From assembly GCA_002633005.1 (NCBI GenBank), contig NMRA01000927.1:5921-69920 (forward strand): 64,000 nucleotides of DNA, given 5' to 3'. Position numbers and translations under genes: made by a program. The stretch comes from Phoronis australis (taxonomy: Eukaryota > Animalia > Phoronida). Shown here one piece after another: positions 1-64,000 of the stretch. The notes below the pieces were generated by a model that was given only the letters and a program-made list of their open reading frames with translations, ran no database searches and had not been told where the DNA came from. Each line of letters opens with the position of its first letter. The first letter of the stretch is position 1.

Positions 1-162
1 GTTCGAGTACACTCGAAAACTGAGTACGTGCTCGAAATTTCGAGTACAGATTTTTCGAGTATGACATTGAATACACCAAAGCTGAGTCTGTACTCGAGTT
101 GAGTATGAAGTGTGAGTTTGAGCATGATTCGAGTCTGAGTACGGAGATTGGAGACCGGGCCC
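1..162. mobile_element. 3' end of a non-autonomous DNA transposon (Harbinger-like GGGCCC terminus, internal GAGTAC/GTACTC repeats)
   Basis: Ends ...GGAGATTGGAGACCGGGCCC at 162; 44-162 recurs inverted at 1837-1958; multiple CGAGTAC/GTACTCG motifs. Confidence 0.5.
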
Positions 163-771
163 AGGTCTAATTTTAGACCTAAGTTGCATTTCACAAACAT
201 GGTTTACTAAAAGTCTGGTAGCCTGGTTTTGTTAGACCATTAAGCGGGTTTAGTAAAACAAGGTTTAAAGTATCCAAGCCACCCTATTGTGTTCATCTGG
301 ATTAACTCAACAAAGAAACTATTGAAGTGCTTCAATGAAACCTTGATCATGTGGGTACAGAATGACACGTACACAACAGTAGAATCAGTGCAGACATTTG
401 CGAAAACGGGCTAAAAGCTTTTCTCACGAGGAAAAATGCTCTCTCCCTTAACTGATCAGAAAAAAAGCCAATGTGATAGTCGAGAACAAGAAAATTGGTG
501 CCAAATGAAGTCAGCGTAAGCAGCAGGCTTGGATAGGTATTGATCGATACAGAATAAAGGTCATAAAGATAATTCCATCAGTAAAAAATTGCAAAAAAAG
601 CGAGGGACCTATTGGCAGATCTAAGATATCGTGTATGTTTTTCATTTTGTATCGTCTGTGTCCAACACAACTATTTACATTAAAGTACTTGTTCACCATT
701 AAAAGCAGCATAGTGAATGCACACATTTATTTTCGTGTCATTTTACTTTTTTTTGCGGCCAAAGGAGGGTA

Positions 772-928
772 CAGGGGAGGATCCAGGATTTTGAGTTAGG
801 GGGGCTAGGGCATAATATTAGCCAGGATTTTACCCGTCAGACATTCGCACCCCCGAACTGCCAAATGGAATCTGGAAGAATTTTAGGATGGCCACGACCC
901 CCTTGGTCCCCCTCTAAATCCACCACTG
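772..928 (+). mobile_element. Short GC-rich hAT-like MITE, copy 1
   Basis: Starts CAGGGGAGGATCCAGGATTTTGAGTTAGGGGG, ends CTAAATCCACCACTG; inverted homologue at 1312-1614; no TSD seen. Confidence 0.55.
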
Positions 929-1311
929 GGGCAGGACCCCTGCCCAGCAACCTTATATCGGGGGCCAACTGAGATGGAACTCGGCCAGAATAATCATTAG
1001 ATGCCTTTTAGCAATACTCGTAGCGCTTGCGACGATGACGCTCTGCTAGAACCATCATATTCGGAGAAAATGCGAAGGACACCCTTCAGTACGTACTGGT
1101 CTGCGTATTTAAATTGTAGACACAGGCCCTCCTTTTAAAATTCCTTGATCCCCCCCTTAAAAGTTCTTGGTCCCCCCTGTTACGTTTGATCTTGTGGCGT
1201 CCTAAAACTGAATATTGAAAATAGTCCGTTCTCGCTCTAAAACTGTGTCGTAAATGCACACCACAGCATCATTCATTTGCACCTATATCGTGCAAGTCTG
1301 CCCCTTTTGAT

Positions 1312-1614
1312 CAGTGGCAGATTTAGGGGGGCAAGGGGGCCATGGGCCCCCCCTAAAATTCTCCCAGATACCATTTTGCAGTCCAGGGTGCGAATTGCTG
1401 ACCAGCGTATGTGCGCACTCGGGGGGCGAATGCACAATGCATAGTCCTTGAACAAAACAAACCCTGTTTACCGTTTTTTTTAGCAATAAGGTCCACAAAC
1501 CCAAAAATTCGAGACCCCTGCATCCCTACATTTTGGGCTGGAGGCGCGCATGTGGCGAAATTCTGGTTATTCCTGTGCCCTGCCCCCCAACTCAAAATCC
1601 TGGATCCACCCCTG
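1312..1614 (-). mobile_element. Short GC-rich hAT-like MITE, copy 2 (inverted relative to copy 1)
   Basis: CAGTGGCAGATTTAGGGGGG ... CCCCCCAACTCAAAATCCTGGATCCACCCCTG; both ends are reverse complements of the ends of 772-928. Confidence 0.55.
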
Positions 1615-2124
1615 TTAATATTATTAAACCTGGGTCTGACCAAGTCAAGTTAAACCTGGTTTAAGATCTTGATACAGGTCTAAAGAATATAGACCTTGTT
1701 GGTGAAACGAAAACTGACTTTGACCACGTCTAAACTGGAGTTAAACCAGGTTTTACTTGACCACTGGTCTAAAAGTTAAACAACCTTTCTGAAATGCAGA
1801 TTATCTTTAAACCTGGTCTAAGTCCACTTTAAACCAGGGCCCGGCGGTCTCCAATCTCCGTACTCAGACTCGAATCATGCTTAAACTCACACTTCATACT
1901 CAACTCGAGTACAGACTCAGCTTTGGTGTATTCAATGTCATACTCGAAAAATCTGTACAGCAGATTATCTTTAAACCTGGTCTAAGTCCTGTTTAAACCA
2001 GGTTTAACTTTAAACCACCTTTATGAAATCGGCTGCTTGTGGCTAGGATACAAAAGCACAGATTTTCAGTCGTCGCAAATGTGTCAGGTTTGATGGCGGA
2101 CCATAACTGTACAGTTAAGGAGAA

Positions 2125-2283
2125 CCAGCCTCCCGTTCAGTAACGGTAGGACCTCGCTAAAAAGCAAGACTTCGCGAGAATACGTGAGATTTTGCCATGT
2201 ATTTTGAATAAGAACACGTGACTTTGACTAGGTTTTAGCTAGGTCCTAGCGTAGGTCCTAGCGTCTACTGAACGCACGCCTGG
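2125..2283. mobile_element. Small palindromic MITE
   Basis: CCAGCCTCCCGTTCAGTA...TAGGACCT versus AGGTCCTA...TACTGAACGCACGCCTGG imperfect inverted ends. Confidence 0.4.
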
Positions 2284-2684
2284 TGTCTGGCATGCATTAA
2301 TCACATGTTGGCCTACATTTAAAGAAGGCCGATCAGTCTGATATACCTTCTGGTTGAATGTCGTGCTATGGTTCTTACAGCTTATTAGGTAGACTTGTCT
2401 ATTCTGGCTTTGCAAATGTTACATGACAATCCCATTGGTTTCATCACACTACACCTGTAATAGTATTTTAGTCCCACTCTCATGACCGCCCGATTACGGA
2501 AACACGTTATGCTCGTGCACTGTTTACAGGTAGTAAAGGCGCATCAATGAGTAATGCAAACCTCATCGTACTTATACTTTACAACTTTTTAAATGACAGA
2601 CCAGAGAACCGTTCCATATCTAAAATACAAAATTGATGAAAAACAGCAACATACGGTATCATAGCATACCCTTGAGTCGTTAAT

Positions 2685-2900
2685 TACCCTAAACTAACGC
2701 CCATGCTCAGTTCACCGCCCACCTTTTACTTTATGTGGATTTTCGATTTAACCTCCCACTGCTCAGTTAAGCGCCCCCTGAGATTTTCGAAGATTTCCAG
2801 TTAAGCGCCTACCTCTTGGTTAAGCGCCCATCCCCGACTTTTAAAGAATGAAGATTTAGCGCCCAATGCTAAGGAAACCCGCGATTCCCCGACTTTTAGA
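2685..2900. mobile_element. Terminal region of a pogo/Tc1-type element with TTAAGCGCCC subterminal repeats
   Basis: TACCCTAAACTAACGCCCATG start and repeated TTAAGCGCCC; same family as 33632-34345 and 34836-35052. Confidence 0.55.
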
Positions 2901-3149
2901 AAAAGATAGATGATCGCAATGAGCGCAACAACGCGAGACGGTGGTTTAGCAATGTGAGTTACAATACAAGTAACGACTTATTGTCTAGGGTCATGGACTC
3001 ACTTCAAAATATAATACTTGAACGTTTTTGTCACTTTATTTTTTCCCATGTTTGCAAAGTTTAAGAACGCCGCCGGCGTCAAAACCTCCGTTTTCAGCGA
3101 CTATCTGCCGCGCTGAGTTTACGTCTGAAGTGCACTAGGTAAAACATAT

Positions 3150-3830
3150 ATTCGAAAAATCAGGCCAGAGAAATGTGACCATGGTTTTGTCAACCCTCCA
3201 AATTCCATTAAGGTGGGAAGCTCTCGTATTTTGAACAAATCTCCCAACTCACGGAAAGATGTCAAATTCTCAATATTTTGATGAATGTAACTGCCGGCTT
3301 GTAGAGGATGTGTGGCTACCGAAGGGACAGTACAAGTGCCTTACTGAGTTACCGGTTTCGTTGCTGCCTACCGATATCTGAATTCAAAGGTTGGCAAAAA
3401 CGTATGCTTCTGTATGATCTTGGGGTAATGAAAAACTGCTAGTCAAATTTTTTTTTCGCATATTGCATCTCAGTCAAACTGGCGTTAGCAGATTTAACTA
3501 ATGTCGCTGGCTGTTCTTTACTATTTCTTGCATCAGCCCCCACGTAAGCGTGACTGTGTGAATTATCGTTTCCACATCCCCTTTTTAGACAATCAGAATA
3601 ATTTTGTTTATGCATTTCAACCAATCCTCGCTCTGCCAATTGCTAATCCATCATTGCTGTCAATCTTCAAAGATAAAACACTAATCAGTCAAAAAACTCA
3701 AACTCCTGTAGTGTCACAGAGTCGATAATATGGTTTATGCTCGGAATATGTCCCGAAAATAATAGGTGCGTCGCAAGCTCCGTTTCCAGAGATACAAAGG
3801 AGACCGTGTATAGGCGATATAAGGTCATTT
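3150..3830 (-). pseudogene. Decayed pogo/Tigger (DDE_1-type) transposase remnant
   Basis: Frameshifted minus-strand fragments appear in the expected order: KRSLRRT (end of CENP-B HTH), GNDNSHSHAYVGADARNSKEQPATL, SANASLTEM, LPQDHTEAY, VPSVATHPLQAG (cf. P..T..LQP.D); adjacent to the terminus at 2685. Confidence 0.45.
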
Positions 3831-4326
3831 ATTATGACTGATAAGGTACAGAAATATGAGTGTACAAATAACATAAAGATAAAATAATAATCTCTGGAAA
3901 GATGGACAATAAAAAGCGATCATTTCTCTACCCTTGGGGTGACGCCGTTGAACTAACCATTGGTTCTCAAATCTCCTTTGAAGATGAAGTCATGTTCTGT
4001 CTCACAGTCCGTGTTTGGTTCTGTGTCAGTTTTGCCTGAATATGTCCGTTATGTCTATTATGTTACTTCACTTTCGTGCGGTCCTTGGGATATTTCCCTT
4101 TTCATCTGACTATAGGAATCATGCCCAGGTATCCATGAGAGATATTCTTCGATGTGCCAAGCCTCCACACAATGAGATGCCGGCGGGTATCTCTACCTGT
4201 CTTCTGTTTGTCAGGTTGTCAACCTTCCTTTCTTAGCAGACAGTGTCTCCAGAAAGAAATTACCTTGATACGCCTGAATATCAATTAAATTGTATATACT
4301 CACCATATTTCATCGTACCAACCAGC

Positions 4327-5420
4327 TAGCTTTATGAAGACTATCATCAAAATACATAATTTCATCGGTGGCTAGCACTTGTGCTAATATTTTTCTTGTT
4401 TTATATTTTCCTTAGCCTTGGTACGTAGCTTTGTATACAGCTTTGCACCGATGTGGGTAAAAAAGTGGTAAGATAAAATCAAAATTAGCGTCATTAAAAA
4501 CTACAGTCTTCCATGAGTAAACAAAATCATTTAACGATGTTGGAAAAAATGGCGTTCTACCGTTATTCTGTTGCTAAAGTTGTGTAGCGATCTTTAGCGA
4601 CGGCTTTCGGCGCCATGAAATATTTTGCCACCTATTGGGGCCAGTTCCTTTTTTCGCCGATTCTTCAATCAACTGTTGTTCTTTCAAGATGTTGCATACA
4701 TGTCACAACAAATTATCGCCGTGAAACTCGTATCAACATGTAAAGCTAAAGACCCGGCGGACGGTGTGCATGCAAAATCTGGGAGTCAACCGACACTCAC
4801 CTTGCCCGTTACAGCCGTTTAAGTGAAAAACAATGCAATAAACGTCATTTTCTTGCGTAACTCTCTGCCTTTTCTAACAATGAAAAGTATGTCGTCGTTT
4901 TGAAAACAGTACGCTCGAGTCACGCGCACGCGCCATTTCCTAAATTTTTGCGACATCTCTCGGGAGATAATGATAGTTTGGAAGCAACAAAATTTCTTCT
5001 GAAATTCTATTTTTCGGTACCAAAATTCTAAAAACTTTTAATGAAGTGAAACCAGTTCTGATAATTTGTTGTGACGTGTACGCAACCTCGTGAAAGAACA
5101 ACAGTTGATTGAAGAATCGGCGAAAAAAGGAACTGGCCAATAGGTGACGCAAAATTTCATGGCGCCGAAAGCGGTCGCTAAAGATCGCTCCACAACTTTA
5201 GCAGCAGAATAACGGTAGAACGCCATTTTTGCCAATACCGTTAAATGATTTAAATTACTCAAGAAAGACTGTAGTTTTTAATGACGCTAATTTTGTGTCA
5301 GATTTTATCTTACCACTTTTTACCCGCATCGGTGCAAAGCTGTATATTTATATATATACAGCTTTGTACCAAGGCTAAGTGGTACCTAGCTGTATTTTGA
5401 CGACAGTCTTCATACAGCTA
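4327..5420. mobile_element. Long-TIR non-autonomous element with TAG...CTA ends (Academ-like), two nested TIR pairs
   Basis: About 300-bp arms 4413-4717 and 5060-5377 (TAGCCTTGGTAC...GTACCAAGGCTA); outer ~30-bp pair TAGCTTTATGAAGACTATCATCAAAATACA (4327) / TGTATTTTGACGACAGTCTTCATACAGCTA (ends 5420). Confidence 0.75.
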
Positions 5421-5549
5421 GTAGTCCAGTCATTCTACGGATAACCCGGAAAAAATTGCAACAGAAGGTTTTATTGCATAAATCGTATCCTTTCACACCC
5501 CTTAGTGGGAAAAAAAAGTCTACCGCCGGAGAGGCGGAAGTTGGTTTTT

Positions 5550-6180
5550 CAAGATTGCGGACAAAATGGCCGCCAGATTTTCTGATGCGCACTATAACTC
5601 AAGAGTGGAATGTGATAGAGTAAAAATTCAAAAAGGTTTTAAATTTTTACCTATGTTTTGTGGGTCAACAAATCCATTGGAAATGGTTTTACATGGCTGT
5701 GGTGACACCGTCCGCCATTTTCCAAGATGGCCGCCTAAGGTACTTGAGTCGCACAACTTCACACGAACAGATTAGTGTGTCGTCTTGCTTCAAACATCGC
5801 ATAATAGGTTTTCTGGGTCGACTAATCCATTGAGACTCATTGCAATTTGGCACTAATGATTACTTCCACCATTTCCAAGATGGCGGACAAAATGGCCGCC
5901 AGATTTGCAGATGATCATTATAACTCGAGTGTGGAATGCGATAGAGTAAAAATTCAAAAATTTTTACCTATCTTTTGTGGGTCAACAAATCCATTGGAAA
6001 ACTTTTGCATGGCCGTGGTGACACCATCAGCCATTTTCCAGGATGGCTTTCAAAACAACTTCGTACAAACAGATTAGTGTGTCGTCTTGCTTCAAGTATC
6101 ATAGGTTTTCTGGGTCGGCTAATCCATTTAGACTCATTGCATTTTGCTCTAATGATTACTTCCAACATTTTCTAAGATGG
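5550..6180. repeat. Two tandem ~300-325 bp subterminal units rich in AAAATGGCCGCC/CAAGATGGC motifs
   Basis: 5550-5874 and 5875-6180 align throughout (GTGGAATG.GATAGAGTAAAAATTCAAAAA, GTGGGTCAACAAATCCATTGGAAA, GATTAGTGTGTCGTCTTGCTTCAA). Confidence 0.85.
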
Positions 6181-6529
6181 CCACCAAATAGTTGCTTCGT
6201 GTAAGAACTTCAGATTCCAGAGACACGCCATATCCTGAGTTTTTTAAGTCAGCACATCCATTACAATAATTTTTGTCTGGCTCTTGATGATTACGACTAC
6301 CATTTTCAAGATGGTTCAACAAATAACTTATTTGGGTCAAAAACATCAGGTTTGCCTGAACTTAAGGATCATTCTCCTCCTGAAAAAATGTGCTGTATTG
6401 AAACTAACTCTCTGCAATTAATTCATTGATCTACTATCCACACTGTCTGTGTCACTTCCAGTTAGATGTAAATGCTAGTGAATCTGTACACAATCAACCA
6501 GTATTTACACAACTAATCTCTGTCAACTC

Positions 6530-9376
6530 AGAATGAATTGCTGCAGCTAAAACCACGACATTCTCCACATGTAACCGAGTACGGCTATTCTAACTTCCTG
6601 CAAGAATATCTCTTGGAACTGCAGTTGATCTTACCCGAGCATCTCACTACTTTCAGCAGGTTCTCTGGTGCTGCTGAATGGTCCGTCGTTATGGGAATGA
6701 ATTTTCTACCTGCCATCATCCATCCCCAATACAGCGAGTCTAGGTCACTGCCACGGAAACTTGACCGCTCTTGCTCTTGATAATAATCCTGGAAGCATGG
6801 AATTTAGCTACTGAAGAAAGTTGGTGATAATGACTGTATTTGAACTGTGGCTAGACTGACACCTCATCCACAAATTGCCTGTATCCGAAGTCATCAAAAT
6901 TTCCAGAGCCAGTACCGCCATGAAGCACAGATACAACTCTTACCAGCTTCAAATACGTCTTGATTCAGCTGCATGTGTCTAGTGAATACTCTTACCAGAG
7001 TTTTTTCAGAATTCTCGATCACGCAGTTTCTTGAATGGGAGAGCCTTTGCTAATACCGAACAGCTGTAATGTTTGTTGCAACCACCTATTGCATGCGCAA
7101 ATGGCAAAACTGCGCAAGTTTCGGCACCAAGAAAAAACTGTAGTTCCTTGATGTCCCAGACTCTCCTCTTGCTTTGGTGTCTTTTTTGAAGTAGCATGGT
7201 AACGTAAAAGAACCAACAAGTCTGCAATAAGGGTAGTTGGACCCTGTTCTGCGTTCTCTACTACTATTTCTACAATTAAAACATCTGCGTCACCTTGAGC
7301 TTGTACCACTGTACAACCAGCACTTCCTAGCAAACTTGACAAGAAGTGAGTGAATCGTTTGTTTTAGCTTTTTGCCAAAAATGTTCCTTTTTTACTTGAT
7401 CACCATGTCACCATTGAAGTGAACTTCAGTTCCAACCACCCCACCCAGTCTTCGAACATGGGGGAAATCTTTAGTTGATGGTCCGTCTCAGTAACCATCA
7501 AAAACAACAGTAGGCTGGGTGCACTTGCTGATGTAATCCACATAAGCTCTACCAAATGATTGAAACGTTGCACCTCTAGGCCATGGAATACGGTGAAGGA
7601 GAGAACCGCCGTCGATTACATGCATCACCGTGTTTTCTGGAAATTGAAATCCTCAGGTAGTCTGGATCAGAGTGCATCAGCTCATATTGATTTAATAGCG
7701 AATCTGGGAAGACCAGATGTATCAAAAAGAACAGGGGAACCAACACACAGCTCAAACTTCAAAAGGCTTGATGAACTTTCACTATTGTTTTTTGCAGCTG
7801 TCAGGATTTGCTGAAATAGCAGCCGTGGATCCACTTGTGTAAAATTACTATTAGCAACATGAACTGATTGACTTGTCATTGCCTCAACCTTGTCTTTCTT
7901 TCTGAATGTGAAGTCTTTCACACTTGACCCCTCCATAGACAAGTGAACCGCCTTCCCCACTTCTCTGGCATTTTCGACATTGACGCATGTGCCTGCAGTC
8001 ACAACAAAGGCGATGTTCTGTAATGTTTCTCTTTAAAATGGGTTGCTGTTGTGGAGGAATTCAACAATGCTGCAGATGTCTTTGTCGTCACGCGACTGTC
8101 ATGCCTGGGTACAAATTATGCTGCTGACTTGTTTCACAACTAAAGTTTGTCACAGTCTGCATGGCACCATTTATACTTGAGCATGCCGGCAAGGAAAGCA
8201 GCCACGGTGCACTCTTTGTATCTCCCATTTCGCAACGTCTAGTTAAACCTCCTATTGCCTTAATACTTTTCATGAGCGTTTGTTCAATTTCAAGATCATA
8301 TCTCATTATGACAAGCCTGCCCAGAATCTGTCACTTTGTCTTATGGTTTGTTGTCCGTAAACGTCTGGACGGGTGTCTTTGAGTTGCTACGCCTGCTTCA
8401 GTCATGTATATGTATGAAGATTTTGTGACGAGTTGTGACCAGCAGCTGCAACGTAAGGCAGAATTTCAGAAACTTCTTTTAGGTGAAGCTCCCAATCTGA
8501 CGTTATTTCTGCTTTTAAAAAAGTCGAAGGATGTCAATCATCATATACTGTAGTCAAAGACTAATGATTCGACTTTGCATGGACAAGTCTGATTTATGTG
8601 CTTTGATTTTTTATGGACACCCACAAGACACTCCGTCCAGCATGCATCGTCGCACACAGACGTCATGCCAGCAATAAGATCATCATACTGCTTCAGACCA
8701 GCTCTCAAATCATCATCATGAAGAATATCATTGGACATTGATTCTTCTGACGAACTATTCTCTGTCACTGTGAATTCTGAAGACCTATACTCTGATTCAG
8801 TCGTGTTTGAATATACTAGTGGCAGTAGGTCGGAAACCAGAAGTGAACTCTCGTGAGGGCATTCCACTGTAATCCAAGGTTCAGAATCGGAAGACACTGG
8901 CTGGATATGGCATGCCCCATAGTATACATCTAGTTATGTGATCAGTTGGGATGTCTGAGATGTCTTAAGAATCTGTCTCCATCTTCTGACAAGCCACAAT
9001 TTGTGTACAAGCATTGAACTGCTCCACCTCTTGGCATGTAATCTGTGTGTTCTGTGTTGGTGACATTCCGCCGGGACTCCTGGAATTTCTGAAGAACCTG
9101 AATTTCTTTCTTCATTGGTTTTGGATTGGCGTTACTTGATCTGTCAATATTTGGAAGTGGGATGTTGAATGTTCTGGCTTTTATGATAGCATTCAGCGCT
9201 ACCAACATATGCCCCCTCACTGCTCTATCCACACTTTTTCCATTTAACAGTAGGATCACACTGTTTGATGCATACACCGTCTCAAGAACTCCTTGAAGCC
9301 CTGTGCTTGACATTACATATCCAATACATTCCAGAAAGCTCATCTCCGAGTATGAAATCTTCCAAGCCTGGCTAAG
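6530..9376 (-). pseudogene. Academ transposase/XPG-nuclease/Cys-finger pseudogene, copy A
   Basis: Fragments MSFLECIGYVMSSTGLQGVLETVYASNSV...GKSVDRAVRGHMLV; DLEIEQTLMKSIKAIGGLTR; DPRLLFQ...FELC..P..FDTSGL; XPG/FEN-like GDADVLIV..DLLVLL and HAIGGC; C-terminal Cys-rich finger at ~6540-6680; many stops and frameshifts. Confidence 0.75.
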
Positions 9377-9377
9377 N

Positions 9378-9881
9378 TGAACTCTCGTGAGGTCATTCCA
9401 CTGTAATCCAAGGTTCAGAATCGGAAGACACTGGCTGGATATGGCATGCCCCATAGTATACATCTACTTATGTGATCAGTTGGGATGTCTGAGATGTCTG
9501 AAGAATCTGTCTCCATCTTCTGACAAGCCAAAATTTGTATACAAGCATTGAACTGCTCCACCTCTTGGCATGTAATCTGTGTGTTCTGTGTTGGTGACAT
9601 TCCGGACACTCCTGGAATTTCTGAAGAACCTGAATTTCTTTCTTCATTGGTTTTGGATTGGCGTTACGTGATCTGTCAATATTTGGAAGTGGGATGTTGA
9701 ATGTTCTGGCTTTTATGATAGCATTCAGTGCTACCAACATATGCCCCCTCACTGCTCTATCCACACTTTTTCCATTTAACAGTAGGATCACGCTGTTTGA
9801 TGCGTACACCGTCTCAAGAACTCCTTGAAGCCTGTGCTTGACATTACATATCCAATACATTCCAGAAAGCTCATCTCCGAG
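9378..9881 (-). repeat. Third partial copy of Academ internal segment (~8844-9350), bounded by single Ns
   Basis: Near-identical to 8844-9350 and ~12159-12660; flanked by N at 9377 and 9882. Confidence 0.85.
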
Positions 9882-9882
9882 N

Positions 9883-10255
9883 TTGTATAGCCTCAAACTC
9901 CATCCGCATACTGCATGTGTATATATGGTGGCAGCCACTACCTTCCGCAATGACGTTGTTAGCACAGCGTATTTGATAGCCCCATCCCGCACGATTAGTT
10001 TCACCATCGAAGGATCCGTCAGTTGCTACAATGATGGCATTAATACCGCCAAGACCACGCCATTGCTGACGGCACAATGCTTGGGCTACTCCAGGAGGCC
10101 ATTCCCGAGCTTCCCTGTTGAAAGCAATGATGACATTCGGTTCCTCACCAAGTTCTTGTACTGGCAGCCAAGCAGCAACTTGCGCGATCATGTGTTCGCC
10201 GATGAGACCCATGGTTGCGTTAACAGCAGCGACAGTCCACGAGCACCTGCTAAGT
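9883..10255 (-). mobile_element. 5'-truncated non-LTR retrotransposon fragment encoding RNase H
   Basis: Open frame with IVATDGS...AGWGY...SMRMEFEAI (RNase HI catalytic D and E motifs); joins Academ copy B at 10256 and is cut by N at 9882. Confidence 0.75.
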
Positions 10256-12686
10256 CATGAAGCACAGATACAACTCTTACCAGCTTCAAATACAGCTGCA
10301 TGTGTCTAGTGAATACTCTTACCAGGGTTTTCTCAGAATTCTCGATCACGCAGTTTCTTGAATGGGAGAGACTTTGCTAATACCGAACAGCTGTAATGTT
10401 GTGTTGCAACCACCTATTGCATGCGCAAATGGCAAAACTGCGCAAGTTTCGGCACCAAGAAAAAAACTGTAGTTCCTTGATGTCCCAGACTCTCCTCTTG
10501 CTTTGGTGTCTCTTGTGAAGTAGCATGGTAACGTAAAAGAACCAACAAGTCTGCAATAAGGGTAGTTGGACCCTGTTCTGCGTTCTCTACTACTATTTCT
10601 ACAATTAAAACATCTGCGTCACCTTGAGCTTGCACCACTGTACAACCAGCATTTCCTAGCAAACTTGACAAGAAGTGAATGAATCGTTTGTTTTTGCTTT
10701 TTGCCAAAAATGTTCCTTTTTTACTTGATCACCATGTCACCATTGAAGTGAACTTCAGTTCCAACCACCCCACTCAGTCTTCGAACATGGGGGACATCTT
10801 TAGTTGATGGTCCGTCTCAGTAACCATCAAAAACAACAGTAGGCTGGGTGCACTTGCTGATGTAATCCACATAAGCTCTACCAAATGACTGAAACGTTGC
10901 ACCTCTAGGCCATGGAATACGGTGAAGGAGAGAACCGCCGTCGATTACATGCATCACCGTGTTTTCTGAAAATTGAAATCCTCAGGTAGTCCTCCACTGG
11001 ATCAGAGTGCATCAGCTCATATTGATTTACTAGCGGATCTGGGAAGACCAGATGTATCAAAAAGAACAGGGGAACCAACACACAGCTCAAACTTCAAAAG
11101 GCTTGATGAACTTTCACTATTGTTTTTTGCAGCTGTCAGGATTTGCTGAAATAGCAGTCGTGGATCCACTTGTGTAAAATTACTATTAGCAACATGAACT
11201 GATTGACTTGTCATTGCCTCAACCTTGTCTTTCTTTCTGAATGTGAAGTCTTTCACACTTGACCCCTCCATAGACAAGTGAACCGCCTTCCCCACTTCTC
11301 TGGGATTTTCGACATTGATGCATGTGCCTGTAGTCACAACAAAGGCGATGTTCTGTAATGTTTCTCTTTAAAATGGGTTGCTGTTGTGGAGGAATTCAAC
11401 AATGCTGCAGATTTCTTTGTCGTCACGCGACTGACGTGCCTGGGTACAAATTATGCTGCTGACTTGTTTCACAACTAAAGTTTGTCACAGTCTGCATGGC
11501 ACCATTTATACTTGAGCATGCCGGCAAGGAAAGCAGCCACGATGCACTCTTTGTATCTCCCATTTCGCAACGTCTAGTTAAACCTCCTGTTGCCTTAATA
11601 CCTTTCATGAGCATTTGTTCAATTTCAAGATCATATCTCATTATGACAAGCCTGCCCAGAATCTGTCACTTTGTCTTATGGTTTGTTGTCCGTAAACGTC
11701 TGGACGGGTGTCTTTGAGTTGCTACGCCTGCTTCAGTCAAGTATATGTATGAAGATTTTGTGACAAGTTGTGACCAGCAGCTGCAACGTAAGGCAGAATT
11801 TCAGAAGCTCCCAATCTGACGTTATTTCTGCTTTTAAAAAGTCGAAGGATGTCAATCATCATATACTGTAGTCAAAGACTAATGATTCGACTTTGCATGG
11901 ACAAGTCTGATTTATGGGCTTTTATTTTTTATTGACACCCACAAGACACTCCGTCCAGCATACATCGTCGCACACAGACGTCATGCCGGCAATAAGATCA
12001 TCATACTGCTTCAGACCAGCTCTCAAATCATCATGAAGAATATCATTGGACATTGATTCTTCTGACGAACTATTCTCTGTCACTGTGAATTCTGAAGACC
12101 TATACTCTGATTCAGTCGTGTTTGAATATACCAGTGGCAGTAGGTCGGAAACCAGAAGTGAACTCTCGTGAGGTCATTCCACTGTAATCCAAGGTTCAGA
12201 ATCGGAAGACACTGGCTGGATATGGCATGCCCCATAGTATACATCTAGTTATGTGATCAGTTGGGATGTCTGAGATGTCTGAAGAATCTGTCTCCATCTT
12301 CTGACAAGCCAAAATTTGTATACAAGCATTGAACTGCTCCACCTCTTGGCATGTAATCTGTGTGTTCTGTGTTGGTGACATTCCGGACTCCTGGAATTTC
12401 TGAAGAACCTGAATTTCTTTCTTCATTGGTTTTGGATTGGCGTTACTTGATCTGTCAATATTTGGAAGTGGGATGTTGAATGCTCTGGCTTTTATGATAG
12501 CATTCAGTGCTACCAACATATGCCCCCTCACTGCTCTATCCACACTTTTTCCATTTAACAGTAGGATCACGCTGTTTGATGCATACACCGTCTCAAGAAC
12601 TCCTTGAAGCCTGTGCTTGACATTACATATCCAATACATTCCAGAAAGCTCATCTCCGAGTATGAAATCTTCCAAGCCTGGCTAAG
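10256..12686 (-). pseudogene. Academ pseudogene, copy B (near-identical to 6919-9376)
   Basis: Colinear with copy A apart from scattered SNPs and short indels; same ORF fragments (10414-10707, 11017-11337, 11423-11641, 12196-12675). Confidence 0.8.
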
Positions 12687-13715
12687 AACAAGTGACTGCA
12701 GATCACTGAAGTTTTGTTTGCAGGCACTAATTTCCTCTAAAATCAGTTACCTATGTTCATAAAAAGCATGCATATTAAACAAATTGTGGGTCATAACTAT
12801 TAAAATTTAATTAATAACTTTTTGTTACACAATCCTATTTGCTTTTCATCAAATTCAGGTGAAATCAGCAGCCAAATTCCCAATACATGCCAGCAGCAGA
12901 CGAAATCGATGCTTGGGAACAACTAATAATATCTCCAATAACAGAGAAAAAAGCCACTTCCTGCCCTATTTTATTAAGGGTTTGTATAATGAATAAGCCA
13001 ATAACTCCACCAGAATAACACATTTTTCTAAAAAATATTATTTTTAATACCTCAAATGAATATATTTTACAGAAAAATATATGAGTTTGTAAAATTTATT
13101 ATGAAAATTTAACTAAAGCCTTTTCTGAAAAACACACCAACTTTTATGTTATATAATCTAAAATGTGATTAAAATTCCACATTTAATATATAAATCTTAA
13201 AAACAAAATTATAGAAACAAACAACTCATTAACCCTGACTGTAGATTGTAAAATGTTTTTGTGTAAATGCGTATCAGGTTACAAACAAAGTTTGCAGAAC
13301 GTAAATGCGGTAAATTGGGGTTTTTGAATTGGCAGCCATTTTGGCGGCCATTTTGTCAGCCATCTTGATTTTTTTCTCGCAAAACAGTGACCAATTGTAA
13401 GGTCCAGACATTTTCATACTGTCTAACTTACAAAAGAGTAAAACTTTTGCATTTTCAGGGCAAAATATAAAAAGAAATCTTGCAACATGTACCAAATTGC
13501 CGTTTCGGCCGCCATTTTGTCGGCCATATTGGTTTTATTTTACGGAAAATTGGCATCTCTTGATTGATATGCCTGTTATGAAAAGTATATAAGCAATGAC
13601 AAACTTTATTGTTTTATTTTTAGCTGTTACATAAGAGTAATATGCCAGAAAACAGTATAGCTGGCTGGCTATATTTTCCTGTACCGATGTAAAATAAACA
13701 TTTTACTGACTTACT

Positions 13716-13850
13716 CATGGGCGGCGCATCACTGAAATAAGTGTGGGGCTATAGCCCCATCCCCCTCTGGTGCTCGCCGCCCATGCCCATGGGCGGCGTA
13801 GCACTGAAATAAGTGGGGAGACTATGGCCTCCCCAGCCCCCTATAGAGCC
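13716..13850. mobile_element. 70-bp mini-element with CATGGGCGGCG TIRs followed by a second partial copy
   Basis: CATGGGCGGCG (13716) ... CGCCGCCCATG (ends 13785); then CATGGGCGGCGTAGCACTGAAATAAGTG repeats the start. Confidence 0.6.
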
Positions 13851-14095
13851 CACAGGCCTGTGATAGAGCCCAACCCTTGTTACTTCACTTACTTTAGTTA
13901 ACGGAAATCCATGTCGACTGTCTTGTAAGTCTTTTACACTGACCTCAATCGGCCAGCACCACACTTTCCAGTCTCTTGTTTAGCATTCTTCAGACAGCTA
14001 CTCTGTTACTTCTTGTTCTCTAGTTCCTACTCTTTTCTATCTTTGTATGATTCTATCAACTCCAACATCCAAGACTGTACTATGCGAATCGCGAA

Positions 14096-17000
14096 ATGTG
14101 TTTCACGCGCAAAACACGTACGCAGAAAATGGTTGTTCTAAGCAATAGGCTTAGTTGCCTCAAGTGTGCTATTGTATGTTTTGCATTACTTCCTCAGTCA
14201 ATGGGAGACATCATTGAGGTTGTGCCTGATGACATTGAAGTTCGTGAGGGTAGCACTACAAACGTGTCAATTCGGCAACGTTCGGCGAACTTCGGCCGAA
14301 TTAAAAGATCTTGGACTGCAATAATTAGGTTTGTGCATGGTGACATTACAGTTCTTGAGGGTACCACTACAAACCTGACAATTAAGCGATATTTTACGGA
14401 GACCAACGTACTTTTAAGGGCATGGTGGAGCATTCATACATTGGGAGGAAATAGTTATCCTTATAAAGATTTCTTAGAATATTCTGGATCTGTTTTGTTT
14501 GAGATGCATCAAGAGACAGCCGTGTTCCCCTTGACCGTTATAAATGACGATCACACAGAATATATTGAAAAGTTTCGTATAAATCTGGGAAAAGCATATC
14601 GACACGACATTAGGATACACGATGCAATCACTATAACCGTTCCACCAAACGACCATCCATATGGTTTGTTTTACATACCCGAAAGATATCGCTTCGTGTA
14701 CTTAAATGAGCTCGGCAATAACCGTTCGCAAATCACCGTTGAGCGCAAATACGGTCAACTAGGGGGAGTGACTGTTTTCTATCGCGTGATGTACCGACCT
14801 TCCGATAGATTTGTTCAGGAGCTTAAGGATATCCAGCGTGCAGACAAAGACGACTTTGACTATACCAAACTGGAAGGAGCATTGGAGTTTAAATGGAAGG
14901 AAAGCAGTAAGGTGATTAATATCGATATAAAAAAGGACTCTGTGCAAGAAGACAATGAATATTTTGAGATTCGAATTCTAAAGTGCAATGCTACGGTCTT
15001 ATATGCAGCCATCGGGAATGTACCTGTCTTTATCGACCAACAACAATCCCACAGCACGGTTGTCATAGTTCAAGACGAACATCCTTGTGGTCTATTTTCT
15101 CTGTGGCCACCAAATAAAACATTGAGCGAGAATTCCGTTACGACCACGATAAAAGTTTTTAGATCTTCAGGTTATTTGGGCAACGTGACCGTTAGCATGG
15201 TTGTGTTGGCAGCGGAAGGAAACATCAAGGATCGTATAAATGTCACGTTCAACGAAACTCAACAAGAAATTGAAGTTCACGTGGTCCTGCGCAAAGATTC
15301 CAAGGACAACAGACGCGATCATGTAACTACAATTTACATAGACAACCTTATTGTAGAATTGAAAGGTACAAACATTACCAATGACAGTCAGTCGTGGGCA
15401 GAGATTAGTCAGAACTCATCTTGTCAGTTTCAGTTTCAGTTTACAATTTCAAAACCACCAAAAATTTCCATACCCACAGAAGTGGTTACAAACAAGTCAG
15501 ACTGGAACAAAATGCCAAAAATGCCAAAGCGATTGCGAGTTGTAGAAAATGACGTCGTGGCATGGTTGCTTCCCCTGGGCATCATTGTTGGTGGCCTTAT
15601 TACAACTCTTTTCGTAATATTAATTTCAAAGTACATGCACGTGCCCACAGGAATTCCGGCAAGTAATGAAGAGCATACTTTTGAACACAAATTGATTAAA
15701 GAAGCTACCAACGATCTTATCAACAACGGAGAACTTTTCACTCTTGAGAAGCTGCTCAACATGTATGAGGAATTTTGTAGCGAACACGAAAATGGAAGCG
15801 ATATTCAAACGGACTTCGTGTTGATTCGTGAAGCAAAAGAGAAGATAGCACTTGTAAGGCGAGGTGCCACTGAAATTGCTGCCGAAAAGGAAACGATGGA
15901 ATTACTGAAAGAGGCAATTGAGAGAAACGACACTTCGGCTCTCGAGGACATTTTGACTAAACACGAATTATTTCTTATGAACCTGAAGTGGATCACACCT
16001 AAGGAAAGCTCTAGTGACGACAAAATTGTTCAGCAGAAACACGACCTTCTCAAGGAACTTGTAGACGAAGCACTACAAGTTAGTAAGTGTCCAGTTGTTG
16101 AAAAGTCTTTGGATGAATATTTACAGTTTGTGATAGAGCACAAGGAAAAGATTGTTGCTGACCAAGATCTTATCACTCGCGCAAATGACTTCATCAGAAA
16201 AAGTCAGCTACATGCCTATCACCAAAGATTAAGACACAAATTACGCGGTGCTATTCAAAAGCAGGATATAGGCAAAGTGCAAGCATTTCTTGAAAATTAC
16301 CAGGTGTTTGTATCTGAAAATGAACAAGAGATTGTACCAGACAAGGAGCTCTGTAACGAGGCATCTGCCTACGTGTTTCCTTCAAATGTGCAACTTGAGA
16401 GTGACGAAGAAAGTGCGTTTACGGTACCCGAATCAGTAGCCCACGAAATCTCCAATGAACCTCCATCTGGATCGCCCGAAAACTTGCTTGAAAACGAAAT
16501 ACAGGAAGAAGTCGACCAACCAAGACTGGACACGTCAGATGCAGTTACAGTAGAGCATAGCGTACCCAGTGAACCCTCTGTGGAAAAGAATATGATGATA
16601 CTGGGAGCGTCGGATGCAGCCGTAGAAGGCCAGGGTGAATCCAATAAAGACCCTGTAATGTTTGAAACGTCAGATGCAGTCATAGAAGTACAGGACCTAT
16701 CTATTGAAGCTCCTGTTGAAGAGAAGATATTAATTCAAACAGCCTTGGATGCGTATCTTTTATGGCGAAAATCAACAAAAGAAAATGAAAATCTCTCGTG
16801 TTTAAGTGAGGATTGCGATGATTTTATCAAAATGCTTTTGGAGCTCGTTCATGACAACCATGATGAGCAAGATGCCATTACTCGGCTTTTTACAGGCGGT
16901 ACTAATATAGAAGTTTCTAAGATTGCAGAAATTCCTAATTCGTTTGTTGAATTAAAGTCTTTTGTTTCGAACAAACCAGAACTGTTCCAATCAAAATCCG

Positions 17001-18277
17001 ATATCTTAAACACAATTGACCGGGCTTCAGATTTTGCGAAAATGCTTCATCGGTACGGCTCATTAAGATGTGATTTGATGAAAGCCGTTGATGCGAAGGC
17101 TTACGATGATTTACAAGCCACAGTTGCTGAGTATTCCCAGTACATTTCTGCTGATAAACTCGAGAATGTGGCAGACAAACAGTGTTTGGCTTCAGCCAAA
17201 CAGCTAATCGAAGACCTAGAAAATGAAATAAGACGCCAAAACCTAATGGAAGAGAGGAGCGAACTCGGCAAAAAATTGAAAAGCATTGTCCTGAATGGTA
17301 AAGCGGGTCTTGAGAAAGTTCACACTGATGATGTAGATGCCGTAACGGATGATAAGATTTGTATTGAAAGAGCTTTAGAAGCATACTTACAATTCACTGC
17401 CAAGCACGAGATCGAATCAGAAGGTAAGGATATCTCGGAGGCAAACGTTACTTTACATGAACTAGGACTTCTGATTGAGAACATGGGTACGGCAATAACC
17501 TTGAAAGATAATCTTTCGAATGTGCTTTGTTCAAGTCAGGAAGCTGTGATTTCGAGCGCTTTGCAAAACTATGTTGAATTTATCAAGTCGTGTAAGAACA
17601 AAATTGTTGCTGACAAAAATCTGATTAATCAATCACAAGGCGCGATTCGCTTAATTCGCCTGAAAGACAATTTACATGAAGCCTGGCTCAGTAGAGACAT
17701 CAAAACACTCGACTTAGCAATTGAAGAAGCCGACAAAAGTCTCTTAGAGGAAAAACTTGAACCAGATCTAGGAGTGGCTCGACGCCTGAGAGACAATTTG
17801 AGGCGCATCGAGCAGTTAAAATCGGCCATTCTCAACTTATCGAGAGCCACCATGATGGAGATAAGGGATTACAGAGAGCCACCGAAAGTAGTACATGACG
17901 TCATGGTAGCAGTGCTTCTGGTTCTTGGCGACGCTGAAACAGAGACGCGCGACTGGGCCACTTGCCAGAAGCTGTGTTGCTCTGTGCGAACGTCCACCTA
18001 TCCGGGTCTAATGAAGCGGGTGCAAGAATACAACTTTAAAGATCTGGAACCAGAAATTGCAGCTCGCGGAGAAAAGATCCTCGAGAGTTTTACCGAGGAC
18101 GACGTAAACAGTGTCAGCCACGGCGCTTACGTGTTCTATGTATGGGCGTTGAACATGTGCAAACAATGTCTGGCACTCGTAGATTACGCTCCTCGGCCCG
18201 CTAGCCGATCCAGGCAACATTCACTGCTATCCAATAAAAAGCGACTATCGACAGATCGAAGAGATAGACAACCATAA
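14096..18277 (+). CDS. Single-pass membrane protein: signal peptide, 3 Calx-beta domains, TM, helical repeats, C-terminal dynein-stalk-head (MTBD)-like domain
   Basis: Uninterrupted 1393-aa ORF. Signal peptide from M12 (ATG 14129, better context). Calx-beta motifs VINDDHTEYIEKFRINL, NDHPYGLF, IDIKKDSVQEDNEYFEIRI, DEHPCGLF. TM VVAWLLPLGIIVGGLITTLFVILI (15554-15625). N-glycosylation sequons concentrated N-terminal to the TM. C-terminal MEIRDYREPPKVVHDVMVAVLLVLG...W...VSHGAYVFYVW. Confidence 0.9.
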   Translation: MCFTRKTRTQKMVVLSNRLSCLKCAIVCFALLPQSMGDIIEVVPDDIEVREGSTTNVSIRQRSANFGRIKRSWTAIIRFVHGDITVLEGTTTNLTIKRYFTETNVLLRAWWSIHTLGGNSYPYKDFLEYSGSVLFEMHQETAVFPLTVINDDHTEYIEKFRINLGKAYRHDIRIHDAITITVPPNDHPYGLFYIPERYRFVYLNELGNNRSQITVERKYGQLGGVTVFYRVMYRPSDRFVQELKDIQRADKDDFDYTKLEGALEFKWKESSKVINIDIKKDSVQEDNEYFEIRILKCNATVLYAAIGNVPVFIDQQQSHSTVVIVQDEHPCGLFSLWPPNKTLSENSVTTTIKVFRSSGYLGNVTVSMVVLAAEGNIKDRINVTFNETQQEIEVHVVLRKDSKDNRRDHVTTIYIDNLIVELKGTNITNDSQSWAEISQNSSCQFQFQFTISKPPKISIPTEVVTNKSDWNKMPKMPKRLRVVENDVVAWLLPLGIIVGGLITTLFVILISKYMHVPTGIPASNEEHTFEHKLIKEATNDLINNGELFTLEKLLNMYEEFCSEHENGSDIQTDFVLIREAKEKIALVRRGATEIAAEKETMELLKEAIERNDTSALEDILTKHELFLMNLKWITPKESSSDDKIVQQKHDLLKELVDEALQVSKCPVVEKSLDEYLQFVIEHKEKIVADQDLITRANDFIRKSQLHAYHQRLRHKLRGAIQKQDIGKVQAFLENYQVFVSENEQEIVPDKELCNEASAYVFPSNVQLESDEESAFTVPESVAHEISNEPPSGSPENLLENEIQEEVDQPRLDTSDAVTVEHSVPSEPSVEKNMMILGASDAAVEGQGESNKDPVMFETSDAVIEVQDLSIEAPVEEKILIQTALDAYLLWRKSTKENENLSCLSEDCDDFIKMLLELVHDNHDEQDAITRLFTGGTNIEVSKIAEIPNSFVELKSFVSNKPELFQSKSDILNTIDRASDFAKMLHRYGSLRCDLMKAVDAKAYDDLQATVAEYSQYISADKLENVADKQCLASAKQLIEDLENEIRRQNLMEERSELGKKLKSIVLNGKAGLEKVHTDDVDAVTDDKICIERALEAYLQFTAKHEIESEGKDISEANVTLHELGLLIENMGTAITLKDNLSNVLCSSQEAVISSALQNYVEFIKSCKNKIVADKNLINQSQGAIRLIRLKDNLHEAWLSRDIKTLDLAIEEADKSLLEEKLEPDLGVARRLRDNLRRIEQLKSAILNLSRATMMEIRDYREPPKVVHDVMVAVLLVLGDAETETRDWATCQKLCCSVRTSTYPGLMKRVQEYNFKDLEPEIAARGEKILESFTEDDVNSVSHGAYVFYVWALNMCKQCLALVDYAPRPASRSRQHSLLSNKKRLSTDRRDRQP

Positions 18278-18549
18278 ATTGTGCCAGATCAGTAGAGATT
18301 GAATTCGCAATTAACTGTCATTCCGCGAGAGCTCCAAAAGGTCGTATCTACTCGGGTAACCGACCCAGATCTTGAAAAAATGTGTGCACATACATTCTGG
18401 TGGGATGTGTTCAAAATGCTTATTAAAACTTTTTGGGCCATTATTTTTTAAATTGGAGCATCATGAATATTTTGGCCCAAAGTAGCTCATTTTTGTCTCA
18501 AAAAGGTTCAGTTAGTGAAGTTATTTTAAAAGGACTTTTTCATATAAGC

Positions 18550-19015
18550 ATTTTATTTTTAAATACACTATGATATACAACAATGGGGTATATGCAAATG
18601 AAACACAGGCATACTCACGCACACACGCGCCTCCGCGCGCGCGTATCTAAATAATAGAACTTCACGGTTGATCTAATCTAAATAAGTATTGAGAGTTTCC
18701 CAAAAGGTAGTTTTACGGGGTTGTATATTTCTTACTTTACAATAATTATACAAGAAACATTGAAATTGTGAATATCTAGAAATAATCTGGTCTCTAGAAG
18801 ATTTATGAATGAAATACTGGCAAATAGATAATATGGTACTCATATCTTCAAAATTACATCCAAAATATGCTGCCAAAATAACATTTTTATCTAAGATTAA
18901 ATCGTATTGTGCAGTTACGTAAATTAAAAGTTTTTGAACCTCACACCACAAAGTTTTCTCAGAACCACATTCCACAAACACATGGTTAAAAGTTTCACAT
19001 ATTTGTTGTGCTTAT
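18550..19015 (-). mobile_element. 3' fragment of an L1/Tx1-type LINE (C-terminal zinc-knuckle region of ORF2)
   Basis: Minus frame CETFNHVFVECGSEKTLW...ILSICQYFIHKS, matching the ET..H.F..C.....W zf-RVT pattern. Confidence 0.6.
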
Positions 19016-22000
19016 GCAGACAGTGAACCTCTCTATCAGAGGACAGTCTGAATTTTTAAAGGGGTTTCCGTTAAACTTCAACGGAGTGCCAAAACTCTGT
19101 AAATTTTGTCCCATTTTGTGTCTTTGACTTTTAGCCATTTTTTTGAGATGTTATGGGGCCAGTTTGTGGGGTACTGGTGATTTCATTGATATTTTTCATG
19201 AATTTGCTGTCTAAGAAAATAAAGAATAAAAAAGTATGGGCTTTTTGTTTTCAAGCATCAGCTGATAGAAAAGACATACCATCGCGTATTATAATGTGCC
19301 TGACCACGAGCAGTATGCATAAACCTCAGTCATAAAGGGGCTTCATTAATTTTTGCAAATATGTTTCTATGGTGATCAAATCAGTCGACGTCAATTTTAA
19401 GATACTTTGACTACTGTTGGCCTCCTGGTGGCAGTTTCTATAACTAGATTTCTATGGTGAAATTTCATGAAATTTGACCAAAACGTTTCCATTGAGGAAA
19501 CGATGGCACATGCATGTTTGAGAACGGCGTTTCAATGTTAATCTAATTCTGTTACGATATTTTATTTTCTGTCTATTATTGTACCTGAGGATGCCTTGAG
19601 TGATATCGAAAAGTCCTTTACATGGAGCAGTTTGCGCCGATTTTTTCTCCACGTCTTACTTCTAGTTTAGCCAAAATCTAATATTATTTACATGCATGTT
19701 TTCGAATGAGTCTAACCTGTGCCGACACACCGGAAACCGTTCAAGCGTCTAACATGTGCCCCCGTCAACTGCTAACTGGTGCCCCGGTAACGCCCACCTT
19801 ACTACCTGATAATCATTACATAAAACATATAAAGTCACTTTAATCTGAATTTTGCCATTTTACATGATCCTAATCGTTTAACCTATTCCACCCAAATCTG
19901 ATTTTGTCACTTGTTGTCACAGTCCAATGAGAGATAAAAATGACATCTCTTAAAATTATTGGACACAAGGGTTTCAAAATTTTCATCGTAGCTAAGGCCT
20001 ACACCCAACAAAGTGATCTCAGTAAAAATTAATACTAAGATGATCCTAACAGCCTTTCGCCACAGTAAGTAACTTAGAATCTACTTTGAAATTTTTCAGA
20101 AATACAGGGTGAACTAAGCTCATGTTAAGTATGAAAGTAGACATGCAGAATTATTACCATGGCGACTGAGTGCCAGATGAAACTTTTCGTACTTGAAGTA
20201 GAAATTGACCAGCATGTTAATAAATAATATGAAGCTTTAATCCAAATGTAACCCTATGCTGTAAATAAAGTATTACTAAGATTTTTCACATTTTGTTGCT
20301 TTGATATATCTTGAAGTAGAAAGTAACTAGTTACAAAACATGAATCAAAAGCGCATTTTGTGCATAGAAAAATATGTATTCTGTTGTGACGCAAAATCAT
20401 ACCTTGAACAGCAGTTGACTTTCAAACAAAAAACGATTTCAGAACGAATTCAAAAGAATTTAGCAGAATGCAAGGTCAATTGAATGGCACTTCACATTGA
20501 GATAAATAAAAGATTCATGATAGGTATGGAACAAGCATCGGTAAACTGTACAAAACTGCTTTTTGTACCAGTGGGTCTACAAAGATATTGTTGTTAAATA
20601 TTCATGACAATGTAGTCTGTTGAACATGCCTTTCAGTTCAGAAAAGTCGCCATGTTTTCCAACGTGAATTGTGAGCACTTTAACCACTCAATTCAAAAAG
20701 TTACACCTGCGTGATTAAATTCTGATGTAAACTCTTGGATTGTGCAGAATGGCAGGTAAAGAAATGTGTTACCTTACTAAATATTATTGCTAGAATATTT
20801 GTGAAAATAAGAACTTTAAATCTGTAACTTATTCTGCTGACATCACAAGATGGCCGACTCGACAGAAATAAAGTGATTCAAAATTTGACCCATAAACAGC
20901 GATAACTTTTGAATGCACCATGCGATTTTGATAATTGTTTCGTTTTTTTTTTATTTCAGACATTGATGCCTTTCCTGTGGTGGAGGTTGTTGTCTTCAAA
21001 GTGAAAAAATAAATTTCGGTTCGACCGCTTAATTAACACAGTCTTGAACCCTTAATTCAAACGAATTTTTTATAAATAACAGTTGAATTGTCTTGAAATA
21101 TTGCACAAATCGGAATATTTTATAACGAATCACATGAATTATTCATGTCAGCCTAACAATTGCCTCTAACGTCGTCAACCGTTTTGGGTATTGGCACCAG
21201 GCAAATATGTCGTCACTTTTGCCAGTGTGATCTGTGATCCACAGTCATTTATGAACGCTCAATGGGTGAAATGGTAATATGGACATGTCATACAGCATTA
21301 TGCTCCCTAAAATGTTGATTCTCATTAATCATCTTTCTTGAAACCATTTTAAATGCAACGAATAATATTTGTTTTAAAATGTAGACTACACAACATCGGG
21401 TCATTTTTTGTTCTAAAACAAAACATGAAAAAAGGCCATTCGAGATTTTTTTTTCACATATCCAAGAACTATCCAAAAACATAAATTTCAATGTCCACAG
21501 CCCCGCAAACTGTCTTGTAGAATTACATCAGTTTTTGTGTGCATTACTAGACATATCTGTACATTATAACAAAAATACATCTTGTTCAAGGAAGTTCTTT
21601 CCTCACAGCTGTCCATTACATTGCCCCATACCACGGTCATTATTGCGCCATTGCCCATTTGGCACACTCTGTAAGCAGCGCCAAGCTGATCCATACTAAT
21701 TCGAGAAGAGCCTCACGAATTTTAAGCTCCTTTGTTGTTAGACCAGGCAGTAACTCCAAACAGCCCAGAAGAGAATCCTCCGGAATATATCAAAATTCCA
21801 GTTATAATGCTCACACGTTATGACTTATGCGTAAGACCACAGATTTGGTCTAGGGAAAATATACGGAGTTGGTGGTCCATGTACTATAGTATGTGATGCC
21901 ACGATACTTACGAGATTTTCTTAATCATTCGGTTCTTAACAACTCGTGTTTTTATCCATTATATTTTGTAGTCACAATATAATAAGTTATATCAATCATT

Positions 22001-23036
22001 TTCACCCTCCTCCCTCATAAGTTTTGATTTAAAATCTCCCAACTTCATTATTCCAACTAATGTTTTTAAATTCTGCATTCAGTTCATTTATACCAACTTT
22101 GAATGAAATGAGCAGCGTTGTTATTCACTTCATATTAGCTAACTGAAACCTCAGAAACTAAAGAGAATGCATGGTGGGAACTCTTTGAGAATAATCTTTG
22201 TCTCAAATAGAGTCTTTACCACAGCGACTTTTCCAAAAAGAGAAATTTTCTACACTAAATTTTTATAATATTATTTACTTCGTCAAGTTTGTCATTGAAT
22301 TTGATTTCAATCATTTTCTAAGCCAACGCTGAAGATTATATATAGCACTCTAAAATCGATTATTGCCCATTCCAATTTACATGTCGAATGGTTGAAAAAT
22401 CCATTCATTTTTTATTTTCCATTGTTTTGGAATGGTTTACCCTCGAAGCAGACAACTTTGCGTGTTCACTCAGAACCTCCACATGTCATCGTTATTGGAT
22501 ATGTTTTTCTTGTTGAGGGCCCTCTTGGAAAGCAGTGCTATCACTGAAGAGGCCACCTTCATTTTAAATATCACAATAATAAATAAAAATAAATGTACAA
22601 GGAGCAATTTCACTGAACCAAAGAGTGTTCCAGTAACACCTCAGTGGTAGTAATAGGAACTTTATAGTCTTTGATAACACTGACAAATATGTAGTGTTAC
22701 ATTGGCGCAGTTTGTTATTGGATGGAAGATGCACTCAAAATTTCAAGGGTTTAGCTTGGAGCCAAAAGGCATTAAACGTTTGTTTCTGCAATCCTAATCC
22801 CCGTCGTTCAATTTCAGTTTAAATTTAACGTCCGAAATGACGCAGCACGCTTTCTCAAAAAGCATGTTTGATTAAGATTTTGAAATTTAACTTTTTAATT
22901 TTTCAAGTTTCCCCAACAAAATGACCGCAACAGTTGAATGACACTGTATTTCACTATTGAACAAAATTTCATCAAAACCTCAAGCGTTGTTGGAAACAAA
23001 GCTGAATAGAATTTCTTTTAGCCTACAGTTGTATTT

Positions 23037-23152
23037 GCATTCTCCTAACTGTGCAAATGTTTAGCAGAAACTAGACGACAATGCTATTTTAACAAGCATC
23101 TCCTAACTATGCAAATGTTTAGCAGAAACTAGACGGCAATGCTATTTTAACA
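23037..23152. repeat. Tandem duplication of ~59 bp
   Basis: GCAT(T)CTCCTAACT(G/A)TGCAAATGTTTAGCAGAAACTAGACG(A/G)CAATGCTATTTTAACA twice. Confidence 0.9.
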
Positions 23153-24364
23153 TAATCTACGCCTAAACAAAGTTCAGTTGTATTAATTGACAATTCAGTT
23201 CTGCTAAAACGTGACCTTTGTACTAATAACGTACCTTGAGGGCTCACATAGTCTACATCACACAGTGTTATTCCCCAGCACCACGTCACGACACTTACTG
23301 GACACGGTTCAGTGATATGCGGAGGATCATTTTCGCCACAAAACTCGCTCTTAAAAACATTTGGCAATTTTCAACTTACTTCATGTTCATATCATCACAA
23401 TATGTTGTGTTTCTAACTAATTTGGCCATGCAATCTCAGAGATAATGAATTAGCCTGTAAGTTCCGAGTCCATGAGCTTTCATTTTTGGCTTGTTCAAAA
23501 ACTCATGAAATAGGTATCCTATCACGGCAGGATTCTATTTCCGTTTTCAACGAGAACATAAACTTCTAAGGTAAACGCTTTAACGTTTATCGGGTTTGGC
23601 AAGCACTCGGTGAATTTGCAAATTCGAAAATGGCGCTTAGTAGGTCTACGGCATTATTGCATGCGATTTGGCAACTAGTCAACATCGGTTGCCGAGCCAG
23701 TGGTTAACAGCGTTCGAAATGCACGTTGCAGCGGATTTGCGGCCAAGCCTATTGGCCACGTGAGCCAGTATAACTTTCAGATATAAGGCGGACTATATGG
23801 ATGTGGTCTCATATTTAACTAATTAAAAAATTATCTATTGGCTAATTTTGCTTGCCTCTTGAACACCAACGGGTTCACTTTTTAACCTTGTGAGCAATAA
23901 ATCCTCACCTGGAGTTAATAACAAAACAAATACGCCCAGGGCCGGTTCAGTCAAGCACATGCGCATTTAATTTTAGATTGAGAAAAACGTAATGTTAAGG
24001 CAGGGCCACTAACTTAATTGCAGCCGGGCCCGTAACTTTTCAGATTAACTGTCCCGGCGGGCCACTTGCTGAAGTTCGAACACTGGTGGCTAATGGTAGT
24101 AAACCGCAGCTAAACAACCGCAAAATGCCCTTTTGATGATGTATATTGAAATTTGTTTCGCAACGGGGTGTCAGTCGTGATACACCCACAAACGTCAAGG
24201 AATCACTGACTATGGATTCCTGTCATTGGTATAAACAGGAACTACTGATTTCTACAACAACGCGAGCGCTCAGAAAAGGGGCAGTCAAATAAACCCGTCT
24301 CCCTGACAGCCTATGCATCTCAAAGGAGGAGAGCAGGGCGAAGAAACAGAAACGGCCTCAGTGT

Positions 24365-24509
24365 TAGACCGGCAGCCCAGAGCACTTAGCATAGATGAAC
24401 GAGGTACCAACATCTGACCACGGGAGCATTTAAAGTCCACCTCAGTATGTACAGAAATGGACGTCTGCCGTTGTCNCATCTATGCTAAGTGCTCTGGGCT
24501 GCCGGTCTA
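24365..24509. mobile_element. Young Academ-like element (TAG...CTA, 3-bp TSD TGT), collapsed at an N
   Basis: Perfect 33-bp inverted repeat 24365-24397 / 24477-24509; TGT on both flanks; N at 24476. Confidence 0.7.
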
Positions 24510-24966
24510 TGTGTGCATTCCAAGTAGATTCCCACGATACTGACATTCGTGGTTAACTAAAACTAAACGAATGAAAAAGCGTGCCGTTAAAATTGTCAAC
24601 CGAACCATTACCATTATGTCAAAATGGGGGTAAAAACCAATGATCCGAGTTTGTTTTCACTAAACCCTGAGACAGCATTTAGCTGGCAAACGGTTCAGCA
24701 TTATTGACCCAAAACACAAAAGCCAAGACCACTACTGATCCAGCAAAGAAGCAGACACTAACTTGGGAGTTAAGTCCCCTTGCCAATGCAAAATATCGTT
24801 AAAACGCAAACAATTTTCTCTTGAGTATTCCTTATCAAACTAAAATAACTCGTTTAAGTTTATATTCGCAAAACAAACGAAACACAGCTGAAATACAGAC
24901 AGAACTTTTATTCTTTATTTCTTATTGAATGACTCATAAGTCGGCATTGATCAGTGGAAATAAAAA

Positions 24967-25036
24967 ATGGCGGCCACTGTGCCGTGGAAATATCTTGTTG
25001 TCGGGATTTTCATTGTTTCTGTTGTCTGTGGATTAG
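24967..25036 (+). CDS. EGF-Kringle-Ig-FN3 receptor, exon 1 (signal peptide)
   Basis: AAAATGG start; MAATVPWKYLVVGIFIVSVVCGL; donor G|GTAAGT, phase 1 matching exon 2. Confidence 0.7.
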
Positions 25037-27044
25037 GTAAGTGGTTTACAATTATTCAGGTCACTAAGAAATCATAATTAAGCTAATGTTCAGCATTTTA
25101 AATTACTTTTTTGCGTGTTATTGTTACCAGTCGCAGTGAAAAATCACCACTACACTTCCCACTCGTTTCCGACTTCGTCGGCTTCACTCGACAGCCTCAG
25201 TGTTGGCCTAATGCAAAAAGAACCACTAGGCCTTATAATAGCAGTAGGAAGCAGTGGCCATCAGTGGGTAGTCAAGCTCCTGCTGAAACATTATACACAA
25301 GTGATAGTCATAGCTCTGAATAGGAGGTCTATTTCCCAATGACAGTTCCAGTGGGTAACTGCATTAGTTTCTGTCAAATGTGTAACTTTTTAAAGTAAAT
25401 TGCTTTTCAGGTTCATGTTTAACTAGACAGTGACCACCCTCTCTAGCTGGCCCAGCCACAGTGCTGCAATAGAAAACGTCTTAAAACTACATTTCCACTG
25501 TATTTAGCTGCTAAAATGAATAGGCTTTAATGAATTAAGTCACCTTAGCTCATAAAATTGGTCTCGTAATATTCCACACCATGGCAAAACTTCACTTTTG
25601 TTACCAACAAAAATTTCACCTTAGAATTTATGGAGGTTGGCCAACCTTAGAATTAAGAATTCGCGTACTCTTTGCCTGTTAGTACCTTGCTGGCTCATTC
25701 AGTTACAATTCCGATATTGGCTTACCGTGGCAATACCCTTAAGTTCTTTGAGGGAATGAAAGCAATTTTTTGCTTTGACCCGATTCCAGTTCCCGGTGTG
25801 AGAGACGGGCAGCCATGTTGAAGCTCAATTTCTTTCATTCACAAACATTTTGGGGCATCAGACTTTTTTGTGAACATGACCAAATTTCACAAACTAAGGT
25901 CCCCACAGGTACTGAAACTGCAGCCTGCTGAAATTGTGGGGACCATGAACAGGAGAATCAAAGAGATGGATGGATACAGTGTTTAGAAACATTTTATTTA
26001 CCAAAACGTCACTGGTAACTATTGGTTGTCAATGTCAAGTTCTGTACTATAGCTACACTAAGCAATTTTTTTGAGAAAACTTGGGCATCCACAAAAATGT
26101 CACAAGCTCTTGAAAAGTCAGCAATTATATCTGAAATTGGATAGATTTTACTGTAGTTGGTAACATTAAATACAAAAAGCATTTAAATAATCTGCTTATA
26201 AATAATTGTTTTGGAAATGGAATTTTCAAATCCACGTTTTCAAATCTACTTTAAGATCATGTAATCTCTGATTATAAAGTGAATGTCCTTCAGTATACAG
26301 TGGAGCATTTAGTTATAAATCCCAGGGGTATTAAATGACGTGGCTTCCTTGGGCAATTTGCAGTAACGAGTCAACTTTTTTCTGGCTTTGAGACAGGCTA
26401 ACAATACAGAAGGTTCATGAAATGTACACAGATGTTAACAGCAAAACCAGTCAGTGTGCAACCACTTTAAAAAGTGATCTTTTGTTATCGTTAGGTCAGG
26501 TTATTGACTGGATCTCTTTGTAAAGAGTTCACCCCATAGACCAATAGCACAAGTAAGATGGTTTATTTTTTCTGCCTGCCTAAACTACTTTTGCACTCAG
26601 TTTCTAAGCTGGGGCATTGAGATAGCATCAGTGGACCATATTTCAGTTTATGTGCAAGTCTTAACGATTCTGCAGCTTGTTCTATTTGATCCGGGTTTGT
26701 CTATGACTTTATTTTGTGTAAAAGGTGTTTTTTGCCATTTGTGTAAACAATGAAAAATCATTAATGGAAAGATACTGATCACATAGCCACGAAATAGGTT
26801 GCCATGGAAACTGGCTGACTTGTACAGATGAAAACTTTAACTGCAATTAAGATTCTTCAGTTCGGGACGGAGAAAAATAAATTATTTTGCTCTGGTTCTG
26901 AGCTTGTACCTAGTCTTGGAAATAGACAATATTGGACGTCCCTAATTCAAGAATTGTGATAAAATACAAGTGATAATTCACCTCGATTTTACAAATGGTG
27001 GGTAAGCATGAAAACATTATTTTTTTACTAATTCGTGGAATACA

Positions 27045-27155
27045 TGGTCTGTTTTCAGTCTTTGATGGTATAGAGCGTAGTGTCCAATAGTTGCTCTGGT
27101 CTGTTTTCAGTCTCTGTTTGTATATCTAGTGTAGTGTCCAATAGTTGCTCGGGTC
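27045..27155. repeat. Tandem duplication of ~52 bp
   Basis: TGGTCTGTTTTCAGTCT...GTAGTGTCCAATAGTTGCTC twice. Confidence 0.8.
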
Positions 27156-29354
27156 TAAATCCTGAGAATCAAGAAAATAAAATCAGTTTCAGTTTGAATT
27201 TAAGGATCCTAAATTTTAGAGGCAATCTCTAATTATCGTAGCTAGCACCCATGTTGAAAACCATGTTTCCCACAAGAGTGTATGCAAAACAATTACTTTT
27301 GATAAGGGTTATAAAAATTTTTGTCTCTTTGTTTTTGCTCTGTCCCCAGATTTTAAAACCTCTGTACTTCAAATATCCCTATGATAGAGTTCCTTTAGGT
27401 TTGCTGGAGTCACCAATTGTTTGTTTACCCAAGGGGCATTTTGCTGAGCTGTTTTGCTGTTTAATGTTCAACTCTTAACCAAAGCTCTTTAGTAGGGTTT
27501 AAAAACATAATCTCGCTCATCCCATATTGAATTGTTGCCAAATTAGCTGACAACTCAAGTCACGGGCAATGTCTACACGCGGCGTTTTGGAACTTGTAAC
27601 TTTTAGAGGTGGCCAACCCAATAAATCCTGAAACGTTTTCTAGATTTTTTCTGTAATAAAGCTGGGCAGTGTGTAGGTTGCCTATTGCAGCTCAGAAATT
27701 TTATTGGCCCCTACTTTTCAAACTAAGTCAAGCATAAAATATTTTCTGCCTCTGCCACAATGTGACTGTTTGCTGGCATTAAGCTGGGGCTTTGTAAGGG
27801 GCCTCTGGCTTTGTCACCTGTGCTACAAAACGAGAAGCACAAAATACTTGACCCTGTTTTTTTTGAACATTTTGTTTTAAAATTGATGGTTTGAATTGAT
27901 GTTTTGCTTCAAGATTTTAAAGGTAGAATCAAAATATGTGTTGTAAACTTGAGTTGCCACCTTATTTTTTTCAAAAGTCCAAGTATTTGTAAAACATATT
28001 TCGAAAGTGCTGTCGCACGTTTTTATGAGAAACAGCAGATTAACGGTCTATTCCTCAGGCACAAGCATAGCCATTTCCATCCTAAATGGCTATTGATTTC
28101 TTTTATTGGCTTTCTGTACCTTGGCATATGTCGTAAAGATTGACTACTGGGAAAAATACTGAGGTGAGAATTAAATAGCGATTGTGTGGAGTATTGTCAG
28201 GCAGTGTTAAAACTTTACATGTGTCGGAAGTTTTGTGATCTGTTCACATCATAGTGTATTATGAAATTCAGGCTTCAAGGAAACAATCCCTACAGTAGTT
28301 CTGTTGATGTGAAAGGAATTTACTTTTGGGGTACAGATAAAGGGTCACTACAAAGATATGAGGCCTACCTAATTTAGAGCCGATTATACTGTCCTAATGT
28401 TGAGCTTGCTGGTATTGTAAAAATTTGGTGTTCATTAAGGATGGTGATCTGTTCAGTTGTTTTATGGAAGGCATGAATTCATGCAAATCCAAATTACCCA
28501 CGTACATCGTGACTCGGTACGAGTATAGGCTTTCCTGATATTTGCTTTAGGACAACTGCCACTGTAATACAGGAAGTTGTTAGTGGCAGGGAATTGACCT
28601 GATCAATTAGACTTTTTATCGTCTTATCGCTGTTGGCCTCATTTGTCAAGCTGATAGGAGTGCTGGGGTATTTTTGCATGTAATGAGGTGAAATATTGCG
28701 ATTTTTTTTCTGCCGTAAATGAAACCGAGAGTAATTTTGAAATTGTTGGCACTGCATAATTACTGTGTTAAGAAGGTAAAAATTTAATCTGATCCCCAAA
28801 AATGTCAATTTCTAAACTGCTTTCTAGAGCAGTTTAATTACGATTTCGCCTTGGAAGTTCGTAGTGAAAGTAGTTGAATCTTTCTATTGCATGAGGAATA
28901 TGATGATCAGTGCTGTTACAAACAAGTTACACTGAAATATATTTGTGATATGTCGTGAATTTTGCAGGTTTGAGAAAGCTGTTATGTAGGACCATAGAAA
29001 AATGTCCAAAATTGACTACATCAAGTGCTTCAGAAAATCATATCTGAGAAATGACTTTTTGGATTCTCATGAAACTTTCAGATACTCTGTTTTATGCACT
29101 GGTTTCCAAATTTGCTTTTAGGAACGATTTTTAAAAGTGGAAATCAGACTTTTGTGATTTTTCTGGAAAACTTAAATGATGCATAAAATGAAATTATCAT
29201 TTAAAAATGTTTTTAGAATTCATTTCTCAACATTGCATCAATATCAAGGTGGCTTTCTTTTTTTGCCAAAGTCATTTAAAAAACATGCTCACACTCAATC
29301 ATTGGGAGTGAAAAATTAAAGTCAGTTTCTGCTTTTCTGAAAATATGTTCATTT

Positions 29355-29567
29355 AAAAACGGATGATCGCCGCACAAATAAAAAAGTTCATGTTCGATTA
29401 AACGTTTCGTCTTTTCATTAGACATCATCAGGATCATATTTACAACACTTTAGGACAAGTGCCAATCATACAGCTCAGGTAACATCCATAGAGTGAAGTG
29501 AGAGATACATAGAATATGGTCAGTAGGTGGTCATCACCATTATTTGTGCAGCGATCGTCCGGTTTTT
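29355..29567 (-). mobile_element. Penelope-like element remnant with inverted ends, containing a hammerhead core
   Basis: AAAAACGGATGATCGCCGCACAAATAA / TTATTTGTGCAGCGATCGTCCGGTTTTT inverted pair enclosing a hammerhead motif. Confidence 0.55.
29392..29440 (-). ncRNA. Minimal type-I hammerhead ribozyme motif (degenerate)
   Basis: Minus strand GATC-CTGATGA-T-GTCT-AATGAAA-AGAC-GAAA-CGTTT-AATC: intact CUGAUGA and GAAA boxes, 4-bp stem II, palindromic AACGTT stem III; stem I imperfect. Confidence 0.55.
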
Positions 29568-32500
29568 GATCTTATTGTGGCCAAAAACTGATTTAATTAT
29601 GTTCGTTTAGTTTGTAAAAATCTATAGTTTTAAAGATATCTAGCTAAATACTTTAGAGTAGTTGATAAGGTCCTACACAACCTTAGAGCCAACAAACCAT
29701 GTTCTGGTGATCAACTCCCCTTTTCCAAAATAGCATCATCTTTGGTTGTATGGTGTTGGCTGATGGCCATGCTTTCTTGGCAACTGAAGGTAACCTGCTG
29801 TGTCAATGAACATGGTAAAAGAGACACCTGTCAGTTCCGAGAATGGAACAGGAGGAGACCGATTTTATAACTATAACAGTAACTTTATAGTAAAAGGCCT
29901 GTATCAAAAATTATTTTTTGACTGACGCATGTTTAAATGTTAGGCCTTCTCTGTTTTTTCCTCAAAGTCTTGGGGCATGCAGCTAGTGGGCCTTTTTTTC
30001 CTAGCATTTCCCACTGTTTGTTGAAGTCATGTTGGAGCCTAGAATAATGTCAAGTTTTGGCAAACTTCAAAATATCAATAAGTGGTTGACTGGATTCATA
30101 TGTAACTGTCAGGTATTGTGGTTTATGCACTTTTCTCCGATACAGCTTTAGGGTTTGTTTTTAAACGTACGGTTCTACATTTGCATGAGAAGCTATCGAA
30201 AAAATACTTTTGATTTTCATGAAAAATAATGGAAAGTTGCTCAAAACAAATGAAACAGTGATTTAGAAAACTGTTACGGGGTTATTTGCATCAAGTGAAA
30301 CTTGGTCGTGTTTTGATTTCATTGTTTTGCTATCAAACAACCTTTATTTTTGCTAAGTTTTACCAATCTTAAAAAGTCGAAATTCAAATTCTACACGTAT
30401 TCCAGTTTCAGAAAATGTATCATTTTACTGCCTTAAAATCCATGGTTTTGTCCATATTGAGATCATGGTCCTACATGTGGTAACTTTTAACTGACAATTC
30501 ACACTTCAAGATTAGTCCAAGTGATGTCTTCCTCTTCTCAAGTGGTCTGTGGTGGGAAGTTCTCCATTGAAGAACAAGTCCTTGCTCTTAGTGAAGAGAT
30601 GTAAAATGGCTTTATGTGGTTTTGATCAAGCATCTTCATGTTTCACACACTTAGGTTGTTGAAATTAGAATACAGACAACATTTCAGACTTAAGGAAAAT
30701 ATTATCTTCATTTAATTTCTGTAAAGGATAATTAGCACGAATCGCTGCTTTACTATTTTTGGTCCATTAGCTTACAATGGTTCCGTTGACAAAATTAAGA
30801 TTTTGCAGTTATGACAGTTACTTGCTTTTGTAGATTTTAGGCATTGTTGTTGTGTTTATAGAGTATTTCAGGTTATGTTACAACGTGGTGAATTTTCCTC
30901 AAATTCAAACAAAAATACATGTAAAAATTGGCATTTTCCTGTTTATCAAAAGGTTGCAATTTGTCAAAACTTTCATTGTGAGTTTGTTGGTGGCAGCTGA
31001 ACGTTATAAAAGTGCAAATAAGGAAGGGAAATTCTTTACCTGGTTACTTTTACTGAAAGTTTTGATAAACGAAAATTTTGTACTATACTACCATTTGTGT
31101 TCTAAACTTAAGAAAAGTTTTGAACACTGTTGTTATTGCGTGTGGACAAAAATGTCAAGCTTGAAAAAATTTTGCATTAATTTCAACCTTGTCAGTAATT
31201 TCAGTTGAGATTTTTAAGTTCGTGGATACATTCAAACAGGCTTTTCGTTTATGAAATATTCACGGTGGTCAAACTGCAGATCCTGTTTTTTTTTTGCACC
31301 CATCTGGTTTATGCTTCATGAGATGTGTGGGTGTGCACTTAGCATAGAGATTTTGTGACTTGACACTTTAGTCTGATCCACTGCTTAGGGAGCTTAGGAA
31401 CATCCGCAGGGATCCAACATTTGTTTTGGCTGGATTTTTTTCCTGAAGGTTAATTATAGGCAGGCCATTCTGTAATATGAAACTGTGTTTATGGTTGCAA
31501 TGAAACCACAGGACTTCCCACTTCCTCAGGTACTTGTGTTGATATGCCATTGACAACTGCCACTTTCAAATACTTGTCACTCATCAGGTGATAGATAGGT
31601 CTAGAAGGATTATTGAGCCATTCTTTGAGCCAGTCTGTATGATATTACAATGTGACAAGTCTGATTGCATAATAAAGGGTAGGAGACACTGACAGAATGC
31701 TTTTGCTGATTGGTTGTTTAGAAGTGATGCCTACCTTCTATCTCTTCCTCTAGAACCTAGAGACTAGCCCGGTTCTTTGTATTCCAAATTTTTTGTTTTA
31801 CGGTATACTGTAGTTTTTTTACATGGGTTAATGTTCCACTAAACTATACATGGCTCCAAGCAACTGATATCCTATTCAACTTGTCTTGTAATTCTCTATT
31901 TCAGACAAAAGTAATTACCAAAATCGTCTTGTTTTCAAAGGCTGATAACGTAGCTGGAAACTTAAGGAAACTTAGCTAAATGTTTGTATGAAACCGTCCC
32001 TACACAGTACAAATCATATTAGTAGTAGATGGACATTTTCATAATCCTTTTTGTGTGTGGAGAAATTTGACAAAAAGAAAAACGAATTTCATTAGTCAGC
32101 CATATTGTGTGCTAAATAAGTTAAGAATTATACCATAATAGCCATCTTCCCTCTCAAGAGAACTTTGTGGTTTTGTTTTGCACTTGTGTCTGTGCAGTTT
32201 TAGTTGGACTTTCCATTAGTCTAGTTTGTTTACAGTACTATCCTGAAATATGTCTGGAATTTGATATCCTGCTTTCTTGGCTGTTTTATCTTGGTTCAAA
32301 ACTGCTCTGTTCTTTTTGTGCATTTCCAAGATGATGGTTTATTTCAAGATGGTGATACACAACCCGTATTTCATCAGAGGAAGCCAACTTTATCATTATA
32401 AAATCGGTCTCAAATTAGCTGCATTTACGTAGGAGAACAGAATCAAGAATCTTTATTTAACGTTGTTGGAAGAACAGATTAACCTTAGCCAGTTGGGCTA

Positions 32501-33631
32501 CTTCTACGACATTAAATTTAACAGAAACGTGAAGAAAATGGAACTCAAGCTAAAGGTGGAGAATAACACAGAGATACAATTGTAAATAAAAGTGAAGTTG
32601 TAATCCTTAAAGTATAGACAGCTGTCACAGAGCAACTAACTTGGAACCGTTGATCGGCGACACGGAGCGACTTGACACTGTGGCGGCCATATTTGACACC
32701 CGTAGAGTGAGTTGCACCATGTCAAGTCCCACCATGACAACTGTTCCCTGTGTAAAACAGCTTCTAGGGTTGAACTGTCAATTCGTTATTGCACAAGACA
32801 GTGCACCGCGAGGAATAATATGTCATGCCATGATAAGACATATACTTGTACAGCCTTGTGTCAAGCAATTATGAACTGTCAGTTTTCCCCAAGTCCAAAA
32901 ATCACATCTATTTTGTCTAAGGAACAATTACAGATCAGATGCCATAATAGCAAGTGATCTAAATCAGAAGTTGTTTTTTTGACAGCGGTTTAAAGACCTT
33001 CACTTTACTGAGAGGAATGGTGCCCCCACAATTCTACCCGCTGGTCGTCAATGCCTTAAATAGCCATGTGAGCTTTATCTTGACAGGAATTTTTTAATCT
33101 TTGAAAGGGAATTTTGGAACCAGATAAGGGGTTTTCTGTGTGATTTTTAAATAATTTTCGTAGGGGCTTGGGCCTGTATTTAGCCGTAAATTGAGGCATC
33201 AAAGACCCTGCAGTTACTTGACACCACATTTAAATTTATTTGTTAGTTTTACCAGTACACATCATGCAATGAAATGATCAATAGCACTGTCACATTCATT
33301 GTCTATTCTTAGTGTGAGCTATCCAACTGACAAAAGATATGCATAAAAGATGGATTAGTATTTGCCTTGTTTTCCATGGTTTACCCAGATACTACCAGTG
33401 TGTGTATGTGTGTGTGTGTGCCTGGGTTAGATGGCATTCCATGAAAATCACGGCTGTAGAAAAGCTCTACATTTCACACGACATCAAAACTTGCCTTGAT
33501 TTTTTTTCGGAAGTTTCGTTTCCTGATATTTTACTGTTGTGATTAGAATTTTGATTTTTTGACACCCAAGTTTGGCAAATGATTAGATTACTAGAATTCA
33601 AATCAAACCACATTAATTTTTTCCTATTTTG

Positions 33632-34345
33632 TACCGTAAAGTCGCGGTCAACGCCCATCAGGCCTTTATCCAGGATTTTGGAAATAGGGTGTCCAAAATG
33701 GGGTTCCCAATATTCCAGGGCGTCCATGATTCCCACGTGTAACCCCCCACCCCCAGCAATACCCCCAAACACACAGATTTTTTTACAAAAAATGCATAGA
33801 TCAAGGTTTTTACATCTAAGTTTATAAAACAGCCTTCTATGGTGAGTATTTCTACTAAAAAACTGTGTAGACCAAGACTTTTACAATGCTGTCAATCAAG
33901 TGTCAAAATAGCAACAATGCATATACTTTGTATATACATTGTATGTTTCTTCCTGCTTTGAAAAAGAGCCTCCACTGTGAGCCTTCAGAGGCTTCCTAGT
34001 ATTCATTACAATGTGTGAGTCCAAACTTGAAAGGTTCCTATTGACAGTGGGCGTCCAAATGATACATTGGGCATCCTTGCCAGGGCATCCAGATTAGTGC
34101 TAGGGCCTCCATTTGAACGCCCAGGCCGTAGGCTGCATAAAGGCCTGACGCCCATGCCCGTGTTATCGCCCATCCCCAACTTCTGGTCAGTTTTCGGTTT
34201 TAAGCGCCCACTGCTTGGGTAATAGCCCATCCCCTACTTTCTGAAAATTTCCCCTAAGCGCCCACTGTTTGGGTAATCGCCCACCCCCCTGCCAAAGATT
34301 TTCCCATTTTAAGCGCCCTGGGCGTTAACCCACGAGTTTATGGTA
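33632..34345. mobile_element. pogo/Tc1-type MITE (TACCGTA...TATGGTA) hosting a hAT insertion
   Basis: TACCGTAAAGTCGCGGTCAACGCCCA / TGGGCGTTAACCCACGAGTTTATGGTA; internal TAAGCGCCC repeats. Confidence 0.75.
33659..34147. mobile_element. Non-autonomous hAT element with 8-bp TSD
   Basis: TIR CAGGCCTTTATCCAG / CTGCATAAAGGCCTG; perfect TSD ACGCCCAT at 33651-33658 and 34148-34155. Confidence 0.9.
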
Positions 34346-34835
34346 TATTGGAAACTCCAAAGCCGGTGTCGTTGCATTTGGTAATAATTACAAAAAATGA
34401 TTGGGGTCTTTAAAAAAATCTGATTGCTGATTATTGTCTGTTAATGGAAGGAAATGAAGCTTAAAAAATTGGTTAATTTGAAGTTTAACCACCTTATTTG
34501 CAAAACTACAGTACAGCAACTTCACTTTAAACTTGAGGGTAAGAATTATGTCAGTCTTTGGTATGCTTTATTCACATAGTTGTTCACAATCCAAAATAAG
34601 TGTGACGTTTGTGTAAAATTTTCGCCTAAACTCCTAAAACAGAAATTCAGCATTTTTTGGCCGTGGCTGTAGCCCCCTTCTGTATTCATTATGTAACCGG
34701 CAAAAATGAACACCGAGTGTCTGCCCATCACTGAGAGTACTAGTATATGAATATCATGTATGACAAAGTTGTGGGGCAGTCTGATGCTGTTGTGAGCCCC
34801 GCAAGGAAGCTGCAAAAAGTGGAACATTTTGTATT

Positions 34836-35052
34836 TACCGTAAACGTTCGGGTTAACGCCCATGTTCACTTAACCGCCCGTCCCCAACTTTAGGTGGATT
34901 TCCAATTTTAGCGCCCTCTGGTCAGTTAAGCGCCCCTCTGCAATTTTTTAGTATTTTTAGTTAAGCGCCCACCTCTCAGTTAACCTCCCATTCCCAAATT
35001 TTTGGGTTTGCCAATTTAACCAAACAAGGCGTTAACCCGAATGTTTACGGTG
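34836..35052. mobile_element. pogo/Tc1-type MITE, complete short copy
   Basis: TIR TACCGTAAACGTTCGGGTTAACGCC / GGCGTTAACCCGAATGTTTACGGTG; internal TTAAGCGCCC repeats. Confidence 0.8.
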
Positions 35053-38000
35053 TGTATTCAATTGATGTGGAGTGGTTTGAAATACAGGCATCAGCGTGAG
35101 TAAGTGTCTTTTTAGCATAAACAAGTTCTTCCACTTTTTTGGAACTGTAGCCTTGAATTTCTTTTGTTACGATTCATTGATTTTGCTCCATACCAAAAAA
35201 ATTTGAACACTCTTGGGGTGACTGATGTTTCAGGAATCCCTGTGTTTATTTATAGCTTTGCTAACCTCCGGTCTTTTGTTTCTCACCAGTGTAGTCTTCA
35301 CGTTTTTTTTATTGGCAACTGGGTGTAGAAGTGGTTTTGTTTAACCTTATTCTAAACATGTGTTTGGTATCATCCTTGTACCAAGTTACCTGACCAGACA
35401 CAGAGGCTGGATAAGTGTGCACTGGTATTGCTGCTGTAGGGGTGGTTGAGCTTGCTTCTTGTTGAGCTGAGCTGAAAACAATGCAGCTGTACCTATCAAT
35501 TACAAACGTGGGATTCAGAGAAAAGGAACAAGAAGTTGTTCATGTGAACAGCTTCCTGCTCCTTGCATTGCATGTTGGTGGGATAATTGTCTTGTGTTGA
35601 CCATTTTATTAATTGATGAAAGTGGTGCGGCACGTACATGCCAGAACATGCCAGAGGAGAGATTTATGGGATATCATATCAATGCAGTTACAAACCTGGA
35701 ATAACCTTGTCGTTCGGCTTAACCCCACCGTGAAATTTCTAGACTTTCACTTTTAAACATCCCCCTGATACTTAGTTGAAAAGACCTGTGTTTCACAAAA
35801 AATTTAGCTTCCAAATTAGTGAAACTGGCTTGCATTTGAGTTGCAAACAAACTGTAAGAACATACCCTTACTTTGCTTACTGGGCTTTATTTGAGTCTTG
35901 TGCTCTAGTCTTCAGTAACATTTACGAGAATCGAACGTTTGAGCAAACTCCCATCCTGACTTCCCAAAAAGTTTGTTTTTAAAAGCCCATGATGTGCTTA
36001 ATGGTTCTCCTTTCTGATTTTTGAATTCCGAATTTATGTGCCTTGTGCATTAACAAGGGACTAGGTAATATGGTATTTGCGCATGGCACAATCACTTAAA
36101 ATTTAAGGGTATTGGGTATGTTCATATCTCTAGAAGTCCATTACACAATTTTCAATTGTTGCCATGTCAGGGTTTTGAATGCATCTTAATGCTTCTATGG
36201 CTTTTGATTTAACAGTCCTGAAATAACATTTCGGACATTCCCTTTGGTTGGAAATTGCATTTATTATGTTTTCTGATTGGCTTATTTTGAGAAATGCGCA
36301 TCAATACTGCTCCATCTATTGAGAAATACGTCTTGTCGTGCCACTGCTACAACAGAATTTACTAGATTGTTCCATACCTCACAAACTCAAACTCAGCATT
36401 GCAAGGCTTCAAACAAAACGACAAAACGATTCACTACATTTTTCTTGCTCTCTCCCTACGTTATGTAGGGCCCAACGAACCCTGATATGTGTACGACACA
36501 GGTCCAAATCAAGGCCGGGCGCTCACTCATCAATTTCGGATAATGACGTCTAACATAGTGCTTGTAGCTGTGGCACAAAACTTGAAAAACGGAAAATTAT
36601 TAATTTGGTGCTGCACATGTTGCTTGGAAAAAGTAACATAAATTTCATTTGTCGGCCGTATCATGTCCTAAACTAGACAGATTTTACCGATATCTTCAGG
36701 TCTATCTCTATCATCATCCTCTAAGAGGTCCACTCTCCCTATAGGTGGCACTGTGGCAAAGGTATAATGCGTCAAGAAATAAGGACTTGTCAGACCCAAA
36801 AACAATTTTTATTGTAGTTTGAAGCCTAAAACCACTAACCAATGCAGTGCATAATTGTTGCCTTCACGATTTTTAATTGGAGGCATTATGTTATTTAGAC
36901 TCGAATGGTTATTTTTGAGGTCTTGTATTAGTCGTTTCTTTAATGCACATACAACATGGCTACTATAATTTACATCCTGTGGAAGTCAATCATCAACTTA
37001 AAAATTTCCAGGCAAACGTTAAAGGCCTGGCTGATCCCAGATGAGGCAATTTTTTCTCCGTACTGAACTGAAAAAAGCGACATGATTGCTCTTTAGGTGT
37101 TTCCAGTCTATTTTGTGAGTCATTTTAATGTGAGATAAGCTCAATAACTACGTGCCAGATTCAGACTAAAGTGTTTTTTATCAGTTGTAGATTAATGGTT
37201 TATTTTCGTCAGCTTGAACACCAGTTCTCTGATTGTAAAAACTGTTCAGTTTAGGAGACAATATGGCTGACAAGTGAAATTTCACTTCGTCAAAAATACA
37301 AGTTTTAAGTTATTTTTACTTCTAAGTCAGTGTGATTTTGTTTCAGACACCTTTATGCAAAAATGAACATACCTTTTTATTTTAACATTCACAGCAATTT
37401 ACCCAGATTGAAATAAACTGAAGAATTTTAAGTTTTACTGTCTGTGGATATTTTTACCAAAAACACATGGAGGTAACTTGTTTGGTACCTATCCTCTGGT
37501 ACATACATGTGATCTCATTGAAAATCGAGTAGAAGTACCTTTCAAGGACTGGCATGTCAGAAACACAACTCACCTGTTGGTAGGAAAACCTGACTAGTTC
37601 TTCCCGTACACAAGTTAGTTGCCAAGTTGGTTGGGTTTTGCATATTTCACCAAACACTTCACAAAAAATCAACAAAAAGGAGCCATTAGGAGTTAGGACA
37701 ACACGCCATGCAGGCAGTTATTGAGGCAACATCCGACTTTGTAAACGGGTTTATAGCTTCAACTCCAACTTCTGCAGTCTTCACAAATCCTGGTAACCTA
37801 TATATGAAACTTCTGTGTCGTCTAAGGATTTCTAATTTGTAAAAAATTTGACAAAGCAAAAAAATCTCACCAATGTCAGACAAAAATATTTGCCAAAATT
37901 ACTTATTTTCATTTTTCAAGGGCTTATAACATTTTTTGAATTCCATTAATTTTTCAAAACTTTGCCCATTGTTAGCTGTGGGACAAAAGTTAAATATAGA

Positions 38001-38279
38001 AATGTATTTTATTGGGTGCTACGTATATTTCTTAGAAAAATGGTTACATAAAATTTCGCTCGTTGGCCATATTGTGTCTTAAATGAGAGATTTTACCGTA
38101 GCGAACTGATTTACAGGCTCAATTTTTTTTTTGCCTCAAACGGTTAAAATGTAAATTGGGTACAATTTCATTACTTGAAATATGAAGATCCAATAGCGAA
38201 TGGTTGCGCAGTATATTGATTCATGCACTTGCGTGTTGACGCAACACTTCTGGGTCACCAGCTGTAACTGTTGTTTCAG

Positions 38280-38426
38280 ATCAAACATGCGAGGATGGTA
38301 AATATGGTTATGAGTGTAAGTTCACGTGCACCTGCCAGGACAGTAACGAAGTTTGCGACAAGGTGACCGGTCATTGTCCCAGCTCACGCTGTGCAAAGGG
38401 AAAGTGGGGACCAGGATGTAGCTTGG
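38280..38426 (+). CDS. Receptor exon 2: laminin/MEGF-type EGF-like repeat
   Basis: TTTCAG| DQTCEDGKYGYECKFTCTCQDSNEVCDKVTGHCPSSRCAKGKWGPGCSL |GTGAGT; 147 nt, phase 1-1. Confidence 0.9.
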
Positions 38427-41400
38427 GTGAGTCCACAGAACTGAGGGGGGGGGTTGTGTGGTAATTCCGTGTTGAGTAAATCCACTCATAAAGAGGGGCT
38501 TACAGAATTTTGAAAAATTTCTTTCATGTCTTTTATTTCAGAATTACTATATATGTTTCCTACATCTCCTTTAGACAATTTGTTTGATCTCATTCCCTGA
38601 AGTTTTGTCACATTCTTGAGTTGTATTCTTCAGCTATGAATCTTGCCTTTGAAAGTAACTTTTTCTGAGCCGCCTGGTTTATTCTTACTCAACTATCATT
38701 GTCTCCTGTACTATCTTTGTAGTTGCCTTTCTACAAACTCTAGGCCAACTTTCATTGAATTGAGGAAAACTAGAAATTTCCCAAAAAGCATTGACGTGTT
38801 CGGAAATGCATTTTGTTTGCATTTTATGAAAAAATGTTGCAAAACTTGATTCAGAGAGAAGACGTCAGCAAAATTGTTTCAATTTTCTGTTTCTATTCAA
38901 CTGTTTTATGTCTGTGTTGTCTCTTCTTAGTGATACAATCTGTGTTATTAATCAGTTTGTGTACAATTGTGTGCGTGGGTGCGTGCGTGCGTGATTAAGT
39001 TTTTGTCCAGAGTTCAATATAACACATGTCTAGTGTCTTAAATATGTCTCGCTTTTTTGTATTTAATTGTGTCTCCTAACTCACTGCGCTATTTCTGTTC
39101 AACTGCTGTGAAATTACCGCGTCTATGCCACAGAAACACATGATCACATGAATAGAAAGTCTTGCATTTTAAAATTTTGAATCTCTTGATGAAAAAAAAT
39201 CATTTCAACCGTGCTTGTTGCCACAATAAGATAGTTGACTCTGAGATTGACATGGTTTCCTTTTTTATATAGTTTTGTCTAGCACTAAGCATGGTTTACA
39301 TCTGAATCAAAGTCTTTATTGTATGCATACAGATATTTGGTGACAATTCGCTTGAAATATTGTTTCTGTTCACAGCTCCTGCTTTATCTCACGGATGGTT
39401 CATATGGTTTTAAAGAAGACTGTTAAACACCCACAATTTTCAGTAATTTTGAATGTCAAACACAGAGACACCTAATGCCAAAGCTTAGACACCTTGACCA
39501 CTATTGACTTGTACTTTACAAACCTAACAAGACCCTATGATGGAACTCAATAAATTAGTCAGGAGGATATGCATTGACATTTATAAAACAAGAACAATAT
39601 GGCTCTTAGCCAAGTGCAGTGGCTGATTCACTGTCCAAACACCAGATGGAGTTACTATCGCACAACTCTGACTTTTCTAAAATAACAATGGCTTAACTTC
39701 AAAAACAGGACTTATAGAGCATGTTTGTTCATGAGATCATGTAACTCCCTAATGTTACATCATCTTTTTAGATTTCTGACTACATAGTAATACGTTGCAC
39801 TTTCACTTTGTCACAGTTCACACTGTAACCAGCGTATTTCCATTGTCACGTTAACCCTGAATAGCAGCACATTCTAGCTAAAGCGTAGTTATATGTAGTC
39901 GGTCATTATTCAACACGATTCCTTACAACGATTTTAGACAAGTCTGGAACAGCAGGCAATGAGGACAGATTTCCAAAGCACTCTTGAATATGGATTATGA
40001 CTAATTTACAATAGAAGACAAAAAGTAACCAGAGAAATTATCGTTTTCCTGTCATGATGGCTAATTGTGTTCATAGCAAAAATTACTGGTAATGTCTTTC
40101 GGCAACAAAATTCTAATTACAGATTGCCATAGCAACCTTACAACTTATCTGTTAATTTCCCGCCATTCTTGGTTATGAAAGAAGATTTTTCTGGTAGGGA
40201 ATTTGGTTTTTGCCCACCCTTCATGATGGGGAAGTCTGGGTTAATTTTGTCTGAATACTTTTGGCTTGTGCTCTATGTTAGGTGTGCCAAAAGTGTGCCA
40301 TTTTTAAAGTGTTATGATCAAGATTCACTAGAATCCATGACTGTCCATTGTAATGTCAATTATCCAGAGGTGCTGAGATTGTTCAGGTTGGCAAATATAT
40401 AGGTCTTGGCGTTACAATAGAGAAGAATATGTCGGGTATTAGAGACATTGGAAAGTGTCGTCTCTGGAAAGTTGGGTACAGACAACGCTGTATCAAGACC
40501 GACAGGAGAATGAAGAGTGACTATACCAGGACTATGATGGCACTGTTGGGTTGATCAAATCAAAGAATAGCAAGTCACCCAAAATCGATTCTGTCCACAT
40601 GATAATGGAGAATTTAAGACGTTTGATAAGCAATTGGTCAAACGAACCTGGGAGTACTTTTGCCATTCATGATCACTAAATGACTAGTTAGCACATGAAA
40701 CAGCACAGCACAAAGACAGGAGTAAATTTGGGTATAGGTCAAAGGTGAATCCGTGTACCTAAAAATGGAAGCGCTCTAGACAGGGACTCTTTGTGAAATT
40801 GAGATGTTGAGAGAAAGAGAGTGTGCAATGATGCAGTGTAACTGTACTGAAAAATGAACGTCTTTTCAACATAGTTCAGAAAAGTCCATGAAGAGACTGT
40901 CACATTGCCGCGCTGAGTCCTAATCAATCAGGATGGTTCGAGCTAATGTTAAGCCATGTTGTATTCAACTTTATTGTCAAGCTGTCAATCTGAAAGTAAA
41001 ACATATGAGAGGGCCTTCACAAGCTTTAGACACGTGACAGTGTCGGAATGGATAATGACGATGGCAGCGCTAATGAGGACGGTAGCGGCAAGGAAGATGA
41101 CTGATGCTATTGAAGGCTGATTACAGAACTGACTAAGAATCATACGCATGTACAGGAAATGGTAAACCAACAAAAGCGCAGCAAAAATTATTCAGTAAAA
41201 GAACAGTCATCTGGGAAAATCTTAAAAAAAAACATGAGTTGTAACAGAAAATGATTGCATCAGCTTGTTGCGTCTTCCGAGATACATCCACGTATCGAAT
41301 TTGAGGAAAATTCCTTCAATCATAAAAGAAATTTAAAAAATAACCATGGCAGTGTGGTCTTGTGTCCAGTTTGGAAAAAAAATAGACTTCAAGCCTTTCA

Positions 41401-41635
41401 GGAGTTAGACGGTGTGGATAACTGTCATGGCGATTGGACAAGAAATGTGATCTGCAGTCTGTGAAAAAACAAGCAAGCCAAACTTCTTGATAACATATCT
41501 TTGCAAAATATATCTTTTTTATTTCTCTAGGTAATTACTGAACAGTTGAAATATTGGAAATATTGTGTGTTCAAAAGTTGTGCATTGGTGAAGGTCATTT
41601 CAAGGTATAAAAATGAGACATATTGTGACTTAGTG

Positions 41636-41765
41636 ACGGAAAACTGAGTGAAATGGAAAACAGAGTATAGTGGAAAACAAAGTATAATGGAAAACAGTGT
41701 AATGGAAAACGGAGTGTCATGGAAAATGGAATGTCATGGAAAACAGTATAATGGGCTTTGGAAAC
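41636..41765. repeat. Degenerate ~15-17 bp tandem repeat (TGGAAAACAGTRTAA)
   Basis: About 8 recurrences of TGGAAAA. Confidence 0.75.
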
Positions 41766-42150
41766 TGCCATATGAGGTGTCTGACGTCTCATGTCTGGTG
41801 CATTGGTGCCATAAGACAGCTCCAACCAGTCATAAATGAATAAGAATAATAGGTTATGTTGCTCTGACTGCATAGTGGTGAAGAGTCTTGACTGAATAAG
41901 AATAAAGCTAAACCACATCCCTGTATTTTGTTGAATTATTTTCATTTTGTTAGTTTTAAGGCATTTCTAAAAACAGGCTTTTTGAGTGCTATGCCATAGC
42001 TCTGATTAAAGTGTGTGCACTTTTTAGTTGCTTACGTTTTGCGGTGACGCCGCCGAGGTCTTAAGTTGGTAATTCTTTTATCCTTACCTTCTCATTTCTG
42101 CTGCTGCCCTCTGCTGCCCTGTGCATGACCACTGGCCCCATCTCTTGCAG

Positions 42151-42423
42151 AGAAGAAATGCTTCTACGCACTAGATAAAGAGCGTGGTCTAAACTACCAG
42201 GGTCGTATGAAGAAGTCGAAGGATGGGCACCGCTGCCTGTTCTGGACGTCACGTGGTGCCCAGCGTCGCTACAAATACTCCGATGCGAGCTTCCCTGATG
42301 ATTCAATCAGTGATGCCCGCAACTTCTGCCGCTCACCGAAGGATAACGATCGCCCACGCGAGCCATGGTGCTACATTTCAGAAAACTACCCATACTTTGG
42401 TTATTGTGACGTGACTAACTGCG
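42151..42423 (+). CDS. Receptor exon 3: complete kringle domain
   Basis: TTGCAG| EKKCFYALDKERGLNYQGRMKKSKDGHRCLFW...ARNFCRSPKDNDRPREPWCY...GYCDVTNC |GTGAGT; six Cys; 273 nt, phase 1-1. Confidence 0.92.
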
Positions 42424-42522
42424 GTGAGTTCGTGGTGGTTGTCTAAATCCTTGCCAATGCCGCTGCCTCTGCTGCTGTTGGTGTGGCTGCTACAATGTTG
42501 TCAGTACTGGTAACGTGGCCAC

Positions 42523-42841
42523 TACGATGCTCTCCCTAATAAGTGCCCGTGGTGCTTACAAAATGTTCTGAGAAGCAGTTGGTTGTTCTGCCTGGAAAAT
42601 GATGTTGGTAGAACTGACCTGTAGGTATTGTCTTTGTTGATATTAAATGATGGTTATCTACTCCCAAACTTGAATGTGCTATCTTTGGTGAGAAGACGAC
42701 TGTTTTCCATTAATTCTCATGTTAAACTATTTATCTGCTGTAAAATATGAGAGAATCATTATTGCCCATGAACAAAAATGGGAAGTTGTGCTTTTCCTTG
42801 TCGAGTGCGAAAAGTGGGCACTTAATAGAGAGAATACGGTA
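42523..42841. mobile_element. Old Tc1/pogo-type MITE
   Basis: TACGATGCTCTCCCTAATAAGTGCCC / GGGCACTTAATAGAGAGAATACGGTA inverted ends. Confidence 0.6.
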
Positions 42842-43405
42842 ATATGACTAGTGCTGCTGCTACCAGTGGAGTAGTCGGTAACTGATGCTTAGTCATATCA
42901 CATGTAACTAACTAGTTAAGCTTTCTAGTTGTAGTGTAGTCGTAGCATACTAGTTTGTTGTGCGTGCTTAGTTTTGTTGTTGTGTGTAGTCGTACAGTGT
43001 AAAAACTACTACGTAAAAGTTCTCTAGTTTGGGACATTCTGTAGAATTTGCGACACCCAAACCAGAGCTGAAATTAATTTTTTGGATTCTGAAGATTGGG
43101 TCATGGGCAGTTCTAGCATTCATCGTATTTCTTAAGTATTTGACACTGGGTTTTGTATCGACCCCAGCTGAAAATAGACTCGTAAAATCGTCAATGCATC
43201 GTTTTCATGTTTCCCTGTAGAGTATAACATCGAAGTGGATGATCATAATTCTTCAATTTGTTTGTGTTTCCAAAAATTTGGTACAAACTCAGATTTGGTG
43301 CAAAATAGTTTTTCTTTGCTCAACCTAGAGAATTTTACTGTAGTAGTACTACTACTACTTCTACTAATATTGGCCCATTTACTGATAGTTGAAGACATCT
43401 CATGT

Positions 43406-43466
43406 ACACACCCACGCACACGCACACACACACACACACACGCACACACACACACACACACACACG
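43406..43466. repeat. (CA)n microsatellite
   Basis: Interrupted CA run. Confidence 0.95.
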
Positions 43467-46400
43467 TGGGTTTTCCTCTATCGGTAAAAAGGTCAATTTG
43501 TGATGTAGTTAATTCTATTCTGATATGCTTGCTTATTTCACTGTTAGTGTTCTGTGACTTTCTTGCAGTAGTATAGTTTACGCTTACCGTGTAATTTAGT
43601 TGGATGTTGTGTATTAGTGGGGGTTACTAAGTGATACTTCACTGTTACGCGTATAGCGTTGTTAGTCACAGTGGTCCTCAGACGCAAATACATATTGGCC
43701 AAAAGTGATGGCAGTCCAGACACGTGGGGTTAGACTTCTACCCGCAAGTTGTAGTTGACTGACCATGAAATCTCTCCAAACTCCTTGTAGTTTTGAAAAA
43801 ACGCATTCTGAGAACCTTCTGGATTTTGAAAAAAATAGATCTGGAATTAGGCCACCTGTTAATATGGAACAGACCTCTTTCTGCTTCTTACTGAAATTAG
43901 AAGAGATTGCTGTTCTTGGGGAGAACTCACAGTCAGCTTGTACTAGTGAGTGTGCCCTGCTTACAGTGGCCATTCGAGTGAAACACCGGGGACTTGTTGA
44001 ACTTGGTCAAGACCAATAACAAACTCTTAGTCTTTCTCGAACCCAGAAAGGAAAAATATCTCGTAAACTCAGTAAAATTGATTGAATACATGACACTCTT
44101 CGTTATTAACAATCAGCAAGGAAAGTGTGGAGACTAGTTCTCTTTATAGTAACATGTGGTCGAAGCGATAATGCAGAGCAATTGAAAGAAGGCTTGCTTA
44201 GAACAGCTTAAACTCTTAGAGAGATTAATGGACTTTTGAAGGTAATACCTGTGATGTTTTAATTGGCTGCCAACAATTACGTCACTGCCAACACAGTTGT
44301 AATCTGAAAGAATGTTGTGAAGGCTTGAGGTGTCAGTGGGAATTCTTCATCTACTGAGCTCACAATGAGGCAAACTGGAGGACGTTTTGGTTAAAGTTAC
44401 GTGCACCGCTGCGTTGGTGGGCCAGTATGCCAAAAGTAACACATATGATGTGGTTATTCAACTACCGTATAACCACAAAACACAATGATTGATAAATTGT
44501 CTTACTTCCTAATTCCATTTTAGGCAGGTTAGGAAAAGTAAATGAAAGCGTTTGGCACTAAACGCTGATCAGTGTAGCTTTAAATTTGTCTATAGAGATA
44601 AGCATTAGCTTGGTTTCTACTGTGTAGGTGTTCTGTACAGCCAAGTAGTTGGTAGTTGAAAGTTAAAACAACAAGAGTTTTGACACTTGTTTGCAAAATG
44701 GGTAAAGAATTACTGTAATGTCTGGAAGGAGTCAGTTCACTGTGTGTTATTGGTTAGAAAATGCAAGTGTATGTAATTAGTTCTTTTAGTTCAGTTTGCA
44801 TTGAATGATCCAGTGTTGTGTTGTAGGTCTTAAGGCACTGTCTCACTATTGCTAAGTTAAGAAATGAACGTAAACGAATTTTGCAATACAGTTCCTGCGC
44901 TCAAATTGCCGATGCCAAACTTCAGGAGAGGATGAACGAAGGAATGATAACAAATATTGAATTTCTAAGCAATGACTGCACAAACCTCAGCATATTCTGC
45001 CAAACAGAAACTTTTCCGTTCGCTCGCAGTCGCATGCGCTGAGAGAATTGGTCATAATGTGACATTGCCTTTAAATGCTAATTGGTGCCAACTTTGAAGA
45101 ATTTTGGTGGTAATTAGAGAAACTGCCGACTGATGTTGTATCTGGCTACTGTGTAATCTGCTGGACTGGCGCTTGGGAATTTGGGGCTTTCCTCTGTAAG
45201 CATCTGATTTTTTAAAAAATGTTTTATTGAATCATGCCGGTAGTCAAATTTTGTGAAGATTTTCAGGGAGTAAGTTTTGGACACTCAAATGTTCTCTTCA
45301 ATGGAAAATTGTTCACATGCCAAAATCCTGAAGATATAGCATGCTTTTTGGCTTCATTAGGGATGAAACTTAAATTTTATGCAAAGATATGTATATTCCT
45401 TGCTAAAATGAGAATGCTTTCATGATTAAACTGAGATGGTTGAATGAGGGTCAACGGTCTTGTAATCATTTTTGAACTTAAAAAAGAGAATAACTGTCGG
45501 TGGTGATTGATGTGGAGAAGATAACTTTGTGAACTCGTACTCAGCGTTGGCAATGAAGCAACTCAAGGTTTAACGATGCTGATCACATCCAGGAAGGTGA
45601 ACGAATCACGATCATTTGTGTATTTCTTACTCTTTTAACCTCCATGCTTGAATGTGTTTGTTTCTTTGTTTGTCTCTGCATGCATTCCTCTGTTTTCTGT
45701 TGTGGTCAAGGAAATGAGAGTTGTCATGTGCTTGTGATTCAGTGTTTTATGTTGTTCGGTAGTGGTTAGTTGTTAACTAATGTCTGTCACCTGCCATGTT
45801 TGTATTTATACTGGTATAATCATGTAATATGTACCTCTGTATGCATATGCATGTTTATATGTACATATACCATCAAGAGATACTCTAAAACAGAAACCGT
45901 GTTTAAATAATTAATCGTATTATGATGAAACGAAATGTTTTTGATTGAGAGGTATTAATTATTATTCTAAAATGTGTTTACATTGACAGGTAGATCACTT
46001 TTTTCAACATTTGATAGTGACATCTGTGGATTGCTTTGGAAGCTATAGTCTTTTTTTCATGCTCACTGAGGACAGTATGTATGGTTTGATAGAAGTTTTG
46101 GTAGAACAACTTCAAGCCTGGTTTTAATTTCTCTCTTTTTGTCGCATTGGCTCGGGAATCAGTTTAATGTTAAAGCAGTATTGCGTGTCGGGATCCATGG
46201 ATTTGCTGGTTGGCAGCGTAAAATCTTATTTTGTTTTTCTAACTTACCAGTCTGACGGAATACAGTTTTTGGTTACAAAAACAACCTTGGCTACCAACTG
46301 TAAGCTGCTTCGGACTTGTGAGCTCAGTTGGAGTGTGGCTGGTTACATTCCTTTTACTGGTCATTGGAACTTTTAAAGGGACGTTATCAGTTATACGGAA

Positions 46401-46616
46401 AAAATTTTTTTGTAGTTATCGTTTGATGGGTTGGATTTCTTGAAGTTCTTAGCTTTCAACAGAAGTATAAAACACACAAATCCATTGTTTTTGAGACTAT
46501 TACATATCATCAATTCACACCGTTGTCTGCCAGCTGTTGGCTGAAATTAAGACCAAAGTCCAAGCTCATTTAATTTTAAATACGCTCAAAATGCTCTGTT
46601 ATTTATTACGTCATAT

Positions 46617-46675
46617 TTGGCTCAGCGGCAGAGTGTTTTGCTGCTACAACTGGGTTCAATTCTGTGCCATGCCTA
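46617..46675 (+). mobile_element. tRNA-derived SINE-like head (degenerate)
   Basis: A-box-like TGGCTCAGCGG and B-box-like GGTTCAATTC; no cloverleaf. Confidence 0.3.
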
Positions 46676-46906
46676 AGTTCAAAAAATTCTTTTCTTGTTG
46701 AGAGCCGCCTGAAGGTTGCGTTCATGAGCTTTACCAACTTTCTGTGTATCATTGTAGCTTCCTTGCTTTTTAGAAATGAAGAGTAGATTTTTTAGGTAGT
46801 TGGTCCGAGTTCAATGCTAATAGATAAACATATGTCGTTAGCTTTTAAGTATATTGTGGTGATAGTTCTTCTAGTTTTCAGAAATGGTAATCATCCTATA
46901 TTTTAG

Positions 46907-47044
46907 ACTGCCCCAATGGTCGGTTTGGACTAAACTGTGCCCGCTTCTGTCACTGTCGTGACGGACGTGGCTGTGACAAGGAAACGGGGAGTTGTCCTAA
47001 TGGCGCCTGTCACGAGGACTGGGAGGGGCCTTACTGTCAAAAGG
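46907..47044 (+). CDS. Receptor exon 4: EGF-like repeat
   Basis: TTTTAG| DCPNGRFGLNCARFCHCRDGRGCDKETGSCPNGACHEDWEGPYCQK |GTAAGG; 138 nt, phase 1-1. Confidence 0.92.
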
Positions 47045-47972
47045 GTAAGGACTGCATGCAGACAAGCATTGATTGACAGGTGTCATGGCCTGTGTTATGA
47101 GGTTACTTGACAGGCTACCTAATTTTGTGGTCTTAGTTGCAGGCTTCAAAATGTTAGTTTGCACCCTGTGGCTGACCAGCCTAGACAATTTTGGTTTCAG
47201 TTGTGGATTTTTCAGAGGTCCTTACTCATAGCAATAGTGATCGGATGCACAGTTTCATATGTACTTAGATACCATAGGATTTCTACTACTTTTATGTTTG
47301 TTAGTCCGACACTTTGGCATTGTAATCTCTTATTCAAAAAATAAGTTATTGTGAGCGTGTTGAAATGTTTGCTAGTTTTTAAGTAAAAACAATGAAACTT
47401 GTTAAATCCCTCATTTTAGTGTTAGCATTATATTATCATCAGGGTCTGTTGCGTGAAATTTGACTTAAAGTCCTTCTCTCACGCGTTGTTAACCCTTATT
47501 ACATGGTTAGAAGATGTTATAAGGATCCAAGAAGTACCTACCCCATAACTAATACACGATCCGTACTCGAAAACAGTTTAAATGAACGCGCCACTCACGA
47601 TTCGCTCCCGAAGAACCACCGCCATTTTGAACTTGCCGCGAACCCGGAAGTACAATTCATTCAGGAACCTAGGCCGAGAAAACGCCGTCAGTGCAACTGG
47701 AGCAGTGCCTGTACTGTTACCAGCAAACGGGGATAAAAAAATCGACAGCGCGCCTTACTTTTGATAAAATCAAACTACGGACAATTTTATGGAATTTGCT
47801 GAAGAAATGTGGCGAATAAATTTTGACAGAAATTATTTTGCCAGACTCGGGACCGCAGCCTATCGGACCCGGTGCGGATCGAGACCAGACACTGGCGAAC
47901 GGTAAATGCATGCGGTTGCAAGCTGTTTTGTCGAAGTAAAATGGTCAAATGATAAATGCTGCATATATTCAA

Positions 47973-48615
47973 NNNNNNNNNNNNNNNNNNNNNNNNNNNN
48001 NNNNNNNNNNNNNNNNNNNNNNNNNNNNNNNNNNNNNNNNNNNNNNNNNNNNNNNNNNNNNNNNNNNNNNNNNNNNNNNNNNNNNNNNNNNNNNNNNNNN
48101 NNNNNNNNNNNNNNNNNNNNNNNNNNNNNNNNNNNNNNNNNNNNNNNNNNNNNNNNNNNNNNNNNNNNNNNNNNNNNNNNNNNNNNNNNNNNNNNNNNNN
48201 NNNNNNNNNNNNNNNNNNNNNNNNNNNNNNNNNNNNNNNNNNNNNNNNNNNNNNNNNNNNNNNNNNNNNNNNNNNNNNNNNNNNNNNNNNNNNNNNNNNN
48301 NNNNNNNNNNNNNNNNNNNNNNNNNNNNNNNNNNNNNNNNNNNNNNNNNNNNNNNNNNNNNNNNNNNNNNNNNNNNNNNNNNNNNNNNNNNNNNNNNNNN
48401 NNNNNNNNNNNNNNNNNNNNNNNNNNNNNNNNNNNNNNNNNNNNNNNNNNNNNNNNNNNNNNNNNNNNNNNNNNNNNNNNNNNNNNNNNNNNNNNNNNNN
48501 NNNNNNNNNNNNNNNNNNNNNNNNNNNNNNNNNNNNNNNNNNNNNNNNNNNNNNNNNNNNNNNNNNNNNNNNNNNNNNNNNNNNNNNNNNNNNNNNNNNN
48601 NNNNNNNNNNNNNNN
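47973..48615. other. Assembly gap
   Basis: Run of N. Confidence 1.
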
Positions 48616-49225
48616 GGTAATCATACGCTCAGAGAGAAGGGTCAAATACTGTTAAAAAATCGCTTTTGGCAAGAAAGGCGAAAAGAATATAAAGAAAGGG
48701 TGTCGAAAATAAAAATTTATGTAGTAAGTATTTTCGGATACTGGAACCACATGGGCAGTTTGAGAGAAGGACTTTAAGACTTAAATGTGGTGTTATGCTC
48801 ACACTTCGCAGTTGCTGAATAAAAGCCTGGAAATGATTTTTACAGATTCTCTCAATGGCTGGCAATTATGAATAGGTTCAAAGACACCTTCGTTATTTTA
48901 CTGAAGTTATTTTTAATTACTTTCTAAAATAATTACGTGCAGCGTAAGACCAAATTTCCGACTCAGAAGTCACTTTTCAGTTCCCAGGGCTCTAGTGGTA
49001 GTTGTGCTTGACTAAATTGGTGAACATGAGTAGTAGTACATAAGGTGATCAGCAGCCAGAGATGGAGATTTCTTGTGAGAGTTTGGAATTTTCGTTGTTT
49101 TGAAATATTCCAGTTAGTTTCCTGAAGTTCCTATATTTTTTGCGTCAGCCTAAGGGCCGTTTCAACATTTGGAACTGCAGTGGTTGTGAGACAATGGAAG
49201 TTAAGCAATGATACTTTTCTTTTAG

Positions 49226-49513
49226 TCAAGGTACAGATAACCAAGTTCTACAACGATAAAGTGAACCCTGGGACAACCTTGACCAGTTTGACCTGTGTCA
49301 TCACCGCTGACCCTCGACCCAGAGCGGATGACATCTCGTTGGCTAACACTCGTTCTGCTCGCATCAGCTATGCGAGGGTGGAAGTGAAAGAGGTCGGCCA
49401 GTACAGCATGTCGAAAACTTGGATTGGCGCAGCGATTGGTGCAGGAGACGAATACACATGCACCTATGGAGTTGACCCTTCTATCAGCAAGACTATCGAA
49501 GTGCAGTTCTTTG
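49226..49513 (+). CDS. Receptor exon 5: Ig-like domain
   Basis: TTTTAG| VKVQITKFYNDKVNPGTTLTSLTCVITADPRP...GDEYTCTYG...IEVQFF |GTATGA; 288 nt, phase 1-1. Confidence 0.88.
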
Positions 49514-49614
49514 GTATGACATTTTGTCTATTTTGCCAAGATGTTAGATCAGAAAAATCGTGGTAAAGTGTGACACAAATAATAGGCTAAATACTTTTTA
49601 CACATCGTCAATAT

Positions 49615-49710
49615 GCATGCTGGTGACCTGCAATCTAGAGGTAGTGGTTCGATTCCCAGTTGGGTTCCTGGTTTTTCTGTGTTTATTTGTTTTTCTGTGT
49701 TTATTCGATT
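49615..49710 (+). mobile_element. tRNA-derived SINE-like remnant
   Basis: GACCTGCAATCTAGAGGTAGTGGTTCGATTCCCAG resembles anticodon/T-arm with B box GGTTCGATTCC, followed by a T-rich duplicated tail. Confidence 0.4.
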
Positions 49711-50949
49711 CAGTATCAGCCAACACCAGTTCACCCATACTGGTAAATTACTGATATTTGTTCAGATCTATGTACAAGAGGCTACTGTTCCATTCAGTGG
49801 GAATGTTTAAAATAGAAGTCAAGTCGTCCTTATGTCCACACTATATGTGATGTTCACGGTGGGTGCATATCAATGCTCTGCGTTACTCTCGTTTCACCCA
49901 GAGTGTCACGGACGCCACACACTCTGTTTGAAATAAAATGGTTTGGCAGTGTATTTTTTAAAAGATCTAGGTGTGCGTATAATAAAAGCACCATGTGCAC
50001 TTAATTACGGGAACTTATGTGAATGTCTTGCGGAAAATGTGCATTGCTCGGCATATAGAGAAATGGGCTTATTTGCGGGGTTATGCCACGTACAAAGTGT
50101 ACACATTGTTTTGCAGCAAGTTCAGGACCCTCAATCTCTCGATTTTTGGGCCGAATATCGCACCGATTCCCCCTCTGAAAAATATTGAACAATCACGCGA
50201 AGTTCACTTCGTGCGACCCAAATTTCTCTTCAAGTGATTGAAAAATTCCCCTTGAGGTTCGAATCGCTTGTAGCTGGCACAGGTGACAATTTGAAAGAGC
50301 ACAAGAAGTTAGTTTTGGCTACTTAAGGCAGTGTACGAGTGCTTGGAATGGGTGGGGTGCTATTGATGGTGATTGAAGGCTGGAATTATCGGCTTACTCT
50401 TAACAAATTTCCCTCTCAAAAGGCACTGGCACTTTTCCCTTCGGGTGATCAAGGGCTCTGAAGTTCCTATTAACATTATCAAACAGTTGAGATGTTTTAT
50501 TCTTAATGGCTGGGGTGACCTGCCCAAAAGGTTACAAATAGAACACTTTTAGAGGACCAGTCCTTACTCACACACCAAATTTCTGTTTTAAGACTTCATG
50601 AAACAGATGCCAGGGTCATCATAGTAAGTGTATGTTGTCAAAGAGGGGTCTAAGGCAAGGTCTGATGATGTCAGTTAATACCTTGTAATTATCAAAATAA
50701 AATGGCCCAGTTGACAAAGCCATCTTCAGTAAAAGCTAACTGAATAGCTTGATTGAGTTTTACCTTAAACCAATTCACGGCTCACTGCCACCAAGTGAGC
50801 TTGCCGTAGTCGTTTTGTAGTTATATGTGAATGTCTGTCAGAGAGCAGCACAGATCATTTGTATCGTGAGACGGTGCATCATTTTTGTGCATGATCTCCA
50901 TAACTGTCAGCTTCATTCAACCATTAATTTGCAAATTTTACCATTTCAG

Positions 50950-51091
50950 AATTGCCTAGGCTGAAGTATGCGCCCTTTGCGGGCTCTAGGGAGTCGCGAC
51001 AGTTAGTGCTGCAGTGGAAGAAATGGACGCAGGGGGTGGATAGCGGTGACCCACCCATCCTTGAGTACGTCTTACATCAAGGGAAGAAGGG
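50950..51091 (+). CDS. Receptor exon 6: FN3 #1, N-terminal half
   Basis: TTTCAG| ELPRLKYAPFAGSRESRQLVLQWKKWTQGVDSGDPPILEYVLHQGKKG |GTGAGT; phase 1-2. Confidence 0.85.
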
Positions 51092-51329
51092 GTGAGTGTT
51101 AGCTGTAACGGTCAGTATTCTTCCACCATGTTCTGTTCTTCCACAATGCAAAGCGCCCTCTATTGTAATGCAGTCGCACTATTTGTTGCCTTATTGCAAT
51201 ATTCATTTAATATTCATTTAATGGTGAAGTTTCTGAAATATGTGTCAAAATTAGAGCAGTGTTTATGTGCTTCTATAGTTGAGTAACCTTTGATTTTTGT
51301 GCGCCCACATGTTACATATTAGATACATA

Positions 51330-51830
51330 TATGGTCGTTTATTGTTGTATCCTGTCCGTGTGCCCGGGTGTCCGGTTGTACGCTCAATATCTCAAAAATG
51401 CATTGTTGGATGGTGACGAAAATTGGCTCAAGGGTGTAGGGCATCTCTAGTGCGGTGCGTGACCCTTTTCAATTTGTTCCTGGATCAGAAATGGGGCTTC
51501 CAAGTGCTTTGTGGGAATAGTGTCTCTGGATGATTTCTAGAGGGACTAGAGAACAGATTTCAGTAAAAGTTAACTCAAGGATATGTGATGACAATCTGCC
51601 AGAACAAGTCATTTTTTGGCAAATTTGACCTCTACAGCACCCCTAGTAGCCATTTTGGTTTTGATAAGTTTTTTTTTCAGTATTTTGGGATATAGAGTGT
51701 TACCGTATGATATCTTGAGGACTGCTTAACGTATTTCAATGAAACTTTGACTCTAGAGGTATGTGAGGGGAATACCCTTGTACCAGTTGATTTTTGGGCG
51801 GATATGACTTCCGTCAGCTGGTCCATTACG
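51330..51830 (+). repeat. Unclassified interspersed repeat, related to 63610-64000
   Basis: Shared layout: TGTCCG-rich head, ATATCTC.AAA, GATTT..ATGAAA.TT, GC(A/G)CC.CTAGT.GC motifs. Confidence 0.4.
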
Positions 51831-54800
51831 GAAGTGATGGCAGCTACCAGATCTTAGCAGATTCCAACAAGCGCTATGCCCGTAATGCCATTTTGCGTCT
51901 GTCTTTTGACAAATCTCATGATTGAAGTAGACTAGACCCGCTCATTGTTGGATCACGTGTCCCTTTGTGGCATGCTTTATTTCTTTGTTCCCAATGTTGA
52001 TACTCTGCTTATTTTTTAAGCCTTTTGATTGGAAGTTGGTTTCAAAAGGCGAGGCACCATCTCTTTTTGTCAAGTCTGACTTTTGCAGTTATTCCTTGTG
52101 GTCAAACCGTTGTCTCCTTGTACCACGAAACTGATACGCACCCCAAGACAGTCGTACTGTTTGAGGTTCAATATGGACACATATCAGCGCCAAGCGTTGC
52201 TCATGTTAAGTCAGTTTGAACTTCACCAACACTGATTTTGATGGTTATTCAGCTGCCTCAAATGGTTTGAATCCGACCTGTTGTGAAGAGTCAACCCAGT
52301 ATCTCCAGTGCTTATGCCTCTCGCAGTTTTTTTTTTTTAGTTCCTTCTCCTTCGCTGTGAATATTAGCAATTGTCTACTTACTCTCTGAGAAATTTTGAA
52401 ACAGAAAAGTGAGTTACGCTCGATGACTCACCTGGCGTCAGCTGACAACCTTGTTTGACCTAATTGTTTAAACTTACTTAATGCATGCCACTATCAAAAC
52501 GAACCCGTCTGCTTCCCTGTTTCACTTTATCAATCGAGAAGATTCTAGTTAAAATGGATTTGCCACTACTTGAGCAATGGTTTCCTGTGTACAAATCTTG
52601 TGACTTCGAAACTTTCGTCTTAAGTATGAGCATTTTTGTATCAATCTCTTTCTTTTCTTCTCTCACAGTCAACCAGAAGGGTAAGCAAACTATTGAACAG
52701 GCATTTGTTTTTAACCCGTCAGTCCTGAATCTCAGTTAGTAATAACGTCAACTAAGCATGCCAACCGAACTTTATTGTAGCATAGGTACTGACCACAAGC
52801 AAATGTAATTTAAAAGGGACATTATCGTATTTACAGCCAGAAAACAGTTTTTGGATTTTTGTCGGATGGGATGCACTTTTGAACTTATTAGCATTGACCA
52901 GAGCTATAAAGCAATGAAATGTGTTGTGTTCGTGTGATATTATTACAAATCGCCAATTTTCACCATTGTCTGCCAGACACTCCATGAAATTAAGACTGAT
53001 GACTTGACTAGTTAAATATCCATAAATCACTCTGCCACTTATCACAGAGCATTTGTCTGCATCCATTAGGGTTCCTGGTTTGAATCCGAGCAGGGACTGA
53101 TTTCGGAAGACTCGACATTTGTTGGCGATAATGTCACCTTAATGGAGGTGTTGTCTTATGTTCATTTCAAGGTCATTGCTTGATCTTTAGTTTGCAATGT
53201 GTTGTTTCTACCTTTTGGGGTTTTGTAATGACAACATAGGTTATTACTCTTTTACGACTAGCCCTTTTAGAATTGCAAATAAATTATGAACACACGTTGA
53301 ATGTAGGTTGCAATGATTAAAACGCTATAAAATTGTTTAATATTTATTCGTTTATGGAATTTTATAAAATGTTGTGCGTAAAATGCACACTCATTGCTTT
53401 ATGTGACATTTTGAAATTGTGACGAGGAAGGTATTTTCCAGGTAGAGTATTCAAGATTTCGAGTCAAAAACACTGTTGATGGTCAGTGATTGGTTTGGTT
53501 GAAATACAAGACTTTTAGGTCCCGCGACACAACTCGTCTCATATCAGACATTTCAAACTTTGATCATAAATCAAAATTGTTTTGAATTCAAATACGTTAA
53601 AACTCAATGATGAACAGTTAGGAGGGCATTGCACTAACCACACTTGTGTCAGACCATTGACAGAAATTTTGTCCAAAAATAGATTAAGAAATCGAAAAAG
53701 TTGACTTTTGTTTGGAATTTGGTAAAACTGTAGTCCACGATGTTGTTCAACTGTAGTTATCTCCCATGGGATTTAGGATTAACTAGTTCAAGAGTTTGGC
53801 AGTGAATAGATAACTCAATGGAAAGTGAACTTGACAGTGAAAGAGTTAAGAACAAGTATTTTGTTAATTTAACATTATGATAATCTATACTGTTTTTGTA
53901 TGGAACAGAAGATAAACCTAGCCCCGTCACTGAAATCTCTTCCCTGATGGAATGTATTGGTTGTAACAAATCTAGTTGCGACACACTTAACACTATTATA
54001 CTGTTTTGCTACAGTAATGAAAATTTTGCTGATGCTCTATCCTTTGTGTTTGACAGTTGAAAACAGGGAATAAGTTAGATAAACAATATTCAACTGTTTT
54101 GTAAATTTGTCAATGTCATAAAATAATGGCTGTTATGGCTTTTTGGCAAACTCTAGGAAGACCTCATAAAAATTGTTTTCAGTAAATTTTGTATATTTGG
54201 AAAGGTGATGTTGCTGTAGCATCACATGAAAATAACCTCGGCTTAAATGTTTGGGTTCAGAGCTTATTTTGTGAAATCTTTCACGAAAACCAAATGAAAA
54301 GAGTATCGTGAAGCGAAGGTAAAATTTGGAGCAATCGTACGGTACCTGTTGTTGGTCGCGGCGTATGCTGTATTGTCTTGTGTCACGTGGACTGAGTGAC
54401 GAAACAAGAAGTCTGATTAATAGGAAACGGTGCATGCCGTCAACGTGACCGATGTGCTTTACTGTCTACGAAGGGTAACTTTCAACTGATTCATGTCTAG
54501 TTGATTTGTTAAACGTAGTATAGACCTCGAATGTGCATGAATTAACACTGAGAACGGAAAACGATTGAATTCATGGCTTAATTCATAGTTTTTTATTGTT
54601 TATTATGAAAATGTAATGCACCGTAATTGAAGTTAAGCTCAGAAAGTGCTGGAAAGCGCCATGTCTGGGTGGAATTCTCATCAAAGATTTGAGAATTGCT
54701 CGTTTTTGATTTCGTGACGGTGTCAGGCCACTTTGACTGACTTAACAATGCATGCTTGCACGAAGGAATGGTCAAGTTGAATTGTAAATAATACATTACA

Positions 54801-56330
54801 TGTTCACTGACTGCATGGCTATTATGATTTACATTTAACTGATTTGGTATGCTTCTAAGCAAGAGAAGTTAATTTAATACTTTTAAATTAGCTACTTTCT
54901 CCGATTCTGCAGCATTAACCCACAATGCCGTGCGTCCTTAGGAGACATCCCCAAAGTTTTACAGAGTTGTCGTATTAATCTCTACTTTCCATTGATATTA
55001 AATTACCATTTGTCGTTTTTGTGCCAGTTAAGTTTAACTATGTGCTTAGTAGATTGCTGTAGCGACAAAAATTTGAAAAGCTGAATGAGGCGTGATAAAT
55101 CATTCACGTGTCCAAGTTGGTTCACAAGTCAGTAGTAGCTGTACCTTCGTTAAACTAGTCACTCACGCTACGTTTTTTCTACCTCTGTAAAAGAGGAGAA
55201 TTGAACATCTACATTTTGTCCGACTTACTCTGTTTCTCCGGAATTTCTAGTATAGGTCATAGTTACTGATTACAAAATGATACATCTGATGAACACCAAG
55301 TAGGAATCTAGGATGGTTTGCCATATTAGAACACTGACTCACTTCAGTCAGTTATTAAAACTGAGTGCCTACTGCAGGCCATGGCAAACTTTTTGTATCT
55401 TGTGATTGTATTGTGATTAACAAAATTGTGATCTTTTTCTTTAATTTTGCCGTGTTCTCGCTACGTTTGGTTACATCTGTTTAGCACGGATCATGCTAAT
55501 TGTAAGCAAATATTAATTTCTTCAAATTTGTTATTGAGAGATATTGGGCAAAGGAAATTCTACTCTTCTGCTATTGGGGGAGGGGAGTGAGGGGAGGGCA
55601 CCAGGCACCAATTTAGAATTCGGCTGTTCAGCTATTGGACGAGGGAGGGAGGGGCACTTTGCGAAAGAATTTTCATTGGCACATTTGGAATTTTACCGTT
55701 ATGACATTTGTTTAGATTTGTCTCAATATTTTAATACTATCGAGACTTATCTTTTTCATTTTATTTAGTCTAATTGATTGTCATTGCCATGTTTTGATTT
55801 CTAGACGGCACACCTTCAACTGTACTGACATTATGTGTGGTGTGACGAAGGCTACAGGGTTGGACTACAATCTTCATTATTGAGTAGTTTGTATTTGTAG
55901 CCTCGATCTCTCTATTCTACAAAATACAACTGTCCAAACCACGTTCAAATCGAGTGGCTTGACTCTCACCTTAACCCTGCGGCATCATCTTGACCCTTAG
56001 CCCCAACTTCTGTCTGAAGCCGATTTATTGTTACTGGTCGTGAAGTTTGATGTGTTTTGAAAGTTGTTTGTTGGGTCCAGTACTTATTTGTGGTGCTTCT
56101 GGTGTACTAAGTATTCTTTCTCTATCTGTATTGTAAAGGGCTTTGTGATTTGTCCCCAAGCAGTTGTGAGTCCTGAGGACTGTTCAATAGAGCGTCCGCC
56201 TAAAGTGAGAGCGAGCGCCTGCCTAAAGTAAGTGCTCGCTATTGAATGACATTGTTAAAGGTAATCACCTTGAAACATGTCGGATGCCAATTTGGATTTC
56301 TGAGTGTACAACCTATCAAGAATGCTTTCC

Positions 56331-56358
56331 NNNNNNNNNNNNNNNNNNNNNNNNNNNN
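56331..56358. other. Assembly gap
   Basis: Run of N. Confidence 1.
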
Positions 56359-58259
56359 GGGGGGCACTCGTGCCTGCCTTATTGAACACGTTTCAGGAAT
56401 TAGATTGCTTTACAACCCTAATTTTAAGCAATTCAGATTTACTGACTTTGTATTGATGAGATCTGTCCTTGTACTGACACCTGGTGACTTTGGAGTGGTA
56501 AGCCACCATTTTTAATGTTATCCAATTAAAATACGGATCCCTCGGTCCTTGTTAGTATGTAACAAAAATGGAGTGATGAAACTGTCCAACGGGGAGTTTC
56601 CTTTTATTTTTGTTTTTTGCCTTCACTGTCACTGAGCAAACACAAAGGCTGACTCGCACTGTGTCCAGTGGGGAAGATGGTCCTGGTGTCTGCTCAGTGA
56701 AAAAGAGTGCAGTAACCGCTTGATGGGGAAATGCATGCTGGGCAGACTGTATCACTTTGCTGTTGTTGAATGCACGAACCACTAAATAAAGGTGAAACTT
56801 ATTTCTAAAATAACCAAGGATCTACTGTGTTGATAACTTCAATATCATCATAAATGTTGGCTTTCCCCTTTGAAATTCTCGTAGTGATTTAATTCAGTCT
56901 TGACAAAATTGTAGGTGCAGGGTAAAGGTGCCTCAACTTGTCTTCGTAGCATTTAGACAATATTCCTTGGTGGGGGTACCCTGGTGTTGAGCAAATAGTC
57001 ATGTCACTTAGCAATAAGTCACCTCTTTTATTGATATCTTGTGTCATTTTGGTAATTGCATTGTTCAGCTAAATTGTGTAAAATTTTGTTGTAAGCAGGC
57101 AGCCTTGTTACCTGCTTAAGACACCCGTTGTTACTGGTTTTGCTGCGTGTGGTGTCACAAGTGCTGATGTGATAAGTTACATGGCGTAATGCAGAATATT
57201 TTCAAACTTTAGCATTCTATGTTCATGTGTAGTTGTTTGTAGGAAAGGAACCTTGCTTGTGTACGAAAAAAAATACTATGCGAGCAGGTGAGAACAGACT
57301 TAAACTTTTGCGGAAGGGCTGTTTGTGAGGAACAGAGAATACCCGTGCGGTTGGTGAGGGAGGAAGATGGCTTCCCTGACTTACGTTGCATGACCAATGT
57401 AATCTGGCTTTAACTGAACATTTTCTGCTGGTGTCTTCAACTGCTAGTACCTGATGTGGAAGACTCGTTCTTGCACGTCATTCTGGGGTTCTACCGAACG
57501 GTTGCCACCTCTGACCTCGGCTTCATTCTTGATTGACAAAATTACTCAAATTGACAAAAAGGTTTGGATGGGAATTTTAAATTTAAGTGTTTGTGTGGCC
57601 AACGTTGATGCATTGATGTTTTGGGGAGTTTCGGTCTGTATGAACGGGTAACTTCGATCCTGAATCAAAGTTGACCGCAAAAGTTAACTGCGGTTAACAG
57701 GAGCATTTAATTGCTGAACATCAAGCCTTCGATGTGGTATGGACAGTTAACTTGGGTATCAACGGAGTTATCGGCAAGTGTCGCCGTCAATGTGACATTT
57801 TTTTCAAATATTCACACCATTTTGTAATCATTACAGACAACTTCAGACAACATTTCAAATTTTAAAAAATCATGCCTGTTTTAGGTGTTTGGAGCACCAC
57901 GTTCATCAAACTGTGATAACTACAGAAGCGAGGCTGTAAAAGGTTCGACTAACATCACAGTTTACATAAATGCCCCTCTCGCTTAAGTTTGTTTGAAAAG
58001 TCCTAAAAACTAGAAAGATATTTTAATCCTTTCTGTAACCTCGGTATTTGTGGAAACAAAAGATTGCATTGCAAGTCCTCCATCATTCGCTGCATGGCTC
58101 AAGTGTTCAAGTATGTAGTCGCATGTTGTGCGCATGAGGGTAACCCCCTAGGACAGCCTGAGTGGGACACATTGTTTATTGCCAGTACGTGTTGTATTGA
58201 CTGTGCATGTAAACAGTTGGTGGAACAATGTTGTTGACTTTTTGGCTGATTCTTCACAG

Positions 58260-58429
58260 TGAGTTGGCACGAATCGAACACAACGCCTGCATCGACCAGT
58301 TCTGCTCCTATCGTATCACGGGTCTGAGACCGGCGCAAGAGTACTACTTTCAGGTGGTGGCCGTGCGGGTCGGTCCCCACGGCACTGGATATCCCAGTCC
58401 CCTGGCCACAGTACAAACAAGATGCGATG
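58260..58429 (+). CDS. Receptor exon 7: FN3 #1, C-terminal half
   Basis: TCACAG| ELARIEHNACIDQFCSYRITGLRPAQEYYFQVVAVRVGPHGTGYPSPLATVQTRCD |GTGCGT; phase 2-1. Confidence 0.9.
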
Positions 58430-59199
58430 GTGCGTAAACCCACTGTTTGTTGCATGTTTGAAGCAGTAATTCCGCTGCTGTATTCCCCTCACAAACTTTT
58501 TGGACATAGTTGGGCAGACACGTGAGACTTTATTTTCTCATTTTCTCACAAAAGATATATAGCATCAATTTAAAATGAGAAAATAAAATCTCACGTTTGA
58601 GGCGTATACCATAGCATACCATCAGAAAATACATTCGTTGCATTTTTAGTTGACCTTGAAAAACGGAAAAAAGGTAATTTTGATTAGCAATTATTTTGTC
58701 CGTTATTATTGATATTTTGCCATAATCACTCGTTCCTTTTTGTAAGCTTTGATTACAAAGCCCTTGTTTTTTCCGGCAATGTGTGGGGTTTAGGTACTAG
58801 AATTTCTCCAAAAAGGACATCCAAACTTGTTTGGGTTTGCACCCAGGTTGCTCAAATTGAGAAACTCAAAAAAATCATTATTTTACTAGATATTAACTAG
58901 CTACAATTAACGAGGTTGATTGGTATGAAATCTTGTCACAGATTGCAAGTTTGGTGTTGTAAATTACGGATAGTAAACTAAAATGAATTTAAACAAAATC
59001 CAAAAGTTAAGAAACCTGCTGGATAAATTTTCCAAATGTGTGTATTTTTTCTAATCAGTAGTAAATGAATACACTGCTTGTATTTGACGATCTTGATATT
59101 GACCTTTGACCCCAAGAGAGTGCCTTTGTGATTGGTTCGCTAGTGTGTTCTGTTGAGTGAAGGTGCCTATGTCACTGTTGTAATTTGTTCATGTCACAG

Positions 59200-59282
59200 T
59201 GCCATCAAAGGGTCCGATAGACATGAAACATCAAGGAATGGATAAGAGAGGGCACTGGATAAAAATGAAGTTTGTGTGGCAG
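59200..59282 (+). CDS. Receptor exon 8: FN3 #2 start
   Basis: TCACAG| VPSKGPIDMKHQGMDKRGHWIKMKFVWQ |GTATGA; phase 1-0 exactly bridges exons 7 and 9. Confidence 0.75.
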
Positions 59283-60312
59283 GTATGATTACTTTTAGGG
59301 ATATGGTGTTTTCTCTAATAGTTCGTACATTTTATTAGTTTGTACACAGCTCTTGAAACATGGCGTTTGTCTCTAATAGTTCGCACTGTAGGAGTCCAAG
59401 GGAAAAATATTTCATACACATTTTGGATACGTAAAATGGAAATTTGTATTCTCGTAAAGGAAGACAAGTCAATAAGCGCCAATTCTATTCGGGTAATCGG
59501 AATCCGTGGTTTGTTATACCGCACTAGTATAGAGCTCAAAAAGTCGTTTTTCAAATCGCCATTTTTGGTGACCACAAATGTGGAAGTAACGATAAGATTT
59601 TCCCATGTGTTGCCAAATAGATGTAAAAATGTGACAACAGCAGATTTTCCCAACAAAGGTTCAATTGCCCTCAGATTAGTCCTTCACGAATAAATTAGCA
59701 AAATTGCGGAGTAATAGTACCATCTGGTCCTGCGGAGGTACTGAAGGTGGCGTGGTTCTTGAACTTTGCGAACGTGGAAAAGAAATAAAGTGACAAAGCG
59801 TTCAGGCATAATATTTTGAAGTAAATCCATCAGCCGGGAACGTAATTTGTTACTTGTAATATAATTCACAACCACCGTCACTAAGGCCGTCGTTGAACTA
59901 ATTTTTATCGTCGATCTTATCTCTAATAATGTGACTTTTGACTTTCTTCTCCAATAGTTTTGTCTCTGTTAATTTGGATACGAAGCTCTCAAGAGAAAAA
60001 TAGTTCTTACACTAGTGTATGAACTATTAGAGAAAAGATGGTACCCTTAATCAGATTTTAATGCAAACTGTTCCAATGAAAACATATTCTTCTTCTTTTC
60101 GAAATTCTTATTCTTTCCGAAAAAAGCTAATTTTTAATTCAATTTTTTTATTTCTGTTGGTCCACCAATGAAATGGTTGTCACTGTTGAATGATACTTCT
60201 ATTTTATTGACATCTGTCTGAGAAAACCAAGTTAAGAGTTTTGTAAGATTAGAGAATATTAGTTTTTAAGTATGTGGATCGTGAATCCTCTTAAATCCTA
60301 TCCCAGTAAGAA

Positions 60313-60486
60313 CTGAATTGTAATTGAATTGTAATTGAATTGTAATTGAATTGTAATTGAATTGTAATTGAATTGAATTGGAATTGGAATTGTAATTGAA
60401 TTGTAATTGAATTGTAATTGAATTGTAATTGAATTGTAATTGAATTGAATTGAATTGGAATTGGAATTGAATTGTAATTGAATTGA
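60313..60486. repeat. (GAATTGTAATT)n / (GAATT)n satellite
   Basis: 11-bp unit with 5-6-bp variants. Confidence 0.95.
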
Positions 60487-60874
60487 TAGTGGTGCGTTCA
60501 TCCAGTATTGAGGAGTATGCAAGATCTCATTCAGGGAACACGCCAGTACATTTAGGCTACACATATTCATAGTACACGCAATGTTTCGGGAGGTGCTCTT
60601 TTGTCAGCTCGTCAAGTCTCAACAGATCTGCTGACAGACACACAAAATATGTGGACCTTTGCTGAAATATTAATTACGTTTGATTCTTTTAAGCACCTTA
60701 GAGCTTTCTGAACAATGTAGAGAACGAAAATGGATACTTTATAAGAACTTTGAAAAAGCAATCCTAACCCCCACAAAACTTCTGAAAAGTAACTTTGTCA
60801 AGAAGACTTTTTTGCCTGCTATCGCTCCATGTTGCCATGTGCATCAAACTTATCTGCTCTCAACCTTCTTACAG

Positions 60875-61115
60875 CTGCCTGACCGCTCCCAATACAACTG
60901 TCGGAACGTGATACAGGTGCAGTTCTTTCTGTACAAGTTAGACCGCTCCAGTCAGCCGGTACTCGTACAGCAAAAGTTGTTGAGTGCAGGGCAGCGGTCT
61001 TACACGGAGTACAGGCTGGAGCCATATAAGCATTACGAGGCATTCACCCGCTACAAGACAGAAAGCTTCTGGAGTCCTAACTCTACGCAGCTGCAGTTTC
61101 AAACAATGGAGAGCA
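60875..61115 (+). CDS. Receptor exon 9: FN3 #2 remainder
   Basis: TTACAG| LPDRSQYNCRNV...YRLEPYKHYEAFTRYKTESFWSPNSTQLQFQTMES |GTGAGT; phase 0-1. Confidence 0.85.
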
Positions 61116-61558
61116 GTGAGTAACTCCATTTTTTGTTCTTTGCAATTGAGAGCATTCAAACAGGTTAATGTCAGTCTATGAAAACCAGCATTGGTTGGGA
61201 GTCTTACGTAAATGTGGTTTTGCTGTAGTGGCTATGTCAAGGTAACGCTCAGGTTTTATTAGTTGTTCCTGGTGTATCAATTAAAGTGTCCAAACTACGC
61301 AATGCTATTTGTAGGAGGTCTGGTACACGTTGTACCTGATGTGCGCAGGCCGTGCATGTGGGCCCATCGCACAGATCACCTACAACCGAGCTTAGCAGCT
61401 GGAAACTTGACTCAAGGGTCTAACTGAGTGGCTCAGTGATACTCAATCCCACGACCTCGAGTAAAGGAATCGTATCAGTATGCCACTCTGCCTCCTCAAC
61501 GCTGTGTTGCACATAAGATTGGATGAATTCTTTGTAATGTTTGACTTCATTTTTCCAG

Positions 61559-61785
61559 CACCGTCTGCACCTGTCAATATTGCTGTGACGATGGCCAACA
61601 GTTCCGCCCTAGAGGTGGCCTGGAACGAGCCCCTGGAGACGCGTGGTGAAATCACGCTGTACAGCGTTCGTGTGCTAAGGCTTGGCGGGCACATGCAAAA
61701 GAGCTGCTTCCTTAAACGGCCGTTTGGTCAAACCAAGCGCTGTCTAGTCAAAGGCCTTGTGGCATTTGCTAATTACACTATACAG
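61559..61785 (+). CDS. Receptor exon 10: FN3 #3
   Basis: TTCCAG| TPSAPVNIAVTMANSSALEVAWNEPLETRGEITLYSV...VKGLVAFANYTIQ |GTGAGG; phase 1-0. Confidence 0.92.
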
Positions 61786-61826
61786 GTGAGGTTGGGTATA
61801 GCAGACCGTTGAGGCTGTCAGCACTT

Positions 61827-62108
61827 AACAGCTTATTATTTAAAATGACTTATTCTTATTAAAATGACATAGGCAAAAAATTGAATTTTGGACTTCAAAA
61901 GCGAGGCCCTCTATATTAATATAGGGTGCCCCGCTCTCCGGCCTCCATTCGGCGGGGCCCCTATATTAATATAGGGGCCCCGCTCTCCGGCCTCCTTTCA
62001 GCGAGACCCCCTATATTAATATAGGGGGCCTCGCTTTTGAAGTCCAAAATTCAATTTTTTGCCTATGTCATTTTAATAAGAATAAGTCATTTTAAATAAT
62101 AAGCTGTT
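61827..62108. mobile_element. Young fold-back MITE, ~100-bp near-perfect TIRs, 4-bp TSD ACTT (Sola-like)
   Basis: AACAGCTTATTATTTAAAATGAC... / ...GTCATTTTAAATAATAAGCTGTT; ACTT at 61823-61826 and 62109-62112. Confidence 0.88.
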
Positions 62109-62487
62109 ACTTGCTTTTGATCAAAATCAACCCTAGCAACTGATCACCTGTTCAAATGGACATTTTCTTTTTGTTTGTAGCCTTAACATGAAAATCAATT
62201 CTGTTAAAAACTCCACCCTTGTCTAAATATCTTCTGATCTATATGTATTAATGTCTTCTCATTAGGGTGTGTTAATGGTGATGTAGGACCCTAGAAAAAT
62301 GTACAAAGTTGGCTGAGCGGGTACAACGCGTTTTTGATCCCATTTGAAGTTTTGTGAATATAGAGACTTGTATAATTCAGGAAATTCTAGGAGTATACTG
62401 TTAGAGCATTCCGTGCCCCGTGAAATATGATCATTATTCTTGTCGTGACGTGCTACATTGTGACGACCATTATCTGTCTGTCATCAG

Positions 62488-62557
62488 GTGAAAGCCAAAA
62501 CCAATGCTGGATGGGGCGATGAGAGTGTCATAGCATATGGCTTTACTGAGGAAGGAT
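62488..62557 (+). CDS. Receptor exon 11: FN3 #3 end
   Basis: CATCAG| VKAKTNAGWGDESVIAYGFTEEG |GTGAGT; phase 0-1. Confidence 0.88.
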
Positions 62558-62603
62558 GTGAGTTGGAGTAATCTATAATGTGCATGCTTTCTGTTGAGAC
62601 GGT

Positions 62604-62808
62604 CTTGATGAGATATTCTTTCTTGATGAGACATCCAATCTAGATGAGACATTCTACGTTGATGAGACATTCTACGTTGATGAGACATTCTACCTTGATG
62701 AGACATTCTACCTTGATGAGACATTCTACCTTGATGAGACATTCTACCTTGATGAGACATTCTACCTTGATGAGACATTCTACCTTGATGAGACATTCCA
62801 TCTTGATG
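62604..62808. repeat. 18-bp minisatellite (TTGATGAGACATTCTACC)n, about 11 units
   Basis: Direct inspection; identical units on the right, diverged on the left. Confidence 0.95.
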
Positions 62809-63385
62809 TAGAGTAATGAGCTACATGGTTAAGACTCGTCATGGAAAATATAGAAAAACAAAAATAATTTCCAAGTGTGGAAAACCTATGACAAATGAAG
62901 AAAGGAACAACAGTTGTGGAAAATCGCATGATAAATAAAAGCTCCCTTATAGCATTCTTTTAACTAGGTTTTTGCCATTCGCTTGAGAAATACATTGTTG
63001 GCTCTATTTAGCACCCAAAACACTTGTATTAAGAGTACTGAAATCCTGGACTGAGTTAGGAAATGGTGGATGTTTGATTGAATGACCAGTTCAGGTTGAC
63101 ACTGAGACTTGCATTTGTGTCGAGTGATTGTTCAATAGCCAGGTAAACTATTGTGTAAATCTGGTCCTTAATTTTTGCAGCTGGTAATTTATAAGGAAAC
63201 GTTCACATAAATGGGGAGGTTCAAAGGAGCTACAAAATTTAGGGGTGGTTGAATAGCCGAGCACGGGAAATTAAAGGTGAAAATTTTGAAATTCTAGGGT
63301 GCGACTGAATCTAGCCGTTTAGCTGGACGAGTATGAAGTGATTAATGTGATAGTTTGCCTTCATGACATAGAAGTTTATTTGCAG

Positions 63386-63492
63386 TGCCTGGCAGACCGG
63401 AGAGTCTACTTAATGTATCTCGCACCAGCACATCTGTGGCGCTGAAGTGGACGGCCCCATTCACAACCAATGGGAATCTTCTGGAATATTTG
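63386..63492 (+). CDS. Receptor exon 12: FN3 #4 start; gene continues beyond the window
   Basis: TTGCAG| LPGRPESLLNVSRTSTSVALKWTAPFTTNGNLLEYL |GTATGA; phase 1-0. Confidence 0.9.
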
Positions 63493-63609
63493 GTATGACG
63501 TTTCTAGTCTCGTGTTAGTGTAAGAAAATAACTGCAGACAGTCTGATACACGTTGCAGCAGACGTGCACAGGCTGCGCATGTGGACCCATTGCACTAATC
63601 ATCAGGAAT

Positions 63610-64000
63610 CATTTTTATGCGACCACATATTTATATGTGGACGCATTATGCCGTCATCTCCGTCCGGCATCCGTCCGTCTGTCCGGCGTCTGGCGTCCGT
63701 TGCTCTATCTCCAAAACGCCTTGACGTATGTTCATGAAATGTTGCACGTGTGTTCTTTCCATGGATGGGACAGCGTGAGGGAACTTTCTGACGGATCCAA
63801 CTACCAGTGTGCCCCCTAGTGGCAATTTTAGTTTTTACGTTTACCTCTGTATCTTCAAAAGTCCTGAACAGATTTTCATAAAATTTGGTATATAGGCACC
63901 TATTAGTGAGATGACGCTATCATTCGGTTTGCAGATGGATGTGACACAATTTGCGCCACCTATTGGCCATTTTTACTGTTTTTGAGTCTGTTTTTTTGCG
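63610..64000 (+). repeat. Unclassified interspersed repeat
   Basis: CGTCCGTCTGTCCG head, GATTTTCATAAAATTTGG, GCGCCACCTATTGGCC; similar to 51330-51830. Confidence 0.45.

Follow-up and report, generated by a model that had tools for sequence, protein, structure and literature searches.

A predicted Calx-beta surface protein of Phoronis australis ending in a motor-less dynein stalk head, a putative membrane-to-microtubule tether

In the textbook picture, adhesion receptors are coupled to microtubules by adaptors or by cortical motors. The adhesion GPCR ADGRV1/VLGR1, with its Calx-beta array, has dozens of such domains and includes GAIN, 7TM, EAR, and pentraxin parts. Dynein heavy chains, with about 4000 or more residues, bring their microtubule-binding domain (MTBD) to the lattice at the end of a long stalk and further contain an AAA+ ring, a linker, and a tail; the protein analyzed here, which shares its terminal domain with dynein, is without all four. 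It is encoded in a window of 64,000 nt, the whole stretch of DNA analyzed, from contig NMRA01000927.1 of Phoronis australis. Our data support a motor-less, predicted type I single-pass surface protein of 1393 amino acids (aa). We consider that it may be a passive, low-affinity membrane-to-microtubule tether, with a probability of about 0.5.

The gene, its transcription, and the protein architecture

The open reading frame (ORF) occupies positions 14096 to 18277 on the plus strand, as do all features given below, and consists of 1393 codons without introns. Judged by its Kozak context, which is better than that of the first Met, Met12 (14129) may be the true start. The ORF was evenly covered by stranded RNA in two of three runs, and its transcription varied among samples; the depth in runs X5 and X6 was 21 to 47 on a single strand between 14416 and 18425. 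These RNA data are raw reads of 151 bases from the same species and from a different study than the DNA run. A candidate polyadenylation signal (ATTAAA) is present at 18422 to 18427, and RNA depth falls past this bin. Within the window, no further matches to the protein were found. An assembly artifact at the fusion, or an ORF split over several transcripts, is barely credible. At the given read length no single molecule spans the ORF, and the DNA run may itself be the source of the assembly; however, one DNA contig covers 14590 to 18485 with a single difference, and in RNA from the other study, coverage of the ORF is gapless and confined to one strand, no RNA joint being listed within it.

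The N terminus is a predicted signal peptide (14096 to 14206; aa 1 to 37), for which the cleavage after Gly37 was placed by eye and the hydrophobic stretch is weak in hydropathy analysis (best window 13 to 31, 1.72). An alignment revealed a partial duplicate of the opening strands of D1 (14213 to 14323; aa 40 to 76) ahead of D1 itself, the first Calx-beta domain (14324 to 14653; aa 77 to 186; PF03160, E 3.5e-4), which has an acidic Ca2+-site motif at 150. This motif is mostly kept in D2 (14654 to 15082; aa 187 to 329; Pfam E 6e-6), and both domains are thus candidates for Ca2+ binding. The third domain, D3 (15083 to 15460; aa 330 to 455), is Calx-beta-like and decayed, its acidic motif being gone. 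Cut out alone it had no Pfam match; its first half aligns to Calx-beta arrays, and the NCX1 calcium-binding domain matches across D2 and D3 (E 1.5e-5). Calx-beta was the only Pfam family matched by the whole protein (E 4.8e-10, two stretches), and the best match to the ectodomain was a sponge Calx-beta array (25% identity). The interdomain linkers are NDHPYGLF and DEHPCGLF, and 12 of the 19 N-glycosylation sequons lie within aa 38 to 487. A single predicted transmembrane helix follows (15557 to 15628; aa 488 to 511), with a Kyte-Doolittle value of 2.55 in its best window (492 to 510).

The cytoplasmic middle consists of about nine helical repeats of some 55 aa, arranged as R1 to R4 (15686 to 16390; aa 531 to 765) and R5 to R9 (16697 to 17824; aa 868 to 1243). 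Between them lies an acidic, probably disordered linker (16391 to 16696; aa 766 to 867) with three short SDA(V/A) repeats. When leave-one-out profiles were compared with shuffles, six of the nine units scored better than all 300 shuffles, and the other three were equalled or beaten by 5 to 8 of the 300. The last unit merges into the CC1-like helix of the C-terminal domain, referred to below as the tip, and the protein ends in a basic tail (18188 to 18274; aa 1365 to 1393) with 9 K/R versus 2 D/E. Much of what the earlier note had read from this ORF thus stands: the tail motifs it quoted are in place, and the single membrane helix, linkers of the ND.P.G.F type (two of them), and the mostly helical repeats were all found. 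In addition, stranded RNA spans the ORF. Its three Calx-beta domains are reduced to two clear ones, D1 and D2, and the decayed D3. The kinship to ADGRV1 that it suggested is not supported, since there is one membrane helix and no GAIN or 7TM match in Pfam; neither is a ciliary or sensory site, as the RNA runs carry no tissue labels.

The stalk-head fold and its tubulin contacts

The tip (17735 to 18199; aa 1214 to 1368) resembles the dynein stalk head (MTBD) and has short CC1/CC2 stubs, with neither an AAA ring nor a long stalk. According to its AlphaFold2 model (pLDDT 91.9 with a 94-sequence alignment; a single-sequence fold with pLDDT 46.8 was discarded), it has the six-helix dynein stalk-head fold, and its sequence is homologous to dynein MTBDs. 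Foldseek placed dynein-containing entries in all top ten positions. VIA aligned the model with the stalk region of dynein in 5ayh over 146 residues (Z 17.3, rmsd 3.1 Å) and gave Z 17.1 for 3err; the highest-scoring row with a clearly unrelated protein had Z 8.0. Residues 1214 to 1368 align to 5ayh 3262 to 3413; CC2 measures about 20 residues, and the protein ends some 25 residues further on. At the sequence level, phmmer matched DNAH6 (E 5.2e-5), 25 of the 26 matches listed being dynein heavy chains or constructs (two judged by length). The profile of the tip family found the yeast dynein MTBD (E 2e-12), with dyneins making up 44 of 45 matches. PF12777 did not match the protein at E<=1, and Pfam, with Calx-beta only, detected no AAA+ ring, linker, or dynein tail. 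Of the long antiparallel CC1/CC2 stalk only stubs are present. As to register, VIA favors the motor-free stalk crystals 5ayh and 3err, the latter in the low-affinity state, whereas the Foldseek rmsd favors 6kjn (high) over 6kjo (low). The stalk-head fold and the motor-less membrane architecture that the earlier note had proposed are both supported.

The dynein MTBD-tubulin interface comprises H2, H3, H4, and H6, according to the available part of Lacey 2019 (PMC6629372). For yeast dynein, the available part of Nishida 2020 (PMC7042235) lists six residues that form salt bridges, and each single mutant of a basic contact lost more than 2-fold in affinity. Of the six positions as named there, a profile alignment indicated that four are kept in the tip (R1250, E1255, R1257, and R1298), corresponding to 3/3 in H1, 1/2 in H3, and 0/1 in H6. 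The R1298 assignment is uncertain because of a 3-residue insertion in helix 3, which is unique among 130 aligned tips. Four of the six were also counted, by eye, for DNAH6 in the phmmer alignment. Across the family at least four of these positions are kept in only 15 of 122 tips, and only one or two in 65. All 122 tips have the glutamate whose counterpart in dynein pairs with alpha-tubulin R402, and the arginine position next after it is K/R in 94/122. In helix 6 the tip has serine in place of the arginine (R3201 in yeast, R3382 in mouse) that makes contact with alpha-tubulin; this position is K/R in 13/122 and D/E in 54/122. One residue before it a possible substitute is K/R in 67/122 and asparagine in the tip. 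The H3-H4 stretch is basic (+3; family median, +4). Helix 6 carries a net charge of -3 and the head as a whole one of -5, which ranks with the most acidic 10% of family tips. The residues that hardly vary, E1255, P1262, G1278, W1287, S1341, and W1350, are all present.

MTBD-like folds were also observed in non-dynein chains, namely, 9fqr_Xl (Z 10.0), 9ya2_L (Z 9.7), and 7jrj_I (Z 7.4) in VIA, as well as 7jtk_C and 9e5c_2e; in Foldseek, a chain of this type appeared at rank 25, and none was present among the 60 listed of 85 sequence matches. Chain 9ya2_L is probably Toxoplasma ICMAP2 (162 of 1678 residues). As described in the available part of PMC12819142, ICMAP2 decorates the microtubule at an 8-nm repeat and, unlike dynein, sits between protofilaments as a dimer. 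No confirmation of the chain identities came from the supplements searched, and the available parts of PMC10266980 and PMC11779644 mention no non-dynein chain with an MTBD-like fold. TTLL11 has a motif called "MTBD-like" that, going by the available part of PMC12366701, is unrelated.

These chains bear on whether the tip binds tubulin at all. The stalk-head fold might have been repurposed for protein-protein docking (to a light chain, an adaptor, or a scaffold), with tubulin binding lost, and the protein would then be an adhesion receptor with a scaffold in the cytoplasm. The lost helix-6 arginine, the net acidic head, the many family tips with only one or two contacts, the axonemal non-dynein chains, and a dynein head whose structure was determined in complex with light chain 1 (6l4p) are consistent with this. 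We nevertheless regard it as doubtful, albeit of real weight, given that the tubulin-facing glutamate never varies in the family, all three helix-1 contacts are kept here, and basic residues prevail in both the tail and the H3-H4 stretch.

Relatives of the tip and origin of the fusion

The tip was found in 464 non-redundant proteins. The carriers looked up range from sponge to amphioxus and are mostly kyphoscoliosis peptidase (KY)-like, along with other receptors (CLCA/VWA, EGF). The tip is thus a widespread invertebrate module, which the earlier note had missed. The 71 long matches include 44 KY-like, at least 8 single-pass, and 2 multi-pass proteins, and 24 of the 44 begin with MGxxx[S/A], so that the module, to judge from sequence, often sits on predicted membrane anchors. 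PF12777 weakly matched 6 of 96 relatives scanned. Since the tip ends at least eight other single-pass proteins with different ectodomains, the receptor-plus-tip design is recurrent; a single clade of these receptors and the Phoronis protein was rejected (AU p 0.0105). The Calx-beta version was seen only in this protein, no Calx-beta domain being present in the 150 listed of the 464 matches. The earlier note had known of no described protein with this architecture; likewise, our literature searches, which covered mostly papers outside subscription journals, retrieved no description of the architecture or the tip family, and no paper describing the head in KY-like proteins.

Orthologues of the protein were not found in homologue, ectodomain, or metagenome searches. 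A word-indexed search with the tip gave 0 of 1138 candidates, the ectodomain had four matches, none with the tip, and a metagenome scan returned 18 pattern matches, none confirmed. The protein was absent from a collection of 15 billion sequences. In the ESM Atlas, the whole protein had no usable match, and the tip matched unnamed mollusc-rich clusters (0.93); one cluster (0.83) with PF12777 in 14% of its members is a lead only. A profile search of proteins of 1051 to 3000 aa had a dinoflagellate myosin as its sole match, which aligns to the helical repeat only and was rejected; this search is weak evidence of absence.

In an unrooted tree of 40 of the 122 tips, the Phoronis tip groups within KY-like tips of annelids and molluscs (support 99/98), in a clade of nine rows that comprises six KY-like proteins, two short unlabelled ones, and the 1393-aa protein. 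Because of this placement, the receptor fusion appears to have arisen separately, and a KY-like gene of annelid/mollusc type may have supplied the tip, which was fused to a Calx-beta ectodomain. The nearest tip is 38% identical, and the end branch is long (1.19 versus a median of 0.72). An intron position inferred in relatives is absent here (17950 to 17951, between codons 1285 and 1286); at this point Val is found in 22 of 26 fragment matches versus 4 of 122 full tips. Our inference is that introns were lost or that the gene went through an RNA intermediate. In a lineage-specific chimeric retrogene, the tip could be a decaying passenger, with either a working Calx-beta ectodomain or little function of the gene. 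The 4.2 kb without introns, the end branch, the unique insertion, the decayed D3, and the lack of an orthologue in our searches would fit such a history. It is unlikely, however, in view of 1393 codons that are still open at such low identity to the nearest tip, the full set of near-invariant residues, even transcription that differs between samples, and flanks with no poly-A run or clear target-site duplication.

The putative tether and its comparison with known systems

A Calx-beta ectodomain outside and a motor-less stalk head inside suggest a weak, direct surface-to-microtubule anchor. D1 and D2, with Ca2+ bound, would make up a rigid rod in contact with the matrix or another cell, and the repeat region of about 700 residues would serve as a spacer between membrane and microtubule. 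The head would dock at the tubulin intradimer site via helix 1 (R1250, E1255, and R1257) and basic residues of helices 3 and 4, aided by the basic tail. The ectodomain would thereby be a calcium-stiffened extracellular link held on cortical microtubules without ATP. With no AAA ring the stalk register would be fixed, and affinity would not be switched by ATP; it is expected to be low since the helix-6 arginine is lost, and firm anchoring would therefore need receptor clustering. In favor of the tether we counted the fold (Z 17.3/17.1), the profile match (E 2e-12), 4/6 contacts, the invariant glutamate, basic H3-H4, and the membrane anchors, and as a precedent 9ya2_L, whose MTBD-like fold sits on the microtubule. 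Counted against it were the lost arginine, acidic helix 6 and head, the unique insertion, the differing ICMAP2 mode, the same fold in axonemal chains where tubulin contact may be missing, and the lack of orthologues in our searches. Alternatively, binding of the tip to microtubules could serve to compete or regulate at the site used by dynein, rather than to bear load; near adhesion sites, for example, it could shield cortical microtubules from motors. Its fold and helix-1 contacts imply the same footprint, and low predicted affinity fits a dynamic role; this is distinctly improbable, though, as there is no direct evidence and a weak binder would be expected to compete poorly with processive dynein.

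If the tether reading is true, a receptor ending in the binding head of dynein would be a one-molecule link from the cell exterior to the microtubule lattice. More tentatively, and at somewhat less than even odds, the sponge-to-amphioxus family of motor-less dynein heads may be a plug-in microtubule anchor. It would have been fused repeatedly to surface receptors (with Calx-beta in this protein, and with CLCA/VWA, VWA, EGF, or Cys-rich ectodomains in others) and to lipid-anchored KY-like proteins, giving adhesion receptors that grip microtubules without adaptor or motor. The family would offer hundreds of natural motor-free stalk-head variants, in which the helix-1 glutamate never varies and the helix-6 arginine is mostly lost. 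With these, the contacts required for binding could be told apart directly by experiment from those that serve motor coupling alone. For many invertebrate KY-like proteins, the family also points to a role for their unannotated C terminus.

With ADGRV1/VLGR1 the protein shares Calx-beta domains and ND.P.G.F-type linkers. It differs in having two to three Calx-beta domains, one membrane helix, and a wholly different cytoplasmic region; GAIN/GPS, 7TM, EAR, and pentraxin parts are absent (Pfam; single helix), so there is no tie beyond the shared domain type. KY/hillarin-like proteins (Ig-like_KY PF23265, with or without Transglut_core PF01841) have the same C-terminal helical repeat and head, but the KY-type Ig/transglutaminase-like domains, present in 44/71 long relatives, are absent here (Pfam), and an ectodomain and transmembrane helix stand in place of the MG start. 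The non-dynein chains 9ya2_L, 9fqr_Xl, 9e5c_2e, 7jtk_C, and 7jrj_I (the last two from radial spokes) share the motor-less stalk-head-like fold and, unlike this protein, are not surface receptors as far as seen. The closest in design are the amphioxus CLCA/VWA proteins XP_078700756.1 and XP_035689228.1, Saccoglossus EGF XP_077867321.1, Styela VWA XP_077966891.1, and a Pleurobrachia Cys-rich protein, which share an ectodomain, one membrane helix, helical repeats, and a terminal head; their ectodomains are other than Calx-beta, and they are known from automatic annotation alone. The dynein stalk head itself (PF12777 MT; 5ayh, 3err, 6kjn/6kjo, 6rzb; DNAH6) has in common with the tip the six-helix head, CC1/CC2 as the helices leading into and out of it, and the motifs E-I-R, PP, W, S, and W, whereas the tip is C-terminal in a membrane protein and has lost the helix-6 arginine.

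The gene and its surroundings

The window consists of animal-type DNA with a single long, intron-free frame (14096-18277, plus strand) of 1393 codons, which encodes the predicted protein P0001. Three RNA runs with the P. australis label, from one study distinct from that of the DNA, were mapped to positions 8000-20000 (18-19% of each run was sampled). Over 14416-18425, the depth was 31-47 fold in run X5 and 21-40 fold in run X6; in run X7, it was below 1 fold over the gene. Nearly all first mates in X5 and X6 lay on the minus strand, which corresponds to plus-strand RNA in most stranded libraries. None of the RNA joints listed was inside the frame (there were 19 further joints), and DNA run X1, a possible source of the assembly itself, gave one contig across 14590-18485 at depth 9, flanked by repeats at depths of 130-1600. 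The RNA coverage, the lack of listed joints, and the depth of this contig indicate a genuine gene, apparently present in a single copy, whose coding part is not spliced and which is expressed in only some of the samples. The frame is transcribed, although 151-base reads cannot prove a single molecule. That the fusion or the frame is an artefact is extremely improbable.

Elsewhere, exon-sized plus-strand frames contained a Kringle domain (42129-42446; Pfam E 1.4e-15), an Ig-like-looking stretch without a Pfam match (49126-49566), and a fibronectin type III domain (61465-61812; E 3.5e-9), all of which probably belong to at least one spliced gene of receptor type. The tandem duplication at 6919-12686 (period about 3.3 kb; 96.6% over 2466 bases) resembles the remains of a transposon: its minus-strand frames are broken, and its DNA depth is in the hundreds. 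MITE-like repeats of 130-320 bases each formed two inverted-repeat pairs (44-170/1829-1958 and 4411-4717/5060-5379) and a palindrome (61820-62115), and runs of N mark two assembly gaps distant from the gene (47973-48615 and 56331-56358).

Hydropathy analysis of P0001 revealed a weak N-terminal hydrophobic stretch and, as expected, a sole strong helix (aa 492-510). Since 12 of the 19 N-glycosylation sequons precede this helix, the data fit a predicted type I topology. Three Calx-beta domains had been proposed, and Pfam detected Calx-beta at E 4.8e-10. D1 (aa 77-186) and D2 (aa 187-329) stand, each with a weak Pfam score alone and the acidic motif kept; D3 (aa 330-455) has neither a Pfam match alone nor this motif; both NCX1 and a Calx-beta array from a sponge align with its first half. 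The start of D1 is partially duplicated at aa 40-76. The anticipated helical repeats of the cytoplasmic part were recovered as nine units of ~55 residues, chosen by eye, of which six scored better than all 300 shuffles and three were equalled or beaten by 5-8. They are divided by an acidic linker (aa 766-867), and the C-terminal tail of 29 residues contains 9 basic and 2 acidic residues. A Durusdinium myosin (P0164) carries about 18 copies of this repeat in its tail, without a stalk head.

A dynein stalk head-like tip

When the tip alone was compared with sequence chains, DNAH6 was matched at E 5.2e-5, and dyneins accounted for 25 of the 26 chains listed, with only three passing 1e-3. A profile of 94 family sequences matched the yeast dynein microtubule-binding domain (MTBD) at E 2e-12, and 44 of its 45 matches were dyneins. 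AlphaFold2 modeled the tip with a pLDDT of 91.9 and a pTM of 0.84 using this 94-sequence alignment, versus a pLDDT of 46.8 without it. Dynein-containing entries occupied the top Foldseek ranks, and structure comparison using VIA (48,161 chains) retrieved 5ayh (Z 17.3, rmsd 3.1 Å over 146 residues) and 3err (Z 17.1), above the quoted noise for helical proteins (about 13) and far above the best clearly unrelated chain (8.0). The aligned part (aa 1214-1368) comprises all six helices, with the stalk helices CC1 and CC2 as stubs only. Profile and model agree with the earlier proposal of a dynein stalk-head fold at the C-terminal end; no motor part was found in P0001.

The fold also occurs in the axonemal chains 9fqr_Xl, 9e5c_2e, 7jrj_I, and 7jtk_C, which by size are not dynein heavy chains; 9fqr_Xl may be EFCAB5, and the radial-spoke chains may be RSP2. 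Chain 9fqr_Hl, labeled 'Radial spoke head protein 9 homolog', probably in error, has 4583 aa and a DNAH10-like alignment. Chain L of 9ya2, from the Toxoplasma intraconoidal microtubule and probably ICMAP2, shows the fold over 162 residues (range 1207-1457; VIA Z 9.7), about 10% of the 1678 aa of ICMAP2. This identity is only putative because 9YA2 is ICMT-2 by the paper's accession order but ICMT1 by its entry title. In PMC12819142, the term 'MTBD' is absent and 'dynein' occurs twice, both times in a single entry of the reference list. ICMAP2 is a probable precedent for a motor-less head on a microtubule, in another geometry.

Relatives and origin of the fusion

A full HMMER scan retrieved 464 representatives with the tip at E<=0.001, 138 of them at 1e-10. 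The best 150 of these 464 matches are 94-2303 aa long, so that no whole dynein heavy chain is among them. The 71 listed matches of at least 400 aa comprised 44 kyphoscoliosis peptidase (KY)/hillarin-like, 8 single-pass, 2 multi-pass, and 17 other proteins, with membrane helices assigned by hydropathy only and several relatives possibly missing their 5' ends. Ectodomains of single-pass relatives were CLCA plus VWA (amphioxus), EGF (Saccoglossus), VWA (Styela), and Cys-rich (Pleurobrachia); the 28 matches looked up also included sponge, brachiopod, annelid, and mollusc members. Among P0002-P0151, the proteins that terminate in the motor-less head are KY-like, EF-hand, VWA, CD20-like, or short and free-standing, with examples in sponges, a ctenophore, a brachiopod, annelids, molluscs, a hemichordate, a tunicate, and amphioxus; one from Haliotis, 356 aa long, bears the automatic name 'cytoplasmic dynein 2 heavy chain 1-like'. 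Calx-beta was found in none of 96 relatives by Pfam and in none of the 150 listed by phmmer with the P0001 ectodomain.

A quick tree contained 122 tips (8 near-duplicates removed), from which 40 were picked for a careful tree. In both trees, the P0001 tip grouped inside annelid and mollusc KY-like proteins (support 99/98 in the careful, unrooted tree), and holding nine single-pass sequences, a group set after viewing the quick tree, together against the KY sequences was rejected (AU p 0.0105). These two results suggest that the receptor-plus-tip design was most likely built more than once. Matches ended at the valine just 5' of the helix-3 tryptophan in 22 of 26 fragment matches versus 4 of 122 full tips, which we read as run-through into a GT donor, i.e., a family intron absent from the P0001 gene. 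Its absence suggests retroposition or intron loss; neither a poly-A remnant nor a convincing target-site duplication was found flanking the gene.

Predicted microtubule contacts and comparison with known systems

Nishida 2020 (PMC7042235) names K3117, E3122, and R3124 (helix H1), R3152 and R3159 (H3), and R3201 (H6) as yeast salt-bridge partners; mutation of each basic one costs more than twofold affinity, and K3116 and K3204 are dispensable. With this numbering verified against the yeast sequence in the profile alignment, P0001 keeps all H1 contacts (R1250, E1255, R1257). R3152 (A1288) and R3201 (S1339) are lost. A unique insertion of three residues precedes R1298, the possible counterpart of R3159; K1292 lies mid-helix, in a region of alternative residues in Dictyostelium. 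Counting R1298, P0001 keeps 4 of 6 contacts (family mode 2; 15 of 122 tips reach 4). DNAH6 also keeps 4 of 6, by eye, but, unlike P0001, retains the H6 basic residue; PMC4987762 and PMC4230729 likewise put the mouse helix-6 arginine, R3382, opposite acidic residues of alpha-tubulin. A decaying passenger within a young chimera is a distinctly improbable account of this tip.

The net charge is -3 in helix 6 and -5 in the head, close to the family's acidic extreme, and +3 over H3-H4; Lacey 2019 (PMC6629372) counts H4 as part of the microtubule interface. Across the family, the strongest pointer to a tubulin-like partner is the H1 glutamate, which is invariant in 122 of 122 tips but might be structural. 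This mixed evidence points to at best weak microtubule binding by the head. A repurposed docking module is a rather unlikely reading of the tip, and a competitor for the dynein site a very improbable one.

As the most likely reading, we consider the chance about even that P0001 is a membrane-to-microtubule grip. The ectodomain would form a short link stiffened by Ca2+, the helical repeats would serve as spacer, and the head with its basic tail would hold the microtubule with low affinity, independently of ATP and in a fixed register; clustering would make this weak grip firm. In the open-access literature searched, the architecture was nowhere described, in line with the earlier note, and neither was the tip family (subscription papers are mostly beyond that scope). 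Should binding hold, P0001 and its relatives may, tentatively, form a novel class of adhesion receptors with a direct hold on microtubules. P0001 is not a dynein, whose tested defining feature, the motor, is missing; nor is it ADGRV1 or a KY protein, since a tested defining feature of each is also lacking. P0001 rather resembles a membrane-to-cytoskeleton linker assembled from known parts.
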